From: an uncultured Verrucomicrobiota bacterium | GTDB taxonomy: Bacteria; Verrucomicrobiota; Kiritimatiellia; RZYC01 | Direction of reading: 5' to 3' | Assembly (NCBI GenBank): GCA_964490935.1 | Contig: CAZBEO010000001.1 | Span: forward strand, 20,742 to 84,741 | Length of the DNA stretch: 64,000 bases | Shown here: positions 1 through 64,000 of the stretch, in pieces | Layout: each line of letters opens with the position of its first letter | Numbering within the stretch: position 1 is the first letter of the stretch | Notes under the pieces: generated by a model | Databases searched by the model: none | The model's input: the letters and a program-made list of their open reading frames with translations, nothing else | What the model was told of the DNA's origin: nothing | Made by a program: the position numbers and the translations under genes

Positions 1-978
1 CAAAGCCTCCTCGCTGTCCACGCATACGGCATCCACATATCCGCAGGCCAGGGCAAGCTGTACGAAATCCACATCAAACCCCGCCGTTTTCTGCGCGCCC
101 ACAGAATCATGCACCCCGTTGTTCAATAACACATGATGAAAATGGGGGGCTTTCAAAGAGCCGATTATGGCCGGCGCGCCGAGATGCATCAGCAGCGCGC
201 CATCTCCGTCGAGACATATAACCGGGCGCTCGGTCTGCTGAAGAGCAATGCCCAAGGCAATCTGCGAGGCATGTCCCATGGAGCCGACCGTCAGAAAATC
301 TTTTTCATGATCCTGGCCACTCCGTTCACGGTATTCATATAACTCTCGCGAGAGTTGCCCCGTGGTGGAAACGACCGCCGCACGCTCCGGCAGGCAGGAC
401 ACCACCCATTCAACAGCGGCTTCCCGCTTCAACGAATAACGCACAGCGGAAGTCTTCCGCGCATACGGCTCGAATGTCCCGGCACGCACCAGCAACGCTA
501 CAGGCCGACGATCCGTTATGCTGCACCGTATCATTTCCTCCACACAGACGGCGGACTCTTGATCGTTGTCGGGAAGAAGCCGGCAGGGAATGCCCATGGC
601 TTCAAAAAGCGCCTGGGTTACCTTGCCCTGCTTCAGGTGCTGGGGTTCATCCTTCACGCCCGGTTCGCCACGCCAACCCACCAGCAGAAGCATGGGAATG
701 CCGTACACCTCAGGATCGGCCAGCGACAATAATGGATTCACGGCATTACCCTGGCCGGAGTTCTGCATGTAAACGAGAGCGGGACGCCCGGTCGCCAGAT
801 AATGGCCAGCCGCCAGGGCTACCGCGCCGCCTTCATTGGCAGCCGTCACATGGCGTCCTGTCGGCACCTCTTCGCTCACACAGGCACAAAACGACTTCAG
901 CAGCGAATCCGGAACGCCCGTAAAAAACGATACGCCGCACCCATCCAGCGTTTGAATAAATGAGTTAACCGATATCAT
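1..978 (-). CDS. aepY: phosphonopyruvate decarboxylase (ThDP-dependent), C-terminus cut by the window edge
   Basis: Reverse-strand translation from the ATG at 978..976 gives MISVNSFIQTLDGCGVSFFTGVPDSLL...LDGDGALLMHLGA. The ThDP GDG motif and the Ppd-like N-terminus are present. It sits 2 nt downstream of the PEP mutase stop. Confidence 0.7.
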   Translation of the reverse strand, partial: MISVNSFIQTLDGCGVSFFTGVPDSLLKSFCACVSEEVPTGRHVTAANEGGAVALAAGHYLATGRPALVYMQNSGQGNAVNPLLSLADPEVYGIPMLLLVGWRGEPGVKDEPQHLKQGKVTQALFEAMGIPCRLLPDNDQESAVCVEEMIRCSITDRRPVALLVRAGTFEPYARKTSAVRYSLKREAAVEWVVSCLPERAAVVSTTGQLSRELYEYRERSGQDHEKDFLTVGSMGHASQIALGIALQQTERPVICLDGDGALLMHLGAPAIIGSLKAPHFHHVLLNNGVHDSVGAQKTAGFDVDFVQLALACGYVDAVCVDSEEAL

Positions 979-980
979 GA

Positions 981-2279
981 CTAAATAAGCCCAATCACGT
1001 CTTTAATCGGCATGCAAAGCGCATCGGCTTCCCGTGCGCGTCCATGCAATAAAATGCTTTCCGCCGTTTTCTGCATGGCCGGATAGGCACTGCGTAAAAG
1101 CTGATTGGCATAGATCACCACATGCACGCCATGCCTTTCCAGTTCCTCCTCCGTCACCTGCGAATAGGTGCTTGGCACGGCCACCAGCGGAACACGGCGG
1201 GACAGCTTGGCGTACGCCTCACAAAAGGTGAAAAGTTCATCGGGCGTTTTGGCCTTGCTGTGGATCATGATGCCATCGGCCCCGGCTTCTATATAAGCCT
1301 GCACCCGGCTCAGCGCATCGGCCATCCCCGCACCCGTTATCAGACTCTCGCATCGGGCAATGATCATAAAATCATCAGAAATCTGCGACGCCTTCCCGGC
1401 GCGGATTTTTTCCGACATGATCGCCACGTCGGCCTGCTGCTGATTATTTCCAGCATCCAGCAGGGAATTTTTTTTCAGTCCGACCTTATCCTCAATGATC
1501 ACGGCAGAGATACCGAGCCGCTCGAGCGTACGCACCATGAACACAAAGTGCTCCGAAAGTCCTCCGCTGTCGCCATCATAAATAATGGGCTTCGTGGTGA
1601 CCTCAAGGATGTCATTCACCGTATGCAATCGCGAAGTGAGATCCACGCATTCAATATCCGGCTTCCCCTTCAGCGTGGAATCGGTCAGACTGCTCAGCCA
1701 CATGGCATCGAACTCGATGTTTTGAGGACCTCTCTTTACGCGGCAGTTTTCCACAATCAAACCACTGAGACCGCTGTGCGCTTCCAACGCGCGGATAAGT
1801 GGTTTCACCTTCAACAGGCGACGCAGACGCTGCCGCCGAATGTCCGGCGTGACGCCGACTTCGCGAATCGCCTTGTTAAGCTGCGTGGAAGAAATGCCTG
1901 GGGTATAGGAAGGCTCAATGAGTTCGCCCCCCCATTCGGCCAGCGCGTCGATCACGCGTTGGCGCGTCTCGCGCTGCACGCCCTCGCGCCAGTCATCGCC
2001 ATGCACCACGTAGTCGGGTTTTAATTCGCGCAGATTCGGCACATAATCCAGCGTATGCTGAGGCACCACCCGCACCACTCCCTTCAGACTTTCAACCACG
2101 GCGGCCCGCTGTTCATAGATCATGTATGGAAGGCGCTTATAGCTCGCAATGGCTTCATCGGTCAACACCCCCACCGTCACGTCGCCATATTCCGCCGCCA
2201 CCTTCAATATGTTCAAGTGTCCCGGATGAATAATGTCCGCGCTCATACCCACATATACTGTTTTCATAATGGCTGCCAT
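981..2279 (-). CDS. aepX: bifunctional cytidylyltransferase / phosphoenolpyruvate mutase
   Basis: The N-terminus carries the HxGH nucleotidyltransferase motif ([10 protein letters not shown]). The C-terminal ICL/PEPM domain carries the EDK motif ([13 protein letters not shown]) and GDSGG. Confidence 0.75.
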
Positions 2280-2312
2280 TTATCCTGCTTTATGTTCGCT
2301 GTTCTCTTTATG

Positions 2313-3494
2313 CTATGGAAACGTGGTCTCCAACTCGCTGAGCAGTTCAATCAATCCGATCACCCGCACGTTTGGTCTTAGCGTATAGCCGCCTTCAACC
2401 ATTGGACACACCACCCAGACCTGTTCCAAATTCAAACTCTCTTTTGTGGCGTTAAATCCTTTTGACAATTTGGGTGACAAGGAGGCTTTGCATTCAAAGC
2501 CGATCCGTCGCTGTCCCTGCTCCAGGATCAGATCAATTTCTTCGCCGGATGAAGTACGATAAAAGGAAGCCCGCCATCGAGGTAACTTCTGCGTGATTTG
2601 CTCTATACAAAGCCCCTCCCAAGAAGCTCCAAACAGTGGATGCGCAAAGAGGTCATCGTAAGAATGAATTTCCTGCAAGGCATGCAGAATGCCCGTGTCA
2701 CGAATATAGAATTTAGGTGCCTTCACAAGGCGTTTTTTCAGATTCAGCTCAAGGGGGGGCAAAACCCGAATCATGAACGTCTGTTCAAGCAGATCAATGT
2801 ATTTAAACACCGTACTGTGCGACCACCCCAACGATTGCCCGATCTTGGAGGCATTCAGAAGCTGTCCGTGGTAATGCGAGATCATTCGCCAGAACCGGAA
2901 AAGCCTGTTCGCAGAGATGGAAAATCCCAGCTCCGGGATGTCTCGACTCATAAAGGTCTGGATAAAATCATCCACCCATTCCCTGCATAAGCTGTCGCTT
3001 CGGGCCAGATAGGCCAGAGGAAATCCTCCCCTCCACCATAGCTTTTTAAATAGAGCCGGTCCCGGCGTCTCCAGATATACTTCTTCCAGCAAAAAGGGTG
3101 TCAATTCCAGATAATGAATACGGCCTGCAAGAGTTTCCTTTCCTTTCCGAATTAGATCCTGAGAAGCTGAGCCAAGTAGTAGAAAACGCCCTGGTCTTCT
3201 ATCCTGATCAACCAGCGCCCGCATCAACGGAAAGAGTGACGGCAACCGTTGGATTTCGTCGATGCAAACCAACTGGTCGGCACGCTCGCCAAGAAAAAGC
3301 TCCGGCTCTTCCAACCGCCTTAAATCAGAGGGCAATTCCAAGTCTAAAAACAGCAGATCATCCCGATCTTTCAACGTTTGATGCACCAACGTTGACTTGC
3401 CACACTGCCGAGGCCCTAAAACAGCCGTAACAGGATGATTGCTAACTGATTGCGCAAGTATATCAACCATATTCCGATGGTATAATGTTTGCAT
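2313..3494 (-). CDS. AAA+ ATPase with DUF4143 domain (COG1373-like)
   Basis: Walker A motif GPRQCGKSTL with a DUF4143-like C-terminal half. ATG start. Confidence 0.7.
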   Translation of the reverse strand: MQTLYHRNMVDILAQSVSNHPVTAVLGPRQCGKSTLVHQTLKDRDDLLFLDLELPSDLRRLEEPELFLGERADQLVCIDEIQRLPSLFPLMRALVDQDRRPGRFLLLGSASQDLIRKGKETLAGRIHYLELTPFLLEEVYLETPGPALFKKLWWRGGFPLAYLARSDSLCREWVDDFIQTFMSRDIPELGFSISANRLFRFWRMISHYHGQLLNASKIGQSLGWSHSTVFKYIDLLEQTFMIRVLPPLELNLKKRLVKAPKFYIRDTGILHALQEIHSYDDLFAHPLFGASWEGLCIEQITQKLPRWRASFYRTSSGEEIDLILEQGQRRIGFECKASLSPKLSKGFNATKESLNLEQVWVVCPMVEGGYTLRPNVRVIGLIELLSELETTFP

Positions 3495-3508
3495 TTCGCA
3501 CGTTACTA

Positions 3509-3531
3509 TTGCAATTTACAAAGAATTGCAA
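3509..3531. promoter_or_regulatory. perfect 8-bp inverted repeat TTGCAATT-N7-AATTGCAA upstream of the ATPase gene
   Basis: Seen directly in the sequence, about 15-35 bp upstream of the 2313..3494 start codon. A candidate operator. Confidence 0.25.
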
Positions 3532-3629
3532 GCTGAATCTTTTTCTCCGCGCTTGAAATCGTGTGGTTGCGGCGATGCTGCTCCACGCAATCTGTGGACT
3601 ACCATGATCTTCGCCCGCTCCCTTACCGC

Positions 3630-4571
3630 TCAGATTCTGTTCAGCTCATACCATTCGATCGTATTCTTCAGCCCCTCCCGGAAGTGCGTGGCAGATTTAA
3701 AGCCAAAGGCCTTTTCGGCGCGGGTGGTATCGAGTTTGCGGCGGGGCTGTCCGTTGGGCTTCGTGGTATCCCAGCGGATTTCTCCGTGGAACCCGGTCAG
3801 TTCGGCGATGAGCGCGACTAGGTCTTTGATGCTGATTTCATGGCAACTACCCAGGTTCACCGGCTCACTGTCGTTGTACTGCTCGGAGGCCAGCAGAATG
3901 CCCTCGGCGGCATCATCGACATATAGAAATTCGCGCGTAGCGGAACCATCGCCCCAGACTTCGATAAAGCCGGTTTTGGCATCGCGCGCCTCGACGCATT
4001 TCTTGATCAGCGCGGGGATCACATGCGAACTTTCCGGGTTGAAGTTGTCACGCGGCCCGTACAGGTTCACCGGAAGCAGAAAGATGGAATTATAACCATA
4101 CTGCTGACGGTACGCCTGCGACTGCACCAGCAGCATCTTCTTCGCGAGCCCGTAGGGTGCGTTGGTTTCTTCCGGATAGCCGTCCCAGAGGTCTTCTTCC
4201 TTGAAGGGCACCGGCGTATATTTCGGATACGCGCAAATTGTTCCGAGCGCCACGAATTTTTCCACCTTCCGCACATACGATTCATGCAGCAACTGCACGC
4301 CCATCATCAGGTTATTGTAGAAAAACTCGCCCGGATGCTCCCTATTCGCGCCGATGCCCCCCACCTGTGCCGCCAGATGAATCACCATCGTCGGCATGCA
4401 ACTGTCCAGCAGGCGGCACACATCCTCCTTCTTGCACAAATCGCACTTCTCATGCTGCGGAATCGTAATGATGGGTACGCCAGCGGCCTTCAGGCGCTCC
4501 ACGACGAACGATCCAAGAAAGCCCGAACCACCCGTCACCACCACCCGTTGTTGTTTCCAAAATTCGTTCAT
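3630..4571 (-). CDS. fcl: GDP-L-fucose synthase (GDP-4-keto-6-deoxymannose 3,5-epimerase/4-reductase)
   Basis: GGSGFLGS Rossmann fold, PYGLAKK catalytic YxxxK, and the GMER signature [32 protein letters not shown]. Confidence 0.85.
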
Positions 4572-4659
4572 TGAATTCTCCTTTGGGAAAGAAAAGAAGA
4601 CCCCTTACCCGTTTTTATAAAAGATCCTATTCCGGAGATGGCCCCGTGTTCTATTTTCA

Positions 4660-5841
4660 TCATTTAAGCCATTCAATGGGATCTGTTTTAAAGAAAACTT
4701 CAAACGGAATGCCCGACGGACCAACGACGACTGCTTTCGCATCGGGATATTCTCGCCGGAAGGCCGAAAGGCCCTGCTGATACCCCGGCCGTCCACTTTT
4801 TACCTCCAGCGCACAAATGGACTCCCCGTTCGATAGCACGTAATCTACTTCGTGCGGCCCTCTTCGCCAATACGTAACCACGCTGTTTGTACCAACGAGA
4901 TAGTTCAGCAAGTGGGCTCCGACGGCGTTCTCAATAAGGCGTCCGCGCCAGGTGGAATCCTGCATAGCCTTCTCACGGCTTTTCATACACAACCCATTGA
5001 TCAGCGCATTATTCCAGAGTACCAGCTTAGGGCTGCTTCCCCGTTTCTTAACATGCCCTTTCGAAAACAATTCCAACCCGCTGACCAGATACGCCCGATC
5101 AAGCAGCGTCAGGTAATGAGCCAGGGTCGTGGTATTGCCTGCATCATTCAACTGTCCGAGCATTTTATTATAGGAGAATAACTGGGCGGGAAAAGCTGCT
5201 GCCAGCCCGAATAGATTTCGCAGCAGGGCGGGTTTGTTGATCGGCTGCATTTGAAGGACGTCTCTCGAGATGGTTGATTCCACCAAGGCATCTCGAACGT
5301 ATTGCTTCCAATCATCCTCATTGTCGACGAACCGGGCCGCACCCGGATAACCGCCGAAAAAGAACCAATCCTCCAGCGACCAACCGAACGCTTCCTGCGT
5401 TTCCGCCCAATCCCAATGTGAAAATCGGTGAAGAAAAAAACGACCAGCCAAACTTTCCGTCAGCCCTTTTTGCAGCAGGAGCGCCGAGGAGCCCAGCAGC
5501 AGGAGCCGAATGTCGGCCTTGCGGCCATCCCAGAAATACTTAATCGCCTCGCTCCAATTCGGGAGCTTTTGCACCTCATCCAGGATCAGCAGCACGGGGG
5601 AGTTGTTTTTTGCACACTCCATTTCGGCCCGCTGCCATTGCGAGCTCAACCACGAATCGGCATCGGAAACCATGTAATCCGCCGTGGCATAGATAGAAGG
5701 ATAGTCCAGTTCGGCGGCAATCTGGCGGGAGGCAGTGGTCTTCCCCACTTGACGGGGACCTGTAATCACTTGAAAAACCGACGGCGTTTCGACCAGTTTA
5801 CGCACAATCGCCGGCACAGAATGTCTTTTTATTTCATTCAT
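4660..5841 (-). CDS. AAA+ ATPase with DUF4143 domain (paralog of 2313..3494)
   Basis: Walker A motif GPRQVGKTT and a LILDEVQK Walker B-like motif. The ORF-track start at 5877 is a TTG, so the internal ATG at 5841 is preferred. Confidence 0.6.
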   Translation of the reverse strand: MNEIKRHSVPAIVRKLVETPSVFQVITGPRQVGKTTASRQIAAELDYPSIYATADYMVSDADSWLSSQWQRAEMECAKNNSPVLLILDEVQKLPNWSEAIKYFWDGRKADIRLLLLGSSALLLQKGLTESLAGRFFLHRFSHWDWAETQEAFGWSLEDWFFFGGYPGAARFVDNEDDWKQYVRDALVESTISRDVLQMQPINKPALLRNLFGLAAAFPAQLFSYNKMLGQLNDAGNTTTLAHYLTLLDRAYLVSGLELFSKGHVKKRGSSPKLVLWNNALINGLCMKSREKAMQDSTWRGRLIENAVGAHLLNYLVGTNSVVTYWRRGPHEVDYVLSNGESICALEVKSGRPGYQQGLSAFRREYPDAKAVVVGPSGIPFEVFFKTDPIEWLK

Positions 5842-6008
5842 AGAGAAAGAGTAACCAATCATACTCAATGACTGCAAGATTATTGCTCAATGGAGAAGGC
5901 CCCGGCAGGATAAGCAGGAGGAAAATCCGGTCCATCCCCTTCATCCCGTCTAAAATTATTGGTTACGACTATACTGCTCCAGTCTCTAGGCGCACCATGG
6001 GCACCCCC

Positions 6009-6503
6009 TCACTTCATCAGCATACCCAGCATGACCTTATCCCACACCCATTGCACGCGCTCCTTGAACTGCGTGAAGCGCTTGATTCGTTTCTTTATGA
6101 ACTTCAGTTCTTCGTTGTTCTTTTGCGTGCCGTATTCCTTCAGCAGGCTCTGCGTCTGCTTGAGAACCTCTTCCGTGCGTTCCATGTGCTGTGCAATACT
6201 GTCGAGCATGGCCTTGCGCATGAACTTGCCCCAGTCTTCCGTCGCCTCGTAATAATCCTTGCGGTCCCCTTTTTTCCATACCTTCTTCAGAGCACCCCAC
6301 TGCTCCAGTTGTCGAACCGACATGCTGGCGCTGCCTTTGCTGATACCGAGGGCTTCGGTCAGGGCATCGAGACTCTGTGCCTCGCTGCTCAAATAGAGAT
6401 GGGCAAAAATCTGCCCGATCACCCGCCCCACGCCAAAGGATTGCGTAGCGCCCCCAGCCAATTCCACAAACGGAGCACGCAGTTCATTCACTTGTTCTTG
6501 CAT
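6009..6503 (-). CDS. MarR/GbsR-family winged-helix transcriptional regulator
   Basis: HTH segment LDALTEALGISKGSASMSVRQLEQWGAL. 164 aa. Palindromes lie near its start (6505..6524) and upstream (6733..6748). Confidence 0.5.
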   Translation of the reverse strand: MQEQVNELRAPFVELAGGATQSFGVGRVIGQIFAHLYLSSEAQSLDALTEALGISKGSASMSVRQLEQWGALKKVWKKGDRKDYYEATEDWGKFMRKAMLDSIAQHMERTEEVLKQTQSLLKEYGTQKNNEELKFIKKRIKRFTQFKERVQWVWDKVMLGMLMK

Positions 6504-6856
6504 AGACTTCGTCCCTGTGAAGTCCCGGACGGCGAGGCTTCCCTTGGCTGTTTACGAATAGTTGTGAACCGGATTTCTGACATGAAAACGACACGCCTGT
6601 GCGTTCATTTTGTTTTGAACGTATCATATCCCGCGTCGGGGTCAAGCGGGAAACAAGGCCCATGCGGGGTGGCGGGGAGGGGTATGGATCGCACGGGCGC
6701 TGCAAGCGAATGGCTACTTCAATACAGCATTTCGCAAACTTTCGTTTGCATGCAGCAATCCGTCATCTCATCCCGGAGTCGGCTATACCTGTGATCGTGG
6801 ACTACAGCTTCGAGCAACTATATGCCCAAAAATCGGACGGATTGCTACGGGTTGCT

Positions 6857-7822
6857 TTAGAGTTGGGCGACGCGGGCCTTTTGAATCCCGGTGAGCTGCA
6901 CGAGTATCTGCCGCTTGGAGCGTTCGTTCATGCAGAGAATGCGTTCACCGAGGCGCCCGGTGCTGAGGGCCTTGGCGCGCAGAGAAATCTGCAGGCTGCC
7001 CTGGCCAGCGGTCACCATGATGTAGTCGCCTTTTTTGGCGCACAAGGGGGTCCGCACGTAGTTGCGCAGAATGGGCGTGCCCTGTTTGACGGCGCGGTCC
7101 ATTTCCTGGCCGGTGATGGCTTCCTCCACCGGGATGCGCTTTTCGCCTTTGCGCTCCACCGGCATCCGTTCGCTGCGCAGGTCTTCCGGCTGGAGGAGTT
7201 GCCCGCAATCCAGGGCCCGTCCGGCCACCCAGACCTGCTGCAATTCATATTTTTTCAGTCGGACCGGGACATTGCAAATCGGCACTCCATCCACGGAGAT
7301 ATCGACCAGATAGGTGTCGTACTGATTAAAATTCCGGGCCTTGCGCGAGCGCGTCACCTGGAAAGCGGTTTCGCCGCGCGGTATCCAGATGTTGCGCTGG
7401 AGGGGCGCGAACTCCAGCATGAACTCATCGGAGTTGCCGCTCTTTATTCCGAGATGCTGCTCGACGGCTCCGGTCACTTCGCGGGGGGTGACCCGCCGTT
7501 GGGAACGGCTGACGGTGATCTTAATACTCCCGCTCACGCTGGCCGATTTCATGTCGGGGTATTGCTGAAGAGCGTAGGCCACGGAGGTGAGCGGATAGAC
7601 GGATGCTTCGTTGTCGAGGGGCGCATCGAACACCTTGCGATCGAGCCAACCTTCCGGGATGCCGGTCTGGTCCATCAGCATATCGCGCAGGAGAATGTCG
7701 GGTCCGGTTGAAACCACATCCGATTTAATCATCAGCACCTGGGCGCAGGCGAAGACGGGTACGGCGAGACAGCAAGCAATCAGCAGCAGTCTCCGGGCGT
7801 GGGTGCAGGCGTATTTTTTCAT
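6857..7822 (-). CDS. flgA: flagellar basal-body P-ring formation chaperone FlgA
   Basis: Signal peptide, SAF/FlgA C-terminal domain (GDYIMVTAGQGSLQISLRAKALSTGRLGERI). ATG at 7822 with an AAGGAG RBS. The ORF-track start at 7825 is a GTG. Confidence 0.75.
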   Translation of the reverse strand: MKKYACTHARRLLLIACCLAVPVFACAQVLMIKSDVVSTGPDILLRDMLMDQTGIPEGWLDRKVFDAPLDNEASVYPLTSVAYALQQYPDMKSASVSGSIKITVSRSQRRVTPREVTGAVEQHLGIKSGNSDEFMLEFAPLQRNIWIPRGETAFQVTRSRKARNFNQYDTYLVDISVDGVPICNVPVRLKKYELQQVWVAGRALDCGQLLQPEDLRSERMPVERKGEKRIPVEEAITGQEMDRAVKQGTPILRNYVRTPLCAKKGDYIMVTAGQGSLQISLRAKALSTGRLGERILCMNERSKRQILVQLTGIQKARVAQL

Positions 7823-7846
7823 CACAATGCTCCTTTTAAATGATTC

Positions 7847-8629
7847 CTATCGTCTCAAGGTGTTGGCAATGCCTTCCATTTCATCGGCGGCCTTGATGGT
7901 TTTCGAGTTGGCTTCGTAGGCGCGCTGCGAGAGGATCATGTGCACAAGTTCTTCGGCGGCATTCACGGCGGACGTTTCGGTGTACTTATGCGCTACCGTA
8001 CCCATGCCTTCCTCTCCGGGAATCATGCCGGCCTGCGGGGCACCGCTGGATTCCGATTCCGTAAACAGATTCCGCCCTATGCTGCGGAGCCCTTCGGGAT
8101 TCTGAAAGCGGACAAGCGTGACCTGGGCCAACTGAACCGGGTCGCCGTTGACGATCACGGTAAAGGACCCATCGGGTGCAACCGTGGTTTCGGTGGTTCC
8201 TTCGGGGATGTTGTCGAATCCGGTAACGCGATAGCCATCCACCGTGACGACCTCGCCGGTGGAGGTGCTGCGGAAGTTGCCGTCGCGAGTATAACCGGCG
8301 GTACCATCGGGCAGCGTAACCTCAAAAAACCCTTCGCCTTCGACCGCAAAATCCAGGTCACGTCCCGTTTCTTTGAGCGAGCCCTGCCGGAAGACTTTGG
8401 CGATTTCCGTCACCTTGGTGCCGTGTCCGATCTGTATGCCGTTGGGAATCTGGGCATCCCCGGATTCGGCGCCGGGGGTTAGCAGGGTGGAATAGAGCAT
8501 GTCCCCAAAGGAGATGCGGCTGGGTTTGTAGCCGGTGGTATTGATGTTGGCCAAGTTGTTGGCGATGGTGTCCAACGCCAGTTCCTGTGCCCTCATGCCT
8601 GATACGCCTGCCCATAATGAACGTTCCAT
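7847..8629 (-). CDS. flgG: flagellar distal rod protein FlgG
   Basis: N-terminal ANNLANINTTGYK and C-terminal ELVHMILSQRAYEANSK rod/hook motifs. AAGGAGG RBS. Confidence 0.85.
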   Translation of the reverse strand: MERSLWAGVSGMRAQELALDTIANNLANINTTGYKPSRISFGDMLYSTLLTPGAESGDAQIPNGIQIGHGTKVTEIAKVFRQGSLKETGRDLDFAVEGEGFFEVTLPDGTAGYTRDGNFRSTSTGEVVTVDGYRVTGFDNIPEGTTETTVAPDGSFTVIVNGDPVQLAQVTLVRFQNPEGLRSIGRNLFTESESSGAPQAGMIPGEEGMGTVAHKYTETSAVNAAEELVHMILSQRAYEANSKTIKAADEMEGIANTLRR

Positions 8630-8653
8630 GACTCCTCCTTGTGTAAAAACCGA

Positions 8654-9403
8654 CTAGGCACCCAGGGTGTTGATCATTTTAGTTTGATCCTCATCAAAGG
8701 TCCGTACCATCCGTTGATTGGCCTCAAAGGCCCGCATACAACTGATCATCTCCGCCAGCTCGTCGTAAATGGTCGTATTGCTTGCCTCGAGCGTCTTGTG
8801 CACAATTTCGTATTTATCAACATCGCCCTCACGGGCTGGCATATCTTCGGGCGCGCTGTAGAGTGCCGTTCCGGCCCGATCCAGGCGCTGCAAATCTTCA
8901 AACTGAACCACCTTGAGTGTGCCAAGCAGGTTGTTCTGCGCATCCCGAATGGTTCCGTCCGGCCCGGCGATGAGTTGGGAAAGATTGGCCTCCGGCGGCA
9001 CGACAATATTGCCGTTGGCGCCCTGCACCGGCATGCCGTCCATATTCTGCAGCGTACCATCCGGCCCCATCTTGAAATTCCCGTTTCGAGTATATAAATC
9101 GCGCTTGTCATCCCGTACCACAAAAAAACCGCTTCCCTGCACCGCGAAGTCCAGCGGACGTTCGGTCTGCTTGAGTGGTCCTTCGGTAAAATCAATGAAA
9201 ACCGGATCAAATCGACCTTTTTCGCGCAGGTCTTTGTAGAAATCAACCGACTGATTCAGGAGGGTGTCGAACACCTGGTCGCCCACGGTGAGCTTCTTAA
9301 ATCCAGGCATCGAGCTGTTCGCGATATTCTCGCTTATTGCCTGAAGGCGGTCCTGCTCGCGGCCAAGCATCTGAAATTCTGGACTGTAGAAATCGGCACT
9401 CAT
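8654..9403 (-). CDS. flgF: flagellar proximal rod protein FlgF
   Basis: ISENIANSSMPGFKK and C-terminal MISCMRAFEANQRM motifs. The start is taken at the internal ATG (MSADFYSPEF...), not the long ORF-track extension. No clear SD, so the start is uncertain. Confidence 0.65.
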   Translation of the reverse strand: MSADFYSPEFQMLGREQDRLQAISENIANSSMPGFKKLTVGDQVFDTLLNQSVDFYKDLREKGRFDPVFIDFTEGPLKQTERPLDFAVQGSGFFVVRDDKRDLYTRNGNFKMGPDGTLQNMDGMPVQGANGNIVVPPEANLSQLIAGPDGTIRDAQNNLLGTLKVVQFEDLQRLDRAGTALYSAPEDMPAREGDVDKYEIVHKTLEASNTTIYDELAEMISCMRAFEANQRMVRTFDEDQTKMINTLGA

Positions 9404-9414
9404 GCCGTGGGAAA

Positions 9415-9430
9415 AGCAGGTTGAATGCCA
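9415..9430 (-). promoter_or_regulatory. sigma54 (-24/-12)-like promoter, TGGCATTCAACCTGCT on the minus strand, upstream of flgF
   Basis: GG and GC elements spaced exactly as in TGGCACG-N4-TTGC. A near-identical motif sits divergently upstream of flgH. The -12 element lies only ~12 nt from the proposed flgF ATG. Confidence 0.4.
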
Positions 9431-9475
9431 CGCTTCGACCATTTCTTGCCAATACCTATACCGAACCAACCCACC

Positions 9476-9510
9476 TGCAACCTGCAACCCGCAACCCGGC
9501 ACCTGCACCC
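9476..9510. repeat. five tandem 7-bp units (TGCAACC TGCAACC CGCAACC CGGCACC TGCACCC)
   Basis: Seen directly in the sequence, located between the two divergent sigma54-like promoters. A candidate enhancer/activator-binding tract. Confidence 0.5.
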
Positions 9511-9518
9511 GCCTGATG

Positions 9519-9534
9519 TGGCATTCCTCCTGCT
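9519..9534 (+). promoter_or_regulatory. sigma54 (-24/-12)-like promoter TGGCATTCCTCCTGCT upstream of flgH
   Basis: GG-N10-GC spacing fits the consensus. It lies ~47 nt upstream of the flgH ATG, leaving room for a 5'UTR with the AAGAGG RBS. Confidence 0.45.
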
Positions 9535-9580
9535 ACCCTTATGCCATGAATGTAGAAATAACCCGTGTAAGAGGTGCTTT

Positions 9581-10195
9581 ATGAAGAGGATGAACCCCTT
9601 GATCTATAGCGGAATGCTCTGTTTGATGCTGACCTCATCCTCCTTGGCCGCAAGAAGTTGGAACATGGCGGCTAATTTCTACGGGCACAAGAAAGCCCGC
9701 GAGGTCGGCGACCTGCTGACCGTCCGCATCACGGAAGCCTCGAGTGTAGAAAAAGATGCCTCCCGCAGTGATAAAAAAAGCTACGGTTTGGGCGGATCGG
9801 CCAGTTTCGCTCATCCCACCATAGATAGCCGCGAGCTGGAATGGACCAATGCCACCCTCCCGAAGTTCTCCGTGGCCGCTAACCGCGACTTCTCTGGACA
9901 GGGTGCCGTTTCCGACTCAGACAAGTTTGAAACGTTCATCACCGTGCGCGTCATGGACGTGCTTCCGAACGGCGATTTGCTCATCGAAGGCAAGCGCTCT
10001 CTGATTCTGAAGAACGATACCGTGCAGGTGGTCCTGACCGGCGCCGTGCGCGTGCGGGACATTGACAATCAAAACACCATCGAATCCACGAAGATTGCCG
10101 ATGCCGTCATTCAATATCAAACCAGCGGTTCTCTCGAACGAACAACGAAGAAAGGGCTCCTTCCCCGATTTGTGGATTGGGTGAACCCGTTCTGA
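9581..10195 (+). CDS. flgH: flagellar L-ring protein FlgH
   Basis: Signal peptide and FlgH core (SRSDKKSYGLGGSASF...VRVMDVLPNGDLLIEGKR). The internal ATG with an RBS is used instead of the long ORF-track extension. Confidence 0.8.
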   Translation: MKRMNPLIYSGMLCLMLTSSSLAARSWNMAANFYGHKKAREVGDLLTVRITEASSVEKDASRSDKKSYGLGGSASFAHPTIDSRELEWTNATLPKFSVAANRDFSGQGAVSDSDKFETFITVRVMDVLPNGDLLIEGKRSLILKNDTVQVVLTGAVRVRDIDNQNTIESTKIADAVIQYQTSGSLERTTKKGLLPRFVDWVNPF

Positions 10196-10205
10196 GGACG
10201 ATCAC

Positions 10206-11363
10206 ATGAAAACAAACAAACGACTTTTCTATTTTAAAAACAATGCGGCGCGGCGTCTGATCGCCTGTTTCGCGGCGCTGGCTCTGCTGCCGTTCGGCAC
10301 ACCGACACAGGCCGCCGTCACGGCACGCCTGAAGGACATCGTGCGCATCGAGGGTGTGGATGCGGTGCAGTTGGTCGGCTACGGCATCGTGGTCGGACTC
10401 AGCGGCTCGGGCGACAAGGACCTCCAGCTCACCAAGCAGACCGTGGCCAACCTCCTCGAACAGTTTCGCATCACGATTCCCTCCACCGACATCAAAAGCA
10501 AGAATACGGCAGCGGTCATGGTCACCGCCAGCGCACCCGCCTTTCACCGCGAGGGCGACCGCGTGAACATTCAGGTCTCCACCATGGGCGACGCTTCCTC
10601 GCTCGAGGGCGGCATTCTCCTGATGACGCCGATGCTCGCTCCCGACGGCGTACTCTATGCCCTTTCCCAGGGCGCGCTGACGGTCTCGGGCTATTCCTCT
10701 GGCGTAGGCGGACGTGGAGGGCAGTCGGAGCAGGTGAATTATACCTCCGTCGGCTACATCCCGGGCGGCGCGGTGCTTCGCTACAGCCAGACCGAATCCT
10801 TTATTCAGGAAGGCATCATCCGCCTGGCCCTCAATCATGCCGATTTCACGACAGCCAACCGCCTGGCCGATGCGATCAACAAACTCTACGAAGGCTCGGC
10901 GGCGGTACGCGATGCCTCGTCGGTCTTTGTCCGTGTGCCTTCCGACATTATCGACATCGGGCAGACGGCCCGCTTCATGGCCAGCCTGGAATCGCTCACG
11001 ATCGAGCCGGATGCACAGTCCAAGGTGATCATCAACGAGCGCAGCGGCACCATTGTGATGGGCGGCAACGTACACATTGCCGAGGCCGTTGTGGCACACG
11101 GCAACCTGACTGTGCGCATTACCTCGAACCTAGCTGGCTACATGCCCGAACCCTTTACCACGGCGGAGGCCCTGGTGCTCGAAGAAACGCGCACGCAGGT
11201 ACACGAGGAGAATGCCAAGGTCATGCTGCTGCCCGGCACCACCACCGTGCAGGAACTAGCCGCCCTCCTCAATGAAGTGGGCACCACACCACGCGACATC
11301 ATCTCCATTCTCGAGGCCCTGCAGAATCTCGGCGCACTGCAAATGGAAGTGCAAACCATGTAA
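10206..11363 (+). CDS. flgI: flagellar P-ring protein FlgI
   Basis: LKDIVRIEGVDAVQLVGYGIVVGLSGSGD...; the protein is FlgI-family throughout, with a signal peptide. Confidence 0.85.
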   Translation: MKTNKRLFYFKNNAARRLIACFAALALLPFGTPTQAAVTARLKDIVRIEGVDAVQLVGYGIVVGLSGSGDKDLQLTKQTVANLLEQFRITIPSTDIKSKNTAAVMVTASAPAFHREGDRVNIQVSTMGDASSLEGGILLMTPMLAPDGVLYALSQGALTVSGYSSGVGGRGGQSEQVNYTSVGYIPGGAVLRYSQTESFIQEGIIRLALNHADFTTANRLADAINKLYEGSAAVRDASSVFVRVPSDIIDIGQTARFMASLESLTIEPDAQSKVIINERSGTIVMGGNVHIAEAVVAHGNLTVRITSNLAGYMPEPFTTAEALVLEETRTQVHEENAKVMLLPGTTTVQELAALLNEVGTTPRDIISILEALQNLGALQMEVQTM

Positions 11364-11377
11364 CTGGAGAAACCGTC

Positions 11378-11695
11378 ATGATAAATCCCATCTCATCCAA
11401 CGATGCACTTCCCGCCACCCTCGCCATGCAGGGGCGGCGTGCCGGCGAAAAACCCGATCCACTGCGCGAAGCCTGCGAAGATGCCGAAGGCCTTTTTGCA
11501 AGCCTTCTGCTGAAGGAAGGATTGAAGCCCGTGCTGGATGAAGCCGGCGAAGGAGAATCGCACTCGGGTGCGCTGTTGGAATTTTCAATCGAGGAAATGG
11601 CCCAGGAAATGGGCCGTCAAGGGCTGCTCGGAGTGGCCGATCAGTTTTATGAGCAATTGGCGGGGCAATCCAATCCGTTCGGAGGAGCACAATGA
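11378..11695 (+). CDS. flgJ: flagellar rod-binding protein (FlgJ N-terminal domain only)
   Basis: 105 aa with a rod-binding-domain pattern (ACEDAEGLFASLLLKEGLKP). No C-terminal glucosaminidase domain. GGAGA RBS. Confidence 0.55.
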   Translation: MINPISSNDALPATLAMQGRRAGEKPDPLREACEDAEGLFASLLLKEGLKPVLDEAGEGESHSGALLEFSIEEMAQEMGRQGLLGVADQFYEQLAGQSNPFGGAQ

Positions 11696-12096
11696 ACCAC
11701 AACGCGGTATCCGCAGAACTCAAAGACTGCCTGAAGCTGGTGGAGTCCGAAGCCTCCAATCTCCAGAAGGCCCTGCTCTCGCGCGACAGCGCCCTCATTC
11801 TGGACGCCGTCACACGGCAGCGCATCGCCCTGGATCAAATTCAATCGTACATCAGCGAGAACCAGGCCGACATGCGCTTCACGCCTACAGAAAAGAAGCG
11901 CGTCCTTCAGCCGATGATGCACCGCATACGCCGCGTGCTGACCATGAACGAACGCATGGCGCGAACACTCCTCGGCGTGATCGATAAAACGCTCTCGAAT
12001 CTGGCCATCGGAACCAAAAATACAGCCAATGTCTACAATGGATACGGGCGCATCGCCGGCATGGCCGCGCCTATTCTGATCAACGCACAGGGGTAA
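11692..12096 (+). CDS. putative flagellar export chaperone, FlgN-like (immediately upstream of flgK)
   Basis: 134 aa helical protein. The call rests on its position (flgJ - this gene - flgK) and a FlgN-like heptad pattern. The stop overlaps the start of the previous gene. Confidence 0.35.
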   Translation: MNHNAVSAELKDCLKLVESEASNLQKALLSRDSALILDAVTRQRIALDQIQSYISENQADMRFTPTEKKRVLQPMMHRIRRVLTMNERMARTLLGVIDKTLSNLAIGTKNTANVYNGYGRIAGMAAPILINAQG

Positions 12097-12100
12097 CGTC

Positions 12101-13537
12101 ATGTCTTCACTAACCGATATCACCACCGTGGCCCGAAGCGGCATCCTGGCGCAGCAGGAAAAGCTGAACGTCATCGCCCACAACATCACCAACGTCAACA
12201 CCAAGGGCTACCATCGGCAAACAGCCGTTCTCGCCACCAACCCGGCGAACATGCCCAACATCAGCACCACCATACCCTATTCGCAGGGCACCGGCGTCAC
12301 CGTGCAGGATGTCATGCGCGAGTACGACCTGCTCCGCGAACGGGCCCTGCTTGACGAACGCTCCGGTGCCGCCAAAGATGAATTTCTGGCCAATCAGCTC
12401 CCCGATCTCGAAGCCATCCTCCTGACCGATACCGAAAACGGACTCGCCCAGACCCTCACCCAGTTCTGGACCGCCTGGCAGAACGTGGCCACCTATCCCG
12501 ACAACATCACCATGCGCAACGTGGCACTCGAAAAAGGCGCGCAGCTCGCAGCCGTACTGAGCAAAACGACCGGCTCCCTCCAGAATTACCGCGACGCCAT
12601 CTCCGCCGGAGTTTCCCCAAACATCACCGGTTCCGTGGCCGACGAGGTGAACAGCCTGAACACCATGACCGCCGAACTCCAGAACCTGAACCGGAAAATC
12701 ACCCTCTATCAGGGCACGCGTGTTTCCACCGCCGACCTCGAAGACCGCCGCGATCTGCTCGTGGCCGACCTCGCCAAGCAGGCGGAAGTCTCCGTCGATG
12801 CCGACTACAACATCAGCATCGACGGCCAACTCCTGCTCAGCGGCGATGGCCTTACCCGCAATGAACTGAATATTACCGCCGCCGATCCGCTGACCTTTGA
12901 TGTCAACGGAAACCCCGTAAACATCGAACAGGGCGTCATCGGAGGCTGGAACGAACTGACCGCCTACATTGACTCACTCGGCGACAATCTCGATGCCCTC
13001 GCCGCCGAAGTGATCGCGCAAGTCAACACCCTGCACACCTCCGGCTATGATCTCGACGGTAACCCCGGTCTGGTTTTTTTCACCGGCACCTCCGCCTCCG
13101 ACATTTCCGTCAATGCCGCCCTCTATAATGCGGGCAACCCCCTGCTCAACAATCCGCGACTCATTGCCGCCGCGCAAACCCTCTACGATCCCGGCGGGCC
13201 CAATGAAGGGGCCAACACCGGCGACGGCGCTATCGCCCTGGCCATTGCCGATCTCTCCGGCGCCGCCCTCGCCGCCCTCGGAAACCAGTCGTTCAATCAG
13301 TATTACACGGAGCTTGCCACCAACCTCGGAACGCAGATTGGAACCTTTCAGTCGCTGGCCGAGAGTGGCGCGGCCACTATTTCCGCCCTTGAAAACGCCA
13401 TTCAATCCGAATCAGGCGTCAGCCTCGATGAAGAACTGATTCACATGATCACCGCGCAGCGCGCCTACCAAGCGGCATCCAAACTGCTCTCTGAAACCAA
13501 CACCATGTTCGATGTGCTGATGTCCATCACCCGATAA
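12101..13537 (+). CDS. flgK: flagellar hook-associated protein 1 FlgK
   Basis: N-terminal ISGILAQQEKLNVIAHNITNVNTKGY and C-terminal LIHMITAQRAYQAASKLL motifs. Confidence 0.8.
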   Translation: MSSLTDITTVARSGILAQQEKLNVIAHNITNVNTKGYHRQTAVLATNPANMPNISTTIPYSQGTGVTVQDVMREYDLLRERALLDERSGAAKDEFLANQLPDLEAILLTDTENGLAQTLTQFWTAWQNVATYPDNITMRNVALEKGAQLAAVLSKTTGSLQNYRDAISAGVSPNITGSVADEVNSLNTMTAELQNLNRKITLYQGTRVSTADLEDRRDLLVADLAKQAEVSVDADYNISIDGQLLLSGDGLTRNELNITAADPLTFDVNGNPVNIEQGVIGGWNELTAYIDSLGDNLDALAAEVIAQVNTLHTSGYDLDGNPGLVFFTGTSASDISVNAALYNAGNPLLNNPRLIAAAQTLYDPGGPNEGANTGDGAIALAIADLSGAALAALGNQSFNQYYTELATNLGTQIGTFQSLAESGAATISALENAIQSESGVSLDEELIHMITAQRAYQAASKLLSETNTMFDVLMSITR

Positions 13538-13554
13538 ATAACGGAGACCCTGCC

Positions 13555-13698
13555 ATGAAAAAGAAAAACACGCCAAGCCGCAACGCCCCTGCGGGAGAGT
13601 CCTTTAACCAGAACCTACAGGTCCTGACTCAGCAGCTCGGGCTCTACGCCATGCTCCTGCGCAACGCCTCCTCTAGGCAGCGCATAGTCAATTCTTAA
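13555..13698 (+). CDS. small hypothetical protein (47 aa) between flgK and the glycosylation-like genes
   Basis: ATG preceded by an ACGGAGA RBS; the same RBS is used by the next gene. No recognisable family. Not in the ORF track because it is under 60 aa. Confidence 0.3.
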   Translation: MKKKNTPSRNAPAGESFNQNLQVLTQQLGLYAMLLRNASSRQRIVNS

Positions 13699-13717
13699 AC
13701 GATACGGAGTACCCGGC

Positions 13718-15379
13718 ATGAAACAAGCCAGGCGAATCACCCTTCCAGCGCTTGACGACGCCTTGGAACACGCGAGACCCCGCAGCATCGTGCTGGTGGG
13801 CGCGGGCGGACCTCTGCCAGAACTGATTCGACTCCTGCGCGAACAGGAAGGGCTGGTCTGCCAGGGCATACTCGATCCCGACCCCGCGCTCAAAGGCGAA
13901 TTCATCGAAGACCTGGTCGTGCTCGGTTGGCTCGGAGATATTCCGCGCCACGCCTCCTGCGCCCTGATCGGACTCCCAAAACGCGCGAACGGCTTTGACC
14001 GTAAATCCGTTTATCATATTCTGCTCCGGCAGGGTCTTTGCCTACCGGTGCTTCAGGCGCGTTCGTCCGCCTCGGCACCGGATGTCACTTTGCCTGCAGG
14101 CACGGTCGTGCTCGAAGGGGCCGTGGTGGAACCGGGGGCCTCGCTGGGCGTCAACTGTCTGCTCGAGCCAGGCGCAAAGGTCACCCGCTGCGCTGCATTG
14201 GGCGAACATACCGTCCTGCACCGAAACACCACGTGGCGCAAAACCGGGCCAGCCCCCTCTGCGCAACCCGAGCCGCGCCAACAACTCGAAGCCGTCCTCG
14301 CCCAGGAACACGAACCCTTGCAGCGTATTATCGAGCGCATCAACTGGGCCAACATGGAAATCATCCTCGTGGTGAATCCGCAGGGACGCCTCATCGGAAC
14401 CATCACCGATGGCGACATACGCCGAGGGCTCCTCGCCGGGGTGGATATGAACCTGCCCGCCGGCCTCATCATGAACCGCACCCCGACCACCGCGCCGCAG
14501 GGCCTTTCCCGCAAAGAAATGCTGCACCTCATGCGCGAAAAATCCATTCGCCACCTGCCCGTGGTCGATGCCGAAGGCCGTCCGGTCCTGCTCGAACGCA
14601 TGGAACATATTTTGGATGCCATCAGCGGGCACGACGCTATCGTCATGGCGGGCGGCCTCGGCTCACGCCTGCGCCCGCTCACCAACGATACCCCCAAGCC
14701 GCTTCTGCCCGTCGGCAACCGCCCCATTCTGGACCACATTCTCGGCGGGTTGAAATCGGCAGGCATCGAGGAGGTGGTCCTCTCCCTGAACTACCGGGGC
14801 GACCAGATTCGCCACCACGTGGGCGACGGCGAACAGCACGGCATGCGCGTAAATTACGTCACCGAGAAAGAACGCCTCGGCACCGCTGGCGCGCTCTCGC
14901 TGCTAAATCCGCGTCCCACGCGCCCATTCCTGGTCATGAACGGCGATCTGCTCACGAATCTGAACTACGCCAAGCTGCTGCGCTTCCAGCAGGAAAACGA
15001 TTATGCGCTGGTTATGTGCGTGCGCCAGTACAAGATTCAGGTGCCCTACGGCGTGGTACAGATCACGCCCGAGGGACAGATCAACGCCCTGCAGGAAAAA
15101 CCCGTGCATGAACATTTCATCAATGCCGGAATCTACGTCATGAAGCCGCAGTGTCTCGATTACATTCCGCATCGGGCTTATTTTGACATGACCGATCTGA
15201 CCAATCTGCTCATCGAACGCGGCGAGAGCGTCGGCGCCTTTCCGCTGGTGGAATACTGGCGCGACATCGGACGTCCCGAAGACCTTCACGCCGCCACGGA
15301 GGAACACGCTCGCCACATTACTGCGGCAGGGGCTGCACGGCCCTGTACCTCACGCGTCCCGATGGAGGCCCTGGCATGA
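13718..15379 (+). CDS. tri-domain sugar-nucleotide enzyme: NeuD/PglD-like acetyltransferase + CBS pair + sugar-phosphate nucleotidyltransferase (PtmE-like)
   Basis: N-terminal Rossmann/hexapeptide region, central CBS (GTITDGDIRRG...IRHLPVVD), and a C-terminal segment AIVMAGGLGSRLRPLT...KPLLPVGN. Confidence 0.65.
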   Translation: MKQARRITLPALDDALEHARPRSIVLVGAGGPLPELIRLLREQEGLVCQGILDPDPALKGEFIEDLVVLGWLGDIPRHASCALIGLPKRANGFDRKSVYHILLRQGLCLPVLQARSSASAPDVTLPAGTVVLEGAVVEPGASLGVNCLLEPGAKVTRCAALGEHTVLHRNTTWRKTGPAPSAQPEPRQQLEAVLAQEHEPLQRIIERINWANMEIILVVNPQGRLIGTITDGDIRRGLLAGVDMNLPAGLIMNRTPTTAPQGLSRKEMLHLMREKSIRHLPVVDAEGRPVLLERMEHILDAISGHDAIVMAGGLGSRLRPLTNDTPKPLLPVGNRPILDHILGGLKSAGIEEVVLSLNYRGDQIRHHVGDGEQHGMRVNYVTEKERLGTAGALSLLNPRPTRPFLVMNGDLLTNLNYAKLLRFQQENDYALVMCVRQYKIQVPYGVVQITPEGQINALQEKPVHEHFINAGIYVMKPQCLDYIPHRAYFDMTDLTNLLIERGESVGAFPLVEYWRDIGRPEDLHAATEEHARHITAAGAARPCTSRVPMEALA

Positions 15380-16362
15380 ATGGAAAAACGGCCGTAGTCA
15401 CCGGCGCCTGCGGATTTATCGGCAGTCATCTCGCCGAGGAACTCGTTCGGCGCGGCGCACACGTCAAGGCGCTCGCCCTCTATGATGCACGCGGCGCACG
15501 CGGCTGGCTCGACCAGATTGATCCCGCCCTCGCACGCGAAATGGAACTCATTTCCGGCGACGTCCGCGACGCCGAGCAGATGCGCCGCCTCATCCGAAAA
15601 GATGATGTCGTCTTTCATCTCGCGGCCCTCATCGGCATACCCTATTCATACATCGCCCCGCGTTCCTACGTGCAGACCAATATCGAAGGCACCCTCAACA
15701 TCCTCGAGGCCGCACGCGAAGCCGGCGCGGCACGCGTCATGAACATGTCCACCAGCGAAGTCTACGGTTCCGCCCTGCGCGTGCCTATCGACGAAGATCA
15801 CCCCCTACAAGGACAAAGCCCCTATTCCGCCTCCAAAATCGGCGCGGAAAAAATGACGGAAAGCTATGTCAAATCCTTTTCGCTGCCTGCCGTCACCGTA
15901 CGTGCCTTCAACACCTTCGGCCCGCGCCAATCGCCCCGTGCCGTCATCCCCACCATCCTTATGCAACTGCTCGCTGGCGAAAAGGAACTCCACCTCGGAA
16001 ACCTGCACAGTACGCGCGATTTCAACTTTGTGGCCGACACCGTCGAGGGCCTAATCCGCCTCGCTTCCTGCGAAGCCGCCATTGGGCGGGCCGTCAACAT
16101 CGGCACCGGTGCCGAGATAACCATCGCCCAGCTCGCCGAAGCCGCCCAGCGCGCCGTCGGGCACACCGCTTCAATCATCGAAAAACAGGACCGCATGCGC
16201 CCCGAACAAAGCGAAGTACAACGTCTTTGCGCCGACGCCTCCCTGCTCCACTCGCTCACCGGCTGGACCCCACCCCCGCGCCTCGAGGAAGGCCTTCGCT
16301 TAACCGCCACATGGATGAAAACGGAACTGAACCGCTATGAGCCTCAACGATACTATGTTTAA
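15376..16362 (+). CDS. NAD-dependent epimerase/dehydratase (nucleotide-sugar 4,6-dehydratase-like)
   Basis: TGACGFIGSHL Rossmann fold, catalytic YSASK, ATGA start overlap with the upstream gene. Confidence 0.75.
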   Translation: MNGKTAVVTGACGFIGSHLAEELVRRGAHVKALALYDARGARGWLDQIDPALAREMELISGDVRDAEQMRRLIRKDDVVFHLAALIGIPYSYIAPRSYVQTNIEGTLNILEAAREAGAARVMNMSTSEVYGSALRVPIDEDHPLQGQSPYSASKIGAEKMTESYVKSFSLPAVTVRAFNTFGPRQSPRAVIPTILMQLLAGEKELHLGNLHSTRDFNFVADTVEGLIRLASCEAAIGRAVNIGTGAEITIAQLAEAAQRAVGHTASIIEKQDRMRPEQSEVQRLCADASLLHSLTGWTPPPRLEEGLRLTATWMKTELNRYEPQRYYV

Positions 16363-17077
16363 ACAGCCGCTGGCCCTCGCCCCGCGTGCCGTACTTTTTG
16401 ACCTGGATGACACCCTCTATCCAGAACGCCAATATGTGTTCAGCGGCTTTCAGGCCGTGGCCGCCTATATCCAGCGGGTGTACGGACTGCTTGTCTTCAA
16501 CGATCTGGTCAAGACCTACCTCACGGGCGAGCGGTCCAACGTCTTCGGAGCCACCCTCGAAAAACACTTCGGAAACGTCGAAGAGGCTGTCCTTAAAAAA
16601 ACACTCCACGTCTTCTGGACCCACACCCCGAAAATCGAACTCTATGAAGATGCCCGCATCTGCATGGCCCTGCTCTTCTCGCGCGGCATCAAGGTCGGCG
16701 TCATCACCACTGGACGCGGCGGCATCCAACAGAAAAAAATCGCCGCCCTCGAACTCGAACCCCTCCTCGACGGCATTATCTACACCGATGATCTTCTGGG
16801 CGACTCCGAACCCGGCCAGCCCAATGCCGACGCCTTTCACATCCTCGCCCTACAGCTCGAAGTCGAACTCAGCGACCTCTGCTTTGTGGGCGACAATCCG
16901 CTCACCGACTTCGCGATCCCCCGGCGCCTCGGCGTCAAAACCGTCCGCATACGCCGTCCCGGCGGTGAATTTTCCGAAGCCCAACCCCCCGCTCTCGGCT
17001 TTCAGGCCGACCGCGTCATCGAATCCCTCACCGATCTCCCCCGCCTCTTTCTCCCGGCCAACTCTATTCGACCCTGA
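16337..17077 (+). CDS. HAD-superfamily hydrolase (putative sugar-phosphate phosphatase)
   Basis: Motif I LFDLDDTLY and a C-terminal VGDNPLTD motif. Overlaps the upstream gene by 26 nt. Confidence 0.65.
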   Translation: MSLNDTMFKQPLALAPRAVLFDLDDTLYPERQYVFSGFQAVAAYIQRVYGLLVFNDLVKTYLTGERSNVFGATLEKHFGNVEEAVLKKTLHVFWTHTPKIELYEDARICMALLFSRGIKVGVITTGRGGIQQKKIAALELEPLLDGIIYTDDLLGDSEPGQPNADAFHILALQLEVELSDLCFVGDNPLTDFAIPRRLGVKTVRIRRPGGEFSEAQPPALGFQADRVIESLTDLPRLFLPANSIRP

Positions 17078-17211
17078 ACAGCGCCCCCCGGCAGCCCGCT
17101 CGCTTAGCCCCTCCTTCCCCTATCCAAAAAAGCGGCATATATGTATTGTTATTGACAGAATTAGGCGCTAGACACGGACACAAATCGAAACGGGGTTCCG
17201 GAGGGTCGCCC

Positions 17212-17619
17212 ATGTCCGCAGAGCTGAACATACTGATCGTTGATGATGAATTCAGCGCCAGGAAACTGCTGGAAATCATGCTCAAGCCGTACGGTCGCTG
17301 CGTGATGGCTGTGAACGGAAACGAGGCCATCAAAGCCGTGCAGCAGGCCCTTTCCAAGGATGACTACTTCGACCTCATCTGCCTCGACATCATGATGCCC
17401 GAGATGGATGGGCAGGAGGCCCTCAAAATCATTCGCCAGCTCGAAAACAAGCGTAGCCTTTGGCCTGGAAACGGCGCCAAGGTCATCATGACCACCGCCC
17501 TTCAAGATGCCTCGAATGTCATGACCGCCTTCATGGAGCAATGCGAATCCTACCTCGTCAAGCCCATCGAAAAAGAAGCCCTGCTCACCGAAATGCGCAA
17601 GCTGACGCTTATCCCCTGA
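17212..17619 (+). CDS. single-domain CheY-like response regulator
   Basis: ILIVDDE, the ICLDIMMPEMDG phospho-acceptor region, and a conserved K (YLVKP). Internal ATG used. Confidence 0.7.
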   Translation: MSAELNILIVDDEFSARKLLEIMLKPYGRCVMAVNGNEAIKAVQQALSKDDYFDLICLDIMMPEMDGQEALKIIRQLENKRSLWPGNGAKVIMTTALQDASNVMTAFMEQCESYLVKPIEKEALLTEMRKLTLIP

Positions 17620-17635
17620 CCGGTCGGAGCAAGCC

Positions 17636-18829
17636 GTGAAAGCCCTTCTCATCAAATGGCGGGACATGAACCCGCAGCTCAAACTCTTTCTTGCCGCCGT
17701 ACTGCTTTTTGGCGTCGCCGGCGGCATCTTCGACATCAGCTTCAACAACTACCTCAGCGACACCTTTCAAATCAGTGCCAAAACACGCGGCTGGCTCGAA
17801 TTTCCCCGCGAAACGCCTGGCTTTCTTACGGCTATCTTTGTCGGCCTCCTCTTCTTCATCCCGGAGACACGCATTGCCTCTCTGGCCGCCCTGCTGGCTG
17901 GCCTTTCCCTCATCAGCATAGCCGTCTGGGGACAGCAGTGGATACCCATGCTCATTCTCATGACGCTGTTCAGCACCGGACTGCACCTCTTTCTCCCCGT
18001 ACGCAACTCCGTGAGCATGCTCCTGGCAAAAGACGGCCGACACGGCCGGCGCATGGGGCAGGTCGGCGCTGTCCAGTTCGCCTCCGGCATCCTCGGCAGC
18101 GCCCTCATTTGGTTCGTCTTCCGAAAGACCTCCGGAAGCTACCCGCTGCTCTTCGTACTCGGCGGCATCCTAGCCCTGGTCGCCGCGGCACTCTTCTTCG
18201 CCATGCACCTGCCCGCTGCGCACCTTCAGCGCCCCAAATGGGTCTGGAACCGGCGATACTGGCTCTACTACGTTCTCGCCATCCTCTTCGGCGGGCGCAA
18301 ACAAATCTTTCTCACCTTCGGCCCCTGGGTGCTCATCCGCGAATACCACCAATCCGCCGCCGTCTTCGCCCAGCTCTGGGTGGTCGGAGCCATCGCCGGC
18401 CTCTTCTTTCAGCCCCTCCTCGGCAACCTCATCGACCGCTGGGGCGAGCGGAAAGTCCTCATCATCGACTCCATCCTCGTCACCACCGTATGTCTCGGCT
18501 ACGCCTGCTCACACTGGATTCCGAACCCCCGCCTCGTGCTACCCGTCCTCTTCGCCTGTTACTTGGGCGATCAGCTCCTCTTCGGCGTCAACATCGCCCG
18601 CATCACCTACATTTCCAAAATTGCCCTCAACCCAACCCATATCGCCCCGACCCTTTCACTGGGCAGCAGCCTGGACCACGCCGTATCCATGACCGTCCCC
18701 ATTCTGGGCGGCATTCTTTGGACCACCTACGGCTACCAAGCCGTCTTCCTGGCCGCCGCCGTACTCGCCCTGCTCATGCTCTTCTTCAGCGCCCTGATCC
18801 GCCTCCCCGCCCGCTGCGTGAAGCATTAG
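17636..18829 (+). CDS. MFS transporter
   Basis: ~12 predicted TM segments. GTG start with a GGAG RBS; an alternative ATG lies at 17666. Confidence 0.6.
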   Translation: MKALLIKWRDMNPQLKLFLAAVLLFGVAGGIFDISFNNYLSDTFQISAKTRGWLEFPRETPGFLTAIFVGLLFFIPETRIASLAALLAGLSLISIAVWGQQWIPMLILMTLFSTGLHLFLPVRNSVSMLLAKDGRHGRRMGQVGAVQFASGILGSALIWFVFRKTSGSYPLLFVLGGILALVAAALFFAMHLPAAHLQRPKWVWNRRYWLYYVLAILFGGRKQIFLTFGPWVLIREYHQSAAVFAQLWVVGAIAGLFFQPLLGNLIDRWGERKVLIIDSILVTTVCLGYACSHWIPNPRLVLPVLFACYLGDQLLFGVNIARITYISKIALNPTHIAPTLSLGSSLDHAVSMTVPILGGILWTTYGYQAVFLAAAVLALLMLFFSALIRLPARCVKH

Positions 18830-18991
18830 GGTGTAGCGAGCCACTGTTTTTAATCGCAATGCCGTCCGTTTTTCTTTATGAAGAGAGAGTGCGTTCGGTA
18901 GCTCTGTTCAATTCGATGAGGCCAAGGCACCACAGCGTCTCGCTGTTGTTTACGATGTGAGTATCCTCCGTATGGAGGAAAAGGAGTAGAC

Positions 18992-21900
18992 ATGCAAAAA
19001 ATATGGCGGTATGTGCAAAAAAGTGTGAAGCGGTATCGTTATGTGTCGCCTCTTGTGATGGGTTTTGTTTTTGGTTTATGCCGCATGGCCGCCGCGGCAC
19101 TCCCCGCAGATTTTCCTGCCATCACGGTGCCGGTATGCAGTGCTCCGTCCGAAGGCGATATCTTTCTGAGCAATTTCACGCAGGATTCGGATGTAAGTAC
19201 GACCCCGTATCTAATCATACTGAACAACGCAGGGGAGCCGATTGAATACCGAAGGCTGGACAGTCCGGTTAATACGGATTTCAAACGGCAGCCCAGCGGA
19301 GCAACCACGTATTTTCAACTGATGGATACCAACACCCTGGGAACCAATAAGTTTGCGTTCCACTTTGTGGATCGAAACCTGAATTCCACGGGAACCATCT
19401 CGGCGGTTACCACCGGCTTAATCACTGCGCTGACAGCGGAATGGATGACGGATGTTCACGAACTCCGTATGCAGGATAATGGACACGGCTACCTGCTGGC
19501 GTATCGTTTGACTCCCACCAACATGCTTTCTTATGGAGGAAAACTCAACGCGTTTGCCATCGACATGGCTATCCAGGAGGTGGATGCCGCCGGCAATCTT
19601 TACTGGCAATGGTCGCCTGAGAACTTCTTTACCCATCAAAACACCACGCCCGATGTGCCGCTGACCAACCGGATCGTTGATTATGCCCATTGCAATGCCG
19701 TTGATATCGATACAGACGGCCATATACTGCTTTCCACGCGCTACTTTGATGAAATTACCAAGATCAACCGGCAGACGGGTGAAATCATCTGGCGCATGGG
19801 GGGGAGTGCCTGCAGCAACAACCAGTTTACCTTTATCAATGATGATCAGCCGCAGGACGGGGGCGGCACCTTCACCGGGTTTTCCCACCAGCACGGGGTC
19901 CGCCGTCTTGCCAACGGAAACATCCTGCTCTTTGATAACGGCCACCTGAAGAACCCACCCTATTCGCGTGCGGTGGAGTATGCTGTAAACGAAGGGACGC
20001 TTACCGCCGAGAAGGTCTGGTCCTATACCCATTCTCCGCCGATTTCATCCACGGAGATGGGGTTTGCTCAGCGTCTGGCCAATGGCAATACTTTCATCTG
20101 CTGGGGCGGAAGTACCAGTCAGGTTGCCATTACCGAAGTGACGGCACAAAGCAACGTGGTCTTTGAGCTGACGCTGCCCGAAGGCGTGCACACCTACCGC
20201 GCGTTTAAACAATCCTGGACCACGAATATCTCCCCCACGAACACCTTTCTGCCGCCGCCGTATCGTCCGGATGGATGGCCCGCTCAGCACATGGGCGCGC
20301 ACAATTCCGACTGGGTGCCCCGCGAGATGCTGGACCTGCAGCAGACGAATGAAATGGCGAACGTACGGTTCATGTTGCGTGACCCGGCCAATCCGGTGGT
20401 CTGTGCCGGTGGAGGGGTGATTGTGGTATTGGACGGAAAGGAATATTTTATTGTCACGACCAGCTCGGTTAAATATCCCAATCTGTGCGCCCTGGATATG
20501 ACCGACGGGAGCGTCTACTGGCAATCCGCCCCGCTGACCAATGCCCCGTTTGGACAGTCTGCTCCCGGACCCGATTCCTGCGCCTCCACCGTGGCGCCCA
20601 TCGCCGATAAATATGGCAACATTTATCTGGCGGACTGTCATTATGTGTATTGTTACCGCATCGAAGCCCTCCCTGATGCGAGCGGGTATCAGCCGTGGAT
20701 ATGGCGTCAGCCCATGCCCAACCTGAAAATCTACAGCGATGTAGACGGCCTGTGGCACCCATCGAGTGATCCAACGGCGGCTGATACAAAGGGTTTCCCG
20801 TTTATGTCGTTTGTGCTTACCCCTGAAGTAGACGAAAACTATTACGTGGGCGGGTTTACGGTGCAGGGAGAAACCTTCATGTTTGATCACATCGACGGCA
20901 CCCTGGCGGGCGCGACGTATCTGGAAACCAACATGATCGGCACCGTCTCCAATCAGCCGCCCTGTGATCCGTACCTGTTTGCCGAAACCAACAATCCGAT
21001 GATTATGAGTTCAAACAATCCCATTCTGTTCGGCATCTGGGCAACCGGCATTACCAACACGGTGGATCCGGACCTGAAATATTTTATGAATCCCTGTCAG
21101 TTGAAGGGATATATGGAGGCCGGAACCTTCGGCATCGGAGCCATGGTGGCCAACAACCCCTGTATGATGAAAAATCCTACCAATCCGGCGGCCTGCCGTC
21201 TGTTTGTTGCGGGCGGGCAGTCCGAATATCTTAAGCAGTGGGATGTGGATACCAATACGCCCGATGTCATCATGTATGCCGTTGATTTTGATCCGACCGC
21301 CTCGTATTCCGGGCGGCTGGCCGTCTGCAACTACGACATCACAAACTACGTCGACTCCACGCCGCAGTTTGCCTTTAACGGGAGAATGGTTGACGGAGAG
21401 AGTTCCGCCACATCGCCCGACCTTTCCTATAACGAAAAGTGGCTTTTCTGCAGTGATAAAGCCGGGTCAAACTACTGCTTCGATACCCGGTCCGGCACCA
21501 CCGTCTGGTCCTACGACACCGGGGAGGCGCTGGGTTCTCCGACCACCTTTCAGAACGAAGACGAAGACGGCAACTTTCTATATATGACCATGGCCGGTTA
21601 TGATCCGTGGGCCTTCATGATCAACGCGGAAACCGGGCAGATTGCCTCCAACGAAACCTACGGACTGCTGGTGCGCAAACTTCCGCTTTCGCTCTATGTC
21701 CAAAGAAACTGCTGGCGCACGAATGAAGCCTATCAGCAGGTGTTTCAAAACACCGAAGGCTTTTTCACAAAGAACGCCATAGGCTCTTCGATCATATCCG
21801 GATGCAGTAACCGGGTCGAAATGATCTTCACCGTTGGATGGAAATATCCCATTCATATGCCTCCTGCGCTTGCGAATATGGCCACCATCCCGACCCATCA

Positions 21901-22429
21901 GCAGGTCGTATATCTGGACGTTGATAAACTGTGGAACAGCACCAACATGGCCGACCTTATTGCGGCGACCTACATGGACACCAACGGCACCAGTGAAGCC
22001 GGCTTTATTCCCAGTCCTTTAGGTAATCAGCGCGGAATTATGTTCTATATTTCTCAATCCTGCTGCATGGCCCAGTTCATGGATGTGAACAGTGCCGAAG
22101 GGCGGTTTGATTCGGGGCTGTATGCCTACCTGTATATGCCCGAAGACATGCGCTCACTGTATATGAAACCCTATGGCGGGCTCGGGCTGTTTAAGATTCC
22201 CTACGTCCCCGATTTTGCTGTTACGTCCATCGAACAGACCAACCAGAATCTCGCCTTGCAGTGGGATGCCAACCCCCCGGATGGAACGTTCACCGTGCAG
22301 TCCACGGATAATCTCATCCTGCCCGATTGGCAGCCGGCCGAACCAACGAACTTCTGGCCCTTTGCCGGGACCGTTTGGACGACCCAGTGCAGCAGCCCGC
22401 TGTTTTACCGGTTGATACTGGAACCCTGA
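18992..22429 (+). CDS. large secreted protein: arylsulfotransferase (ASST)-like N-terminal beta-propeller plus C-terminal PQQ-like repeat region
   Basis: ASST-like motifs HCNAVDIDTDGHILLSTRYFDEITKINRQTGEIIW and HQHGVRRLANGNILLFDNG. Later repeats (SVYWQS, TTVWSYDTGEALGSP). AAGGAG RBS. Confidence 0.55.
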   Translation: MQKIWRYVQKSVKRYRYVSPLVMGFVFGLCRMAAAALPADFPAITVPVCSAPSEGDIFLSNFTQDSDVSTTPYLIILNNAGEPIEYRRLDSPVNTDFKRQPSGATTYFQLMDTNTLGTNKFAFHFVDRNLNSTGTISAVTTGLITALTAEWMTDVHELRMQDNGHGYLLAYRLTPTNMLSYGGKLNAFAIDMAIQEVDAAGNLYWQWSPENFFTHQNTTPDVPLTNRIVDYAHCNAVDIDTDGHILLSTRYFDEITKINRQTGEIIWRMGGSACSNNQFTFINDDQPQDGGGTFTGFSHQHGVRRLANGNILLFDNGHLKNPPYSRAVEYAVNEGTLTAEKVWSYTHSPPISSTEMGFAQRLANGNTFICWGGSTSQVAITEVTAQSNVVFELTLPEGVHTYRAFKQSWTTNISPTNTFLPPPYRPDGWPAQHMGAHNSDWVPREMLDLQQTNEMANVRFMLRDPANPVVCAGGGVIVVLDGKEYFIVTTSSVKYPNLCALDMTDGSVYWQSAPLTNAPFGQSAPGPDSCASTVAPIADKYGNIYLADCHYVYCYRIEALPDASGYQPWIWRQPMPNLKIYSDVDGLWHPSSDPTAADTKGFPFMSFVLTPEVDENYYVGGFTVQGETFMFDHIDGTLAGATYLETNMIGTVSNQPPCDPYLFAETNNPMIMSSNNPILFGIWATGITNTVDPDLKYFMNPCQLKGYMEAGTFGIGAMVANNPCMMKNPTNPAACRLFVAGGQSEYLKQWDVDTNTPDVIMYAVDFDPTASYSGRLAVCNYDITNYVDSTPQFAFNGRMVDGESSATSPDLSYNEKWLFCSDKAGSNYCFDTRSGTTVWSYDTGEALGSPTTFQNEDEDGNFLYMTMAGYDPWAFMINAETGQIASNETYGLLVRKLPLSLYVQRNCWRTNEAYQQVFQNTEGFFTKNAIGSSIISGCSNRVEMIFTVGWKYPIHMPPALANMATIPTHQQVVYLDVDKLWNSTNMADLIAATYMDTNGTSEAGFIPSPLGNQRGIMFYISQSCCMAQFMDVNSAEGRFDSGLYAYLYMPEDMRSLYMKPYGGLGLFKIPYVPDFAVTSIEQTNQNLALQWDANPPDGTFTVQSTDNLILPDWQPAEPTNFWPFAGTVWTTQCSSPLFYRLILEP

Positions 22430-23343
22430 CCCCGAAGGTGGAAGCGCTCGATGAGGGCGGCGCGTTCCTCTTCGTTGCTTCGCTCATATTCCGCCTGCGC
22501 ATATTCGTAGAACCGCCCGTCGGGAGGGCGGACGAAAAGGAGCTGTTCGCGTATCCAGTCAAGGGCGCGGGCGAGGGCTTCGGGCGCGAGGGGCGGGGCT
22601 TCGGAATCGAGGCGGTCGGTCCGCACCATCGTCTCTTCACCCAAGGCCTGGGTGAACGCTTCCACGGCGGCCTCATCCGATGGGCGTTCGATGAGGCAAA
22701 GCAGAAGGTCCGGTCGTTTCGCCAAAGGCGCGAGGCTGCCGCTCTGGCCGGAGACGGCGTCGCCAATCCAAGCGGCGAAGGCGGGACGCGGGGACGCAAA
22801 GACGGCGCCGATTTCCGCGCCGGTTCCATACCCCGCGAGAAGTTGTACGCCGGGCAGGATGCGGCAGTCTTTCATCGCGGCACGATAGGTGCAGAGGAGC
22901 GCAGCGAGTACTTTTTCTTCCGGGAGCGAGGGCGGCAGATTGGGTGCCAGCAGTATCCAGCCGCGTGCGCAAAAGACCTCGGCAAGAGCCTCCTGCTGCT
23001 CCGTTTCGAGGTGCGCGGAAACGACAGCCAGCGGGTAACGCTGCGAGGGATGCGCGTCGTAGTCGGCGGGCAGATACAAATCATAGGCGTAGGTTCCCCG
23101 ACGCAGAAGCAACACCCGCTCGCCGATAAAGAAGGGATCGTCGGCTGGAAAATACGTTTCGGCGTGCTGGTTCGTCCAGCAGGGAGCGAGCGAGGCAGGT
23201 GGCGGTGCAGGCGCGGCCAAAACCGTCGCACCGGCACAGATTAAGAGGAACAGCAACCCCAGTCCGAGTGAGTTATCACCCCGGACGGGGTGAAGGCCTA
23301 TAGCCCAGGGTCGGCAGACCCTGGGTTTCTCATTCTCCAACAT
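22405..23343 (-). CDS. putative secreted alpha/beta-hydrolase-fold protein (start uncertain)
   Basis: Signal-peptide-like LGLGLLFLLICAGATVLAAPA followed by a ~280 aa hydrolase-like body. The in-frame ATG at 23343 lies inside a repeat element; an alternative TTG lies near 23256. The long ORF-track extension runs across repeats. Confidence 0.4.
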   Translation of the reverse strand: MLENEKPRVCRPWAIGLHPVRGDNSLGLGLLFLLICAGATVLAAPAPPPASLAPCWTNQHAETYFPADDPFFIGERVLLLRRGTYAYDLYLPADYDAHPSQRYPLAVVSAHLETEQQEALAEVFCARGWILLAPNLPPSLPEEKVLAALLCTYRAAMKDCRILPGVQLLAGYGTGAEIGAVFASPRPAFAAWIGDAVSGQSGSLAPLAKRPDLLLCLIERPSDEAAVEAFTQALGEETMVRTDRLDSEAPPLAPEALARALDWIREQLLFVRPPDGRFYEYAQAEYERSNEEERAALIERFHLRGQGSSINR

Positions 23344-23366
23344 CCCATGCACCCCGGATGGGGTGC
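23262..23366. repeat. ~100-bp MITE-like dispersed repeat, copy A (inverted relative to copy B at 50794..50890)
   Basis: The reverse complement aligns nearly base-for-base with 50794..50890. It ends in a GCACCCC-N4-GGGGTGC hairpin followed by T8 (23371..23380). Confidence 0.55.
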
Positions 23367-23462
23367 GTGTTGTTTTTTTTGTCGGCTTCCCGGGGTCCGA
23401 TGACCCCGTGCCTTTCTCCCCGGCCCCTCCGGGGCCATCATGACGCTGACTTTTGTCGGTAT

Positions 23463-23560
23463 TTCCAACGATTGGAAAAAACGTCTGAAATAGTGCCAAC
23501 GATTGGAAAAACCGTAGCTGCACAGCAGTCCCGCCCACGCGGGATTTCCAATGGTTGGAA
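23463..23560. promoter_or_regulatory. three palindromic TTCCAA-N3-TTGGAA(AAAA) sites (23463..23477, 23495..23508, 23546..23560)
   Basis: Seen directly in the sequence, in the region upstream of the hydrolase gene and downstream of the giant gene. Each site is followed by an A-run. Preceded by the 13-nt GACTTTTGTCGGT, which is shared with the 50896 locus. Confidence 0.35.
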
Positions 23561-23604
23561 AAAACGATTTGAGCGGTTTTTGGCGTGCCGGGTTTCATGG
23601 TGGA

Positions 23605-26600
23605 TCAGGGTATCGAAACTCGGGTGCGGATGTAAAGGGTGCCGTGATTGGTGACGGGTATTTGGATGGCCCCGCCGGTGCCCGGGATGTTGGTCTGGAC
23701 CGCATTCCACTGAGGCGTGGTTAGGTTGGTGGTGGAGTAGATGTGATAGATGCGGTCGGACGCGGTGAAGAAGGTGACGTAGTCCTGCGAGGAGGAGGCG
23801 ACGGGGTTGACGGCAAAGAGCGAGGCGGGATCGGTGGGATCGGTGTGGGCGGTATATTCATCGCGATTGGACATGCCGTCGCCATCGGTATCGTCGTCAG
23901 ACTGGGCCGCGGTGGGGCTGGCGAAGTAGGTGTTTTCCCAGGTGTCGGGAAGTCCGTCGGAATCAGCATCGCCGGTGCAGCCGGTGATTGTCTGGGCGGT
24001 GTTAAGCGATCCACGTGTGGCGTCGGTGGCTGCAGCCCAAGTGAAATCGGCGTAGGTTGTTCCGGCTCCGGAAAGCTGGAGCGAGCGTCCGAGGGCGAGG
24101 GTGGTGGATTCGCTCACGCCGATGTCGGTGGAAAGCGTGCCGACGGCGAGGTTGTTGGCGGCGGTAAAGACCCCTTCATAACTCAGGAACTGAATGACGG
24201 CGGAGTCGGAGCGGCGAACGAGTGCGAGACCGTCGGGTGAGCCGTTTTGCAGGCCGGGCATATCGAACCAGAGGGTGCCAAAGCCGCATCCTTCGTCGGG
24301 CAGGAGGCCGGAAAGGGAGATCGCGCCGGCGTAGGCTTCTCCGTTATAGCCGTTGTAAGGAATGAGGGTGTAGTTGGTAAGGCTGATCCCGGCGGGACCG
24401 GCGATTTCAACGCCTTCATTGGTGTCACCACCGTCGTTATCATAATGGATTTCATTGATCCAAACGGAAGCGGACTCGGCAATACGCAGGGTCACGTCTT
24501 CGAAGTCGACCCCATCATCGCCAACGGCATAGAAGGTGCAGGTGTAGATGCCTACCGGTTGTGCCTGAGCCCAAGTGAAGGTTCCGGAGCCGTTCGTGGA
24601 GCCGAACGTTGCTCCGGATGGAGCGTTGCTGACGGAGAGCGTGATGGGTTCATTGTCGGGATCGGTGGCGGTGACGGCGAAGGAGAGTGAGCTGCCTTGC
24701 AGGGCCGTTTTCCCGCCGATAGCGGTAAGGACCGGCGGATTCGTGTTGCCGATGCGTACTTCCAGGGTGATGGTTTCGGAGTCGGTGAGGCGTCCATCGG
24801 TGGCATAGAAGGTGCAGGTGTAGACGCCGAGAGGATTCGGAGTGAGCCACTCGAACGTATCGCTGAGGAAGGTGGATCCCGCAGGGGCGTTGCTGACGGA
24901 ATAGGTGATGGCGTCGCCATTGTAGTCGGTGGCGTGGACCGTGAAATTCAGGGAGTTGCTCTCGATGACCGATTGGTTACCGATGGGGTTCAGCACGGGC
25001 GGCAGGTTGGTTTCGCCGTTGCAGGGATAAATGAGTTGATGTTCGTTGAGCCACCCGGGCGTGGCGGAATTGGTGGGGTTCGACCAGATGAATTCCATGT
25101 AGTTGGTGCCGAGGCCGCTGAGTTGGAGCGAGTTGCCGATGGGCGTGGTGTCGTTGGATTCACGCACGACGACATCCAGGGAATACTCGCCTGCGGCGGG
25201 ACCGTTGATGGCCAGGAAGGTGGGGCTGTAGCTGAGCAGCACAACGAGGTTCGTCCAATCACGAACCAGGGCGATGCCGCCGGTCTGCTGAAGGATTTTG
25301 GTGAATGGGACGGCGCCGTAGCCGCACCCTTCATCCGGGAGGACGCCGCTCAGCGCGTTGCTGGCATAGACGGAGCCATCGGTGCGGTAATAAAAGAGGG
25401 CGTAATAGGCTAGGTCCAACCCGGCGGTTCCGGCGATTTCCACGAACTCGCCGGTGTCGGTTCCATCGTTGTCGTAATGGAATTCGTTGATCCAGAGATC
25501 GCCTTCGGCAAGCACCTCGATGGTGATGGCCTCTGAGTCGATGCCGTCGTTGTCCACAGCTTGGAAGGTGGTGGTGTAGACACCACATACGGCGGTGTTG
25601 GACCAAGTGAAGACGCCGGTGTCGTCCAGCGAAACAAACGTGGCGCTTGGCGGTAGGTCGAAGGCCGAGAGGGTGATGGATTCCTCATCCGGGTCGACGG
25701 CAGTCACGGAAAATTGCAGGGTTTGATTCTGGATGACATGCCGGTTTCCAATGGGCTGAAGCACGGGCGCATTGGTGGCGGGGCTGACGGTGATCTTCAC
25801 GGAATCACTGTCGGCGCCATCGGTGTCGGTGGCGTAGAATACACACGTGTAGGCCCCCGCGGGTGCGGCATTGCTCCAGGTGAACAGGCCGAGTCCCGCC
25901 TCAGCGGAAAAATTCGCACCGGCGGGCAGATTGCTCACGGTCATGGTAATGGCATCGCCATCGGCATCGGTGGCGGCAACTTCAAAGGAGAGGGTGAGCC
26001 CTGTGGTGATGATCTTGTCGGCCACGTTCTGAATGACCGGCGCCTGCGCGCCGGAGGCCACCGTGATGATGACGGTTTCCGTGCCTGCACCATCATTATC
26101 TACGGCATAGAAGGTGGTGGTGTAGACGCCGGCCGGCACCGCCGAAGCCCAAGAGAACGTGCCGGTGGCTCCACTCGAATTGAACGTGGAGCCGGGTGGC
26201 GCATTGCTGACGCTTAGCGTGATTACATCGCCATTGACATCCACGGCGGTGATTGTGAATTCCAGCGCATTGCTTTGCACGACAATGGGATTACGGATCG
26301 GATAAATGGCAGGAGGTTGCTCTCCGGCGTCGGCGCTGGGGTACATACGCTGAAGTTCATTCAGCAGGCCGTGCGATGCAGCCAAGCCGTTATCCTGCCA
26401 GATAAAATCAGCATACGCGGTGCCCAAGCCGGTGAGCTGAAGCGAGCAGCCCGTCTCTGCGCCGGACTCGGACCCAATGTTCTCGGAGGATTCTTCGGCG
26501 GCTGGCCCAGTCACGCCCACCATGACGCCTTCGTAACTGATAAACTGCACGAGGTTCGTTTCATCCATGACCAGCGCGATGCCTTCCGTTTCGTTCTGCA

Positions 26601-29031
26601 GCCCGCTGATGGGCACCCAGACCGCGCCAAAGCCGCTGCCTTCATCCGGGATGGTACCAACGAGCGCAACGGATTTGTAGGCCGTGCCGTCGCCGCCGTT
26701 GTAGGCGAGCACCGAGTAATAGGAAAGTTCCACGCCGGCGGTTCCGGCGATTTCCACGCCTTCATCGGCATCCGTGCCTGCGTTGTCGTAATGGAGTTCA
26801 TTGATCCAGACCGTGCCATCCACCAGCACACGAATGGTGGCCGTGCGCGATTCCGTACCATCGGCATCCGTCGCCTGGAACGCACACGCATACACCCCGG
26901 CGGGCCCGGCGTTCGGCCATGAAAAACTTCCCTGCTCATTGGTGGAGGCAAAGAAGGCACCGGCAGGAAGGTTGGTGCAGGAGAGCGTGGCTGTGTCGCC
27001 ATCGGTGAGTTTGGCGTGTACGGAAAATTCGAGGGTTTGCCCTTCGGTCACGCGCTGGAGGGGGATGGCATCGAGCGAGGGCGGCGTGCGCCCGAGACTG
27101 AAAGATTTCATCACGGCCATGTGCGCATTTCCTATGGAGTCCGAATCGCTGTTCAGCACGGGCGAAGGCGGGGGCGGATTCGTCCAGAGGCGCGTATCGA
27201 AAACGAGCCCGTCGTGGAAGTCAACGCCCTGCACGGTCGTGCGGTAGTGATTTTCTTCGAGGTTGCGGCTGGGCAACACGTAGTCGAATGGGTACTCCCG
27301 GTTTCGGCTTGTTTCCGTGACCCCATATTGATCGGTGGGCTTGCGGGCATCGCTAACGACGTTGGTCAGAATCGCCAGGCAGGGCTCGGCACGCGACGCG
27401 GTGTTCAGGTCGCCGGCGATAACCAGATAATCGTTGGTCGGAAAATTCGCCAGAGCGATGTAGTTGGTCAGCAGGCGTGCCTCGGCGGCGCGATCCTCTT
27501 CGGTTCCAGAATAATAGATATGCAGACTGACCACGTGCAGATCGCGGTCGCCGGGGATATCAATGGTGGCCCAGGCGATATCGCGGTTCGCCGTGATCGG
27601 ATCGGCCCATTCCCCCGCGGCGGTGATGGGCCAGCGGCTGATAATGGCGTTGGGCTGCGGAAAATAGGCGCTGGATTGTGGTTCGATGTAATAATAATAC
27701 TCCGTGCCGAAAAAGACATCGACGAATTCGCGCATCGTGCTGTTCGTGATGTTACACTCTTGTAACCCGACAATATCCGGCTTCAGGGCGTGAAAGATGC
27801 GGTACGCCGGCTCCTTGTAGACCGAAGGAAAGCCATCAACCAAGTTGGCGGCCATGATGGAGATCGTTTCGTTGTCGCGGATCGAGAGCGTATGCGTGGC
27901 GGGCTCTCCGATCGTTGCCCCCTCCGCCCCATCCAGCGTCAGTGCGAGCGTTTCCACGCTTTCCATGTTGTCATCATCGGCAATCACCACGGAAATCATC
28001 TGCTGCGTTTCGCCGCCCGCCGTGAACACCAGCGAGGTGGGCGACACCGTGTAGTCCACCCCCGCCGAGGCCGTCCCGCCCGCATCGCCGATCCACACCG
28101 TCACATCCGCCGAACGCGAAAGAACCACGGCTACCTGCTGCGTACCGACATCCTCGTCCACCAGCGCATCCGCATAGGCGAAACAAACGGAGGGCGGTTC
28201 CGCCACCGTCAGGTTGACTTCGTCCAGGCTGTACCCATCCTTATCCGACGCATAAAACTGCATCGTTTGGACGCCGACGGGCGTCGCGCCCGCCCAGCGA
28301 AACGTCCCGTGCTCATTGGTCGAGACAAACGTCGAACCCGAGGGCGCGTTGCTCACCGACAGCGTCACCGGATCGCCATCCGTGGGCGTGGCAAACACGC
28401 TAAACTCGATCGTATCGCCCAGGGTGACGGTTCGGCTGGGAATGGCCTGTAACACGGGCGGCGTGTTGGCCGCTGCGCCATCATAATAATACAGCTCCAC
28501 GAATTCATAAAAAAAGTTGGCGGCATCCGAATATTCCGTAATCACCAGCACCGAGGTCTCGTCGGTTCCGACGCCCCCGACGCCCGGGGTCGCATCCGCC
28601 ATGCCCAGGGTACTCCAGTTGGTGACGGCATCGCCGCCCACCGAGGCATTCAGGCGCTGGATCGAGTTCCTTTTCGGATCACGCGACAAGGGCGTCGGGC
28701 CATCCAGCACCACCGAAGAGGCGTCCAGCAGGGAAAACTGTTCGCCGCCATCAATCACCGGCAACTGATTTTCCGCATTGAGGTAGAGCACTTCATCGCC
28801 CAGTGTGACCCCCCAGTACGCTTCAAAGTCGGCGCGGGAACCGTAACGACCAACAATCAGGTATTCACCCGGCTCGATCGTCGTTCCATCGGGCAGCGTA
28901 TACGTCTTGCTCCTGTTGGTTTGCTTGACCTTGTACCCCGAAACATCCAGGGCCGACGCCGTAACCACCAACGAGAGCCCCAGCAACATGGCGCACCACA
29001 GCTTAAAATATCCCGAGCTTCTGCATCCCAT
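23605..29031 (-). CDS. giant secreted multidomain protein (1808 aa): lamin-tail domains x4, Ig-like (He_PIG-type) repeats x~7, Calx-beta, endonuclease/exonuclease/phosphatase (EEP) domain, C-terminal Ca-binding Asp-rich module
   Basis: LTD motifs (WINELHYDNAGTDADEGVEIAG, LWINEFHYDNDGTDTGEFVEIAG, VWINEIHYDNDGGDTNEGVEIAG). EEP motifs (LQEC...AGDLNTASR...FDYVLP). Calx-beta (VDYTVSPTSL...SIRDNE). Signal peptide. ATG with an AAGGA RBS. Confidence 0.7.
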   Translation of the reverse strand: MGCRSSGYFKLWCAMLLGLSLVVTASALDVSGYKVKQTNRSKTYTLPDGTTIEPGEYLIVGRYGSRADFEAYWGVTLGDEVLYLNAENQLPVIDGGEQFSLLDASSVVLDGPTPLSRDPKRNSIQRLNASVGGDAVTNWSTLGMADATPGVGGVGTDETSVLVITEYSDAANFFYEFVELYYYDGAAANTPPVLQAIPSRTVTLGDTIEFSVFATPTDGDPVTLSVSNAPSGSTFVSTNEHGTFRWAGATPVGVQTMQFYASDKDGYSLDEVNLTVAEPPSVCFAYADALVDEDVGTQQVAVVLSRSADVTVWIGDAGGTASAGVDYTVSPTSLVFTAGGETQQMISVVIADDDNMESVETLALTLDGAEGATIGEPATHTLSIRDNETISIMAANLVDGFPSVYKEPAYRIFHALKPDIVGLQECNITNSTMREFVDVFFGTEYYYYIEPQSSAYFPQPNAIISRWPITAAGEWADPITANRDIAWATIDIPGDRDLHVVSLHIYYSGTEEDRAAEARLLTNYIALANFPTNDYLVIAGDLNTASRAEPCLAILTNVVSDARKPTDQYGVTETSRNREYPFDYVLPSRNLEENHYRTTVQGVDFHDGLVFDTRLWTNPPPPSPVLNSDSDSIGNAHMAVMKSFSLGRTPPSLDAIPLQRVTEGQTLEFSVHAKLTDGDTATLSCTNLPAGAFFASTNEQGSFSWPNAGPAGVYACAFQATDADGTESRTATIRVLVDGTVWINELHYDNAGTDADEGVEIAGTAGVELSYYSVLAYNGGDGTAYKSVALVGTIPDEGSGFGAVWVPISGLQNETEGIALVMDETNLVQFISYEGVMVGVTGPAAEESSENIGSESGAETGCSLQLTGLGTAYADFIWQDNGLAASHGLLNELQRMYPSADAGEQPPAIYPIRNPIVVQSNALEFTITAVDVNGDVITLSVSNAPPGSTFNSSGATGTFSWASAVPAGVYTTTFYAVDNDGAGTETVIITVASGAQAPVIQNVADKIITTGLTLSFEVAATDADGDAITMTVSNLPAGANFSAEAGLGLFTWSNAAPAGAYTCVFYATDTDGADSDSVKITVSPATNAPVLQPIGNRHVIQNQTLQFSVTAVDPDEESITLSAFDLPPSATFVSLDDTGVFTWSNTAVCGVYTTTFQAVDNDGIDSEAITIEVLAEGDLWINEFHYDNDGTDTGEFVEIAGTAGLDLAYYALFYYRTDGSVYASNALSGVLPDEGCGYGAVPFTKILQQTGGIALVRDWTNLVVLLSYSPTFLAINGPAAGEYSLDVVVRESNDTTPIGNSLQLSGLGTNYMEFIWSNPTNSATPGWLNEHQLIYPCNGETNLPPVLNPIGNQSVIESNSLNFTVHATDYNGDAITYSVSNAPAGSTFLSDTFEWLTPNPLGVYTCTFYATDGRLTDSETITLEVRIGNTNPPVLTAIGGKTALQGSSLSFAVTATDPDNEPITLSVSNAPSGATFGSTNGSGTFTWAQAQPVGIYTCTFYAVGDDGVDFEDVTLRIAESASVWINEIHYDNDGGDTNEGVEIAGPAGISLTNYTLIPYNGYNGEAYAGAISLSGLLPDEGCGFGTLWFDMPGLQNGSPDGLALVRRSDSAVIQFLSYEGVFTAANNLAVGTLSTDIGVSESTTLALGRSLQLSGAGTTYADFTWAAATDATRGSLNTAQTITGCTGDADSDGLPDTWENTYFASPTAAQSDDDTDGDGMSNRDEYTAHTDPTDPASLFAVNPVASSSQDYVTFFTASDRIYHIYSTTNLTTPQWNAVQTNIPGTGGAIQIPVTNHGTLYIRTRVSIP

Positions 29032-29233
29032 CTGGTCACATCCTTCAATTTGCCTATAGTGGGTTGGAATATAACCCGAAGCGCACAGAAAGTTTACCTT
29101 TCTAGCAGGAGGGGGCGCGTGAAAGAGAGTGAAACCACAAGGATTACTTCGAAGTTAAACGTGGGATTCAACTTCACATAAAAGGAGGGACATAAATATT
29201 CCTTTTCCCTTAATACAGGGTCATAATGAGGGC

Positions 29234-29716
29234 ATGACAAAAAAGGTATATATTGAAACAAGTACTGTAAGCTACTTAACGGGTCGTGCAAACAGAGATG
29301 TGGTGCTGGCGGGTCACCAGCAGTCAACGCAGGAATTCTGGGAACTTCTTGGCCGGGGACTGGACCCTTATGTTTCCGCCTTAGTTGTGAAAGAAGCCTC
29401 GGAAGGAGATCCCGAATCCGCGAGCAGACGATTATCCGCCATTGACGCTTTCTTGATCCTGAAAACGACACCAGATGCCGAGGTGTTATCAGAAAAAATA
29501 TTGGAAGCGCATGGTGTCCCAAAAGAATTTCCCGAGGATGCACTTCACATTGCTATCGCAGCCGTCAATGGGATGGATTTCATGGTCACATGGAACTTTA
29601 AACACATTAACAATCCATTTACGAAAATGATGATTCGTCATGCTGTTGAGAATGCTGGCTATGAATGTCCTGAAATGGTATCTCCTGAAGCATTTCTGGG
29701 AGGAAATAATGAATGA
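29234..29716 (+). CDS. PIN-domain protein (VapC-like putative toxin)
   Basis: VYIETS near the N-terminus; C-terminal EDALHIAIAAVNGMDFMVTWNFKHI PIN-like acidic-residue pattern. Confidence 0.45.
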   Translation: MTKKVYIETSTVSYLTGRANRDVVLAGHQQSTQEFWELLGRGLDPYVSALVVKEASEGDPESASRRLSAIDAFLILKTTPDAEVLSEKILEAHGVPKEFPEDALHIAIAAVNGMDFMVTWNFKHINNPFTKMMIRHAVENAGYECPEMVSPEAFLGGNNE

Positions 29717-29921
29717 TCCTTATGTAGATGAAATACGGAAATATCGGATGGCTCATACGCATGCCTTTAATGGCGATATCCACCGCATAGGTGAAGACCT
29801 GCGGAGTTTCGAATCAACGCTGGGCAGCCGGGTTGTATCTCTCGAGCCTAAACGACTCCGTCAACAACCGGCTATACGCGTATGTTTGACCCACAATGGG
29901 TCAAACGTCGGCGAACTGTAA
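29709..29921 (+). CDS. small protein (71 aa) overlapping the PIN gene stop by 8 nt; possible cognate partner
   Basis: ATG preceded by GGAGG. Sequence MNDPYVDEIRKYRMAHTHAFNGDIHRIGEDL. No confident family. Confidence 0.3.
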   Translation: MNDPYVDEIRKYRMAHTHAFNGDIHRIGEDLRSFESTLGSRVVSLEPKRLRQQPAIRVCLTHNGSNVGEL

Positions 29922-29953
29922 CCGGTCGAAATGCAACACTTGGGAGGCGTGCC

Positions 29954-31399
29954 ATGTCTGAACCGATCACCCGTTACAAACCCATTGTGTATATTGTCGG
30001 CCTGACGGCCGCGCTGGCGGGCCTGCTCTTCGGGCTCGACGTGGGCGTCATTTCCGGCGCGCTTCAATTCATTGAAAAGGACCTGGGCATCGGCACGTTT
30101 GGCATAGAGGAAGTCGTGAGTGCACTGTTGTGGGGCGCCACGTTCGGCGCGCTGATCAGTGGCTTCTTCACCAAGGCGCTGGGGCGCAAAAGCACCCTGC
30201 TCATCGGCGCAGTCATCTTTGCACTCGGCTCGCTCTGCTGTTCGATCGCTCCCACGGCGGGCATCCTGATCGGCGCGCGCTTTGTGCTGGGTATTGCCGT
30301 GGGCATCGCCTCCTTCACCGCCCCGATGTATCTTTCGGAAATCGCTCCCCGCTCCATTCGCGGCGCCCTGGTCTCCATGTATCAGCTCCTCATCACCATC
30401 GGCATCGTCCTCGCCTTCATGAGCGACACCTATTTCGCCACCTACTGCCGCATCCACGAAGTACTCGGCGGGCATTGGCGTCTCATGCTCGGATCCCTTG
30501 TGGTGCCCTCCACCCTCATGTTCATTGCCGTCTTCTTCCTTCCTGAAAGCCCCCGCTGGCTCCTGCTCAAAGGACGCAGCGAACACGCGCGCCGAGTGCT
30601 CGACCGCATCCGCAACACCACCGAAGAAGTCTCCCGCGAAATCGAAGAAATAGAAACCAGTCTCGAAGCGAAACAAAACGGCTTCCACCTGCTGCGCAAC
30701 AACCCCGGTTTCCGAAAAGTCCTGCTGCTCGGCATCGGATTGCAGGTGATTCAACAACTCACCGGCATCAACGTGGTCATGTATTACGCACCGAAAATTT
30801 TCAGCATCGCCGGATTTCAAACCTCCGCCGAACAAATGTGGGGTACCGTTCTCGTGGGCTGCATCAATGTGCTGGCCACCTTTGTGGCCATTGCCTTCGT
30901 GGATAAACTCGGACGCAAACCCATCATGTACGGCGGCTTCATCGTCATGGGCATCGCCATGACCGCCGTCGGCCTCTGCTTTAAATTCGGACTCGATAAT
31001 CATCCCGCCATTCAGACCAATCCGGCCCTTCACGCCGTGAATCCCCTGCTCTCCTTCGCGGCGATTGCCTTCATCCTTCTATTCATCATCGGCTTTGCCG
31101 CCAGTGCCGGGCCGATCATCTGGGTTATGTGCGCAGAAATATTCCCGACTGCGGGCCGCGATCTGGGCATCACCGTTTCCACCTGCACCAACTGGGTGGT
31201 CAACGGGATTGTCGGCATGACCTTCCTTTCTCTGCTCGACGGCTTCGGACACGGCAACACCTTCCTGCTCTACGGCGGCATCGAGGTCCTCTTCATCCTC
31301 TTCTTCCTGCGCTGGGCCCCCGAAACCAAGGGCGTATCCCTCGAAGAAATCGAAGCCAACGTGCTGCACGGAAAAAAACTCCGCGACATCGGACGCTAA
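29954..31399 (+). CDS. MFS sugar porter (sugar:H+ symporter family)
   Basis: Sugar-transporter signatures GLLFGLDVGVISGA, GRK, and PESPRWL. GGGAGG RBS at the internal ATG. Confidence 0.8.
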   Translation: MSEPITRYKPIVYIVGLTAALAGLLFGLDVGVISGALQFIEKDLGIGTFGIEEVVSALLWGATFGALISGFFTKALGRKSTLLIGAVIFALGSLCCSIAPTAGILIGARFVLGIAVGIASFTAPMYLSEIAPRSIRGALVSMYQLLITIGIVLAFMSDTYFATYCRIHEVLGGHWRLMLGSLVVPSTLMFIAVFFLPESPRWLLLKGRSEHARRVLDRIRNTTEEVSREIEEIETSLEAKQNGFHLLRNNPGFRKVLLLGIGLQVIQQLTGINVVMYYAPKIFSIAGFQTSAEQMWGTVLVGCINVLATFVAIAFVDKLGRKPIMYGGFIVMGIAMTAVGLCFKFGLDNHPAIQTNPALHAVNPLLSFAAIAFILLFIIGFAASAGPIIWVMCAEIFPTAGRDLGITVSTCTNWVVNGIVGMTFLSLLDGFGHGNTFLLYGGIEVLFILFFLRWAPETKGVSLEEIEANVLHGKKLRDIGR

Positions 31400-31420
31400 A
31401 ACGATTTCGCTGATTCTTTT

Positions 31421-31435
31421 GGAGGGTGAGCGTCC
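31421..31435 (+). repeat. GGAGGGTGAGCGTCC, a REP-like dispersed motif copy
   Basis: Member of a motif family also seen at 32651, 43451, 56635, 60318 and 60436. Confidence 0.5.
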
Positions 31436-31518
31436 ATGGATTGCCATTCAACACCACGGGCTGAAATCCCGCGCTACACGGGCACAGCCACCACACAGAA
31501 CTCATGCATGATCCATGG

Positions 31519-32460
31519 TTAGTTGCTCCCGTACGCTGCGGCGCGGTCCTGTCTACGTGCCAATTCACTGGTATAATGACAACCAAGGCTCGATGATCGC
31601 TCTCTTGCCCAATCGGTTAGCTTGGTATGTCCGGCAGGCGAAGTGTTCACATAGAGGAGATTGTCCATCAACCCCTTGATTTCTTCCCGGGTGATCATGA
31701 CGTCACCGACCAGTTTTCCTATAGCCCATCCGACCGCATAGCCAACAGCTGGCGGAACCGGGATAATGAATCGCCTCTTGCCGATGATATCACCGACCGT
31801 TTCGACGAGCCCCCTGTACGTAAACGTTTCCGGCCCGATGGCGTTAATCACTTGGTCATCGCGCTTACGCCCCTGTTGCACAGCCAAGTCGGCGAGATCG
31901 CCCACATGAATCGGCTGGAGCTTGTACTGCCCGTCACCGAAGACGCCAAAAAGAGCAAGGTGACGCAAGGCCCAGGCGATGTTGTTTACGAGGATGTCCT
32001 CCTTCCCAAACAGTACCGTCGGACGCAGAATCGAATGCGAGAGGCCGCTTTCGACAAGCATTCTTTCGAGAAGCGCCTTTCCTCTGAAGTATTCCAATGG
32101 GGAATCTTCAGATGGATTGGTGATGCTCACATGAACCACTCGCTCGACGCCTGCCGCCGTCGCCGCATCAAAGAGAATCTTGGTGTTTCGCACGGCATCG
32201 GCATGCGTGAAACTGCGGTGGTTGAATCGCACCCAATACGTATTATAAAGGACGGAGACGCCCCGGAGGGAGTCCACAAGCAGTTTCGGGTCTTCGAAGT
32301 GAAAGGGCGTGGCGCGCACCCGATCGCCAAAAGGGTTTCGGCGCTGCGTGGAGTTTGTAAGTGTGATTACGGTCTTGCCCTCCGACAACAGGCGCTCGGC
32401 GATGTATTTCCCCGAGTACCCAAACGCTCCTGTAACAGCGTGTATGTTTCTTTCATTCAT
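31519..32460 (-). CDS. NAD(P)H-binding NmrA/NDUFA9-like SDR-family protein
   Basis: AVTGAFGYSGKYIAERL Rossmann motif; length and architecture fit the atypical SDR/complex I NDUFA9-like family. Confidence 0.7.
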   Translation of the reverse strand: MNERNIHAVTGAFGYSGKYIAERLLSEGKTVITLTNSTQRRNPFGDRVRATPFHFEDPKLLVDSLRGVSVLYNTYWVRFNHRSFTHADAVRNTKILFDAATAAGVERVVHVSITNPSEDSPLEYFRGKALLERMLVESGLSHSILRPTVLFGKEDILVNNIAWALRHLALFGVFGDGQYKLQPIHVGDLADLAVQQGRKRDDQVINAIGPETFTYRGLVETVGDIIGKRRFIIPVPPAVGYAVGWAIGKLVGDVMITREEIKGLMDNLLYVNTSPAGHTKLTDWARERSSSLGCHYTSELARRQDRAAAYGSN

Positions 32461-32650
32461 AATCTGAGACTCATATTTTCACTCTTGGAAGCCAGCATAG
32501 CCCGTTCAATTTTACTGCGCCACTTTTCTCTCCCAAAACTTTCTATGCGATCTATGCGTTCCTTGTGGTGAATGAAAAACAACAGACTCGCGATGGCCTT
32601 TGCGAAAAATGGCCCTTTCGGATCATGCCTTTCGTGTTTTACGGTTCGCG

Positions 32651-32665
32651 GGGACGCTCACCCTC
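32651..32665 (-). repeat. inverted copy of the GGAGGGTGAGCGTCC motif
   Basis: An exact reverse complement. The following ~45 nt (ATGAATGGCCATTCAACACCACGG...GCGCTACA) are a direct repeat of 31436..31480. Confidence 0.5.
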
Positions 32666-32846
32666 CATGAATGGCCATTCAACACCACGGCGCGGAAGCC
32701 CGCGCTACATTCAATCATCTTGCGCCTGCGCCATTTTCGTCCCTTGACTTTTTAGTACGTCCACTCCAAAAATAGCCGCCGGTGGAAAAGACCCATGGCA
32801 TTTCGAGCATGGCTATATTGATAGCATCAATTTCAAAGAGTGACGT

Positions 32847-33620
32847 ATGTCAACGTGGGAATCACTACTAGTACATCTCCGGCGGGTGCGGCGGGGCATC
32901 TGGTTTGATGCGGCCGTCTTTCTGGCCAACTGCTGGCTGGTGCCGCGTCTCACAGCGATATCGGAGGAGGACGGAGAAACGAGCCTTGCCTATGCGGCGG
33001 CGATGATGTTTTCGCTGCTGCTCTACGTGCTGGGCGCGGGGCTCAAGCGCCGGCCCTTGCAGGAACGGCTCGCCCGAACCGTGCGCAAACCAACCGCCAC
33101 CTGGGCATGGATTGTTCTGTTCACCTTGATTATCATGCAGTTCGCGTTGGGCATGGTCCTCTTTATGATAAGCACCGATGCGCTGGCCCTGCACTTCGCG
33201 GCCTCTCCGTGGATGCCTGCCAAGGATTCCGTATGGCTGCTGGTTCCGTCCTTGGTCGCAGGATCTGCGCCGGTAGTCATGACCATTCGTGCGTTGCTGC
33301 CGATGCCCAACGCCGCGGAAGCTTGGGTTCCGGCAGGTACCGACCTGCGCCGACAGGAACGGTTTGCCGATACTGCGCTGTATTTTTCAGCCCTGGTTAT
33401 GCTCTCGATTTGGGATGGCATGTTCATGCAATCCCTCGCCGGACGGGGCCCCTACCCCTGGTATATGGCCGCCCTGCTCATCACCCTGATTACGGTTCCT
33501 TTTGCCATGTTTTACGCGGCGCCACGCATTCTTTTTCTGGCAGAAGATTACCGGCGGCCCACCACGTGGCTGCGCATTGCGACCGTTATGCTGCCGCTCT
33601 CCGTGCGCCTACTGACCTAA
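32847..33620 (+). CDS. hypothetical integral membrane protein
   Basis: Multiple hydrophobic segments; no recognised family. Confidence 0.45.
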   Translation: MSTWESLLVHLRRVRRGIWFDAAVFLANCWLVPRLTAISEEDGETSLAYAAAMMFSLLLYVLGAGLKRRPLQERLARTVRKPTATWAWIVLFTLIIMQFALGMVLFMISTDALALHFAASPWMPAKDSVWLLVPSLVAGSAPVVMTIRALLPMPNAAEAWVPAGTDLRRQERFADTALYFSALVMLSIWDGMFMQSLAGRGPYPWYMAALLITLITVPFAMFYAAPRILFLAEDYRRPTTWLRIATVMLPLSVRLLT

Positions 33621-33680
33621 ACAGCGGGTACCCTGTTGTGATTTGGAAGAGAGATGCGAAGGTAATGAGCCCTTGTTTTG

Positions 33681-34047
33681 TCAGGAATTCTCCAGAGTCT
33701 CTGCATCAACTTTGTCTTTTGCTCGTCCGGTTGAATTTTTATTTTTGATCATGTTCTCTTTTGAGAGAATTGGAATAGACAGGGATTCAATTTCAATGAT
33801 TACTTTGTCCTTATATGCCTCTTCCTCTAACAATGCTAACAGCATTTCTTTGTAATCTTGATTCAACATCGTATTTCTTTGTTAATGAGAAAACTTCCTT
33901 GGTTAGCTCCCATACAAATGAAACGGACTCGCTAGCCGATAGACTAACGGGACTTTCCCGTGAGGATATGTTGGAAGAAAATTTTCTGGTTACTGTTCTG
34001 TCTAGTTTCATGATACGAAAATAGCATAATACCGACTTCTGCTTCAA
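33681..34047 (-). pseudogene. frameshifted gene remnant inside a low-GC (~38%) island
   Basis: Two overlapping minus-strand ORFs in different frames (33811..34047 and 33681..33869). The base composition contrasts with the ~60% GC surroundings. Confidence 0.3.
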
Positions 34048-34212
34048 CTCCTATTCCCAAAGCTGGCCCCCCGCCAATTGACGTTGCGTGATTCTCGCTC
34101 TCTTCATTCGTTGGAATTTCGGTTGAAAAACACCCGGGAACACGCTACAGGACTGGAGTAGCAATACGGCCCGCAGAAAAAAACTAACTCTCCAAAAAAC
34201 GAAAAGCGCACC

Positions 34213-35406
34213 GTGAAACAGAAGAAGAAAAACTACGAACCGCCCGAGCATCCATCCTCTGTCGGTCTGACCCGCGCGCAACGCCTGCGCGTGGTCGAGC
34301 CCGACCAACCTCTGCTCCTTGAATCTGGAGCCACCCTCGCCCCGATCGATATCGAATACGAAGCCTACGGCACACTCAACGCCGCGCGCGACAACGCCGT
34401 ACTCATCACCCACGCCCTCTCCGGCGATGCCCACGCTGCCGGATGGGATGACCCCGAAACCGCCGCCGAACGCCCTTGGCGCCTGCGTAAGCCCGGCTGG
34501 TGGGATGCCATCATCGGCCCCGGAAAGGCGATCGACACCAACCGCTGGTACGTCCTGTGCACCAACGTCCTCGGTAGTTGCTACGGCACCACCGGCCCCG
34601 CCTGCCTCGACCCCGAAACCGGCCAGTCTTATGGCCTCCGCTTTCCCATCGTCACCGTGGGCGACTGGGTTCACCTCCAGGCCCGCCTCCTTGATCACCT
34701 CGGCATCGAGCGCCTCCACGCCGTCATCGGCGGTTCCCTCGGCGGCCAGCAGGCCCTCGAGTGGGCACTCAAATATCCCGACCGTGTCAACAAATGCGGC
34801 GTACTCGCCGCCGCCGCCCGGCTCTCCGCCCAGGGCCTTGCCTACAACGCCGTCGGACGCTATTCCATCCTCCACGACCCCGCCTTCTGCGACGGCGATT
34901 ACTACGGCGCCATCGGCCCCAACCACGGTCTCGCCGCCGCCCGGATGCTCGCTCACATCACCTACCTTTCCGAGGAAAGCATGAACCACAAATTCGGACG
35001 CCGCCGCAAAGGCGCCGACACCGGCTACGGCTTCGACATCGAATACGAAGTCGAAAGCTACCTTGAATATCAGGGCCAAACCTTTGTCCAGCGCTTCGAT
35101 GCCAACAGCTACCTCTACATCACCCGCGCCATGGATTATTACGATGCCGCCGCTCGCGCCGGCGGCGATCTCACCGAGGCCTGCTCGCGCCTCCAATCCC
35201 AGATGCTCGTGGTGTCCTTCTCCACCGACTGGCTCTACCCGCCCCCTCAATGCCGCGAACTCGCTCTTGCCATCGCCCGCAACGGGAAAGGCGTCCACCA
35301 CGTCGAAATACAAACACGCCACGGACACGACGCCTTCCTCGTCGAAACCGAAAAAGTTTCGCGCCTCCTCGGCCGCTTCCTTACCTCGAAAGGGTTTCAC
35401 TCATGA
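34213..35406 (+). CDS. metX: homoserine O-acetyltransferase MetX
   Basis: An alpha/beta-hydrolase MetX fold throughout, with the catalytic GGSLGG nucleophile elbow. GTG start. Confidence 0.85.
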   Translation: MKQKKKNYEPPEHPSSVGLTRAQRLRVVEPDQPLLLESGATLAPIDIEYEAYGTLNAARDNAVLITHALSGDAHAAGWDDPETAAERPWRLRKPGWWDAIIGPGKAIDTNRWYVLCTNVLGSCYGTTGPACLDPETGQSYGLRFPIVTVGDWVHLQARLLDHLGIERLHAVIGGSLGGQQALEWALKYPDRVNKCGVLAAAARLSAQGLAYNAVGRYSILHDPAFCDGDYYGAIGPNHGLAAARMLAHITYLSEESMNHKFGRRRKGADTGYGFDIEYEVESYLEYQGQTFVQRFDANSYLYITRAMDYYDAAARAGGDLTEACSRLQSQMLVVSFSTDWLYPPPQCRELALAIARNGKGVHHVEIQTRHGHDAFLVETEKVSRLLGRFLTSKGFHS

Positions 35407-36179
35407 CCGAACCCCTCACCACGCCCTGTGAAGATGCACTCGAACTTCTCCGTCAAGCCCTCGGCGACCGACTCGACCCCACCATGGCAAACCTCACGCC
35501 CGAAGGACTCCGCGACCTCGTGCACCGCCTCGGCGTCACCCCGGAAAAACCCGCCGCTCCCTCCGCACGCTGGCAGGATGAATGGATCGAACACCTCGTT
35601 CCTGAAGGCGTCTCCGTGCTCGACCTCGGCTGCGGCGAAGGACTCCTTCTCGAACGCCTCGCCCAACTCAAAGGGGTGCGCGGACAGGGCGTCGAACTCG
35701 ATCCCGATGCCGTTGAAGCCTGCGTCGCGCGTGGCGTACCCGTCATGCAAGCCGACCTCGACCGGGGCCTTCAGGGCTTCCCCGATGGACTCTTCGACAT
35801 CGTTGTTCTCGAAGAAACCCTCCAAACCCTGCGCAATCCTCAAATCGTCCTGCGCGAAATGCTGCGTGTCGGGCGTTGCGGCTTGGTTTCGTTTCCCAAT
35901 TTCGGCTGCTGGCGCGTCCGACTTGAACTCGCCCTGACCGGGCGTATGCCCGTCAGCTCCGCCCTTCCGCATGCCTGGTACGACACCCCCAACATTCATC
36001 TCATGACCCTGCTGGATTTCGAGGAACTCGCCGCCCAAGAACAGTTCATCATCACCCGAGGCTACGCCCTTGCCGAAGGCTGCGTCCGCCCCCTCGCCCC
36101 CGGCGACAACCTCGCCGCCGAAGAAGTTCTCCTCGAAATCCGCAAAAACGAACATGGACAAAGCGGGACGCAGGGGTAG
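35403..36179 (+). CDS. metW: methionine biosynthesis protein MetW
   Basis: LDLGCGEG methyltransferase-like motif. ATGA-coupled to the metX stop. Confidence 0.75.
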   Translation: MTEPLTTPCEDALELLRQALGDRLDPTMANLTPEGLRDLVHRLGVTPEKPAAPSARWQDEWIEHLVPEGVSVLDLGCGEGLLLERLAQLKGVRGQGVELDPDAVEACVARGVPVMQADLDRGLQGFPDGLFDIVVLEETLQTLRNPQIVLREMLRVGRCGLVSFPNFGCWRVRLELALTGRMPVSSALPHAWYDTPNIHLMTLLDFEELAAQEQFIITRGYALAEGCVRPLAPGDNLAAEEVLLEIRKNEHGQSGTQG

Positions 36180-36220
36180 TATGTGCCCATTCATTAACCC
36201 ACGAATTGTTGGAGGTCATT

Positions 36221-37444
36221 ATGCGTATCAAAGCATTCAAAGCGTATCGCCCGCCCCTGGAACTCACGGAAAAACTAGCCAGTCTTCCCTATGATGTCTA
36301 TTCCGTGGAAGAAGCGCGCGAGCTGACCGTCGATAATCCCTACGCCTTCCTGCACGTCAGCATCCCCGCCGTGGACCTCCCCGAAGATACGCCCGAAAAA
36401 GACGAAAGCGTCTATCAAAAAGCCGGCGAAAACTTCCAGGCCTTCATCGCAAAAGACTACCTCATTCAGGATGAAAAGCCCGGCCTCTTTCTCTATCGCC
36501 AGATCATGGGCAAACACCATCAGCGCGGCCTCGTAGCGGTCAGCCATGTGGATGATTACGACAAAGAACTCATCAAAAAACACGAGCACACCCGCGCCGC
36601 ACCCGAAGAAGACCGCACCCGCCACATCGAAGCACTCAATGCCCAGGCAGGACCCGTCTTCCTCACCTACCGCGATGTCCCCGAGATCAATGACATCCTC
36701 GCCGACATCGAAAAAAGCGAGCCGCTCTTTGATTTCACCGCACCCGACGGCATTCAACATGCCGCCTGGCGCATTCCCGAAACCGCACGCCTCGTGCAAC
36801 TCTTCGCCGCCATCCCAGTGGATTACATTGCCGACGGACACCACCGCGCATCCGCCGCCGCACGCGTTGCCCGCGAGCGCCGCGCCGCGCATCCCGAACA
36901 CGCCGGCGACGAAGAATACAACTGGTTCCTCACCGTCCTCTTCCCCTCCACCCAGCTCCAGATTCTCCCCTACAACCGCTGCATCGCCGACCTCCAGGGA
37001 CTCACTCCGAAAGAACTGATTGAAGCCATACGCCTGGCAGGCTTCACCGTACGCGAAACCACCCTCACCAAACCCGATAAACCCGGCATGATCTGCATGT
37101 ACCTCGCGGGAAAATGGTATGAAATGGGCTGCCCCAAAGTGGACTCCGCCGACCCGGTGCAAACCATGGATGTCAGCCTCCTTCAAAACCGTGTCCTGGC
37201 ACCTATCCTCGGAATCGATGACCCGCGCAAAAACCCGCGCGCTTCCTTCGTGGGCGGAATCCGCGGACCCGAGGAACTCAAAAAAAGAGTCGAATCCGGG
37301 CGCGACGCCGTGGCCTTCTCCATGTATCCCACCGACATCCGCCAGCTCATGGATGTGGCCGACGCCAACCTGGTCATGCCCCCGAAAAGCACCTGGTTCG
37401 AACCAAAACTCCGCTCCGGCCTCTTCGTGCATGCGCTAGAGTAA
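36221..37444 (+). CDS. DUF1015 family protein
   Basis: MRIKAFKAYRP...DGHHR signature of DUF1015. GGAGG RBS. Confidence 0.7.
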   Translation: MRIKAFKAYRPPLELTEKLASLPYDVYSVEEARELTVDNPYAFLHVSIPAVDLPEDTPEKDESVYQKAGENFQAFIAKDYLIQDEKPGLFLYRQIMGKHHQRGLVAVSHVDDYDKELIKKHEHTRAAPEEDRTRHIEALNAQAGPVFLTYRDVPEINDILADIEKSEPLFDFTAPDGIQHAAWRIPETARLVQLFAAIPVDYIADGHHRASAAARVARERRAAHPEHAGDEEYNWFLTVLFPSTQLQILPYNRCIADLQGLTPKELIEAIRLAGFTVRETTLTKPDKPGMICMYLAGKWYEMGCPKVDSADPVQTMDVSLLQNRVLAPILGIDDPRKNPRASFVGGIRGPEELKKRVESGRDAVAFSMYPTDIRQLMDVADANLVMPPKSTWFEPKLRSGLFVHALE

Positions 37445-37586
37445 AAGCATTCTCATCGCGCCTCTCTCTCGGGAGGGCCCGTGTCCCCACGGGCCAAGCG
37501 GAAAGTGAGCGCGGAGAGTACAGAGAAATATGGAACGACCTGAAGATCAATAAAAGGCCGTTGGGGACAACGACCCTCCCCAGAAC

Positions 37587-39366
37587 TCACTCGGCGAGAA
37601 TTCGCGCCTGCTGACGTTCGCGGAGAATGTCGCGGTTGGTCCAGACGAGCCAGGGATCGCGATACGGCAGGCCGCGCGGGGTGTCCTGAATGGTTTTCAG
37701 CTCTTCCGCGTCGATGGGCAGGCGAATCCGGGTGGGGTCGAGGGCGGCTACCGTGCCACTGCGCTGACGGCCCACCGGTTCCGTTTCACCAATGGAAAAG
37801 CCCGCCTGCATCAGACCGGCGCGAACAGGCAACGCCGCACAATAGGTCACAAGCACCGAATCGGGTTTCATCACGGCACGGATGAGGCGAAAGAAATCCA
37901 GGGTCCAGAGTTCGCTGTTGCGCTGGGTGGAGAAGGCATCGAGAAAGACGATGTCCTGCGAGACGGGAGGCACGGATTGAACCGTGTGGCGGGCATCACC
38001 CAACCGAAGGTGAATGGTGCTGAACGCGGCGTTGGAGTCGCCGGAGTCATGCAGCGCACACAGTCGGACGCTCCAGGAAAAGGCCTCGGAGGCTTCTTCC
38101 GGCATCACGGCGGCGGCTCGGAGCAGTACGCGCCGATCCAGCTCAAGGGCTGTGACATGCAGCGGATGCTGCTTCAACTGTTCGGCCAGATTACAGGCAA
38201 CTAGCGTGTTGTAGCCGAGGCCGAAACAAATATCGAGGAGGGCGACCGGGCCGTCGGCCAAGCGCCGATCCAACTCCACCGGCTGCACATATTTTTTCTC
38301 GGCCTCCAGGCGTGCGCCGGCCTGGGTGTGGTAGTGCTCTTTGAAGTCGTTGTTCCAGAGGGTGATGCTTCCATCGCCAGTGATGACGGCCTCAGGCGCG
38401 GCAGATGCCGTGGCCTCGCCGGACGCCCCGCCGGGCACCAGATCACCCTGGCACCATTCCCGGAGAATCATCTGCTGCTGAATAGTCTCCATGAACCGCC
38501 CCTTGGGCATGTGCCATTGCGGGGCGACGAGTTCTTCGGGCGGGGTATCGGTGGTCATGCGAATGACGGGCCACGCACGCGGAATACGGCGCAGGAAATC
38601 GAGCAGCATTTCGCCGTAGGCATATTCCTGATACACGGAAAAGGGGTGAGCGGCATATTCATCGGCCAGAGGTGTATTTTTAATGACGTGCAGATTGTGT
38701 ATTTTGACAGCCTCGATGGGGAGGGCGGCGAGGGTTTCGGCGGTGGTGTTGATGTGTTCCTGATCTTCGCCGGGAAGACCGAGGATCACATGCGCGGCGA
38801 TGGGTATGCCCCGTGCGTGAAGGGCGGCCACCGCCCGTTCGGTTGCGGCATAGTCGTGCCCGCGGTTAATACGGCGCAGGGTGGCGTCGTGTACGGTCTG
38901 AATGCCCAGCTCAACCCACACATCGGTGGTCTCTGCCCAAGAGGACAAAAAATCGAGCGTGGATTCGGAAAGGCAGTCGGGTCGGGTGCCGATGGATATG
39001 GCGTCGAACGAGGCCATGCCGCGCACCTGCTCGAAGAGCATGCGCGTGGCGGCATCGAGTTCATGGGTGGCAGTGAAGGCCTGAAAATAGAGCATGTAGC
39101 GGCGGGCTAAATAGCGCCTGCGTGCAAAATGAATGGCGGCGGCGACCTGCTCTGCGATGGTCTCGCTGTTCATGGTCTGCACGGCACGCGCACCGTGTTC
39201 CGGGCAGAACGTGCAGCCGCCCGAGCCGGAGAGATCGCGATGCGGGCAGCCGCGCCCGAGGTCCACCGGGATACGGAAGAGCGGTCCCCCGTAGCGCTGA
39301 ATCATGTAGTCCCGATAAAGGGTTATCGGCTTTGCATCGGAATGGGCTGGTGTGAATTCCATCATG
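37587..39366 (-). CDS. fusion protein: TIGR01212-family radical SAM (YhcC/YtqA-like) N-terminal domain + MnmC2/MnmD-like tRNA mnm5s2U methyltransferase C-terminal domain
   Basis: The N-terminal half matches TIGR01212. The C-terminal half carries LDICFGLGYNTL...DIVFLDAFS...DSVLVTYCAA. The start is taken at the ATGATG immediately after the tsf terminator. Confidence 0.6.
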
Positions 39367-39380
39367 GGGGTGGAAACAAA

Positions 39381-39420
39381 ACAGGCGGCGCTTATGCGGC
39401 GCCGCCTGTCTGTTTTGGTT
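39381..39420. terminator. bidirectional Rho-independent terminator (GGCGGCGC-loop-GCGCCGCC flanked by A- and T-runs)
   Basis: Perfect 8-bp GC stem. A T-run follows on the plus strand and a TGTTTTGTTT run on the minus strand (downstream of tsf). Confidence 0.6.
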
Positions 39421-39435
39421 AACGTAGTGTTACGC

Positions 39436-40281
39436 TTATTCGCCCAGTTGGTAGCGGACAAAGCGGCGGATGGAAAGGGTGTCGCCGAGTTCCTTGCCTT
39501 TGGCGGCGAGGAGCTTGTTGATGGTCCATTCCGAATCCTTTACGAATTCCTGATCCAGCAGACATATCTGACTAAAGTACTTGTTGATCTTTCCGCCTAC
39601 GATCTTCTCAATAATGTTGGCTGGCTTGCCTTCCTGCTCCATCTGCTTGACGTAGATTTCCTTTTCGGAGGCCACCACGTCGGATGGGACATCGGCATCG
39701 CAAAGATAGCGCGGGTTCGCGGCGGCAATCTGAAGCGTCAGGTCCTTGACCAGTTCAGCGAAGACCTCGCTGCCGACCGTCTCGCCCTTTTCGCAGGCCA
39801 CTTCAATCAGTACGCCAACCTTGCCACCCAGATGCACATAGGAGGCCAAGCGCCCCGTGCTCTGAAGCGCATAAGCGATGTTGCGGCTCACCACCAGATT
39901 TTCACCGATTTCGGTGATCTTGGCGGTCGTTTCATCCTTTACGGCTTCCGCCAAGGCGCCATCGGCTAGGCCTTTGGCCTTTTCGTGGAGCGACTTCACA
40001 AACGCCTGGAAGGTTTCATTGCGGGTGACAAAGTCGGTCTCGCAATTCACTTCAATCATCACCGCCTTGTTTCCGTCTTCATAGACGGATGCGGCGATGA
40101 GGCCGTCCTTAGCCGCACGCGAGGCCTTTTTTCCGGCAATGGCCACGCCGCGTTCGCGGAGCAGCTTGATAGCCTGCTGCATGTCGCCATCGGCTTCCTG
40201 GAGCGCACGTTTGCATTCCATCATGCCCACGTTCGTGGCTTCACGCAGCTCTTTGACCTGTTTTGCATTGATTTCTGCCAT
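39436..40281 (-). CDS. tsf: translation elongation factor Ts
   Basis: VKELREATNVGMMECKRAL N-terminal UBA-like signature, EF-Ts dimerisation domains. Strong RBS. Confidence 0.9.
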   Translation of the reverse strand: MAEINAKQVKELREATNVGMMECKRALQEADGDMQQAIKLLRERGVAIAGKKASRAAKDGLIAASVYEDGNKAVMIEVNCETDFVTRNETFQAFVKSLHEKAKGLADGALAEAVKDETTAKITEIGENLVVSRNIAYALQSTGRLASYVHLGGKVGVLIEVACEKGETVGSEVFAELVKDLTLQIAAANPRYLCDADVPSDVVASEKEIYVKQMEQEGKPANIIEKIVGGKINKYFSQICLLDQEFVKDSEWTINKLLAAKGKELGDTLSIRRFVRYQLGE

Positions 40282-40319
40282 GATACTAAATTCCTTCCTC
40301 TCTGCTTGTTCCTGAACTC

Positions 40320-41351
40320 TTATTCAGCGGCAGGCGCTGCCGCCTCGGGGGCGGGTGCCGCCTCGACTGCGACCGCAGGTGCTTCAACCGGAGCTGCTTC
40401 AACCGGGGCTTTCACTGGCTCAACCGGGGCTGCTTCGACCTTCGCTTCGGTTTTGACTTCCGCTTTCGCCTCGGCTTTGGCTTCCACCGACTTAGCGGCT
40501 TCTTCGGCCTTCTTCGGTACACGAGTTTTGCGGGCGGTTTCTTCCTTCACGCGGCGCGTTTCGCGTTCGCTTTTGGCCTTGGCCTTGGCTTCGGCGTCTT
40601 CGGCGGCCTTGCGGCGCAACTCGTCGGATGCCTTCTTGGCGTATTCATTCGAAGCCTGAAGAATCGTATCGCCCAGCGCCTTGGTCACCAGGCGAATCGC
40701 GCGAATGGCGTCGTCATTGCCTGGGATGGGATAGTTGATGTTGTCCGGATCGCAGTTCGTATCCAGCATGGCAATGACGGGGATGCCCAGCTTGTTGGCT
40801 TCCGTCACAGCAATGGACTCGCGGTTCACATCCACCACAAAAAGTGCACCCGGCAAGCGGTTCATTGAAGAAATGCCGCACAGATTCTTCTGCAGCTTGT
40901 CCAGCTCGCGACGAAAGCGCGCCGCTTCCTTCTTCGATCCCGCGCTCTTGAAGCCGTCGTCGGTTTCCATTTTTTCGAGTTCGCGCATACGGTTGATGCT
41001 GTTGCGCATGGTATCGTTGTTGGTCAGCATGCCGCCCAGCCAGCGATGGGTCACGTAATGCTGTTTCAGACGATCGGCCGTTTCTTTCAGCGGCTCCTGC
41101 GCCTGCTTTTTCGTGCCGACAAACAACACGGATTTGCCGGAAAGAATCAAGTCATACACGAACTCCTGCGCCACGCGCAGCAGGGCCAAGCTCTTGGCCA
41201 GATCGATGATGTAGATTCCGTTGCGCTCGCCAAAAATGAAGCGTTTCATTTTGGGATTCCAGCGCTTGGTTTGATGCCCGAAGTGAAGGCCTGCATCCAG
41301 TAAATCCTGGACAGCCACTTTAGTCTGAACGACACTGCTGCTATCTGCCAC
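40320..41351 (-). CDS. rpsB: 30S ribosomal protein S2 with ~100-aa Lys/Ala/Glu-rich C-terminal extension
   Basis: LLDAGLHFGHQTKRWNPKM core. GTG start with AGGAGG 5 nt upstream (the ORF-track start is a longer alternative). Low-complexity KAE/AP tail. Confidence 0.85.
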   Translation of the reverse strand: MADSSSVVQTKVAVQDLLDAGLHFGHQTKRWNPKMKRFIFGERNGIYIIDLAKSLALLRVAQEFVYDLILSGKSVLFVGTKKQAQEPLKETADRLKQHYVTHRWLGGMLTNNDTMRNSINRMRELEKMETDDGFKSAGSKKEAARFRRELDKLQKNLCGISSMNRLPGALFVVDVNRESIAVTEANKLGIPVIAMLDTNCDPDNINYPIPGNDDAIRAIRLVTKALGDTILQASNEYAKKASDELRRKAAEDAEAKAKAKSERETRRVKEETARKTRVPKKAEEAAKSVEAKAEAKAEVKTEAKVEAAPVEPVKAPVEAAPVEAPAVAVEAAPAPEAAAPAAE

Positions 41352-41517
41352 AATAACCTCCTGTGAGTTGTTCCGGGTAGCCCGGAAAATCCGCTTTCCT
41401 TCCCGTGGCCGGGAAGTACTCGCTTCCGCCCGGCATGATCCGGGCCCTTTGTGAGGGGCGGAATATACCACCCCGAATCGCCGTAGCAAGCGTTTTGTTG
41501 AGCAAAAAACCCGTGAT

Positions 41518-42372
41518 TCAATCGCTTTCTACCGGTTCCGGCAAGGTGACGGACCGCACGCGCCCGATGATATGCCCGGGAATCACGCCACCTGCATAGG
41601 CGACATAACCCCACGGAAAGGCCAACCATTCGCCGATTCCGCCACCGAGGTAGGTGCCGTAAGCCGGATAGAGTACGTTGTAGCCCTGCTTTTGCAAGTC
41701 CAGCCCCTGCTCGCTGCGCAGGTAACTGAGGGCATCTTTCGTGGCCAGCGCCTCGGGATAGAGATTGAAGAAGGGAATCATATAGGCGAACGAATAGGTT
41801 CCCTTCCATTCCCGTTTGGCGAAATCCTTGGAGTGCCCGCCTTCGTGCAGGAGGATGGCGGGGATATCCGAATAGATGTTGATGGTGTTGGAATAAGGGT
41901 TGTAATTATCGCCGCCGAAGACGCGCCCCGGAAATGCGGTATACATCAGCCAACTCCAGAAGCCCAGAGTGTAGCGCCAGCCCGCGCCAATGGATTTGTT
42001 GCGGAAGGTGCGTCGCCATTCATCCCGTACACTGTATTCATTGATGCGCACCTTGACGTTGGTGAGACTGTTCAGCGCCAGATAATCGCGCAGCACCTCC
42101 ACGGACTCTTCAGAAACAAGATGACTGTCTACTTTGTAGTTCAAAAGGACCAGCTTGGAAAGCAGGCTGCCGGGCCAAACCCAGCCGACAATGTGGTCGG
42201 CGGCACCCCAAGAATTGCCGTACATAATCTGCGACTCCCCTTCGGACAGCGGGGTGCCTTCGATGTAATTGATTGGTTGTCCGATCCGATAAGGAACGGT
42301 CGCGCAGCCGGTGCCGAGCAGCAGCAGCGCAAACGCAGGCAACAGGGTCCAAACAAACACGCACCTTTTCAT
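41518..42372 (-). CDS. lipoprotein with HExxH motif (putative Zn-metallopeptidase)
   Basis: LLLGTGC lipobox and a HEGGH motif. The ATG at 42372 is preferred over the TTG at 42399. Confidence 0.45.
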   Translation of the reverse strand: MKRCVFVWTLLPAFALLLLGTGCATVPYRIGQPINYIEGTPLSEGESQIMYGNSWGAADHIVGWVWPGSLLSKLVLLNYKVDSHLVSEESVEVLRDYLALNSLTNVKVRINEYSVRDEWRRTFRNKSIGAGWRYTLGFWSWLMYTAFPGRVFGGDNYNPYSNTINIYSDIPAILLHEGGHSKDFAKREWKGTYSFAYMIPFFNLYPEALATKDALSYLRSEQGLDLQKQGYNVLYPAYGTYLGGGIGEWLAFPWGYVAYAGGVIPGHIIGRVRSVTLPEPVESD

Positions 42373-42580
42373 GCAGCGTAGCGTCCGCCTTAAGACCAAT
42401 TAATTCAAGCTCAAACACAACGGCGTTCAGATTTCATGAGTGTTTAATTGTGAATTTGTTATAGACAAAAGAGAGGAATAATCTTAAAGGTCAAAAGCTG
42501 TTCAAAAGGGACAGCGGTGATAGGAATAATGAGTTGCGTATGGGTCGCTGCTCGTTCAGGTGTAAACGAAAGGAGATTGT

Positions 42581-43339
42581 ATGAGAGGTTCCAATGTGTG
42601 CAAAGCGCTGAGTATCATGATGACTGTGGTATGCGCCGCAACGGTGGCTCAGGCGGCCGTTTGGAGCAAGTCGAATGTTCAGTTCCTGTATGGCCAGAGT
42701 TATGAAAAGGGTTCGGGTGAGTCCGACGGCAATATCATGACGCTGGAACATAACAGCGGATGGGAGTATGGCGACAACTACTTCTTCGTTGACTTCGCGA
42801 ACTTTGACCGCGACAGCGTCAATCTGTATGGCGAATGGTGCACCCGCCTGAGCCTGTTCAAAATAGCCAACAAGCTGTCCGGCAGTGAAATTTCAGCCGG
42901 CCCGGTAGCGGATGTGCTGGCGGTTGGTCAGATGGACTTAGGCGATGGCTTCCGTGCCTATATGGCCGGTGTCGGCGCCGTGTTCTCTATACCTTATGTC
43001 AACTATTTCTCAGTGGACGTAAAATACCGCGACAATCCGAATGCGGATGGCAACACCTATCAGGTGACTCCGGTTTGGGATATTCCGTTCAGCATCGGCC
43101 CGGCCCGCTTTGATTTCACGGGCTTCTTGGACTGGACCGGACGCGAAGACAGCCAGCCGGTCAGCATCCTGACGCAACCTCAGCTTCTGCTCGATTTGGG
43201 CAATTTCTGGGGCGCGCCGGACCGTCTGTATGCTGGTGCCGAATTCCAGTACTGGTCAGAAAAATTCGTGTTCACGGACGACGGCATAGACTATGCCGAA
43301 GAAAAATGTCTGCAAGCCATCGTGAAGTGGGTGTTCTAA
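42581..43339 (+). CDS. outer-membrane beta-barrel protein, Tsx/OmpK-like (putative nucleoside channel)
   Basis: Signal peptide, alternating amphipathic strands, C-terminal ...KWVF. AAGGAG RBS. Confidence 0.45.
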   Translation: MRGSNVCKALSIMMTVVCAATVAQAAVWSKSNVQFLYGQSYEKGSGESDGNIMTLEHNSGWEYGDNYFFVDFANFDRDSVNLYGEWCTRLSLFKIANKLSGSEISAGPVADVLAVGQMDLGDGFRAYMAGVGAVFSIPYVNYFSVDVKYRDNPNADGNTYQVTPVWDIPFSIGPARFDFTGFLDWTGREDSQPVSILTQPQLLLDLGNFWGAPDRLYAGAEFQYWSEKFVFTDDGIDYAEEKCLQAIVKWVF

Positions 43340-43368
43340 GAACCCCGCATCGCGATTGAATTGAAAAA

Positions 43369-43397
43369 GAACCCCGGACAACCGGGGTTCTTTTTTT
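43369..43397 (+). terminator. Rho-independent terminator (GAACCCCGG-loop-CCGGGGTTC + T7)
   Basis: Seen directly in the sequence, just after the Tsx-like gene stop. Confidence 0.65.
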
Positions 43398-43450
43398 GAC
43401 GTAGCACGGGCTTCCAGCCCGTGATCTTCAGCGAAAGGCTGGCAGAGCCT

Positions 43451-43475
43451 GGAGGGCGAGCGTCACGGCGAACCG
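43451..43475 (+). repeat. GGAGGGCGAGCGTCACGGCGAACCG REP-like motif copy
   Basis: Closely related to the copies at 56635..56659 and 60436..60460. Confidence 0.5.
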
Positions 43476-43500
43476 TCTCGGGATTAATGTACCCTATTGT

Positions 43501-44477
43501 CTATTTGGCACAGTCGTTACCCGTGCGGAGTGCGCGAAGCACCTCCTGCATATCCGGAAAGAGCGGCGCGGTGCATTCCAGTTTTTCCCCGGTGCGCGGA
43601 TGCAGGAAAATCAGTTTTCCCGCGTGCAGCATCTGGCGGGCCAGAGACGGTGAATCAATCTGAACCGGTTTCCGGCCGTATACCCGGTCGCCCAGCACCG
43701 GATGTCCCGCATGCGCCATGTGCACTCGAATCTGGTGGGTGCGCCCGGTTTCTATTTTGACGCGCATCCGGCTGCATGCGGCAAACCGCTCCTCGGTGCG
43801 GTAGTGCGTGACCGCCTCGCGTCCCCGCTCCGCCTGCACACTCATTTTTTTGCGATCACTCACGCTGCGTCCAATCAGCGTCTGGCAGACGCCGTCCGGT
43901 GGCGAAAAATGCCCATGCACCAGCGCCACATACTCCTTGTGAATGGTGCGGTCTCGAAACTGGTCGGAAAGCGCCTGCATCGAAAAATCGTTTTTTGCCA
44001 CCACCAGCGCGCCGGACGTATCCTTGTCCAGCCGGTGAACAATGCCGGGCCGCACCGTGCCGTTGATGGTGCCCAGATCGTTGCAGTGAAACAGCAGCGC
44101 ATTCACCAGCGTTCCCTGATAATGCCCAGGTGCCGGATGCACCACCATGCCCGGGGCCTTATTCAACACCAGTAAATCCTCATCTTCAAACAGGATTTCA
44201 ATCGGCAAATTTTCGGGCTTGACCTCCAGGGTTTCCGGCGGCGGCAGCGTGTACTCCACCTGCTCTCCCCCGTGAAGACGCTGACTCGCCTTTGCGTGGG
44301 CGCCATTCAGCGCCACGTCCCCGTTTTCAATCAGCCGTTGCCAACGCGCACGCGAAATTGACGGCTCCGCACGCGCCAGCCAGGCGTCCAGCCGCAGGGG
44401 CACCGCCAAATGCTCCACCTCCAGCACGATCTCACCTTCCGGCGGCTCTCTTTTTTCCAGTTTTTCTTCTCTGCTCA
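43501..44477 (-). CDS. rluD: RluA/RluD-family pseudouridine synthase
   Basis: S4 domain plus the catalytic HRLDKDTSG motif. Internal ATG start. Confidence 0.75.
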
Positions 44478-44675
44478 TGAAAAGCACGATACCCGAGCGG
44501 CCCACATACCGCAACGCGGAATGCAGCAACCCGCATTGCTCCTTCTAATTAACTTGAAATAAAGCCTTCATTTCATAAACTTACGATTCGATTGTGGTTA
44601 GTATTGGTCTCGCACGTTTGTTCCCCCACCTTGCGCCAGAGAGGCGCGCCGAATCGGGAACGCGAAGGAAATGTC

Positions 44676-46976
44676 ATGGATGATCTTTTACTGGATTTTA
44701 TAACGGAGTCAAAAGAACACCTAGATACCATCGAGGATGACTTCGTCATGCTCGTCCAGCAAAAAGACAATCCAGACAGCGAACTGGTCAACAAGGTGTT
44801 CCGCGCCATTCACACGGTGAAGGGCGTGGCCGGGTTCGTCGGGCAGAAACGCATCGGCGAACTCTCTCACGTCATGGAGTCCCTCCTGCAGCAAATCAAG
44901 GTAGGCAAAAAGAAGCCCGAACAGCGCTACATGGATGTCCTGCTCGAGGGCGTGGACCAATTGAATACCATGCTGGACAACATCGAGGACGCCAACGATA
45001 TGGATATTTCTAAGGTATACGACAAACTCAGCGTGCTGGTGGAGGAAGAGAGCCCGAGCGCCGAGGCAGCGCCACTCCAATCGAAGTCCGAGCCGCCTAC
45101 GGAAGAAAAGAAAAAAGCTACCGCAAAAAGCAAGAAGGCGGACGTGGCACCTGCCAAAGAAACCCCGCCACCCCCTCCTGAGCCCGAACCACTGGCCGAC
45201 ATCCCGGAACTCTCTATTACGCCGGACATGATCGCGCGCTTCACGCAGGAATCCATGGACCTGCTCGACGAAGCGGAGCAAGGCCTCCTGCAGATTGACA
45301 AACATCCGGAAGGTGCCGATGGCTATATCGGAGAAGCCTTCCGCATGATGCACAGCTTCAAGGGCAACTGCGGATTCTTCGGCTTGGCCGATTTTGAACA
45401 GCTTAGTCACAGGGTCGAAAACATACTCGATGCCATGCGACACGGCGAAACAGCCGGATCAAAAAACGCCATTGGACTCCTGCTGAAAATGGTGGACTTC
45501 CTTCGCAACGGCCTGACCAATTACGCCGAGCACGGCAAATCCAAAATTCTCGGTCTGCCCGGGATGCTGGACCTGCTCAGCGACATGATCCCTGGCGAGG
45601 CTCCCGAAAAGAGTGCGGAGGCTCCTACCTCCACTCCGGCACCCGAAGAAAAGAAAGAAGAACTAACGTTCGACAAGGAGGAACCACCGCCGCCGCCCGC
45701 CAAGCCAGAAAAGGCGGTTGCCCCGCCCCCCGCTCCCGCGCCCAAAGAGGAAAGCCAGACAAGCACGACCAGGTCGATGCCCACTGCCACTGCAGCGGTA
45801 CGCCAGGGCATCCGCGTGGACATTGACAAACTCGACCGCCTCATCAACCTGGTGGGCGAACTGGTCATCGCCGAGGCGATGGTGGTGCGCAATCCGGCGG
45901 TCATGGACATGGAAGACGAAACACTCGAGCGGGCCATTCACCACTTAAACCGCGTCTCCGCTGATCTGCAGGATGTGGCCATGTCCGTGCGCATGGTGCC
46001 CCTCTCCGCCACCTTCCGCAAGATGACGCGTCTGGTCTACGATGTTTCCAAAAAAGCGGGAAAAAACGTGGAGTTACAACTCGATGGCGAAGACACTGAG
46101 GTGGACAAAACCGTGATCGAGCAGATCGGCGATCCCCTGGTACATATCGTGCGCAACGCCATTGATCACGGACTCGAAAACCCCGAAGAACGCCGGGCCG
46201 CCGGCAAGTCCGAAAACGGCATCGTGCACATCGAAGCACGTCACGAAGGCGGCGAAGTCTGGATCATCATCAAGGACGACGGCAAAGGCCTGAACCGTGA
46301 GCGCATCCTGAAAAAAGCCGTGACCAACGGCCTGATTCAGGAAGACCAGGCATCTGAAATGAAAGACGAAGAAGTCTTTAAACTGGTCTTTGAACCGGGA
46401 TTTTCCACGGCGGAAAAGGTCACAGATATCTCCGGGCGCGGCGTGGGCATGGACGTGGTGAAAAAGAACATCGAAAAGCTGAAGGGCCGTGTTGAAGTGC
46501 GAAGCAAACCCGGCCAGGGAAGCACCTTTATTATGCACATCCCGCTGACGCTGGCCATCATCGACGGCATGTTGATCCGCGTGAGCGATGCCCGCTACAC
46601 CATTCCATTGCTATCCATCCGGGAAACACTGCGTCCAACCCGCTCGCAAATCACGGTGACGCCGGACGGCCAAGAAATCGTGCGGCTGCGCGAGGAAATG
46701 ATTCCGGTATTGCGGCTCCATAAAATTTTCAACAAGAAGACCGACTGCGCCTCGCTGGAGCAGGGCCTGCTGATCATTGTGGAATGCGACCGGGACTGTG
46801 TGGCCCTGTTTGTGGATGAATTGCTCGGGCAGCATCAGACGGTCATCAAGGGCCTGTCGGACTATCTGGGAAGCGCACGCGGCGTATCCGGGTGCACCAT
46901 TCTGGGTGATGGGCAAGTCAGCCTGATTCTGAATGTGGGTGGCTTGATCGATATCAGCAACGATCAACGCGCCTGA
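44676..46976 (+). CDS. cheA: chemotaxis histidine kinase CheA with two Hpt (P1) domains
   Basis: Two Hpt domains (FRAIHTVKG and FRMMHSFKG), Pro-rich linkers, a dimerisation domain, HATPase (GRGVGMDVV), and a CheW-like C-terminus. Confidence 0.85.
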   Translation: MDDLLLDFITESKEHLDTIEDDFVMLVQQKDNPDSELVNKVFRAIHTVKGVAGFVGQKRIGELSHVMESLLQQIKVGKKKPEQRYMDVLLEGVDQLNTMLDNIEDANDMDISKVYDKLSVLVEEESPSAEAAPLQSKSEPPTEEKKKATAKSKKADVAPAKETPPPPPEPEPLADIPELSITPDMIARFTQESMDLLDEAEQGLLQIDKHPEGADGYIGEAFRMMHSFKGNCGFFGLADFEQLSHRVENILDAMRHGETAGSKNAIGLLLKMVDFLRNGLTNYAEHGKSKILGLPGMLDLLSDMIPGEAPEKSAEAPTSTPAPEEKKEELTFDKEEPPPPPAKPEKAVAPPPAPAPKEESQTSTTRSMPTATAAVRQGIRVDIDKLDRLINLVGELVIAEAMVVRNPAVMDMEDETLERAIHHLNRVSADLQDVAMSVRMVPLSATFRKMTRLVYDVSKKAGKNVELQLDGEDTEVDKTVIEQIGDPLVHIVRNAIDHGLENPEERRAAGKSENGIVHIEARHEGGEVWIIIKDDGKGLNRERILKKAVTNGLIQEDQASEMKDEEVFKLVFEPGFSTAEKVTDISGRGVGMDVVKKNIEKLKGRVEVRSKPGQGSTFIMHIPLTLAIIDGMLIRVSDARYTIPLLSIRETLRPTRSQITVTPDGQEIVRLREEMIPVLRLHKIFNKKTDCASLEQGLLIIVECDRDCVALFVDELLGQHQTVIKGLSDYLGSARGVSGCTILGDGQVSLILNVGGLIDISNDQRA

Positions 46977-48676
46977 ACCACAAGCCATCCATGCGGCGGG
47001 ATGTCCTGTCGGGGTTCACTGATTGCCCGCCCGCTCCATAGATCCGTCCCGACGAAGGGCAGTAGTGCTGAAATCGTCCGTTCCTGTACGTTGAACAATA
47101 CGGCGATTTCTGCATGACCCGCAAGCGACCGAACAAAGCCAAGCGCCTCGCTGGGCTCATTTTTTGTCCACCAATGCAAATCGCCCCGGCACAGAACCGG
47201 ATGTTTCCGACGCAAAGCAATAGCCTGCCGATAAAATGCGAAGAGTTCCCGGTCGGGTGCGCGGGAAACCGGAAAAACCCCTCCTCCGGGCAAACGCTCC
47301 GACTGCTCATAGGTCACATCATCCCAGAGCATGGGCTGCCGATCATCCGGATCATTCACGCCCCACATTCCGACTTCCGTACCGTAATAAATCATCGGGG
47401 CCCCGAGGTAGGTCATCTGCATCACCACCAATTGCCTCAGGAGTTTCTTCTCGCGAGCGCCGGGTTGCCTGGTGAAGAGATCCGGATGATCGCTCAAACG
47501 GAATTCGGCAAAATAATCATCCCAGGTTTTTTTCGGATGGTCGGGATTGGCGATAGTGGAGAGAATGCGTCCGGTGTCGTGCGAGTCGAACAGGTTCTGC
47601 AAAATGCCGTTCACTTCTGGAGGATAGGCATCAAGCAGGGCCTGTAGCTTGGTCCGGCATTCTGCAGCATCGATGGCGTATTTCCCGCGAATGAAATAAC
47701 TCAGCGCCGGATAGACCCACATATAGTTCATGACCGCGTCCAGTTCGTCGCCCTGCAGAAATTCAGTCGCCAGATTGACCACCTCGCCGGTGGTATACGC
47801 CTCGGGATTGATACGCTTGACCAGCGCACTCCACTCCTTCCAGAAGCGGTGCGGAACGCAGAATGCCACGTCCAATCGCCAGCCATCCACGCCCCAGATC
47901 AAATCGCCGTCGCCGTGCGGGTCCATCCAGCGGCGTGTGACGTGAAAAAGATAGTCCCGAACTGGGACAACCAGATTGCCGTCCGCACGACCGAACTCGG
48001 GCAGCGACCGCACGCCGAACCAACCGATGTAATCAAACGTGCCGTCCCGATGCCACCGCTCCACCGTATGCCAATCGCGATAGGCCGACGACGCGCCGAT
48101 TTTTAGCAAATCCTGAAAAGCGAAAAAGGCGCGACCGGTATGATTGAACACCCCGTCAAGAATCACTCGCATGCCGCGCTGATGTATTTCATGCACCAAC
48201 TCCACAAAAAACAAATCCGCCGCCGTCCATATCCAGGTGGCGGGGTCCTCCGTTTCCTTGGCCTCGGCCAAACGCTGCAAATCCCCCGCCCGGTCCGGGC
48301 CGAACGCTGGATCGATGTGATGAAAACACGTCGCGTCGTATTTATGCAGCGACTGCGCCTGAAAAACCGGATTCAGATAAAGGGCGTTCACCCCAAGTTC
48401 CTGGAGATAATCGAGCTTTTCGCGCACGCCCACGAGGTCGCCTCCGAATCGCCGGTTGAACACCGCGCTCCGGTTGAATTTGCCCGGTTCCCTTTCCCAT
48501 TCGTCCTGATCATACCAATCCATCCCCCACGGTGAAATACGCCAGCCCGGGATCGGCTCTTCTGAAAAATCCGACACCTCCGGATTACTCGACGGACAAC
48601 CATTGCGGAAACGTTCCGGGAAAATTTGATACCATACTGCGTCGTGCGCCCATTCGGGGATGTTATGCCGATCCAT
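46964..48676 (-). CDS. glycoside hydrolase family 13 (alpha-amylase superfamily) enzyme
   Basis: GH13 regions DGVFNH, GWRLDVA, EVV and FDSHD. 13-nt convergent overlap with cheA. Confidence 0.8.
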   Translation of the reverse strand: MDRHNIPEWAHDAVWYQIFPERFRNGCPSSNPEVSDFSEEPIPGWRISPWGMDWYDQDEWEREPGKFNRSAVFNRRFGGDLVGVREKLDYLQELGVNALYLNPVFQAQSLHKYDATCFHHIDPAFGPDRAGDLQRLAEAKETEDPATWIWTAADLFFVELVHEIHQRGMRVILDGVFNHTGRAFFAFQDLLKIGASSAYRDWHTVERWHRDGTFDYIGWFGVRSLPEFGRADGNLVVPVRDYLFHVTRRWMDPHGDGDLIWGVDGWRLDVAFCVPHRFWKEWSALVKRINPEAYTTGEVVNLATEFLQGDELDAVMNYMWVYPALSYFIRGKYAIDAAECRTKLQALLDAYPPEVNGILQNLFDSHDTGRILSTIANPDHPKKTWDDYFAEFRLSDHPDLFTRQPGAREKKLLRQLVVMQMTYLGAPMIYYGTEVGMWGVNDPDDRQPMLWDDVTYEQSERLPGGGVFPVSRAPDRELFAFYRQAIALRRKHPVLCRGDLHWWTKNEPSEALGFVRSLAGHAEIAVLFNVQERTISALLPFVGTDLWSGRAISEPRQDIPPHGWLVVQAR

Positions 48677-48832
48677 GTGCCTGTTCTTTCTCCGTTTTCA
48701 GGGTCTCGGGGTCAAAAACGCAAAAGCATACCCCTATACAGGCTAAACCGATAGCGTTTTCCGCCTAAAATCAAGGCTTGCCATTGAGATGGCACCGCTT
48801 ATGCTCTCTTTACGTGCCGGGAGTTCCTTTTT

Positions 48833-49831
48833 ATGCAGAAAGACATACTGATCATTAAGCTGGGATACTGTGAAACACTCGTCAACGAGCAAGGGTTTGT
48901 ACCCAGTCTCGGCGACGTGTTTCGGCATACGGTTTTGTTGCATCGCTATGCAAATGATAGGGTTACCTGGCTGACCAGCCTGTCCGCCGTGCCCCTCCTG
49001 CGCGGAAATCCCTATATTGACGAACTGCTCGTCTACGATGAAAACACGACCGAGGCGCTAAAAAAACGACACTTTGATGAAATTATCTGCATCGAAAAGG
49101 CCGCCACCATCTGCCATTTAGCCAAAAGTATCCCCGCCAATATCTATTACGGGTTCGGATGGAACGGAAAGAACGTGGATGCCCATCCAAACGCCCAGCC
49201 CGCTCTTGATATTGCCAATGGAAAAGATCACTTTCTCCCCATTCAGGCCCTTCTCTACCAAATGGTCGCCGGCTACTGGAACGGCGAAGAGTATATTCTC
49301 GGCTACACCCCGAAAAAACTGCCCAAATACGATGTCGGCCTCAACTTTCGGGTCGGAAGCAAGTGGCCCACGAAGGCCTGGCCGAGGCACCACTGGCAGA
49401 AACTCGCCGCCCTCTGTGAGCAGAAAGGCTACTCCGTAAGCTGGCAGAAGGGCGAAAAAGATATTGAAGAATACATCGACTGGATTAACGCCGGACGCAT
49501 CATCATCACCTGCGACAGCCTTGGCATGCACCTGGGTCTCGCCCTAAAAAAGAAGGTCGCCGCCCTCTTCGGCCCCACCCCTTCCGACGGCATCTACATG
49601 TACGGGCGCGGCCTTATCATTCGGGCCAACTGGTCCTGCATGGACCTGCCCTGCATGAAACCGCAATGCAAAAAAGACACTGCCTGCATGGAGGCTATTC
49701 AGCCGGACATGGTCTTTCAGGCCATTCTCAACATGATGAACGACTCCGCCGTCAGCTCCAGTCGTCGCCGCTGCCCCGCCACCCTGCGTGCCACAGCCCA
49801 GCAGCCCCTGATCCCCGTTGAGTCGCCCTGA
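48833..49831 (+). CDS. glycosyltransferase family 9 (heptosyltransferase-like)
   Basis: N-terminal ILIIKLG and C-terminal ITCDSLGMHLGLALKKKVAALFGPT GT9 signatures. Confidence 0.7.
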   Translation: MQKDILIIKLGYCETLVNEQGFVPSLGDVFRHTVLLHRYANDRVTWLTSLSAVPLLRGNPYIDELLVYDENTTEALKKRHFDEIICIEKAATICHLAKSIPANIYYGFGWNGKNVDAHPNAQPALDIANGKDHFLPIQALLYQMVAGYWNGEEYILGYTPKKLPKYDVGLNFRVGSKWPTKAWPRHHWQKLAALCEQKGYSVSWQKGEKDIEEYIDWINAGRIIITCDSLGMHLGLALKKKVAALFGPTPSDGIYMYGRGLIIRANWSCMDLPCMKPQCKKDTACMEAIQPDMVFQAILNMMNDSAVSSSRRRCPATLRATAQQPLIPVESP

Positions 49832-49842
49832 GAGGTATGCCC

Positions 49843-50778
49843 ATGACCTCTCCCGAACTCGTGACTATTCCCGATTCATTCAACTACATCGGAATCTTTC
49901 TTACCTTCCGCTGTCCCTACCGCTGCTCCTACTGCATCAACCAGTACGGCAACGGCGTTCACCTCGACTACCCCGAAATCCCCGGCACCGACTGGGTGAA
50001 TTTCTTCCGCCGACTCCCCGCCAACGACATACCCATTACCCTCCAGGGCGGTGAACCCGGACTCCACCCCGACTTCTTCTCCATCCTGCACGACACCCTC
50101 GAATTTCACCCCGTGGACATCCTGACCAACCTCGCCTTTGATCTCGACCGCTTCATTGCCGAGATTGATCCCGCTCGCATCAATCGACCCGCCCCTTACG
50201 CCCCCATTCGCGTCAGCTTCCACCCCGAACAATTTTCTCTGCCCTTTATCACCGAAAAAATTCTTCTCCTCATGAACGCTGGATTCCGCGTCGGCCTCTA
50301 CGGCGTAACCCACCCCAATCAGACAGACCTCATGGAAGAGGCCGCCAGCACCTGCCGAAACCTGGGCATAGACTTCCGACTCAAACCCTTTTTGGGCACC
50401 CACCAAGGAAAACTCCACGGACAATACACCCACCCCGATGCCTGCGACGGAAAGTCCCCCCGCACCTGCGACTGCGCCACCTCTGAACTGCTCGCCGCCC
50501 CCGACGGCACCATCCACCGCTGTCACACCTTTTGCTACCGGCACCTCCAACCCGTGGCCACCATCTACGATGCCCAACTCACCCTCACCGACGACTTCAC
50601 CCCCTGCAATCTCTTCGGCCAGTGCAACCCGTGCGACATCAAAGTAAAAAACAACCGCTTCCAGCAGTTCGGCCACGTCGCCACCCGCATCCGAAACATT
50701 CGCTCAAAAGTTTGCGACATGATGGCCCCGGGAGGGGCCGAGGATAATAGCCCGGGGTCAGCGACCCCGGGAAGTTGA
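49843..50778 (+). CDS. radical SAM protein with Cys-rich SPASM-like C-terminus
   Basis: CPYRCSYC cluster motif and C-terminal CDC...C...C...CNPC cysteines. Translationally coupled to the GT9 gene. Confidence 0.6.
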   Translation: MTSPELVTIPDSFNYIGIFLTFRCPYRCSYCINQYGNGVHLDYPEIPGTDWVNFFRRLPANDIPITLQGGEPGLHPDFFSILHDTLEFHPVDILTNLAFDLDRFIAEIDPARINRPAPYAPIRVSFHPEQFSLPFITEKILLLMNAGFRVGLYGVTHPNQTDLMEEAASTCRNLGIDFRLKPFLGTHQGKLHGQYTHPDACDGKSPRTCDCATSELLAAPDGTIHRCHTFCYRHLQPVATIYDAQLTLTDDFTPCNLFGQCNPCDIKVKNNRFQQFGHVATRIRNIRSKVCDMMAPGGAEDNSPGSATPGS

Positions 50779-50793
50779 CAAACAAAACAAGAT

Positions 50794-50890
50794 GCACCCC
50801 GGAGGGGGTGCATGGGGTGTTGGAGAATCAGAAACCCAGGGTCTTCCGACCCCTGTGCTATATGCCTTCACCCCATCCGGGATGTAACTC
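50794..50890. repeat. ~100-bp MITE-like dispersed repeat, copy B
   Basis: Aligns with the reverse complement of 23262..23366. Starts with a GCACCCC-GGAG-GGGGTGC hairpin, followed by GACTTTTGTCGGT (50896..50908). Confidence 0.55.
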
Positions 50891-50916
50891 ACGCGGACTT
50901 TTGTCGGTGGAATCAA

Positions 50917-51897
50917 TCATCGGAACGATTGGATCAGATCGCCGGAGACGACGGTTTTGCGGGTGCCGTCGGGGAGGCGCAGGACGAGGGCTCCCTCCGG
51001 CGTAATGGATTCGGCATGGCCTTCGAGGGCTCCCGCTTCCTGTCGTACGGTGACGGTTCGGCCGAGCGTGCAGCTTCGGGCGCGCCAAGCCTCGAGCACC
51101 GGTTCAAATCCTTCCGTGCAAGCCTGCACGTAGCGCCGTTCAAAGGATTCGATAATCGTGCGGGCGAGCGCCCTGCGGTCGAGCGGCGCGCCGGCCTCGG
51201 CGGCCAGCGAGGTGGCCTGTTCGCGCAGTTCCGGCGGAATGGCATCGGCGGGTGTGTTGATGTTGAGTCCGATGCCCAGGACGGCGTAATCAATCGAATC
51301 GAGATCAAAGCCAGCTTCCGTCAGGATGCCGCAGATTTTTTTTTCGCCGATCAGCAGATCGTTCGGCCATTTCACCTCGGCACGAATTCCGGCAGTCTCT
51401 TCAATCGCTTCGGAGACGGCGACGGCGGCCAGCAGGGGCAACAAGGTGAGACTTCGTGGAGAAAAGCCGGGGCGCAACAGCATGGTAAAACACAGGCCAT
51501 GCGAGGCATCCGAGAGCCATGCGCGCCCGCGCCGCCCCCGTCCGTCTGTTTGGTGTTCAGCAATGAACAGGGTGCCTTCAGGGCATCCGGAGAGAGCGGC
51601 CTCTTTGGCGGTCGTATTGGTGGACGGCAGTTGCCTGAAGTAGTGAATGCCTTGTTGTCCGAAGTGCTTTGTTTGAAGCTGAAAGCGTATTTCTTCGGGC
51701 AGCAGGAGGTCGGGCGCGGCATGGAATCGGTAGCCTTTTCGGTGGGCGGATTCGATGCGGTAGCCCATCTCGTTAAGGGTGGCGACCTGTTTGCTCACGG
51801 CCATTCGGCTGATACCGAGTTGCGTGGCGAGGCTTTCGCCGGTGAGCCAGCCGTCAGACGTGCGCAGTGCGGTAAGAATCGAATCGCGATTAGTCAT
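50917..51897 (-). CDS. birA: bifunctional biotin-[acetyl-CoA-carboxylase] ligase / biotin operon repressor
   Basis: N-terminal HTH, BPL catalytic GRRGRAW and KWPNDLL motifs. The start overlaps the upstream gene stop by 8 nt. Confidence 0.8.
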   Translation of the reverse strand: MTNRDSILTALRTSDGWLTGESLATQLGISRMAVSKQVATLNEMGYRIESAHRKGYRFHAAPDLLLPEEIRFQLQTKHFGQQGIHYFRQLPSTNTTAKEAALSGCPEGTLFIAEHQTDGRGRRGRAWLSDASHGLCFTMLLRPGFSPRSLTLLPLLAAVAVSEAIEETAGIRAEVKWPNDLLIGEKKICGILTEAGFDLDSIDYAVLGIGLNINTPADAIPPELREQATSLAAEAGAPLDRRALARTIIESFERRYVQACTEGFEPVLEAWRARSCTLGRTVTVRQEAGALEGHAESITPEGALVLRLPDGTRKTVVSGDLIQSFR

Positions 51898-54343
51898 GTT
51901 CACTCCCCCCGGCAGCGCGCAGGCGATCCGCCGCTTCGCTTGCCAACCCCACGGTTTGATCACGGTTTTCCTGCAGTAATTCGATGCGAAAAGCAGCGGC
52001 CCCGCGAAAAGCGTCGGCCTCGAGAAGAGCCAAGGACGACTCGGGTTGGTTGCGGATGATCTGATTGCGCCCGACCTGATCGCGCAGGGCCCTATACGTC
52101 ACGCCCTTGCGGTCCGTCAGTTCCAATTCGTTGGCCTTGCATGGTTCGCCGCACTTCGGCCAGCCATGCCCCGTGCCGAGGTGATGCGCGTAGAGGCAGT
52201 ATTGGGTAAAGAAGAGCGTGGGATGATGGTACGCGAGCCATTCCCAGCGACCAGGGTCGGTTTGGCGCGCCAGGAGGGCGCGGGCCTCTTCATCGAGTTC
52301 GAGCGCGGGGGTCAGAGCGGTCAATCCGCAGCGCAGGGCTTTTTGCGCGGCGGCGGGGTGCGCGATGTTGAGGGAAAAATCGCCGATCAATTCCAGGCCC
52401 GGGTGCAGTCGCCGCATGCGGCGGAAGGCACCCCAGGTGCGTGCGAGATAGAAATCAGGTTCGAGCGCGGCATGCTCTTCAATGAGATGTGCCTGCGGTT
52501 CGGTGATCACGCGCGGGCTGGTCAATCCCACCGGGAGGCCCGCTTCGCGCGTCCGGGCTAGGGCCTCGCGTAGAGCCTTTCCACCCGGAAATTCCAAGTA
52601 GATTCCCACGGGCGCGGCCATGTGCGGTGCGTGTTCGAGAAGCGCATCGAGTTGTTCTTCGGAGCGGACCAACCATTTCAGCACGGGTGCATAGGCCCCG
52701 GCTTCCTGAAGCACCGGCAAGGGCTCTTCGGGAAGGACGATATGCTGTTCAGCGTGTAGGCGCTGCTCTAGTAGGCGCTCAACCAGTTGGCGGCGCAGCT
52801 CGTTGAGCACGCTTTTCGGGATCATGAGGTCCGTTTGCTGAACCTGACCCTCCGCGCCTTCCAGCGTGATGGAGCCGGGGGCGTAGGGCGTATCGCCAAG
52901 GCGGCCCAACTGCTCGGTCAGCACCTCAAGGGTCGTCGGGCGGGTGCGGGCAGGCTCGGGCACGTGGGAGGATTCCACCTCCGCCTCGTGACCTGCCGCA
53001 TCGCGCCCGTACAGGCGGAGGGGCCGCCCCGCCGACGCAAACAACCTAAAATCCAACAGCACCGGATGCGGTGTGGTGATCTTGGCGTATGACTGGCGCA
53101 GCTCGCGGTCCAGCACCGGATCGGACGTCTTCCACACCGTCATCCCCGGGCGCAACGATGAAAGCTCCACGTCCTCCCGCCCAAAACCAAGTTCATACGC
53201 CTCGGGACCATGGCCCGAAGCAGGCAGACGTTGTGCCTGATAAATGCGGGCACCGGACCTGCGCCCCTCCGTATCCGGATAATCAAAGGCCACGCCGTCG
53301 CCCGGCTGTGGGGGAAAGAGCAAGTCCTTCGCCGTGTCCAGAATAACCGATCGCCTGCCGATGCGCGAAAGAGTTCCAAGCAGCAAACCTTGGTGCCCCA
53401 CGAGGCGGGAATCAACCAGTTCCGCATGTTCGTCGCCATGGACATAACCGGCGGTTTGCCCGCGTGCAAAAAGAATTTCCAGCGTCTGATGGGGCCGCTC
53501 GGTGCTGACCTTCTGATCGCGAAGCGCCGCCTGAATGGCATCGCGGTAGGCCGCCACCGTCGCAGCCACGTAGTCGGCCTTTTTGAGGCGTCCCTCGATC
53601 TTGAAGCAGGTCACGCCCGCCTGGATGCGCTCCTGCACAAAATCGAGCCCGCAGAAATCTTTTGGGCTGAGGAGGTGGCGACCCGGCGTTTCGAGGGGTG
53701 AACCGTGATTGGAGAGCGCGTAGGGTAGCCGACACGGCTGAGCGCACGCCCCCCGGTTTGCGCTGCGCCCGCCCATATAAAAACTGGCATGACACTGCCC
53801 GGAATAGGAGATGCACAAGGCCCCGTGCACAAACACCTCGAGTTCCACGGAGGTCTGCCAGCGAAGGTGGCGAATTTCCTCGGTGCTCAGCTCGCGCGGA
53901 AGAATCACGCGCGTAATGCCGAGTTCCTCCTGCGCCCAATTGATCGCCTCGGGCTCTGAAAGGGTCATTTGTGTGGAGGCGTGCAGCGGAAGCGAGGGAA
54001 TCCGACGGTGAATCCAGTCGGCCAGGCCGATGTCCTGTACAATCACGGCATCCACCCCCGAATGCGCCGCCGCCTCGGCCAGTCGCACCGCTTCATCCCA
54101 CTCATTTGGAAAAATCAGCGTGTTCAGCGTCAGATACAGCCGCACATTATGCCGGTGACACAGCGCCACAGCCTCCCCTAATCGCGGCCCTTCAAAATTC
54201 TCCGCCCGCAATCGGGCATTGAACCGGCCCGTACCCAGATAGACGGCATCCGCGCCATTCGCAATCGCGGCGCGCAAAGACTCCTCGTCACCTGCGGGCG
54301 CGAGCAATTCAATTGGGACGGGTTGCAGTGGCTGGCTTGTCAT
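51890..54343 (-). CDS. U32-family peptidase-like protein (YegQ/RlhA-like) with DUF3656-type C-terminal extension
   Basis: U32 core with conserved Cys cluster (CISYSGQCHAS...CAQPCR). 817 aa. Confidence 0.75.
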   Translation of the reverse strand: MTSQPLQPVPIELLAPAGDEESLRAAIANGADAVYLGTGRFNARLRAENFEGPRLGEAVALCHRHNVRLYLTLNTLIFPNEWDEAVRLAEAAAHSGVDAVIVQDIGLADWIHRRIPSLPLHASTQMTLSEPEAINWAQEELGITRVILPRELSTEEIRHLRWQTSVELEVFVHGALCISYSGQCHASFYMGGRSANRGACAQPCRLPYALSNHGSPLETPGRHLLSPKDFCGLDFVQERIQAGVTCFKIEGRLKKADYVAATVAAYRDAIQAALRDQKVSTERPHQTLEILFARGQTAGYVHGDEHAELVDSRLVGHQGLLLGTLSRIGRRSVILDTAKDLLFPPQPGDGVAFDYPDTEGRRSGARIYQAQRLPASGHGPEAYELGFGREDVELSSLRPGMTVWKTSDPVLDRELRQSYAKITTPHPVLLDFRLFASAGRPLRLYGRDAAGHEAEVESSHVPEPARTRPTTLEVLTEQLGRLGDTPYAPGSITLEGAEGQVQQTDLMIPKSVLNELRRQLVERLLEQRLHAEQHIVLPEEPLPVLQEAGAYAPVLKWLVRSEEQLDALLEHAPHMAAPVGIYLEFPGGKALREALARTREAGLPVGLTSPRVITEPQAHLIEEHAALEPDFYLARTWGAFRRMRRLHPGLELIGDFSLNIAHPAAAQKALRCGLTALTPALELDEEARALLARQTDPGRWEWLAYHHPTLFFTQYCLYAHHLGTGHGWPKCGEPCKANELELTDRKGVTYRALRDQVGRNQIIRNQPESSLALLEADAFRGAAAFRIELLQENRDQTVGLASEAADRLRAAGGSEHD

Positions 54344-54401
54344 GATTGCAGCGGATATAGCCTATTCCTCTCTTTCGCGCAATACCTCGGCAGAAATTAT
54401 C

Positions 54402-54941
54402 CTACAGCGTGGACGCGCTATCCGGCGGAACGGCTCCCATTCTGCGCTTCAGTTCTTCGAGAAATGCAGCGAGATTCCCTTCGGTTATTTTTGCATGCGG
54501 GATAACATGCGCCTGCATGGTTCCGATAAAGAGGTAGCTGTGCGTCGGGGTGGACTCCACCCGTTCAATGCCCTGAAACAGCACCCTATGTTCTCCAACA
54601 TCCGTTCGTTCAACAAGCCCCGCAGTCGTAAGTTCCAACTCATGCCGACACAAAACTCCCGCGTTTGCGTCCTGTTTGTACATGTTGGCCAGCGTCTTAG
54701 TTTTGACTCTCCCCGCGAAAAACCAGAAGAGCAGCAGAAAAAGCGTACCCACACCCTCAAAAACCAGGATTCCCTCCGGATTTTCCCCAAGTCCTATCTC
54801 AACCAGACCGATCACCAGAAAAAGCAGTGCAAAGGCCGCAACAAGAATAATTTTTCTCCTGCGGATGTATGGGTTGTTCTTCAGGCAGTCTCGGTTGAAG
54901 GCCGCCAAGTCTTCCATATCCACCGTGTATTGAATTTTCAT
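54402..54941 (-). CDS. YcxB-like membrane protein
   Basis: Two central TM helices and YcxB-like topology. Internal ATG used; the ORF-track N-terminal extension was rejected. Confidence 0.4.
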   Translation of the reverse strand: MKIQYTVDMEDLAAFNRDCLKNNPYIRRRKIILVAAFALLFLVIGLVEIGLGENPEGILVFEGVGTLFLLLFWFFAGRVKTKTLANMYKQDANAGVLCRHELELTTAGLVERTDVGEHRVLFQGIERVESTPTHSYLFIGTMQAHVIPHAKITEGNLAAFLEELKRRMGAVPPDSASTL

Positions 54942-54945
54942 TCGT

Positions 54946-55536
54946 TCACTTTCGTGCAAGGTGAACCGGAATCGGCCCCTCGTGCGGGGCAAGGTCGCAA
55001 CACATGTTTTTGGCGATGCGGGCGGCCTTTTCATAACCATCCACCAGCTCGACCAGGCGAAGCGCAAAGAGAAACGAGGTTCCCGCCGCACGCGCGGTGA
55101 AGAAACCGTCATCCGCCGCAAACGGCTCATCCACCCACTGCGCGTCGGGCATATCCCGCTCAAGGCCCGGATAACAGGTACAACGACGCCCCGCAAGCAC
55201 CCCTGCATCGTAGAGCACTTTCGGCCCGGCGCAGATGGCCGCCAACCGTTTGCCCTGCTCGCTAAAATCCACAATCCACTCGCCCAGCAGCTCACTGCGG
55301 CACAAACGCTCCACGCCACCCGTACCGCCCGGGATGACGATCATGTCAAAGAGGTCACGGTCGAGGTCTCCTAGAAGACAGTCCGGCAGAAGCTGCGTAC
55401 CGCGTGCGGCAATGACCACACCATCGCGCAGGCCCGCCACCACCACATCCCATTCCGCCCGGCGCATTACATCCACGGCTATGACCGCTTCCATCTCTTC
55501 CACGCCATCCGCCAAAGGTACTACCACGTTGGTCAT
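54946..55536 (-). CDS. DJ-1/PfpI family protein
   Basis: ICAGP nucleophile elbow and the VIPGG motif. AGGAGG RBS. Confidence 0.75.
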   Translation of the reverse strand: MTNVVVPLADGVEEMEAVIAVDVMRRAEWDVVVAGLRDGVVIAARGTQLLPDCLLGDLDRDLFDMIVIPGGTGGVERLCRSELLGEWIVDFSEQGKRLAAICAGPKVLYDAGVLAGRRCTCYPGLERDMPDAQWVDEPFAADDGFFTARAAGTSFLFALRLVELVDGYEKAARIAKNMCCDLAPHEGPIPVHLARK

Positions 55537-56285
55537 GCGTTCCTCCTGTCCATGTGCCTGAGTTCACCCGAAACGGCGGCGACCTCCGCTTCGCTCAAGG
55601 GAAATTCGCCCGGCTCGATCAGTACGCGCTGCATCGCATCCGGGCCGCAAAGCATCACGCCGGCCACACCCTGCATTCCCCCTTCGAGCCGCCCTCCCGC
55701 AAAACAGATAATTGGACTGACCGGTACGCTCCGCCCGAGCTTCTCCGAAAGATGTTTTTGCAGCGTGCCGACCGACTGCTTCACCTGCTCCAGCGGAGAG
55801 CGGTCCGGACGTTTCCCGTCATACAGAATGTCCTGCCCGCTCACCGACATCGTGCCGGACCAGTTTTTTGTTTCCACCACGAAAACACCCGTCGGCCCCA
55901 CCACCACATGGTCCATATCCGATGCCGCCCCGCGCAACAGCAAACCGTGAAAAACCGTGAAAGTGGCCGGAAGCAGATACAGAGCACGCGCCACCTGCTC
56001 CTCCCCCTGCGCTCCCTTGAAATACGAGGCCAAACGCCTCTCTCCCGCATACAACACCAGCGCCAACCCGGCGCACAGAGCGACCAGCGCCAACCCGGCC
56101 GTCGAACGCGCCACATCCGGATACGGCAGTGCCGCCCGCAGAAAAAATCCCGCCAGAAACATAAACAAGAGCAGGGGAAACATGCCCCGCATGAAGCCGG
56201 TAAAGCGCGGACGCACACCCGGACTGCCCACCACTTCGGCGAACGTCACGCCGCCATCTGATTTCTTTGTTCGCGCCATACTCAT
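55533..56285 (-). CDS. NERD (nuclease-related domain) protein with N-terminal TM segment
   Basis: NERD core DHVVVGPTGVFVVETKNW. The stop overlaps the DJ-1 start by 4 nt. Confidence 0.6.
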   Translation of the reverse strand: MSMARTKKSDGGVTFAEVVGSPGVRPRFTGFMRGMFPLLLFMFLAGFFLRAALPYPDVARSTAGLALVALCAGLALVLYAGERRLASYFKGAQGEEQVARALYLLPATFTVFHGLLLRGAASDMDHVVVGPTGVFVVETKNWSGTMSVSGQDILYDGKRPDRSPLEQVKQSVGTLQKHLSEKLGRSVPVSPIICFAGGRLEGGMQGVAGVMLCGPDAMQRVLIEPGEFPLSEAEVAAVSGELRHMDRRNA

Positions 56286-56380
56286 CGACCTCCCGCACCG
56301 GTTATCCAATCAATGTGTTTACTTTTCAACTAAAACCTCATAAATTTCCAGTCCGTTCACCCGTAAAAGAGAGGTGCCTT

Positions 56381-56608
56381 ATGAACCCTTGTTTAGCCTT
56401 TGGTCAGCCCGGTTGGCTGGAAATACTCCTGGTCCTGCTGATTGCCCTGCTCCTGTTCGGCTCGAAAAAACTACCCGATCTCGCGCGCGCCCTCGGGAAA
56501 AGCCTCAGTGAATTCAAGCGCGGCAAGGATGAAGTCGTCCGGGAACTCACCCAAAGCGACGGGCCGGGGGAAAAAGAGAAAGAGGACGAACCCACAAAGC
56601 CACTCTAA
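56381..56608 (+). CDS. tatA: twin-arginine translocase subunit TatA/E
   Basis: WLEILLVLLIALLLFGSKKLPDLARALGKSLSEFKRG signature. RBS AGAGAGG. Confidence 0.75.
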   Translation: MNPCLAFGQPGWLEILLVLLIALLLFGSKKLPDLARALGKSLSEFKRGKDEVVRELTQSDGPGEKEKEDEPTKPL

Positions 56609-56634
56609 GGGCCTTGGAGCCCTTTTGTTTCACT

Positions 56635-56659
56635 GGAGGGCGAGCGTCCACGCGAGCCG
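56635..56659 (+). repeat. GGAGGGCGAGCGTCCACGCGAGCCG REP-like motif copy
   Basis: Intergenic, between the tatA and receiver-GHKL genes. Confidence 0.5.
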
Positions 56660-56693
56660 CTTCAGCCGACGGATTTCCGTCCGGCCAGGAAAC

Positions 56694-57578
56694 TCAACTC
56701 AACTGCTTGCGCACACAGACCACATTGCCCCGATCACGATATTCCACATGATCGAAAATCATCCGACTCAGAAAGATGCCGCGTCCGCAGGGTTTGTAAA
56801 ACGACTCCGGCGCCAGCGGACTCGGGACATCCCGCCAGTTGAACCCCTCGCCTTCGTCCCGAAGAATCCATTCACAGAACTTCCCCCGGACGCCGTGGTA
56901 TTCAATCGTCACCAAGCGGCGTGCCCGGTTGTCATCCGACAAACGCTCCTCGTGAATTAGGCGCAATCCATCCGACTCGTACAACGCCTTTTCCTTTTCC
57001 TGCTGCGTGATACCCAAATTGCCGTGCTCAATGGAGTTACTCAGCAATTCATCCAGTCCGAGAATGAGGTCCAGCCGTTCCTTTTCAGTAAAAACGATTT
57101 TAGTTTGAGCCACCAGATACTGAGCCGTCCGAGTGGTGGCCTCGATACGATTGTCCACCTGCATAATCAGCGAACGCTCGAGCACCATGCGGCTCAACTC
57201 GTGCCCTCCGTCGCGCTCAGAAATCACAATGGCATATTTGTGCAACAATTGCAGAAGCTGCTTGTCCGACACCGGTTTCTGAAGGAAGTTGTTTGCGCCC
57301 GCGTTAAGTGCCCGCGAGGCCGCCTCCGCCGAGCCTTCCCCCGTAATGATGATCACCACCACATCCTTGTTTTTCTCGCGTATATTCTGCAGAAGGGTGA
57401 TGCCGTCCATCCGAGGCATTTGAACGTCAGTAATCACCAGGTCGGGGCATTCGCGTTCGAACAGTTCAAGGGCCTCGGCACCATCTCGCGCCGCAATCCA
57501 TTGGTACCCTTGCTTCTGAACCACGGCGGTCAGGTAGGTGCGGGCCGTGCTGTTATCCTCTGCGATCAGTATTTTCAT
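56694..57578 (-). CDS. response-regulator receiver fused to GHKL-type ATPase/serine-kinase-like domain (RsbW/SpoIIAB-like)
   Basis: KILIAEDN and DLVITDVQMPRMDG receiver motifs. C-terminal region with an anti-sigma-kinase-like ELLSNSIEHG N-box. Confidence 0.6.
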   Translation of the reverse strand: MKILIAEDNSTARTYLTAVVQKQGYQWIAARDGAEALELFERECPDLVITDVQMPRMDGITLLQNIREKNKDVVVIIITGEGSAEAASRALNAGANNFLQKPVSDKQLLQLLHKYAIVISERDGGHELSRMVLERSLIMQVDNRIEATTRTAQYLVAQTKIVFTEKERLDLILGLDELLSNSIEHGNLGITQQEKEKALYESDGLRLIHEERLSDDNRARRLVTIEYHGVRGKFCEWILRDEGEGFNWRDVPSPLAPESFYKPCGRGIFLSRMIFDHVEYRDRGNVVCVRKQLS

Positions 57579-57767
57579 AGGCCAATCAGTCTGCCTTCCA
57601 TGCGACGACAGGATAAAACGAACTTGTTCAAGCGACATAAAGAGTAGATAAATCAGCTTGACGAATCAACCCTTCGTTCTGATAAAAAAACGCTCAACCC
57701 ATCGGTAAATGAAGACTGGCTGTGGAGACGCACTGCGCATCCAACGCCGCACAAAAAGGAAAAGACC

Positions 57768-59648
57768 ATGTCGGAAGAAAAAAAAGAATTCAAAGCGGAA
57801 CTCAAACAGGTGATGGACATCATCATTCACTCCCTCTACTCCCACCGGGAAATCTTTCTGCGCGAACTGATTAGCAATGCCTGTGATGCCATTGACCGCC
57901 TGCGGTTTGATGCCATTCAGCAACCCGAACTCACCGGCGAGGATGCCGACTGGAGCATCCGCGTCATCGCCGATAAACAGCACGGCACCCTAACCATCGC
58001 CGATAACGGCAAAGGCATGACCCGCGAGGAAATGGACGATAACCTCGGCACCATCGCCCGCTCCGGCACCAAAAACTTCCTGCAGCAACTGAAAGAGCAG
58101 AACGCCGAAAATCGCCCCGAACTGATTGGCCAATTCGGCGTTGGCTTTTATTCCGCTTTTATGGCGGCTGATCACGTCACCGTACTCAGCCGCGCCGCCG
58201 GACAAGAGGCCGCCACCCGCTGGACCTGCGCTGGCGGAGAAGGCTACACGCTGGAAGACGCCGAAAAATCCGGACGCGGAACCGTAATCACCCTCCACCT
58301 CCGCGACGACGCCAAAGAATTTCTCGATGAATGGCGCATCCGCGAACTCGTGAAGAAGTATTCCGATTTTATTGAATATCCCATTTCACTCGAACTCGTG
58401 GATGAAAAGGGCGACTCTCCGGCCATCACCAACCCGGTGATGAATGCCATGAAGGCCATCTGGATTCGCTCGAAGTCCGACGTGACGGAAGATGAATACA
58501 ACGAATTCTACAAAGCCATCTCGCACGACTTCCAAAACCCAGCGCGCATCATTCATTATGCCGCAGAAGGCACCATGGAATTCAAGGCCCTCCTCTTCCT
58601 CCCCAGCCAGCGTCCCTTTGACTTCTTCTTTGGCGACACCAAAACCGGACCCGCACTCTACATCCAGCGCGTACAGATTATGGATCACTGCGAAAAGCTG
58701 TTGCCCCGCTACCTGCGTTTTGTCAAAGGCGTGGTGGACTCCTCCGACCTCCCCCTCAACGTCTCGCGCGAAATGGTGCAGCATAGCGCCGTCCTCGCCA
58801 AAATTCAGAAAAACCTCGTCAGCAAGGTCCTCTCCGAACTGGCTGAAATGAAAACCAAAAACTACGAAGACTACGTCAAATTCTTCAAGGAATTCGGCGA
58901 CGTACTCAAAGAGGGCGTCCACGAAGATTTTGCCAACCGCGAAAAAATCGCTGACCTGCTGCTCTTTCACTCCACCACGGCAGACAAACCGGACCAGTAT
59001 GTCACCCTGGAACAATACCTCTCCACCCTCGGCGAAGACCGCAAAGAAATCTATTACCTTTGCGGAGAACACCTCGCCGCGCTTGCCGCATCGCCCTACG
59101 TGGAAACCTTCAAAGCCAAAGGCGAAGAAGTCCTCCTCCTCACCTCGCCCGTCGACGAATGGATGATCGACGCCCTACGTGAATACAAAGGCAAAACCTT
59201 CAAAGCTGTAGACCGGGGCGAAGCCCAAATCGGCGAAGAGGAAAAAGAGGCCCTCAAACAAAATCAGGAACACTTTGCAAGCCTGCTCCAATTCCTCAAA
59301 GACAAGCTGGATACCCTCAAAGAGGTCCGCCTTTCCGCACGCCTGAAAAACAGCGCCGCCTGCCTGGTGGTGGATGAGCAAGGCATGAGCGCTCAAATGG
59401 AGCGGATGATGCGCAAAATGGGACAAGAAGTCCCTGCTGCCGAGCGAATACTGGAACTCAATCCCGAGCATCCCGCCGTCAAAACCATGCTTGAACTATA
59501 TGAAAAAGACCGCAAAGACGAACGGGTCGAGCTGTATGGACGACTCTTCTACGATGAAGCCATCATCGCCGAAGGCTCACGGTTGGAAGACCCCGCCGCC
59601 TTTGCCGAACGCATCAACCGCCTGATCGCCCGGCCCGCGAATGCCTGA
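57768..59648 (+). CDS. htpG: molecular chaperone HtpG (Hsp90)
   Basis: N-terminal YSHREIFLRELISNACDA Hsp90 ATPase signature, through to the C-terminal dimerisation domain. Confidence 0.9.
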   Translation: MSEEKKEFKAELKQVMDIIIHSLYSHREIFLRELISNACDAIDRLRFDAIQQPELTGEDADWSIRVIADKQHGTLTIADNGKGMTREEMDDNLGTIARSGTKNFLQQLKEQNAENRPELIGQFGVGFYSAFMAADHVTVLSRAAGQEAATRWTCAGGEGYTLEDAEKSGRGTVITLHLRDDAKEFLDEWRIRELVKKYSDFIEYPISLELVDEKGDSPAITNPVMNAMKAIWIRSKSDVTEDEYNEFYKAISHDFQNPARIIHYAAEGTMEFKALLFLPSQRPFDFFFGDTKTGPALYIQRVQIMDHCEKLLPRYLRFVKGVVDSSDLPLNVSREMVQHSAVLAKIQKNLVSKVLSELAEMKTKNYEDYVKFFKEFGDVLKEGVHEDFANREKIADLLLFHSTTADKPDQYVTLEQYLSTLGEDRKEIYYLCGEHLAALAASPYVETFKAKGEEVLLLTSPVDEWMIDALREYKGKTFKAVDRGEAQIGEEEKEALKQNQEHFASLLQFLKDKLDTLKEVRLSARLKNSAACLVVDEQGMSAQMERMMRKMGQEVPAAERILELNPEHPAVKTMLELYEKDRKDERVELYGRLFYDEAIIAEGSRLEDPAAFAERINRLIARPANA

Positions 59649-59782
59649 GAATTCACGCAAATTAGCTTATTTTCAGCGGCCACCGGCAAAATGATGTTAG
59701 AACGCATGATCGGCCAAGGCCGCGCCGATCGCGGGGAACCATTGGTCCGGCGTATGGCGGAGTTTTGTGAAGTGGTGATCTT

Positions 59783-59902
59783 TTAGCAGGCACACTTCGA
59801 CTCCCCGGAATTGTGTTGAATGAGACGGTGATCAATATCCTCCGACAGGCCAATATATTTGCGCCCCGTCGCATTTTGAAGGATATACACTTGGTAATTC
59901 AT
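59783..59902 (-). pseudogene. truncated N-terminal fragment (39 codons) of a GIY-YIG gene, inside direct-repeat copy 1
   Basis: Identical to the first 36 codons of the 59989..60243 gene, followed by a premature stop. Confidence 0.45.
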
Positions 59903-59915
59903 AGATAAAAAAAGG
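59793..59915. repeat. 123-bp perfect direct repeat, copy 1 (copy 2 at 60134..60256)
   Basis: Identical base-for-base by eye; contains the GIY-YIG start and N-terminal coding region. Confidence 0.7.
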
Positions 59916-59942
59916 CCGGAACATGCGTTCCGGCCCTCAAGT

Positions 59943-59990
59943 TGGTAGCGGGGGTTGGATTCGAACCAACGGTCCCGCAGATGCGGGATT
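59943..59990 (-). other. partial tRNA-Met-like 3' half (anticodon loop CTCATAA + identical T-arm/acceptor/CCA) without a matching 5' half
   Basis: 28 nt identical to the 3' end of the tRNA at 60562..60637, plus an identical anticodon loop. The 5' region is GIY-YIG coding sequence. It is followed by the same terminator hairpin. Confidence 0.45.
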
Positions 59991-60243
59991 ATGAGCCGGG
60001 AGAAAGGCCTGTCAGTCGATATAATCCTGACCCACCTTTTTGCCGTTTTAAGAGATTTTCAAGCTTTCGGGCTTCGGTCAGGGTCAAGGGCGAAGAGGAC
60101 CAAATCAACGTCCAGGGGCCCTTTCCGCGAGTCCACTTCGACTCCCCGGAATTGTGTTGAATGAGACGGTGATCAATATCCTCCGACAGGCCAATATATT
60201 TGCGCCCCGTCGCATTTTGAAGGATATACACTTGGTAATTCAT
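59989..60243 (-). CDS. small GIY-YIG nuclease-superfamily protein (UPF0213/YhbQ-like)
   Basis: YQVYILQNATGRKYIGLSEDIDHRLIQHNSG...KWTRGKGPW motifs. Its stop codon lies in the anticodon-loop-like CTCATAA of the partial tRNA. Confidence 0.65.
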   Translation of the reverse strand: MNYQVYILQNATGRKYIGLSEDIDHRLIQHNSGESKWTRGKGPWTLIWSSSPLTLTEARKLENLLKRQKGGSGLYRLTGLSPGS

Positions 60244-60256
60244 AGATAAAAAAAGG
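60134..60256. repeat. 123-bp perfect direct repeat, copy 2
   Basis: Identical to 59793..59915. Confidence 0.7.
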
Positions 60257-60317
60257 TTCTTCCGGGTTTTTCGTGAAATCTGTACCTATCACGGACGCGA
60301 AAAGAATCTGAATATAC

Positions 60318-60342
60318 CGGCTCGCGGGGACTCTCGCCCTCC
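60318..60342 (-). repeat. inverted REP-like motif copy (CGGCTCGCGGGGACTCTCGCCCTCC)
   Basis: Reverse complement of the motif family. It could pair with the copy at 60436..60460 to form a long hairpin. Confidence 0.5.
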
Positions 60343-60435
60343 AAGTCTTGGATTTGATAGCATTAATATCCTATTCATCAACAACATGTTAAACAATTAA
60401 TAGCAAACTTGGCCTGTAATGCCCTGCAATTATGT

Positions 60436-60460
60436 GGAGGGCGAGCGTCCTCGCGAGCCG
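60436..60460 (+). repeat. GGAGGGCGAGCGTCCTCGCGAGCCG REP-like motif copy
   Basis: Sits in the tRNA-GIY-YIG spacer. Confidence 0.5.
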
Positions 60461-60523
60461 TAGAACATCAATCTTTAGAAATAGCTCAAAATGGCAGAAT
60501 GCTCACGAAATTCCCGGAAGAAC

Positions 60524-60554
60524 CTAAAAAAAGGCCGGAACATGCGTTCCGGCC
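60524..60554 (-). terminator. Rho-independent terminator downstream of tRNA-Met (GGCCGGAAC-loop-GTTCCGGCC + T7 on the minus strand)
   Basis: Hairpin plus U-run, seen directly in the sequence. An identical copy at 59905..59937 follows the partial tRNA. Confidence 0.6.
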
Positions 60555-60561
60555 CTCAAGT

Positions 60562-60637
60562 TGGTAGCGGGGGTTGGATTCGAACCAACGGCCTTCAGGT
60601 TATGAGCCTGACGAGCTACCAGGCTGCTCCACCCCGC
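60562..60637 (-). tRNA. tRNA-Met (anticodon CAT); D-arm and overall sequence resemble initiator tRNA-fMet
   Basis: The reverse complement, GCGGGGTGGAGCAGCCTGGTAGCTCGTCAGGCTCATAACCTGAAGGCCGTTGGTTCGAATCCAACCCCCGCTACCA, folds as a cloverleaf with an encoded CCA. It is nearly identical to E. coli tRNA-fMet across the D-arm and acceptor. Confidence 0.85.
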
Positions 60638-60710
60638 AGTCATTTCGTCTCGAATGGGGGGCAATATGACGCCCCTTCTTCTGCTTTGCAACCCCTTTTT
60701 TAACCTTTCT

Positions 60711-63560
60711 TTAATTCACCGGTTCGGCCTGCCCAAATCCCCAAGGCTGGGTGCGCGGGGTTTGGGTGGCGCTTTGCCAGATATACCATAGGCCGAGTTC
60801 AGGCGCATAGACGGTGCGATCGTATTTCCCGTCGCCATCGAAATCCGCCGGGACGGCATACGCGTCACTCCAGCCCCAATACTCGCTGCTCGTGGTCTGC
60901 GTGGCCGAGAGCCAGGCGCGCCACAAGCCGGTTTCCGGCGCGTAGACGGCCACATCGGCAAGACCGTCACCATCGTAATCGCCCGGCATGGCAACCGCCT
61001 GGTTGTTACCCCATGCCTGCGAACGTCCGGTTTGGGTGGCGCTCTGCCAGATCAGCCACGTACCGCTTTCCGGTACGTAGACGGCGATGTCCGTGAGTCC
61101 ATCGCCATCGTAATCGTCCGGCACGGGTCCGGCTTCATTCCAGCCCCAAGCCTGCACGCGCATCGTCTGGGTGGCGCTCTGCCAGATCAACCATGTGCCG
61201 CTTTCCGGGACATACACGGCAATGTCCGTAATACCGTCGCCATCATAATCGCCCGGCACGGGGAACGCCTCGGCCCATCCCCAAGCCTGTACGCGCGCGG
61301 TCTGCGTCGCGCTCTGCCAGATTAGCCAGGTGCCGCTTTCCGGCGCATACACGGCCACGTCATAGAGGCCATCGCCATCGAAGTCGCCCGTCACCGGATA
61401 GGCATCGCTCCAGCCCCATGCCTGGAAGCGTCCGGTCTGTGAGCTGGATTGCAGGATGCTCCACGCGCCGCCTTCTGCGTAGTAGACGGCGATATCGGCG
61501 ATGGTGTCGCCATCGTAATCGAGATAAGCGGCAGGCATCCGCATCGAAGCCTCTATGGAGGCGTCGCCGTTGTCCGCTCCATAGAATGCGCGGACCGTGT
61601 AGTAGAACGTCTGACTGTTCGTGAGGGAGGTATCGGTCCAGGAGGAGGCACCCTGAGCGGCCTCGCCCACGAATACGCCTGTCCCGCCCGGTGTGGCCGA
61701 GCGATAGATCAGGAAGCCCTTTTCGCCGCCGATCGGGGCCCAGCCGATGCGTATCGCGCGTCCCGCGCGCGTGGTCGTCAAATTCGTCAGCGCCAGGGGA
61801 TATTCATAAGCGCCCATATCCACGGCGGCACCAATGATACGACTGTTTCCGAATACATCGTTGGTACTGGCCATCCAGCTTTCGTTGGTTCCCGCATTGA
61901 TGCAGGGGGATTCGATCTGAAGCCTTGGATCGGAGTCACTCACGAATAGCGGATCGTTGGTGATGCAATGCACAAAATCCACCTGACTCGGACGAGTGCA
62001 GCAGTAGGCCATATCCACGGCGGCGCCTTCGAAGGCGTACTCGGAAACCCCCTCGTCGTCGACATTGCCGTAGATGATGGAGTTACGGATGACGGCATCC
62101 GCTCCCACGTAAAGTCCGGCATTGGTGGTTGCCGAATTGAAGGCCACCGTGCAACTGAGAAGAGAGGCTTGGGTTTCCCCTTCCTCCGAAGGAACGATGG
62201 CCACACCACCGGCCTGACCCTCGGCTTGGTTATCGGTAATGAGCGTATTTCGGACTTCAGCATCGCCTTCCAATTGAACGCCGCCGACGTCGCCCTCGCT
62301 ATAGTTTTCAACGACATAGCTGTTGATCATCCGCCCGCCGTTCACCCAAACGCCGCCGACTTTTCCGGTATGGACCACGCTGTCTACCGTTTCGCTGGTG
62401 GCTTGGTTGAAGACCATGTAGCAGGTGTCAAGGAGCCCATAGCCCTGCACATACGCGCCTCCCGCAGAGTTGGCCGTGTTAAGTAGAAGATAGGTGTTGC
62501 GCAGGATTCCCCCATCGGCGAGAAACACCCCTCCGGCGCGACCATACGGCTCCACCCCGAAGGCATAATTTCCATAGATAAAGCATTGTTGGAGCAGTCC
62601 GCCACCGTTGAGCCACGCGCCGCCGCCGGAAAGCGCCGTCCCTTGGAACAGGATGCTGCCGTTCAGCGTGCCACCGTGCTCGAAGTAAGCACCGGCGCCA
62701 CGGCGGGCGGTGTTTCCGTATACCGAGCATTCCTCGGACGTTCCATCCTGATTGAAATACAATCCGCCGCCGTCTCCAAGCGCGATGTTTTCGTGCAGAT
62801 CGCAATCGCTCGCGAGGGCGCTGTTTTCCAGGCCGAGGCCGGCGGCATCTCCATCGGATTCGTTGCCGATAAACTCGCAACGGCTGATACGCGAAGAACC
62901 TGCCGCGCGACCTCCGGCATAGGACCCCGCCCGGTTACTGATGATGCTGGCATCGGTCAGCAAGGCCTTTCCGCCCATGTTGACGCCGCCGTACCTATTG
63001 GACGCCGTGTTTCCGGAAATAGTCACATTACTGACGGTTCCGGCGAGCAATTCGAGCCCCGCGGAATAATAGTCGGCGCCGCCGGTCAGCGTGAAGGTGT
63101 GCACGAAGGCATTGCTGTGATCCACGTTCATCACGCGACAAACACCTTGTCCATTCAGGATCACATTTTCCTTGGCAGGCACGCCGTTCAGGGTCATCCG
63201 TTTGAGGACGGTCACCGGCGCGGTCAGGTTGTAGGTTCCGGGGCCGACCAGCGTGGTACCGCCCACGGCGCAGGCGTCAATCGCGTCTTGGACGTTGGTG
63301 GCGGCATCAAACCAGTTCGTGAACGGAGTAACATGCAGTCCGCTCGGTGAGACGTAATTGATAAAGCCCGACTCCACCACCCGTACGGTGCCGTGGCGGA
63401 GGCCACACCGCCCAGATTCGAGGCCGTCAGCACCACCGGATAGAGACCCGGCGCACTCCAAGAAGCCGTGATGAAGGTTTGGTCGGTGTAGGTATTCGTG
63501 ACGCCCACCCCGGTAACAGTCCAAACCAGACTGGCAGGCTTGCCGAACAGGGAAGCCCAC
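60711..63560 (-). CDS. C-terminal ~890 aa of a giant secreted protein: right-handed beta-helix region, FN3 domain, six FG-GAP-like repeats (frame A downstream of a frameshift)
   Basis: Beta-helix repeats with NxxGGG-type turns. FN3 segment (GWAPIGGEKGFLIYRSATPGG...FYYTVRAFYG). Repeats of the form GDYDGDGxxDxAVY...WxxWQSATQT. The first ~55 residues of this ORF look non-native. Confidence 0.6.
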   Translation of the reverse strand: MGFPVRQACQSGLDCYRGGRHEYLHRPNLHHGFLECAGSLSGGADGLESGRCGLRHGTVRVVESGFINYVSPSGLHVTPFTNWFDAATNVQDAIDACAVGGTTLVGPGTYNLTAPVTVLKRMTLNGVPAKENVILNGQGVCRVMNVDHSNAFVHTFTLTGGADYYSAGLELLAGTVSNVTISGNTASNRYGGVNMGGKALLTDASIISNRAGSYAGGRAAGSSRISRCEFIGNESDGDAAGLGLENSALASDCDLHENIALGDGGGLYFNQDGTSEECSVYGNTARRGAGAYFEHGGTLNGSILFQGTALSGGGAWLNGGGLLQQCFIYGNYAFGVEPYGRAGGVFLADGGILRNTYLLLNTANSAGGAYVQGYGLLDTCYMVFNQATSETVDSVVHTGKVGGVWVNGGRMINSYVVENYSEGDVGGVQLEGDAEVRNTLITDNQAEGQAGGVAIVPSEEGETQASLLSCTVAFNSATTNAGLYVGADAVIRNSIIYGNVDDEGVSEYAFEGAAVDMAYCCTRPSQVDFVHCITNDPLFVSDSDPRLQIESPCINAGTNESWMASTNDVFGNSRIIGAAVDMGAYEYPLALTNLTTTRAGRAIRIGWAPIGGEKGFLIYRSATPGGTGVFVGEAAQGASSWTDTSLTNSQTFYYTVRAFYGADNGDASIEASMRMPAAYLDYDGDTIADIAVYYAEGGAWSILQSSSQTGRFQAWGWSDAYPVTGDFDGDGLYDVAVYAPESGTWLIWQSATQTARVQAWGWAEAFPVPGDYDGDGITDIAVYVPESGTWLIWQSATQTMRVQAWGWNEAGPVPDDYDGDGLTDIAVYVPESGTWLIWQSATQTGRSQAWGNNQAVAMPGDYDGDGLADVAVYAPETGLWRAWLSATQTTSSEYWGWSDAYAVPADFDGDGKYDRTVYAPELGLWYIWQSATQTPRTQPWGFGQAEPVN

Positions 63561-64000
63561 AGCTCGGTGCTGTCATTCACGCGCAGGGTATCTTCGTTCA
63601 GGATATAGACGATACAACTCGGAAGCAGATTGGTCGGGATGACCTCATCGCAGCCGATGTCCACCGTTCCTTCATAGATGCGCGATTCGGAATCATAGTC
63701 CACTTCCCCGTTCACGATCCCGGAAGAATCCCCGGCATTACGTGCAGGCGAAGAGGGCAGGATGTGCGGATTGTGCAAGCTGGCCAGGCGAGGATTGGCA
63801 CCCGTGATGTTGCCCGTTCCAGTGACGCCGGGGGTGGTCAGACAATAGTTCACTTCGATAGCGCCACTCGGCTTGTAATTATCGGCACCCACTGGCGCTT
63901 CGTTGTAGTACATGAGACTGTTGCGCGTGATGCCCTTGCCGTGCAGGACTCCGCCACCGTACCCCTCGGCCAGGTTGCGCACCACCGTACAATTACGCAT
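63224..64000 (-). CDS. N-terminal/middle portion of the same giant protein in a different frame (continues beyond the window); the two parts are separated by a frameshift near 63392..63400
   Basis: Ig/PKD-like sequence up to ...TASNLGGVASA, then junk-like tail. The frame of the 60711..63560 ORF becomes protein-like at exactly this point. Confidence 0.5.
   Translation of the reverse strand: MRNCTVVRNLAEGYGGGVLHGKGITRNSLMYYNEAPVGADNYKPSGAIEVNYCLTTPGVTGTGNITGANPRLASLHNPHILPSSPARNAGDSSGIVNGEVDYDSESRIYEGTVDIGCDEVIPTNLLPSCIVYILNEDTLRVNDSTELWASLFGKPASLVWTVTGVGVTNTYTDQTFITASWSAPGLYPVVLTASNLGGVASATAPYGWWSRALSITSHRADCMLLRSRTGLMPPPTSKTRLTPAPWAVPRWSAPEPTT

Follow-up and report, generated by a model that had tools for sequence, protein, structure and literature searches.

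Domain architecture of the encoded protein

Does a very large protein in which a single endonuclease/exonuclease/phosphatase (EEP) domain is embedded among lamin-tail (LTD) and Ig-like modules act as an extracellular nuclease, as a phosphodiesterase of another kind or mainly as a surface adhesin? The question is raised by an ATG-to-stop open reading frame of 1808 codons at positions 23605..29031 on the minus strand of the window, i.e. the whole 64,000-nt stretch of DNA analyzed here. AAGGA lies ~11 nt upstream of the ATG, and the MGCR... start is also kept in the orthologue L006. Residues 1–27, including the start codon (28951..29031; this and all following coordinates are on the minus strand), form a putative Sec-type signal peptide, read from the translation and not with a prediction tool, with the predicted cleavage after TASA (MGCRSSGYFKLWCAMLLGLSLVVTASA, followed by LD). 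The mature part begins with an LTD, an Ig-like repeat, a Calx-beta domain and the EEP domain, and continues with an Ig-like repeat, an LTD-like module, three Ig-like repeats, a second LTD-like module, two Ig-like repeats, a third LTD-like module, two TSP3 Ca-binding repeats and an unnamed 72-aa C-terminal domain. The initial annotation had described a secreted multidomain protein of this length composed of LTD, Ig, Calx-beta, EEP and Ca-binding modules. The reading frame holds, and the Pfam scan (LTD, Calx-beta, Exo_endo_phos, TSP3_bac and Ig-like families) agrees with this composition; the EEP and beta-sandwich folds are likewise seen in predicted models. The gene product is probably a Sec-exported, very acidic exoenzyme of ~188 kDa, which probably binds Ca2+. 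Judged by the closest relative, it comes from a member of Kiritimatiellota (PVC superphylum); an exact-protein look-up and an exact 50-mer scan of the GTDB species-representative genomes gave no match.

The order LTD-Ig-Calx-EEP-Ig-L3-3 Ig-L3-(1 to 3) Ig-L3-CTD, where L3 is the LTD-like module with the WINExHYDN motif and CTD the C-terminal domain, is kept in 12 orthologues (48–85% identity) from MAGs assigned to Kiritimatiellota/"Verrucomicrobiota". The closest relative, L006, is 64–93% identical, domain by domain. Neighboring genes within the window are housekeeping or unrelated and give no functional hint; the neighborhoods of two orthologues and two stand-alone EEP homologues have nothing informative in common. 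Overall, the protein is a well-built but unremarkable representative of a known class and adds a few new details.

The catalytic EEP domain

The EEP domain comprises 259 residues (388–646; 27094..27870). It matches Pfam PF03372 (Exo_endo_phos) with 48.7 bits when isolated (cut-off 24.5) and with 44.7 bits over residues 412–592 in the whole-protein scan. Although previously described as central, it is situated in the N-terminal third of the protein. It is fused directly to the Calx-beta domain (residues 278–387; 27871..28200), for which PF03160 gives 46.1 bits versus a cut-off of 27 (E 5.7e-12; residues 279–387, profile positions 5–118 of 119), and the succession of Calx-beta and EEP recurs in many other architectures.

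All eight EEP core residues (N396, E425, H504, D541, N543, D583, D612 and H637) are invariant in 11 orthologues (~50% identity) and in 71 members of the wider family, and the domain is therefore probably active as an enzyme. Loss of the catalytic residues, which had been proposed as the sign of a purely structural adhesin, is thus not observed. Compared to L006, EEP is the joint best-conserved domain (93%), tied with LTD-like module A. EEP enzymes usually carry an SDH motif at the last histidine. This histidine is preceded by Ala in the window protein, by Asp in seven orthologues and by Gln in the wider family. Loss of the SDH aspartate was considered as a mark of an inactive enzyme, but this reading was dropped in view of the Gln in the wider family.

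The AlphaFold2 model of the domain (pLDDT 92) has the four-layer alpha/beta sandwich of EEP enzymes. Foldseek searches against the PDB yielded 201 matches at E<=0.001, and 50 of 50 among the matches listed are EEP-fold proteins, mostly characterized enzymes together with a few uncharacterized family members; matches to EEP enzymes have E values of 1e-11 to 1e-9. Neutral sphingomyelinase C and Staphylococcus aureus beta-toxin (PDB 2ddr, 2uyr, 7cne, 1zwx and 3i5v) occupy the top ranks, and Foldseek does not separate sphingomyelinases, DNases, nocturnin and TDP2. A search of the PDB with the 71-member profile ranks sphingomyelinase C and beta-hemolysin first among the solved structures (E 1.8e-7 to 2.6e-5); nucleases of the DNase I or ExoIII type do not reach E 0.01, but the DNA-end phosphodiesterase TDP2 is within this threshold (~5e-3). 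A single-sequence phmmer search gives the same ranking, with sphingomyelinase C/beta-hemolysin ahead of the nucleases.

These rankings raise the alternative that the head is a lipid phosphodiesterase similar to sphingomyelinase C or phospholipase C rather than a nucleic-acid enzyme. Its targets would be the head groups of sphingophospholipids, or of similar lipids in the membranes of neighboring cells or detritus. The profile search, in which sphingomyelinase C of B. cereus, Streptomyces and Listeria and the S. aureus beta-hemolysin outrank nucleases, the phmmer search and the top Foldseek ranks all point in this direction, and the toxins share with the EEP head a compact secreted fold and the same Glu/His/Asp-x-Asn/His set. 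However, the profile match is confined to ~90–120 residues in the middle of the domain, near H504 and the GDxN motif, features common to all EEP enzymes; identity is 14–17%, and in Foldseek E values and TM scores, DNase I, DNase1L3, nocturnin and TDP2 do equally well or better (TM 0.63–0.67 versus 0.59). Sphingomyelinases insert into the membrane with a hydrophobic hairpin. Unlike in these enzymes, no such hairpin is evident before the last histidine of the window protein, where the loop is rich in Pro, Ser and Asp (TNPPPPSPVLNSDSDS). The LTD subtype fused to the head otherwise goes with nucleases. These sphingomyelinases are single-domain toxins, whereas the window protein is an 1800-aa scaffold. 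We consider a lipid-directed enzyme unlikely.

Judged by sequence, the catalytic head properly belongs with secreted stand-alone EEP proteins of ~280 aa from Verrucomicrobiota, Lentisphaerota and other phyla, which are 40–53% identical to it across the whole EEP domain and share its invariant residues. They are named only 'endonuclease/exonuclease/phosphatase family protein'. In contrast to the window protein, they have no Calx-beta, LTD, Ig or C-terminal modules, and they are near neutral (mean +0.4), versus a net charge of -16 for the window EEP domain. In three other proteins (P0040-P0042), an EEP domain of this subfamily is joined to an N-terminal domain of purple acid phosphatases, a combination of diesterase and monoesterase which fits phosphate scavenging. 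A literature search for COG3568/ElsH returned plant papers only.

LTD and LTD-like modules

Four lamin-tail domains had been proposed. Three correspond to the motif [WF]INE[LFI]HYDN, which occurs exactly three times: WINELHYDN at residue 742 in module A (residues 738–900; 26332..26820; family HMM E 8e-70), WINEFHYDN at 1180 in module B (1176–1340; 25012..25506) and WINEIHYDN at 1524 in module C (1520–1685; 23977..24474; family HMM E 3e-66). Pfam LTD (PF00932; the lamin tail domain, represented by the Ig-like domain of lamin B1, PDB 7dtg, is among the closest known systems) scores 56.7 bits on the whole protein, above its cut-off of 34.3. Scanned singly, however, the three modules score 13.1 (module A), 17.5 and 17.6 bits (module C), all below the cut-off, and reach only profile positions 4–51 (6–51 in module A). 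Their assignment to LTD is based on family-level evidence: in the alignment of the WINExHYDN family, which consists of 56 homologues and the three window copies, 42 of 59 members match Pfam LTD at E<=0.01, as do 37 of 46 multi-copy WINExHYDN proteins at E<=1e-5 (best 1.7e-38). The modules are part of a large LTD subfamily with ~9000 cluster representatives and an invariant polar loop, represented in module B by H1185, Y1186, D1187, D1192 and E1195. A PDB search with the single sequence of module B returned only a chance ribosomal match.

The fourth copy, at the N-terminus (residues 28–186; 28474..28950), is of a different type, has no WINExHYDN motif and matches Pfam LTD at profile positions 32–101 only. 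Taken alone in its native order, it scores 32.7 bits over positions 36–101, below the cut-off of 34.3; when its final ~28 residues are placed first, the score rises to 38.7 bits and the match extends to positions 7–101. The same rearrangement also raises the score in two orthologues (32.6 to 44.6 bits and 26.6 to 36.7 bits). In hhalign comparisons of 35- and 59-sequence alignments, which make up the informative test, the permuted alignment matches the WINExHYDN family across the artificial junction with E 9e-5, versus 0.095 in the native order; with shallow 11-sequence alignments, neither direction is significant. The usual first strands of the domain, VLVITEY..FVELYY (residues ~159–186), are located at its C-terminal end, and the N-terminal LTD is apparently circularly permuted. 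S8 peptidases and purple acid phosphatases contain the same 157-aa unit.

The partners of the WINExHYDN subtype provide a clue for nucleic acids as the substrate. In 46 multi-copy proteins, the only catalytic Pfam domains are PF03372 (16), Endonuclease I (3) and PF19580 (1); single-module proteins carry the subtype fused to Endonuclease I, and in P0056 and P0043 it precedes ExeM/NucH-like nuclease domains. The modules are strongly acidic, with net charges of -13 to -22 and two to four basic residues each, and their stand-alone homologues are likewise acidic (mean -12), which argues against direct contact with the DNA backbone. For this reason, we regard it as less likely that the LTD modules themselves bind DNA.

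Ig-like repeats and copy number variation

Seven Ig-like repeats, 40–52% identical among themselves, separate the other modules: repeat 1 (residues 187–277; 28201..28473; recognized by the motif LSVSNAPSGSTF, a custom Ig HMM and Big_9 family matches), repeat 2 (647–737; 26821..27093; best Big_9 stretch, residues 660–734) and, delineated with the custom HMM, repeats 3–5 (901–1175; 25507..26331) and 6–7 (1341–1519; 24475..25011). The initial annotation had assigned them to He_PIG. They are indeed Ig-like, but He_PIG (PF05345) has no match in the 1808-aa protein at E<=0.01 in the Pfam scan; the best model is Big_9 (78.2 bits), and Big_13 and PKD_4 also match. Some orthologues have a recorded PF05345 match, which places the repeats in the same Ig-like group.

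The block of repeats 6–7 is the only part that varies among orthologues, with one, two or three copies. In L006, an in-register deletion of 88 aa fuses repeats 6 and 7, leaving one Ig repeat fewer, whereas P0002 and P0003 have three repeats in this block. The proposal that DNA-level repeats drive recombinational size variation thus has comparative support as regards the size differences, but the repeats are too diverged to be called a present-day substrate. Within the gene, they are visible but weak (60–76% identity over <=134 nt); exact direct repeats reach 24 nt at most, and Tandem Repeats Finder detected no tandem array in the gene. Between proteins, repeats at matching positions share 58% identity, more than the 50% shared by different positions within one protein, which indicates that the array is old and each copy is constrained separately. 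The repeats, only 63–75% identical at the DNA level within the gene, show no sign of concerted evolution.

Relationship to known LTD-containing nucleases

ExeM of Shewanella oneidensis, Xds of Vibrio cholerae and NucH resemble the window protein in being Sec-exported and in combining LTD with a domain of the EEP superfamily. ExeM and Xds show Ca2+/Mg2+-type metal dependence and are cell-associated; in both, an OB-fold (YhcR-like) region between LTD and EEP is essential for activity and the LTD is dispensable (PMC6085458, PMC6746945). By likeness, metal dependence and cell association may also apply to the window protein. The analogy to ExeM drawn earlier stands for the co-occurrence of LTD and EEP but does not extend further. 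The models NF033681 (ExeM/NucH) and NF033680 (ExeM-GG) have no match in the 1808-aa protein at E<=1. The OB-fold is likewise not seen: NF033680, which models full-length ExeM, is unmatched, the Pfam scan contains no OB-fold family, and the stretch from the N-terminal LTD to EEP is occupied by an Ig-like repeat and Calx-beta. The controls P0056 and P0043 reach 153 and 174 bits on the ExeM/NucH model, under its 300-bit cut-off, and have at their N-termini the same WINExHYDN subtype as the modules of the window protein.

Other differences concern size and ending. The EEP domain has 259 aa, versus ~370 aa in ExeM; four LTD-type modules and seven Ig-like repeats are found in place of the one LTD of ExeM-type proteins; and the protein ends in TSP3 repeats and the unnamed domain, without an ExeM-type GlyGly-CTERM or transmembrane anchor. 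On these sequence features, the window protein is not an ExeM/NucH nuclease. Similar scaffolds occur in Bacteroidota and other groups, where proteins with EEP or Endonuclease I domains contain two to eight copies of the WINExHYDN subtype, often separated by Ig, cadherin-like or HYR spacers and followed by a C-terminal sorting tag. Their EEP domains mostly belong to other subfamilies (6 of 148 match the HMM of the window EEP type), and they carry T9SS or PEP-CTERM tails, in contrast to the TSP3-plus-CTD ending seen here. A literature search on Kiritimatiellota nucleases found no paper. Papers on DUF4876/BT_1938, a putative lid of a TonB-dependent transporter, were of no help for the window protein.

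Proposed function

The reading that we favor, with a probability of roughly one half, is that of a Sec-exported ~188 kDa EEP exoenzyme which is displayed on an LTD/Ig stalk and cleaves an extracellular phosphodiester polymer, with DNA or RNA as the likeliest one. The single catalytic head near the N-terminus would be the Calx-beta-EEP cassette with its complete metal-dependent phosphoesterase active site. Behind it, seven Ig-like spacers with three LTD-superfamily beta-sandwich modules between them would form the stalk, with the fourth, circularly permuted LTD at its tip and, at its other end, the two TSP3 Ca-binding repeats and the 72-aa domain common to many secreted enzymes of the lineage, which would direct export or keep the protein on the cell surface. 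The head would cut phosphodiester bonds in the polymer, and the LTD modules may tether the enzyme to its substrate or to the matrix; extracellular DNA or RNA would be the most probable substrate. The nuclease/phosphatase domain of the initial annotation thus retains its catalytic set, but we infer nuclease function only as plausible, since the nearest solved relatives are sphingomyelinase C/beta-hemolysin, not DNases, and the ExeM/NucH models find no match.

Somewhat less probable than a lipid-directed enzyme is one that cuts phosphodiester links in glycopolymers, such as teichoic-acid-like polymers, phosphoglycans or phosphorylated capsules, with the LTD/Ig modules binding glycan. Such an enzyme would fit into the way of life of Kiritimatiellota as polysaccharide degraders. 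Least probable of all is a mainly structural surface fibril or adhesin with EEP as a binding module or relic: non-catalytic beta-sandwich repeats do make up ~85% of the 1808-aa length, TSP3 and Calx-beta are Ca-binding modules typical of adhesins and the SDH aspartate is replaced by Ala, but the eight core residues are invariant in the 11 orthologues and 71 family members, EEP is joint best conserved (93%) relative to L006, and Gln before the catalytic histidine in the wider family indicates that Asp is no family requirement.

Should the exoenzyme reading be correct, its interest lies in secreted phosphodiesterases governing the recycling of phosphorus and carbon held in extracellular DNA and other phosphodiester polymers in sediments and guts, here in Kiritimatiellota, a group known chiefly for glycan degradation. 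It offers as handles a compact EEP subfamily with hundreds of stand-alone homologues, whose nearest solved relatives are sphingomyelinases and not DNases, and an LTD subfamily whose sampled catalytic partners are only nucleic-acid or phosphoester hydrolases, in contrast to ExeM and Xds, the sole LTD-bearing nucleases tested, in which the LTD is dispensable. A third handle is the candidate C-terminal sorting domain. Current knowledge is not overturned, the architecture being a variation on a common theme.

The C-terminal region and a shared set of modules

The Asp-rich Ca-binding module that had been proposed for the C-terminal region is represented by two bacterial TSP3 repeats (residues 1686–1736; 23824..23976), which match TSP3_bac (PF18884) in two stretches with 37.5 bits, above the cut-off of 25 (E 2.1e-9). 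They are followed by the 72-aa C-terminal domain (residues 1737–1808; 23608..23823), delineated with an HMM built from orthologues, for which no Pfam or NCBIfam family is found at E<=10. It is the sole non-acidic domain of the protein (net +1). With the orthologue-built HMM, the domain is detected at the C-terminal end, <=6 residues from the last residue, of 31 of the 71 proteins scanned. Among these are the 11 full-length relatives and also proteins whose catalytic heads differ (such as S8 peptidases and EEP). It is a candidate sorting or anchoring domain and probably directs export or surface retention.

A broader interpretation, which we put forward tentatively, is that Kiritimatiellota and related PVC bacteria share a kit for the display of exoenzymes. 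It would consist of the circularly permuted LTD, the WINExHYDN LTD modules, Ig spacers, TSP3 repeats and the undescribed 72-aa C-terminal domain, combined with interchangeable catalytic heads, namely, EEP, S8 peptidase, GH18 and purple acid phosphatase. If so, the C-terminal domain would mark a previously unrecognized route of secretion or attachment, the permuted LTD would represent a novel variation on the lamin-tail structure, and the EEP head would belong to a phosphodiesterase subfamily that does not necessarily act on DNA. S8 peptidases and a GH18-containing protein of Kiritimatiellota also carry these LTD and C-terminal modules, which indicates that the scaffold is not nuclease-specific.

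Domain organization of the giant protein

The giant ORF runs from ATG to stop at exactly 23605..29031 (-) and codes for 1808 residues. Its N-terminus, judged by eye rather than by a predictor, reads as a Sec signal peptide (MGCRSSGYFKLWCAMLLGLSLVVTASA|LD), in line with the secreted 1808-aa product of the initial annotation. The mature protein has a computed mass of ~188 kDa and a pI of ~4.05. According to HMMs made from orthologue alignments, it consists of the signal peptide (residues 1-27), an N-terminal lamin-tail domain (LTD, 28-186), Ig 1 (187-277), Calx-beta (278-387), the endonuclease/exonuclease/phosphatase domain (EEP, 388-646), Ig 2 (647-737), LTD-like module A (738-900), Ig 3-5 (901-1175), module B (1176-1340), Ig 6-7 (1341-1519), module C (1520-1685), TSP3 repeats (1686-1736) and a C-terminal domain (CTD, 1737-1808). 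In a Pfam scan of the whole protein, LTD scored 56.7 bits, matching best over residues 25-90; Calx-beta (279-387), Exo_endo_phos (412-592), TSP3_bac (1714-1735) and several Ig-like families, with Big_9 at the top, were matched as well. Thus, the giant multi-domain protein is real and its earlier domain reading largely right, with two corrections. The EEP domain, previously placed at the centre, lies in the N-terminal third according to the HMM map, and He_PIG, the proposed Ig family, has no match at E≤0.01 in this protein, although it was recorded for some orthologues. Overall, the protein reads as a secreted, multi-domain and probably cell-associated EEP phosphoesterase on an LTD/Ig scaffold, an architecture class that is widespread.

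The Asp-rich, putatively calcium-binding C-terminal module corresponds to two TSP3_bac repeats confirmed by Pfam. The CTD that follows (last 72 residues; 23608..23823 (-)) has no match in Pfam or NCBIfam. Its HMM falls at the C-terminal end (≤6 residues from the last) in 31 out of 71 proteins scanned, including S8 peptidases, EEP and Calx-beta proteins of Kiritimatiellota and related MAGs (among P0016-P0051). It is also the sole non-acidic domain of the giant protein. Terminal position, varied catalytic heads and charge make the CTD a candidate sorting or anchoring domain.

Lamin-tail domains

The motif [WF]INE[LFI]HYDN occurs three times (residues 742, 1180 and 1524), as initially reported. 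Taken singly, modules A, B and C score 13-17.6 bits against Pfam LTD, over profile positions 4-51 only and below the cut-off of 34.3 bits; taken literally, this is the failure of LTD HMMs that the initial annotation would have read as a refutation, and it applies to each copy. Evidence at the level of the family nevertheless restores the LTD assignment: module B retrieved 62 homologues from many phyla, mostly stand-alone and 200-270 aa long; in an alignment of 56 of them with the three window copies, 42 of the 59 members match Pfam LTD at E≤0.01 (best 9.5e-16). Therefore, these WINExHYDN modules appear to represent an enlarged LTD subtype of ~165 aa. The stretch N-E-x-H-Y-D-N-x-G-x-D-x-x-E is invariant in the alignment and may form a metal- or ligand-binding loop. 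An exhaustive profile search extended the subtype to 9018 cluster representatives (E≤0.001), and single proteins contain as many as eight copies. The stand-alone proteins (P0192-P0253, ~200-270 aa) come from Bacteroidota, Planctomycetota, Acidobacteriota and Proteobacteria, and carry PEP-CTERM (13), VPDSG-CTERM (4), IPTL-CTERM (1) or T9SS (1) sorting tags, suggesting that a single module can serve alone as a surface protein.

The N-terminal LTD aligns to profile positions 32-101 only, and it is closed by VLVITEY..FVELYY, which resembles an LTD start. When the last ~28 residues were placed first, the Pfam LTD score rose from 32.7 to 38.7 bits, with positions 7-101 covered in one stretch; in two orthologues the scores rose from 32.6 to 44.6 and from 26.6 to 36.7 bits. 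In hhalign, using 35 instances of this domain, the permuted order matched the WINExHYDN family with E 9e-5, across the artificial junction, versus E 0.095 in native order. The N-terminal LTD is thus apparently circularly permuted. The 157-aa unit is also found in S8 peptidases, purple acid phosphatases and an amidohydrolase. The permutation, the conserved Calx-beta-EEP cassette, the CTD common to several protein kinds and the uncharacterised EEP subfamily are the new details here, of modest interest rather than surprising.

The EEP domain and its substrate

We infer that the EEP head is a nuclease with a probability of about one half. The partners of the WINExHYDN subtype provide the best, if indirect, argument that the substrate is a nucleic acid or phosphoester. 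Among 46 multi-copy hits of the exhaustive search, 8 of which have T9SS tails, the only catalytic Pfam domains are Exo_endo_phos (16), Endonuclease I (3) and Exo_endo_phos_3 (1); Endonuclease I is also present in single-module homologues. Several observations count against this argument. Modules A, B and C are strongly acidic (net charge -13 to -22; stand-alone homologues, mean -12); in Kiritimatiellota the same modules occur on S8 peptidase and GH18 proteins; and only 6/148 top multi-copy proteins carry the EEP subfamily of the giant protein. Furthermore, neither of the two characterised LTD nucleases, ExeM and Xds, needs its LTD for activity, nor does Xds need it for membrane association (PMC6085458, PMC6746945). 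The initial analogy with ExeM holds as a co-occurrence of LTD and EEP. Related proteins P0056 and P0043 join the WINExHYDN subtype to an ExeM/NucH-like domain (153-174 bits, under the 300-bit cut-off), but the giant protein itself lies outside this family, having no NCBIfam match to ExeM/NucH or ExeM-GG at E≤1.

An AlphaFold2 model (pLDDT 92) confirmed the predicted EEP fold. Foldseek against PDB gave 201 matches at E≤0.001, and all of the 50 listed are EEP-fold proteins; B. cereus sphingomyelinase, S. aureus beta-toxin, DNase1L3, DNase I, nocturnin and TDP2 (E 1e-11 to 1e-9, TM 0.55-0.67) are among them, so that the search separates no substrate class. A profile of 71 EEP sequences searched against PDB sequences had sphingomyelinase C (1.8e-7) and beta-hemolysin (2e-5) at the top, followed by nSMase2 and TDP2 (~5e-3), with no DNase I or ExoIII-type enzymes at E 0.01. 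A lipid phosphodiesterase, towards which these sequence matches lean and the module partners do not, is an unlikely alternative to a nuclease; a glycopolymer phosphodiesterase is somewhat less likely still. Least probable is a non-catalytic adhesin, which sits poorly with an intact catalytic core.

The EEP domain alone scores 48.7 bits against PF03372. The catalytic residues singled out for checking are in place: N396, E425, H504, D541, N543, D583, D612 and H637 are invariant both in 11 orthologues and in the 71-sequence alignment, composed mostly of stand-alone secreted ~280-aa EEP proteins (40-53% identical to this domain). H637 is preceded by Ala in the giant protein and in three orthologues, by Asp in seven and, across the wider family, by Gln, so the SDH-type Asp is not needed in this subfamily. 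Metal-dependent phosphoesterase activity of the domain is very probable. In P0040, P0041 and P0042 (2000-2750 aa), an EEP domain of the same subfamily shares the polypeptide with purple-acid-phosphatase N-terminal domains (PF16656) and fn3 repeats, and Calx-beta directly precedes EEP in the latter two; such a combination of diesterase and monoesterase would fit phosphate scavenging.

Internal repeats, orthologues and genomic neighbourhood

The initial annotation suggested that DNA-level repeats could drive size variation by recombination. Ig copy number does differ among orthologues, but repeats within the gene are only 63-75% identical as DNA (40-52% as protein), exact direct repeats reach 24 nt at most and no tandem array is present in the gene. 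Same-position copies across orthologues are more alike (58%) than copies within one protein (50%), which argues against concerted evolution. Between modules B and C there are 1, 2 or 3 Ig repeats (three in P0002 and P0003), the remaining array being constant. In the closest relative, locus L006, an in-register 88-aa deletion joins Ig 6 and Ig 7 as one hybrid repeat. Unequal recombination has thus happened, if rarely.

NCBI contains an identical protein, encoded on a 129-kb MAG contig. Named relatives are from Kiritimatiellia. L006 ("Kiritimatiellae bacterium isolate STF2_14") is 85% identical in the best tblastn segment and 64-93% domain by domain; domain order is unchanged there and in 10 full-length orthologues (48-54% identity). 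At L006 2695..3000, the longest ORF starts 102 codons before the conserved MGCR, and an automatic gene call there would be likely to extend the N-terminus spuriously and so hide the signal peptide. Flanking genes, in the window flagellar, chemotaxis, chaperone, sugar and nucleotide-sugar genes, are not conserved beside orthologues, except for one downstream ORF. This ORF (22405..23598 (-)) has no Pfam family and adjoins the 3' side of the giant gene (stop codon 23605-23607); its true start is probably near M86, before a hydrophobic signal-like segment. L006 (70% identity), L013 (48%) and, more distantly, L002 (25%, E 2e-13) each have a homologue next to the 3' end of the orthologous giant gene; the match in L009 is weak, and none was found in L001, L007, L008 and L010. 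It may be a partner gene.

Convergent with this pair is an 1145-aa ORF (18992..22429 (+)) that matches arylsulfotransferase (ASST) at E 5e-27 and, weakly, PQQ_2/BamB-like beta-propeller repeats. Another large and probably secreted protein, of 949 aa (60711..63560 (-)), combines FG-GAP repeats with a right-handed beta-helix. Two paralogous AAA_14 + DUF4143 ATPase genes lie close together (2313..3494 and 4660..5877, both (-)). A PEP phosphomutase fused to a cytidylyltransferase-like domain (981..2279 (-)) suggests that lipids or glycans decorated with phosphonate are made.

Follow-up and report, generated by a model that had tools for sequence, protein, structure and literature searches.

A fused MnmL-MnmC2 protein in an uncultured Kiritimatiellae bacterium, predicted to perform the last two steps of mnm5(s2)U34 synthesis independently of O2

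The window analysed here, a stretch of 64,000 nt from what appears to be a metagenome-assembled genome of an uncultured Kiritimatiellae bacterium, carries on its minus strand a gene that encodes a radical SAM domain of the MnmL/YtqA/YhcC type joined to a methyltransferase domain of the MnmC2 type. It is preceded by rpsB-tsf and convergent with a DUF1015 gene, beyond which come metW/metX-like genes. The features to which we refer below are as follows:

37587..39365, minus strand: complete coding sequence of the MnmL-MnmC2 fusion, 592 aa plus the stop codon (37587-37589)
38442..39317, minus strand: MnmL/YtqA/YhcC-type radical SAM domain, residues 17-308 (PF04055 core and PF16199; TIGR01212)
39204..39248, minus strand: predicted [4Fe-4S]/SAM cluster motif C40-x10-C51-x2-C54 (GCPHRDLSGSGGCTFC), invariant in homologs
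38388..38441, minus strand: variable inter-domain linker rich in Gly, Ala, Ser and Pro, residues about 309-326, a poorly conserved and length-variable block of the alignment
37647..38387, minus strand: MnmC2/DUF752-type domain, residues 327-573, predicted AdoMet-dependent nm5(s2)U34 methyltransferase (PF05430, 3VYW)
38208..38234, minus strand: motif I, D378-ICFGLGY-N386, predicted to bind the methionine moiety of AdoMet; aligns with D102...L107-N110 of Aquifex aeolicus DUF752
37911..37940, minus strand: motif IV, D476-A-F478...N483...E485, predicted catalytic DxF and adenine contacts; aligns with D193, F195, N200 and E202 of DUF752
39381..39409, minus strand: GC-rich hairpin and T-run after tsf, with a 12-bp stem including nine GC pairs, whose end lies some 10 nt upstream of the fusion ATG
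37552..37579, minus strand: terminator-like hairpin just past the fusion stop codon, a weak match with only five GC pairs of 12

The ORF listing and the sequence agree on one uninterrupted frame of 592 codons (MMEFTPAH...ILAE) starting from the ATG at 39365. A preliminary description of this DNA had placed the gene at 37587-39366. It had correctly recognised a single ORF, but the outer end was misplaced, as an interval of 1780 nt is not a multiple of three and the true end is 39365. Two alternative starts were rejected. The longest form of the ORF (37587..39461, minus strand; 624 aa) is counted from an upstream TTG, with the ATG as codon 33. Initiation at this TTG is unlikely because the gene would then overlap tsf at the latter's 3′ end, where the stop lies at 39436, and would read through the strong hairpin at 39381-39409, which looks like the tsf terminator; the terminator scan reported this hairpin on the plus strand, its stem is palindromic and on the minus strand it is then followed by TTTTGTTT. 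The other candidate, Met21, is the start of a public gene call of identical sequence (P0001, 572 aa). This call is probably too short, since it drops P13 and Y17, both kept by 90% or more of 51 homologs, and since residues 11-30 are confidently modelled by AlphaFold2 (pLDDT above 90). The promoter scan detected no sigma-70-like promoter in 37300-39700.

The N-terminal half had been described as a radical SAM enzyme of the YhcC/YtqA type, and this assignment is well borne out. TIGR01212 (IPR005911), currently named 'tRNA modification radical SAM protein MnmL/YtqA' in NCBIfam, matches residues 17-308 (model positions 5-298 of 302) with 252.1 bits against a cutoff of 180, while Pfam places PF04055 (Radical_SAM) at residues 36-211 (E = 4e-16) and PF16199 (Radical_SAM_C) at residues 218-299 (E = 1e-24). 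The Pfam and NCBIfam domain matches of the fusion protein are far beyond chance. C40, C51 and C54, which stand in a CPxRD...GGCxFC context, do not vary among the 51 fusion homologs, and they align by BLASTP with CPNRDGTIGRGGCTFC of Escherichia coli YhcC, which is 33% identical to the N-terminal half over residues 12-284. In the AlphaFold2 model this half is matched by Foldseek to Elp3 radical SAM domains (E = 4e-13 to 1e-9), in keeping with an Elp3-like partial TIM-barrel fold. Two basic residues of YhcC, K21 and R279, have been proposed to belong to a putative tRNA cleft. As read from the pairwise alignment only, K21 corresponds to P28, near an R31 that is invariant in the fusions, and R279 corresponds to K288, also invariant in the fusions, once the alignment is extended by hand and without gaps beyond W275 of YhcC (W284 of the query).

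The C-terminal half had been attributed to the MnmC methyltransferases on the basis of two motifs, LLDICFGLGYNTL and DIVFLDAFS, both of which are present (residues 376-388 and 471-479, respectively). A failure of this half to match MnmC-family profiles had been named as grounds for abandoning the attribution. In fact, PF05430 (Methyltransf_30) matches residues 449-542 with 88.1 bits against a cutoff of 22 (E = 5e-25). The NCBIfam equivalog-domain model of MnmC2, NF033855 (residues 338-540, model positions 3-206 of 209), scores 107.5 bits, below its cutoff of 136, so that by this stricter criterion the C-terminal half is a divergent member of MnmC2. Among solved structures, the whole protein is matched best at the sequence level by A. 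aeolicus MnmC2 (3VYW; E = 2e-32, residues 323-573), a stand-alone enzyme that is the closest characterised relative of the C-terminal half (34% identity over 242 aligned residues); next come the methyltransferase domain of E. coli YfcK/MnmC and, for the N-terminal half, the radical SAM domains of Elp3. Foldseek, run with the AlphaFold2 model, also places chains of 3VYW first (E = 1e-20; TM of 0.74 normalised to the target) and the E. coli YfcK (2QY6) and MnmC structures after them.

The roles of individual residues in A. aeolicus DUF752 have been described (PMC3527978), and in our alignment all those with a published role in AdoMet binding or catalysis have a counterpart in the fusion protein. 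In motif I, L383-G-Y-N386 corresponds to L107-N110; in motif II, D410/R411 are found in place of E133/K134; in motif III, D457/A458 correspond to D174/A175; and in motif IV with its adenine contacts, D476/F478 correspond to D193/F195, N483 to N200 and E485 to E202. D193 of DUF752, equivalent to D178 of the E. coli enzyme, is essential for methylation (PMC3527978). The 51 fusion homologs show no variation at D378, F381, G382, G384 and N386 or at D476, A477, F478, S479 and E485, and the same is true of all the mapped AdoMet-binding and catalytic residues save L383, Y385 and N483, which are kept in at least 90%. The AlphaFold2 model of the fusion protein, built on these 51 homologs, has an overall pLDDT of 89.5 and a pTM of 0.89, with pLDDT of 67-79 over residues 311-350 in the region of the linker. 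The spacing between the matches to the two halves ranges from 13 to 33 aa across about 80 loci. Because the cofactor-binding and catalytic residues are kept and the folds match those of 3VYW and Elp3, both halves look catalytically competent, as judged from sequence and model.

As the window appears to come from a metagenome-assembled genome, one could suspect that the fusion is an artefact of assembly or sequencing, or a recent frameshift that joined two adjacent genes. The preliminary description had called for a survey of the architecture across phyla and would have given up the fusion had a stop codon or frameshift separated the halves. Scanning the species-representative genomes of GTDB revealed 164 that encode relatives. 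Among the best 80 loci, 76 match the query approximately end to end and four stop early, three of these at a contig end. Together with an identical contig in ENA sample ERZ27315495, they make up a set of 81 independent loci from different assemblies. In all 81, as in the window, the two halves share strand and frame, and neither a stop codon nor a frameshift separates them; two residues, both in one locus, are masked. The hosts include Kiritimatiellales, Pontiella, Tichowtungia, Lentisphaerota/Victivallales, Desulfobulbales (Desulfogranum, Desulforhopalus and Desulfotalea) and Margulisbacteria, and some of them are cultured isolates (Pontiellaceae B12227, Desulfogranum mediterraneum DSM 13871 and Desulforhopalus vacuolatus DSM 9700). 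The lineages that carry the fusion are largely anaerobic or microaerophilic, which agrees with the association of MnmL with anaerobes described below. The nearest relative, at 89% identity, is encoded by the Kiritimatiellae MAG STF2_14. More than 120 full-length database proteins share the architecture; the best 120 database homologs (48-100% identity, 553-684 aa; P0002 being a partial sequence) all combine Radical_SAM with Methyltransf_30, and 119 of them contain Radical_SAM_C too. The fusion is not an artefact, an explanation to which we give practically no credence, and its architecture remains stable over no fewer than 80 species-level genomes.

The surroundings of the gene vary. Among the best 80 loci, the DUF1015 gene is found next to the fusion in the closest relative only, and rpsB-tsf, in a downstream position, at one Pontiella locus only. 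Since synteny is not kept among fusion-bearing genomes, the neighbourhood is uninformative on function and we rejected it as functional evidence. Searches with Pfam on the public contig and with NCBIfam and Pfam on 40 ORFs found no mnmE, mnmG, mnmA, mnmM or MnmC1-type oxidase in the 64-kb window, which is too small for such an absence to mean anything.

The fusion class is already known, having been published in 2023 from the same phylum, and the gene described here is a further ortholog. The literature referred to in the preliminary description proved to be real: MnmM, the nm5s2U methyltransferase of Bacillus subtilis, is YtqB (PMC9976899), and MnmL was identified as YtqA by Jaroch et al. (2023; bioRxiv 10.1101/2023.12.21.572861). 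The same description had presented the fusion as independent support for the link of YtqA and YtqB to the mnm5s2U34 modification. It is neither independent nor new, since YtqA/MnmC2 protein fusions, including those of the same phylum, were the lead evidence for the identification of MnmL (Jaroch et al., 2023). These authors counted three fusions in COG genomes and 70 in InterPro, inferred from MnmL/MnmC2 fusions an alternative pair of enzymes that would convert cmnm5 to mnm5, 'awaiting experimental validation', and rated the isofunctionality of the fusions, which form cluster 8 of their sequence similarity network (SSN), as highly probable. Kiritimatiella glycovorans provides one of their examples (WP_052881676.1/A0A0G3ECZ6, 'YtqA+MnmC2', 597 aa, SSN cluster 8; their Data S3/S4A); its genome encodes MnmA, MnmG and MnmE, and the fusion is its only COG4121 protein. 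Their tables also contain Pontiella desulfatans A0A6C2TZ70 (589 aa), P. sulfatireligans, Tichowtungia aerotolerans, several Kiritimatiellaceae MAG proteins and members of Lentisphaerae, Sulfurospirillum, Arcobacter, Sulfurovum, Desulforhopalus and Margulisbacteria. Our literature search found no paper testing a fused MnmL-MnmC2 protein.

This Rosetta-stone fusion links YhcC/YtqA, for long an orphan family of radical SAM enzymes, to the final steps in the synthesis of mnm5s2U34. The link was drawn in print from the fusion class, and both genetics and in vitro enzymology of E. coli YhcC have since supported it. The formation of nm5s2U from cmnm5s2U by MnmL-family proteins is supported by genetics in B. 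subtilis and Streptococcus mutans and by in vitro work on YhcC (Jaroch et al., 2023; 10.64898/2026.05.18.725915). A stand-alone MnmC2 methylates nm5U (PMC3527978). E. coli YhcC, an MnmL ortholog, converts cmnm5s2U to nm5s2U in vitro, and also in vivo under anaerobiosis, whereas MnmC1 needs O2; genomes that encode MnmL only tend to be those of anaerobes (10.64898/2026.05.18.725915).

Compared with the published YtqA-MnmC2 fusions of SSN cluster 8, the protein has the same domain order (radical SAM domain N-terminal, MnmC2 domain C-terminal), belongs to the same length class and comes from the same phylum; A0A6C2TZ70 (P0033) is 54% identical to it over 97% of the query. Nothing of substance differs, and the protein can be regarded as another ortholog, from an uncultured Kiritimatiellae bacterium. 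E. coli YhcC and YtqA of B. subtilis have in common with it the radical SAM core, the Cys motif and the Radical_SAM_C domain. However, they are stand-alone proteins of about 310-330 aa that pair with a separate methylase: E. coli uses the MnmC2 domain of its MnmC, and Bacillus uses MnmM. Here the methylase is covalently attached. A. aeolicus MnmC2 shares the AdoMet-contact residues and the catalytic DAF, and the match to 3VYW extends past the Rossmann fold to residue 573. In contrast to the situation described here, it stands alone and is thought to obtain nm5U directly from MnmEG; fusion of an MnmC2 domain to a demodifying enzyme implies the glycine (cmnm5) route. E. coli MnmC follows the same logic as the fusion protein, with demodification and MnmC2-type methylation, the last two steps to mnm5s2U, united on one polypeptide. 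Nevertheless, the domain order is reversed (MnmC2-MnmC1 in E. coli) and demodification there falls to an O2-dependent FAD oxidoreductase, MnmC1, instead of a radical SAM domain. The bifunctional MnmC models of NCBIfam match only the methyltransferase part (positions 12-229 of 645), with scores of 71.5 and 57 bits where 540 and 600 would be required, and the Pfam and NCBIfam scans detected no DAO/FAD oxidoreductase domain in the fusion protein. By these sequence comparisons it is not a member of the family of E. coli MnmC but most likely a functional analogue.

We thus favour, with a probability of roughly 85%, the reading that the fusion protein acts as a single-polypeptide, O2-independent counterpart of E. 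coli MnmC and converts cmnm5(s2)U34 to nm5(s2)U34 and then to mnm5(s2)U34. Its substrate would be the cmnm5(s2)U34 that MnmE/MnmG produce on tRNAs such as those for Glu, Lys and Gln. The [4Fe-4S] cluster held by C40, C51 and C54 of the MnmL domain would reductively cleave SAM to generate a 5′-deoxyadenosyl radical, which would initiate the oxidative loss of the carboxymethyl group and leave nm5(s2)U34. A second SAM could then serve as methyl donor in the MnmC2 domain, where D476 of the DAF motif would act as catalytic base in the conversion of the free amine to mnm5(s2)U34. By placing both activities on a single tRNA-binding protein, the fusion would keep them at a 1:1 stoichiometry. We infer that one polypeptide performs both steps, and the same holds for the exact site of H abstraction, for which the amine N, the glycine C-alpha and the C5-methylene have all been discussed (Jaroch et al., 2023). 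If so, the fusion shows what anaerobes may use as a replacement for the O2-dependent MnmC1 oxidase.

Some observations point the other way. The NF033855 cutoff is missed and, in the pairwise alignment, the position of YhcC K21 is occupied by Pro28, both small caveats; and deletion of MnmL in S. mutans and Streptococcus pneumoniae does not abolish mnm5s2U (10.64898/2026.05.18.725915), so that the roles of MnmL-family proteins can be conditional.

One alternative confines the role in the mnm5 pathway to the methyltransferase half, following the example of A. aeolicus: MnmEG would supply nm5(s2)U from ammonium, and the TIGR01212 domain would have some other radical SAM activity on tRNA or mainly contribute to tRNA binding. 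The C-terminal half is closest to the A. aeolicus type of MnmC2, which works without a demodifying partner, and K21 of YhcC is not conserved here. It has also been cautioned that the YtqA/YhcC subgroups may not all be isofunctional (Jaroch et al., 2023). However, the YhcC subgroup, which had been doubted on this account, has since been found to have MnmL activity, and the in vivo evidence for the ammonium route has been questioned (10.64898/2026.05.18.725915). Moreover, the high-probability rating of SSN cluster 8 concerns the fusions themselves, the TIGR01212 equivalog score lies well above its cutoff, and the invariance of the Cys triad and radical SAM core across the fusion family points to a live enzyme. 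We therefore consider it unlikely that the ammonium route is the one served by this protein.

The existence of two successive steps could also be questioned. Formally, cmnm5 minus CO2 is mnm5, and oxidative decarboxylation, among other routes, was raised as chemically possible after H-atom abstraction (Jaroch et al., 2023). The radical SAM domain might accordingly turn cmnm5(s2)U straight into mnm5(s2)U by decarboxylation, with no free nm5 intermediate, leaving the methyltransferase to mop up nm5(s2)U from another route. When purified YhcC acts on cmnm5s2U-tRNA, the product is nevertheless nm5s2U, and in vivo the formation of mnm5s2U under anaerobic conditions still depends on MnmC2 (10.64898/2026.05.18.725915). 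That every fusion strictly retains the catalytic residues of its methyltransferase likewise argues that the second step is obligatory. Direct decarboxylation thus appears very improbable, and like the ammonium route and the artefact it is a weak rival to the two-step conversion by demodification and methylation.

It is tempting to go beyond this two-step conversion and to suggest that the covalent fusion is mechanistically required. The MnmC2 domain could supply the grip on tRNA that a stand-alone MnmL would owe to a basic cleft of its own, the position of YhcC K21 being Pro here, and nm5(s2)U34 could be passed between the two SAM-using sites without release. We regard this idea as speculative and rather doubtful. 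If true, the protein would be a coupled, O2-independent 'anaerobic MnmC', with properties that could not be predicted from the separate enzymes.

The identities of the two halves co-vary across loci (r = 0.80, or 0.56 when the two closest relatives are left out), which fits a fusion that is inherited or transferred as one unit.

The public gene call for the fusion of an MnmL-type radical SAM domain with an MnmC2 methyltransferase (P0001, a 572-aa record of identical sequence from ENA contig k141_323293) starts at Met21 of our reading. As the 20 N-terminal residues absent from this call (window 39305-39365, minus strand) include the conserved Pro13 and Tyr17, its start site is, judging from the alignment of fusion homologs, probably mis-annotated. 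Upstream lies a strong terminator of tsf, a hairpin followed by a T-run (window 39375-39413), and the ATG of the fusion gene is located only ~10 nt beyond it. A promoter scan of window 37300-39700 found no sigma-70-like promoter near the fusion gene. Given this absence and the proximity of the terminator to the ATG, read-through and a non-canonical promoter are alternative candidate explanations for transcription of the fusion gene.

In Escherichia coli YhcC, a stand-alone MnmL homolog, K21 has been proposed as a conserved lysine of the tRNA cleft. At this position the fusion protein has a proline, residue 28 (codon 39282-39284, minus strand), a correspondence drawn from the pairwise BLAST alignment only, and the fusion-family consensus likewise has proline there. 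The nearby R31 is invariant in that family, and a manual extension of the alignment pairs K288 with YhcC R279. The exchange of K21 for Pro28 may represent a clade-specific difference in tRNA binding.

Other features of the window are as follows.

1-2279, minus strand: phosphonate biosynthesis genes (phosphonopyruvate decarboxylase and PEP mutase)
2313-3494 and 4660-5877, both minus strand: a pair of paralogous ATPase genes (AAA_14 + DUF4143)
7847-13537 and 44592-46976: genes for flagellar rod, ring and hook-associated proteins (flgG, flgF, flgH, flgI, flgK), and cheA
18992-22429, plus strand: 1145-aa protein with arylsulfotransferase (ASST) domains
23605-29031, minus strand: 1808-aa protein containing Calx-beta, Exo_endo_phos and Ig-like repeats
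40320-41351, minus strand: ribosomal protein S2 with a C-terminal extension
49837-50778, plus strand: 313-aa ORF, Radical_SAM match below threshold
51890-54343, minus strand: 817-aa U32-family protein, family-model matches in the N-terminal ~200 residues

Possibly, the U32-family protein represents a further O2-independent modification or quinone enzyme. Its N-terminal ~200 residues score 207 bits against TrhP, the prephenate-dependent tRNA U34 hydroxylase (cutoff 534), and 196 bits against UbiU (cutoff 440); both scores miss the cutoffs, and both proteins are far shorter than 817 aa. The 313-aa ORF reaches 27.3 bits against Radical_SAM (cutoff 29.5), has no NCBIfam family match and adjoins a heptosyltransferase-like gene.

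The S2 extension comprises ~90 Ala/Glu/Lys/Pro-rich, repeat-like residues (...KAEAKAEVKTEAKVEAAPVEPVKAPVEAAPVEAPAVAVEAAPAPEAAAPAAE). ORFs 17656-18960 and 22405-23598, adjoining the ASST and Calx-beta genes, gave no family match. The genome that carries these flagellar genes and cheA appears to belong to Kiritimatiellae. A GDP-L-fucose-synthase-like gene (3630-4571) sits between the two ATPase paralogs, whose GC3 (0.52 and 0.59) is below the ~0.70 of their neighbours. At the window start, the phosphonopyruvate decarboxylase gene (432 bits), cut by the window boundary, adjoins that of PEP mutase (380 bits), to which a cytidylyltransferase domain (residues 8-139) is fused N-terminally.

Follow-up and report, generated by a model that had tools for sequence, protein, structure and literature searches.

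The window, by which we mean the whole 64-kb stretch of DNA analysed (64,000 nucleotides), is by Pfam an ordinary chromosomal region carrying flagellar rod, ring and hook genes, cheA, rpsB-tsf, htpG, tatA and a sugar transporter. No record identical to its HtpG was found, and homologues locate the organism only loosely: the nearest named match to HtpG comes from a 'Spartobacteria' MAG (64% identical), and a Chthoniobacterales contig shows 71-73% DNA identity to the window at the sugar transporter. Distributed among these genes are eight copies of a short footed hairpin, here termed a REP, of which five are full-length, one is truncated and two are sequence variants. All of them lie between genes (8/8), as the original prediction had stated for the copies it described, and the genes flanking all eight have Pfam support. 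A second, GTAG-footed hairpin (REP-B) and a MITE that encloses two of the REPs complete the set:

31421-31435, + strand: truncated REP, first 15 nt GGAGGGTGAGCGTCC only (GGAG foot, left arm GGTGAGCG and loop TCC, without the right arm)
31455-31477, - strand: degenerate REP-B, adjoining the truncated GGAG REP at 31421
32642-32666, - strand: full REP, 1 mismatch to the search pattern; subtype T7/A22
32685-32709, - strand: REP-B, 18 nt from the REP at 32642, arranged as at 43401/43451
37472-37495, + strand: variant REP, GGAG-GGCCCGTG-TCCC-CACGGGCC; perfect 8-bp stem; left half of the heterodimer at 37470-37582
37556-37579, - strand: variant REP, GGAG-GGTCGTTG-TCCC-CAACGGCC; 7/8 pairs; right half of the heterodimer at 37470-37582
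43401-43425, + strand: canonical REP-B, GTAG-CACGGGCT-TCC-AGCCCGTG; just past the intrinsic terminator at 43370-43397
43451-43475, + strand: degenerate REP, 3 mismatches, 2 of them breaking stem pairs
56635-56659, + strand: consensus REP, 0 mismatches; 10 nt past the tatA terminator hairpin
60255-60524, no strand assigned: MITE carrying a REP doublet, 270 bp; 22-bp terminal inverted repeats GGTTCTTCCGGGWWTTTCGTGA; 8-bp target duplication TAAAAAAA
60318-60342, - strand: REP, left arm of a head-to-head doublet; 1 mismatch; inside the MITE
60436-60460, + strand: consensus REP, right arm of the doublet; 0 mismatches; inside the MITE

The 25-mer pattern GGAGGGYGAGCGTCCNCGCGAGCCG, allowing up to three mismatches, matches the window five times against 0.01 expected from dinucleotide-preserving shuffles (0/100 shuffles reach five), so the dispersed motif reported earlier is real and the repeat is a direct observation. 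The two variant copies (37472 and 37556) come from a structure-based scan for foot, stem and TCC loop and not from the sequence search; the scan yields 201 sites on real sequence but a single one once the sequence is reversed, while a scan with looser rules for GTAG- or GGAG-footed hairpins did no better than its null. The original prediction had claimed at least seven copies and listed six, of which those at 43451, 56635, 60318 (inverted) and 60436 stand as given; its '32651' is the middle of the copy at 32642-32666 (-), 31421 holds the first 15 nt only, and the structure-based scan brings the total to eight. Its 25-nt form, described as conserved in three copies, is exact in two and differs by one mismatch in two more. 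The window contains two doublets, 37472/37556 and 60318/60436, the latter with an AT-rich spacer of 93 nt (60343-60435).

Convergent gene pairs bound four of the six occupied intergenic regions (31400-31518, 37445-37586, 43340-43500 and 56609-56693), and terminator-like hairpins adjoin the copies at 43451 (hairpin 43370-43397) and 56635 (hairpin 56607-56624), which agrees with the convergent gene ends and terminators noted earlier. This setting is relevant to a first alternative, in which the motif is a host cis-element that selection maintains for a function of its own, without involvement of a transposase, acting either as a 3'-end RNA hairpin in mRNA stability or backup termination or as the binding site of a conserved host protein. 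It is favored by the convergent bias, by three copies positioned immediately 3' of a terminator hairpin and reading in the sense direction of the upstream gene, and by the mRNA-stability and termination roles documented for E. coli REPs (PMC6006769). A T-run following the REP hairpin is however absent from the window copies, so that the REP is not itself an intrinsic terminator.

The three REP-B copies in the window each lie 18-25 nt from a GGAG-footed REP, and the 43401 copy folds as DNA at -9.6 kcal/mol (z = -5.6). The 15-nt REP fragment at 31421 is inverted relative to the arrangement at 32642. Together, REP-B and the GGAG-footed REP form BIME-like mosaics.

Each REP unit is composed of a GGAG foot, an arm GGCGAGCG, a TCCN loop, an arm CGCGAGCC and a 3' G. 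In the 8-bp stem, six Watson-Crick pairs enclose a central tandem G.A/A.G and the base of the stem is formed by three G-C pairs, while the sole freely variable base (N) is located in the loop. The foot stands directly at the stem base with G1 and G4 at least 90% conserved, and reads GGAG where the described foot of RAYT-associated REPs (RAYT, REP-associated tyrosine transposase) is GTAG or GTGG. Relative to the consensus, the 32642 copy combines C7>T with G22>A, a compensatory C-G to T-A change in the stem. Copies from other genomes preserve the stem with the arm pairs GGCGAGTG/CACGAGCC, GGCGAACG/CGTGAGCC and GGCGAATG/CATGAGCC, and Watson-Crick pairs take the place of G.A in the variants GGCCCGTG/CACGGGCC (window 37472) and GGCGCGTG/CACGCGCC.

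Covariation was assessed on 59 distinct copies that had been gathered by similarity to the consensus and not by structure. Pair changes on both sides fill 23 cells compared to 4.2 in shuffles (0/500 reach 23), and the covariation score is 0.171 against 0.087, with every slid control lower. Pairs 10-19 and 11-18 alternate among GC, AU and CG, while positions 8-9/20-21 remain G.A/A.G in 49 of the 59 copies. The hairpin is shown here through its covariation, the compensatory changes supporting the stem; the conserved tandem G.A mismatch is a candidate recognition feature for biochemistry. On its own, a consensus unit is no more stable than shuffled sequence (-5.5 kcal/mol, z = -0.55) under nearest-neighbor parameters, which give the tandem G.A no credit and score it as an internal loop. 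Perfect-stem variants reach -10.8 kcal/mol (z = -4.0) and -11.6 kcal/mol (z = -3.5), significantly more stable than shuffles, and inverted doublets form long hairpins with z = -7 to -11.

One-genome-per-species contigs were scanned for the exact pattern, and the exact 25-mer was found at no fewer than 117 loci, at least, in ~60 assemblies among the matches listed (counted by accession prefix), so the motif extends well beyond the window to which it might have been confined. Among these matches most assemblies are labelled Kiritimatiellae, Lentisphaerae/Victivallales or Verrucomicrobiota (Chthoniobacterales, Opitutales, Puniceicoccaceae), together with one Planctomycetales MAG and a few Nitrospirales, Fimbriimonadaceae/Armatimonadota and Acidimicrobiia MAGs, the taxon labels being those of the metagenome bins. 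The foreign loci were picked by exact match, and conservation among them is therefore overstated. Beyond the 25-mer the flanks differ between genomes, although copies from a single genome often share a longer repeat. In a termite-gut Kiritimatiellae MAG (within L013-L117, for example L018, L020, L040, L083 and L087) the REP is embedded in a longer GTCCTGTAAAATACAGATTTCACGAT-[REP]-TTAGACACAT unit, and a 13-mer of this repeat, ACAGATTTCACGA, recurs at the inner edge of the terminal repeat of the window MITE; the shared 13-mer could reflect chance or common ancestry. A literature search for the 15-mer found no paper. Among viral contigs the 25-mer is present on one only, giving no sign of phage carriage.

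These loci (at least 117) hold 211 copies, of which 76 are singles. Head-to-head pairs number 44, mostly with gaps of 22-36 nt, tail-to-tail pairs number 10, typically with 12 nt between the units, and there are 18 tandem pairs. The tandem arrays have spacers of 5-11 nt that are themselves repeated, and in some genomes regular periods of 30-36, 49-51 or 65 nt. Such regularity, together with the very stable long hairpins of the doublets, would suit a second alternative in which the doublets encode a ribozyme or other small structured RNA, or the arrays work in the manner of CRISPR or of uptake signals. Against this, Rfam 15 at gathering thresholds reports tRNA-Met alone for the whole window, and at E-value thresholds a doublet gives only generic long-hairpin (microRNA-precursor) matches that fall far below threshold. 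Neither the sequence nor the length of doublet spacers is constant, the copies in the window are scattered, and the short, repeated spacers of the arrays do not resemble those of CRISPR. The density of ~1 copy per 8 kb and the strong depletion from genes are likewise unlike DNA uptake sequences, and we regard this alternative as extremely improbable.

The bias towards extragenic DNA is directly observed in the foreign loci as well. Positions deep in coding-like ORFs (150 nt or more into a long ORF with a coding-like GC pattern) account for only 14% of their copies compared to 69% of random positions, a ~5-fold depletion, so the motif is not found mainly within coding regions, which the original prediction would have counted against itself. 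An estimate from greedy ORF overlap (64% of copies in ORFs, with 91% ORF coverage of the loci) was judged unreliable in this G+C-rich DNA, because REPs lack stops and extend ORFs. No gene family recurs in the neighborhood of the at least 117 loci, as expected for dispersed repeats. A presence/absence difference among close relatives is also seen directly. The intergenic region between tatA and the response regulator carries a REP in the window, while in two relatives (HtpG 95% and 86% identical) it is unrelated in sequence and REP-free. The only insertion with clean junctions is that of the DDE-type MITE.

The copies at 60318 and 60436 travel as cargo of this MITE. Segment 59780-59972 is duplicated at 60121-60591, where the second copy is split by the 270-bp element, and the duplicated segment retains the empty site (59899-59925). 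The insertion point lies in the T-tract of the tRNA-Met terminator. Three parts make up this tandemly duplicated cassette: the 5' portion of a gene for a small GIY-YIG nuclease (complete at 59989-60243, - strand; Pfam PF01541), the terminator of tRNA-Met, and ~27 nt from the end of tRNA-Met itself, such that the tRNA-Met end at 59946-59972 duplicates 60565-60591 of the intact tRNA-Met (60562-60638, - strand). The duplication looks like an integration or homing-type footprint at a tRNA 3' end.

Scanning metagenomes for the terminal repeat identified eight contigs with the element family, one of them (Ga0075120_10004565) 99.97% identical to window 60137-64000, and a ninth match (L127) that shares the pattern only. 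The family is multi-copy in metagenomes Ga0075120 and Ga0208648, and another MITE copy has the target duplication GTTTTTTT. Contig L128 (2145-4400) contains a 2.26-kb element with the same ends and a 459-aa transposase assigned by Pfam to DDE_Tnp_1, in which a REP doublet is located between one end and the transposase start. The shared ends and doublet identify the window MITE as a deletion derivative of an IS that gained a REP doublet. An ISL3-like identity of the MITE was considered and dropped, as Pfam gives the parent transposase as DDE_Tnp_1. At 37470-37582 the variant doublet forms a conserved heterodimer of ~110 nt. Contig L130 (12168-12275) has this heterodimer solo, and it recurs within other MITE copies, sometimes accompanied by an additional consensus-type unit in tandem. 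The unit composition differs among the MITE-borne clusters, which, like the presence/absence difference next to tatA, is indirect evidence of mobility.

A third alternative follows from this association, namely that the motif is internal sequence of DDE insertion sequences and their MITEs, is spread only through their transposition, whether cut-and-paste or copy-and-paste, and is associated with RAYT genes incidentally. The enclosure of 60318/60436 in a 270-bp element with terminal repeats, a target duplication and an empty site next door is consistent with this reading, as are the same doublet in the full-length IS of L128 and the variant doublet held by other MITE copies in the same metagenomes. 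However, the window has just two occurrences of the terminal repeat, and it is missing from all 117 matches listed; terminal repeats with a target duplication bound 60255-60524 only, the six other window copies having none nearby; and the variant doublet is MITE-free both at window 37470-37582 and in L130. In addition, the flanks past the 25-mer vary between genomes, and the in-frame copies inside RAYT genes (below) would be left unexplained. For the family as a whole this reading is largely refuted, and we consider it very unlikely.

Within the 64-kb window, Pfam annotation of the ORFs and the RAYT search revealed neither a RAYT nor any other transposase gene; the RAYT that the original prediction suggested looking for was found in other genomes (L005, L118, L119 and L131). 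All ORFs of the at least 117 loci were compared to approximate RAYT-like query sequences, which yielded a single match on the rumen Kiritimatiellae contig L005. The ORF at 918-1784 (288 aa) matches NCBIfam NF047646 (REP_Tyr_transpos) with E = 2.7e-20 and 72.7 bits (cutoff 80) in two stretches, as the motif lies in frame within the gene and divides the match. Eight exact in-frame copies are present, three in sense orientation near the N-terminus, which translate as EGERPREP, and five in antisense orientation, which translate as AAR(V/A)DARPPV and are positioned between the HUH motif (PDHIHFF) and the tyrosine region (YVRNNPV).

With the array stripped out, the L005 protein has 319 homologues. 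In the best 120 of these 319, the sense peptide is found in 21, the antisense peptide in 26 and both in 17, so that 30/120 contain the repeat, invariably at the N-terminus or between the HUH and Tyr motifs. Across L005, L118 and P0001-P0013 there are 1 to at least 5 antisense units between HUH and Tyr and 1-3 sense units at the N-terminus, and near-identical proteins vary in copy number (one in P0001, two in P0003, three in P0004). In the RAYT gene of L118 (856-1449) one sense copy occupies codons 10-18 and three antisense copies lie between HUH and Tyr; a good Shine-Dalgarno precedes its ATG, indicating that the N-terminal copy is translated. A diverged RAYT (L119) has a matching variant hairpin, GGAGGGCGCGTGTCCCCACGCGCC, at both positions and further variants nearby. 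Other members of the clade have different repeat peptides in the same loop (GRVALVATG/AATSAALP, GGRPSPAAA and EGACPHAPG). The clade aligns to E. coli TnpA_REP (PDB 4ER8) with E = 1.4e-9 across the HUH and W-Q/Tyr regions, and the insert-free member P0113 passes the NCBIfam cutoff (91.1 bits versus 80).

The RAYT gene of L131 (146-760, - strand) is flanked by four upstream units (800-1100) and one downstream unit of ~120 nt (1-140), each a head-to-head pair of GGAG-GGCGTCGG-GCT-CCGACGCC and GGAC-GGCACGCG-GCT-CGCGTGCC. This arrangement is a textbook REPtron, and the contig shares the MITE family of the window. As neither of its flanking hairpin types was found in the window, the L131 RAYT was rejected as the cognate of the window copies. 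A cognate RAYT flanked by or overlapping its REP was found in L005, L118, L119 and L131, and the coupling of the repeat to this RAYT clade is in these genomes a direct observation.

The RAYT genes also bear on the host cis-element. RAYTs that are just 55% identical carry the same repeat, so the 25-mer is better conserved than the transposase, and its identity across ~60 assemblies among the matches listed likewise favors a selected site. Conversely, the orthologous intergenic region of close relatives is REP-free, no gene family recurs alongside the repeat, and tandem arrays with 5-11 nt spacers and copies inside transposase ORFs are hard to fit to regulatory sites. We judge a host element unlikely as the explanation of the family; a host role is compatible with RAYT-driven spread, to which it may be secondary.

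The motif is thus probably the unit of a REP family spread by a cognate RAYT of this clade, with the two MITE copies as cargo. The REP/BIME reading of the original prediction gains support from the foot, the imperfect hairpin with its variable loop, the occurrence as singles, doublets and mosaics, the extragenic placement and the RAYT clade found elsewhere. We infer that a RAYT of this clade exists in the genome of the window and moves the window copies. Points that weigh against the reading are the lack of a transposase gene in the 64 kb, the different hairpins beside the L131 RAYT, the GGAG foot, the poor predicted fold of a lone consensus unit, and a 25-mer that is identical across several phyla, which departs from published descriptions of REPs. 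Each unit would fold into a hairpin as single-stranded DNA or RNA, and inverted doublets could fold into long REPIN-like hairpins. By analogy to E. coli TnpA_REP and to IS200/IS605 ends, the cognate HUH/Y1 tyrosine transposase most likely recognizes hairpin and foot on single-stranded DNA, cuts and rejoins it. Its action would spread or reshuffle copies into gaps where they do little harm, chiefly between convergent genes beyond terminators, the copies at 60318 and 60436 having arrived otherwise, as IS-derived MITE cargo.

REPs and their transposases have been studied almost wholly in Proteobacteria, where each species has its own sequence. The element type found here, a REP with a RAYT, is known, whereas the exact family is probably new. 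Like E. coli REP/BIME elements with TnpA_REP (4ER8), the family consists of short extragenic hairpins with a four-base 5' foot and a stem mismatch, occurring singly or as inverted pairs and two-type mosaics, mostly at gene 3' ends. It differs from E. coli REPs in its foot (GGAG, not GTAG), in the irregularity of its stem (tandem G.A/A.G), in hairpins that lie within the transposase reading frame and do not just flank it, and in a 25-mer common to many species, not one. The REPINs of Pseudomonas fluorescens SBW25 are likewise inverted REPs that form one long hairpin with a short variable spacer (Bertels and Rainey 2011, PMC3116915). Singletons resemble decayed halves in both systems, 76 singles being present here, whereas in the present family heterodimers that combine two stem types and have a conserved spacer make up many of the doublets, and tandem arrays occur commonly.

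The closest likeness of the in-frame arrays is described by Quentin et al. 2018 (PMC6006769), where REPs are species-specific and TnpA_REP genes of subclass 2.4 hold frame-preserving REP insertions between the HuH and Tyr motifs, so that the in-frame arrays reported here are not a new phenomenon. Subclass 2.4 (RAYT group 4) and the present clade share HuH-Tyr inserts that are in frame and variable in length, and both have REPs with three G-C pairs at the stem base. The Tyr motifs resemble each other, YIxNNP there and YVRNNP here, and the HuH motif differs, being NH[IFV]H there and DH[IV]H here. By alignment to 4ER8 the present insert falls just before the W-Q strand, in the alphaC-beta4 loop, in contrast to a position between beta3 and alphaC in subclass 2.4. 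The hosts are PVC bacteria here as opposed to Cyanobacteria and Bacteroidetes, and the GGAG foot falls outside the GTAG/GTGG search rules of Quentin et al. (PMC6006769); it would escape published searches based on these feet.

GTAG- and CGTC-tagged REPs are known from over 80 species (Di Nocera et al. 2013, PMC3733652), Opitutus terrae and Rhodopirellula baltica among them, with dimers, intragenic copies and REPs that overlap RAYT gene ends, and with degenerate tags such as GTGG in GTAG-20. The REPs of O. terrae and R. baltica resemble those here as tagged stem-loops of PVC bacteria in several coexisting families. Head-to-head and tail-to-tail dimers and frequent intragenic copies are shared, and the window also contains the GTAG-footed hairpin at 43401. 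So far as the text of that paper shows, the present family is not among the GTAG/CGTC consensus types, though it may coincide with one of the degenerate-tag families. Subterminal hairpins of IS200/IS605 elements are also 20-25 nt in length with a 5' guide tetranucleotide and are recognized on single-stranded DNA by an HUH/Y1 enzyme, as may hold by analogy here; unlike them, the present hairpins are dispersed alone and multi-copy, and the transposase gene lacks the boundaries of a mobile unit.

REPIN-RAYT systems are, reportedly according to Bertels and colleagues, mostly vertically inherited, in contrast to which the exact 25-mer here occurs in ~60 assemblies among the matches listed. The 25-nt hairpin, including its tandem G.A, is letter-identical in these assemblies, which are labelled as seven lineages, four of them PVC, among the matches listed. 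Such constancy across distant genomes could reflect strong constraint or horizontal spread. It is possible, though on balance doubtful, that the REP is unusually ancient or unusually mobile, with a hairpin constrained beyond its transposase (for example by a host function) or with REP and RAYT units that cross phyla. The same doubtful reading includes a transposase that could remodel or regulate its own gene, as the clade has in-frame arrays of variable length inserted just before the W-Q strand, near the REP-binding surface of the literature. Movement of such units between phyla would run contrary to the view of vertical inheritance and species specificity, and letter-identical sharing across species makes the family a test case for whether REP-RAYT inheritance is always vertical. 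For PVC bacteria, which have received little study, the family supplies a REP that is well defined. When metagenomes of these phyla are assembled, the repeats create spurious ORFs (EGERPREP and AARxDARPP peptides) and contig breaks.

Additional repeats of other kinds are present in the window. Six 135-nt in-frame repeats (60717-61489) within an FG-GAP/beta-helix protein gene (60711-63560) and several long internal repeats inside a 1808-aa ORF (23605-29031) are coding domain repeats unrelated to the REPs. A repeat of ~195 nt occurs in two inverted copies (23262-23455 and 50705-50900, 87% identical) and consists of five successive G+C-rich hairpins, one then followed by a T-run; it has no match in Rfam, and the ORFs downstream of its two copies are mutually non-homologous. 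Directly adjoining this repeat, a 27-nt sequence, CGGTATTTCCAACGATTGGAAAAAACG, with the palindromic core TTCCAACGATTGGAA, is present in three copies within 23457-23566, with starts 31 and 52 nt apart, and could be an operator-like site.
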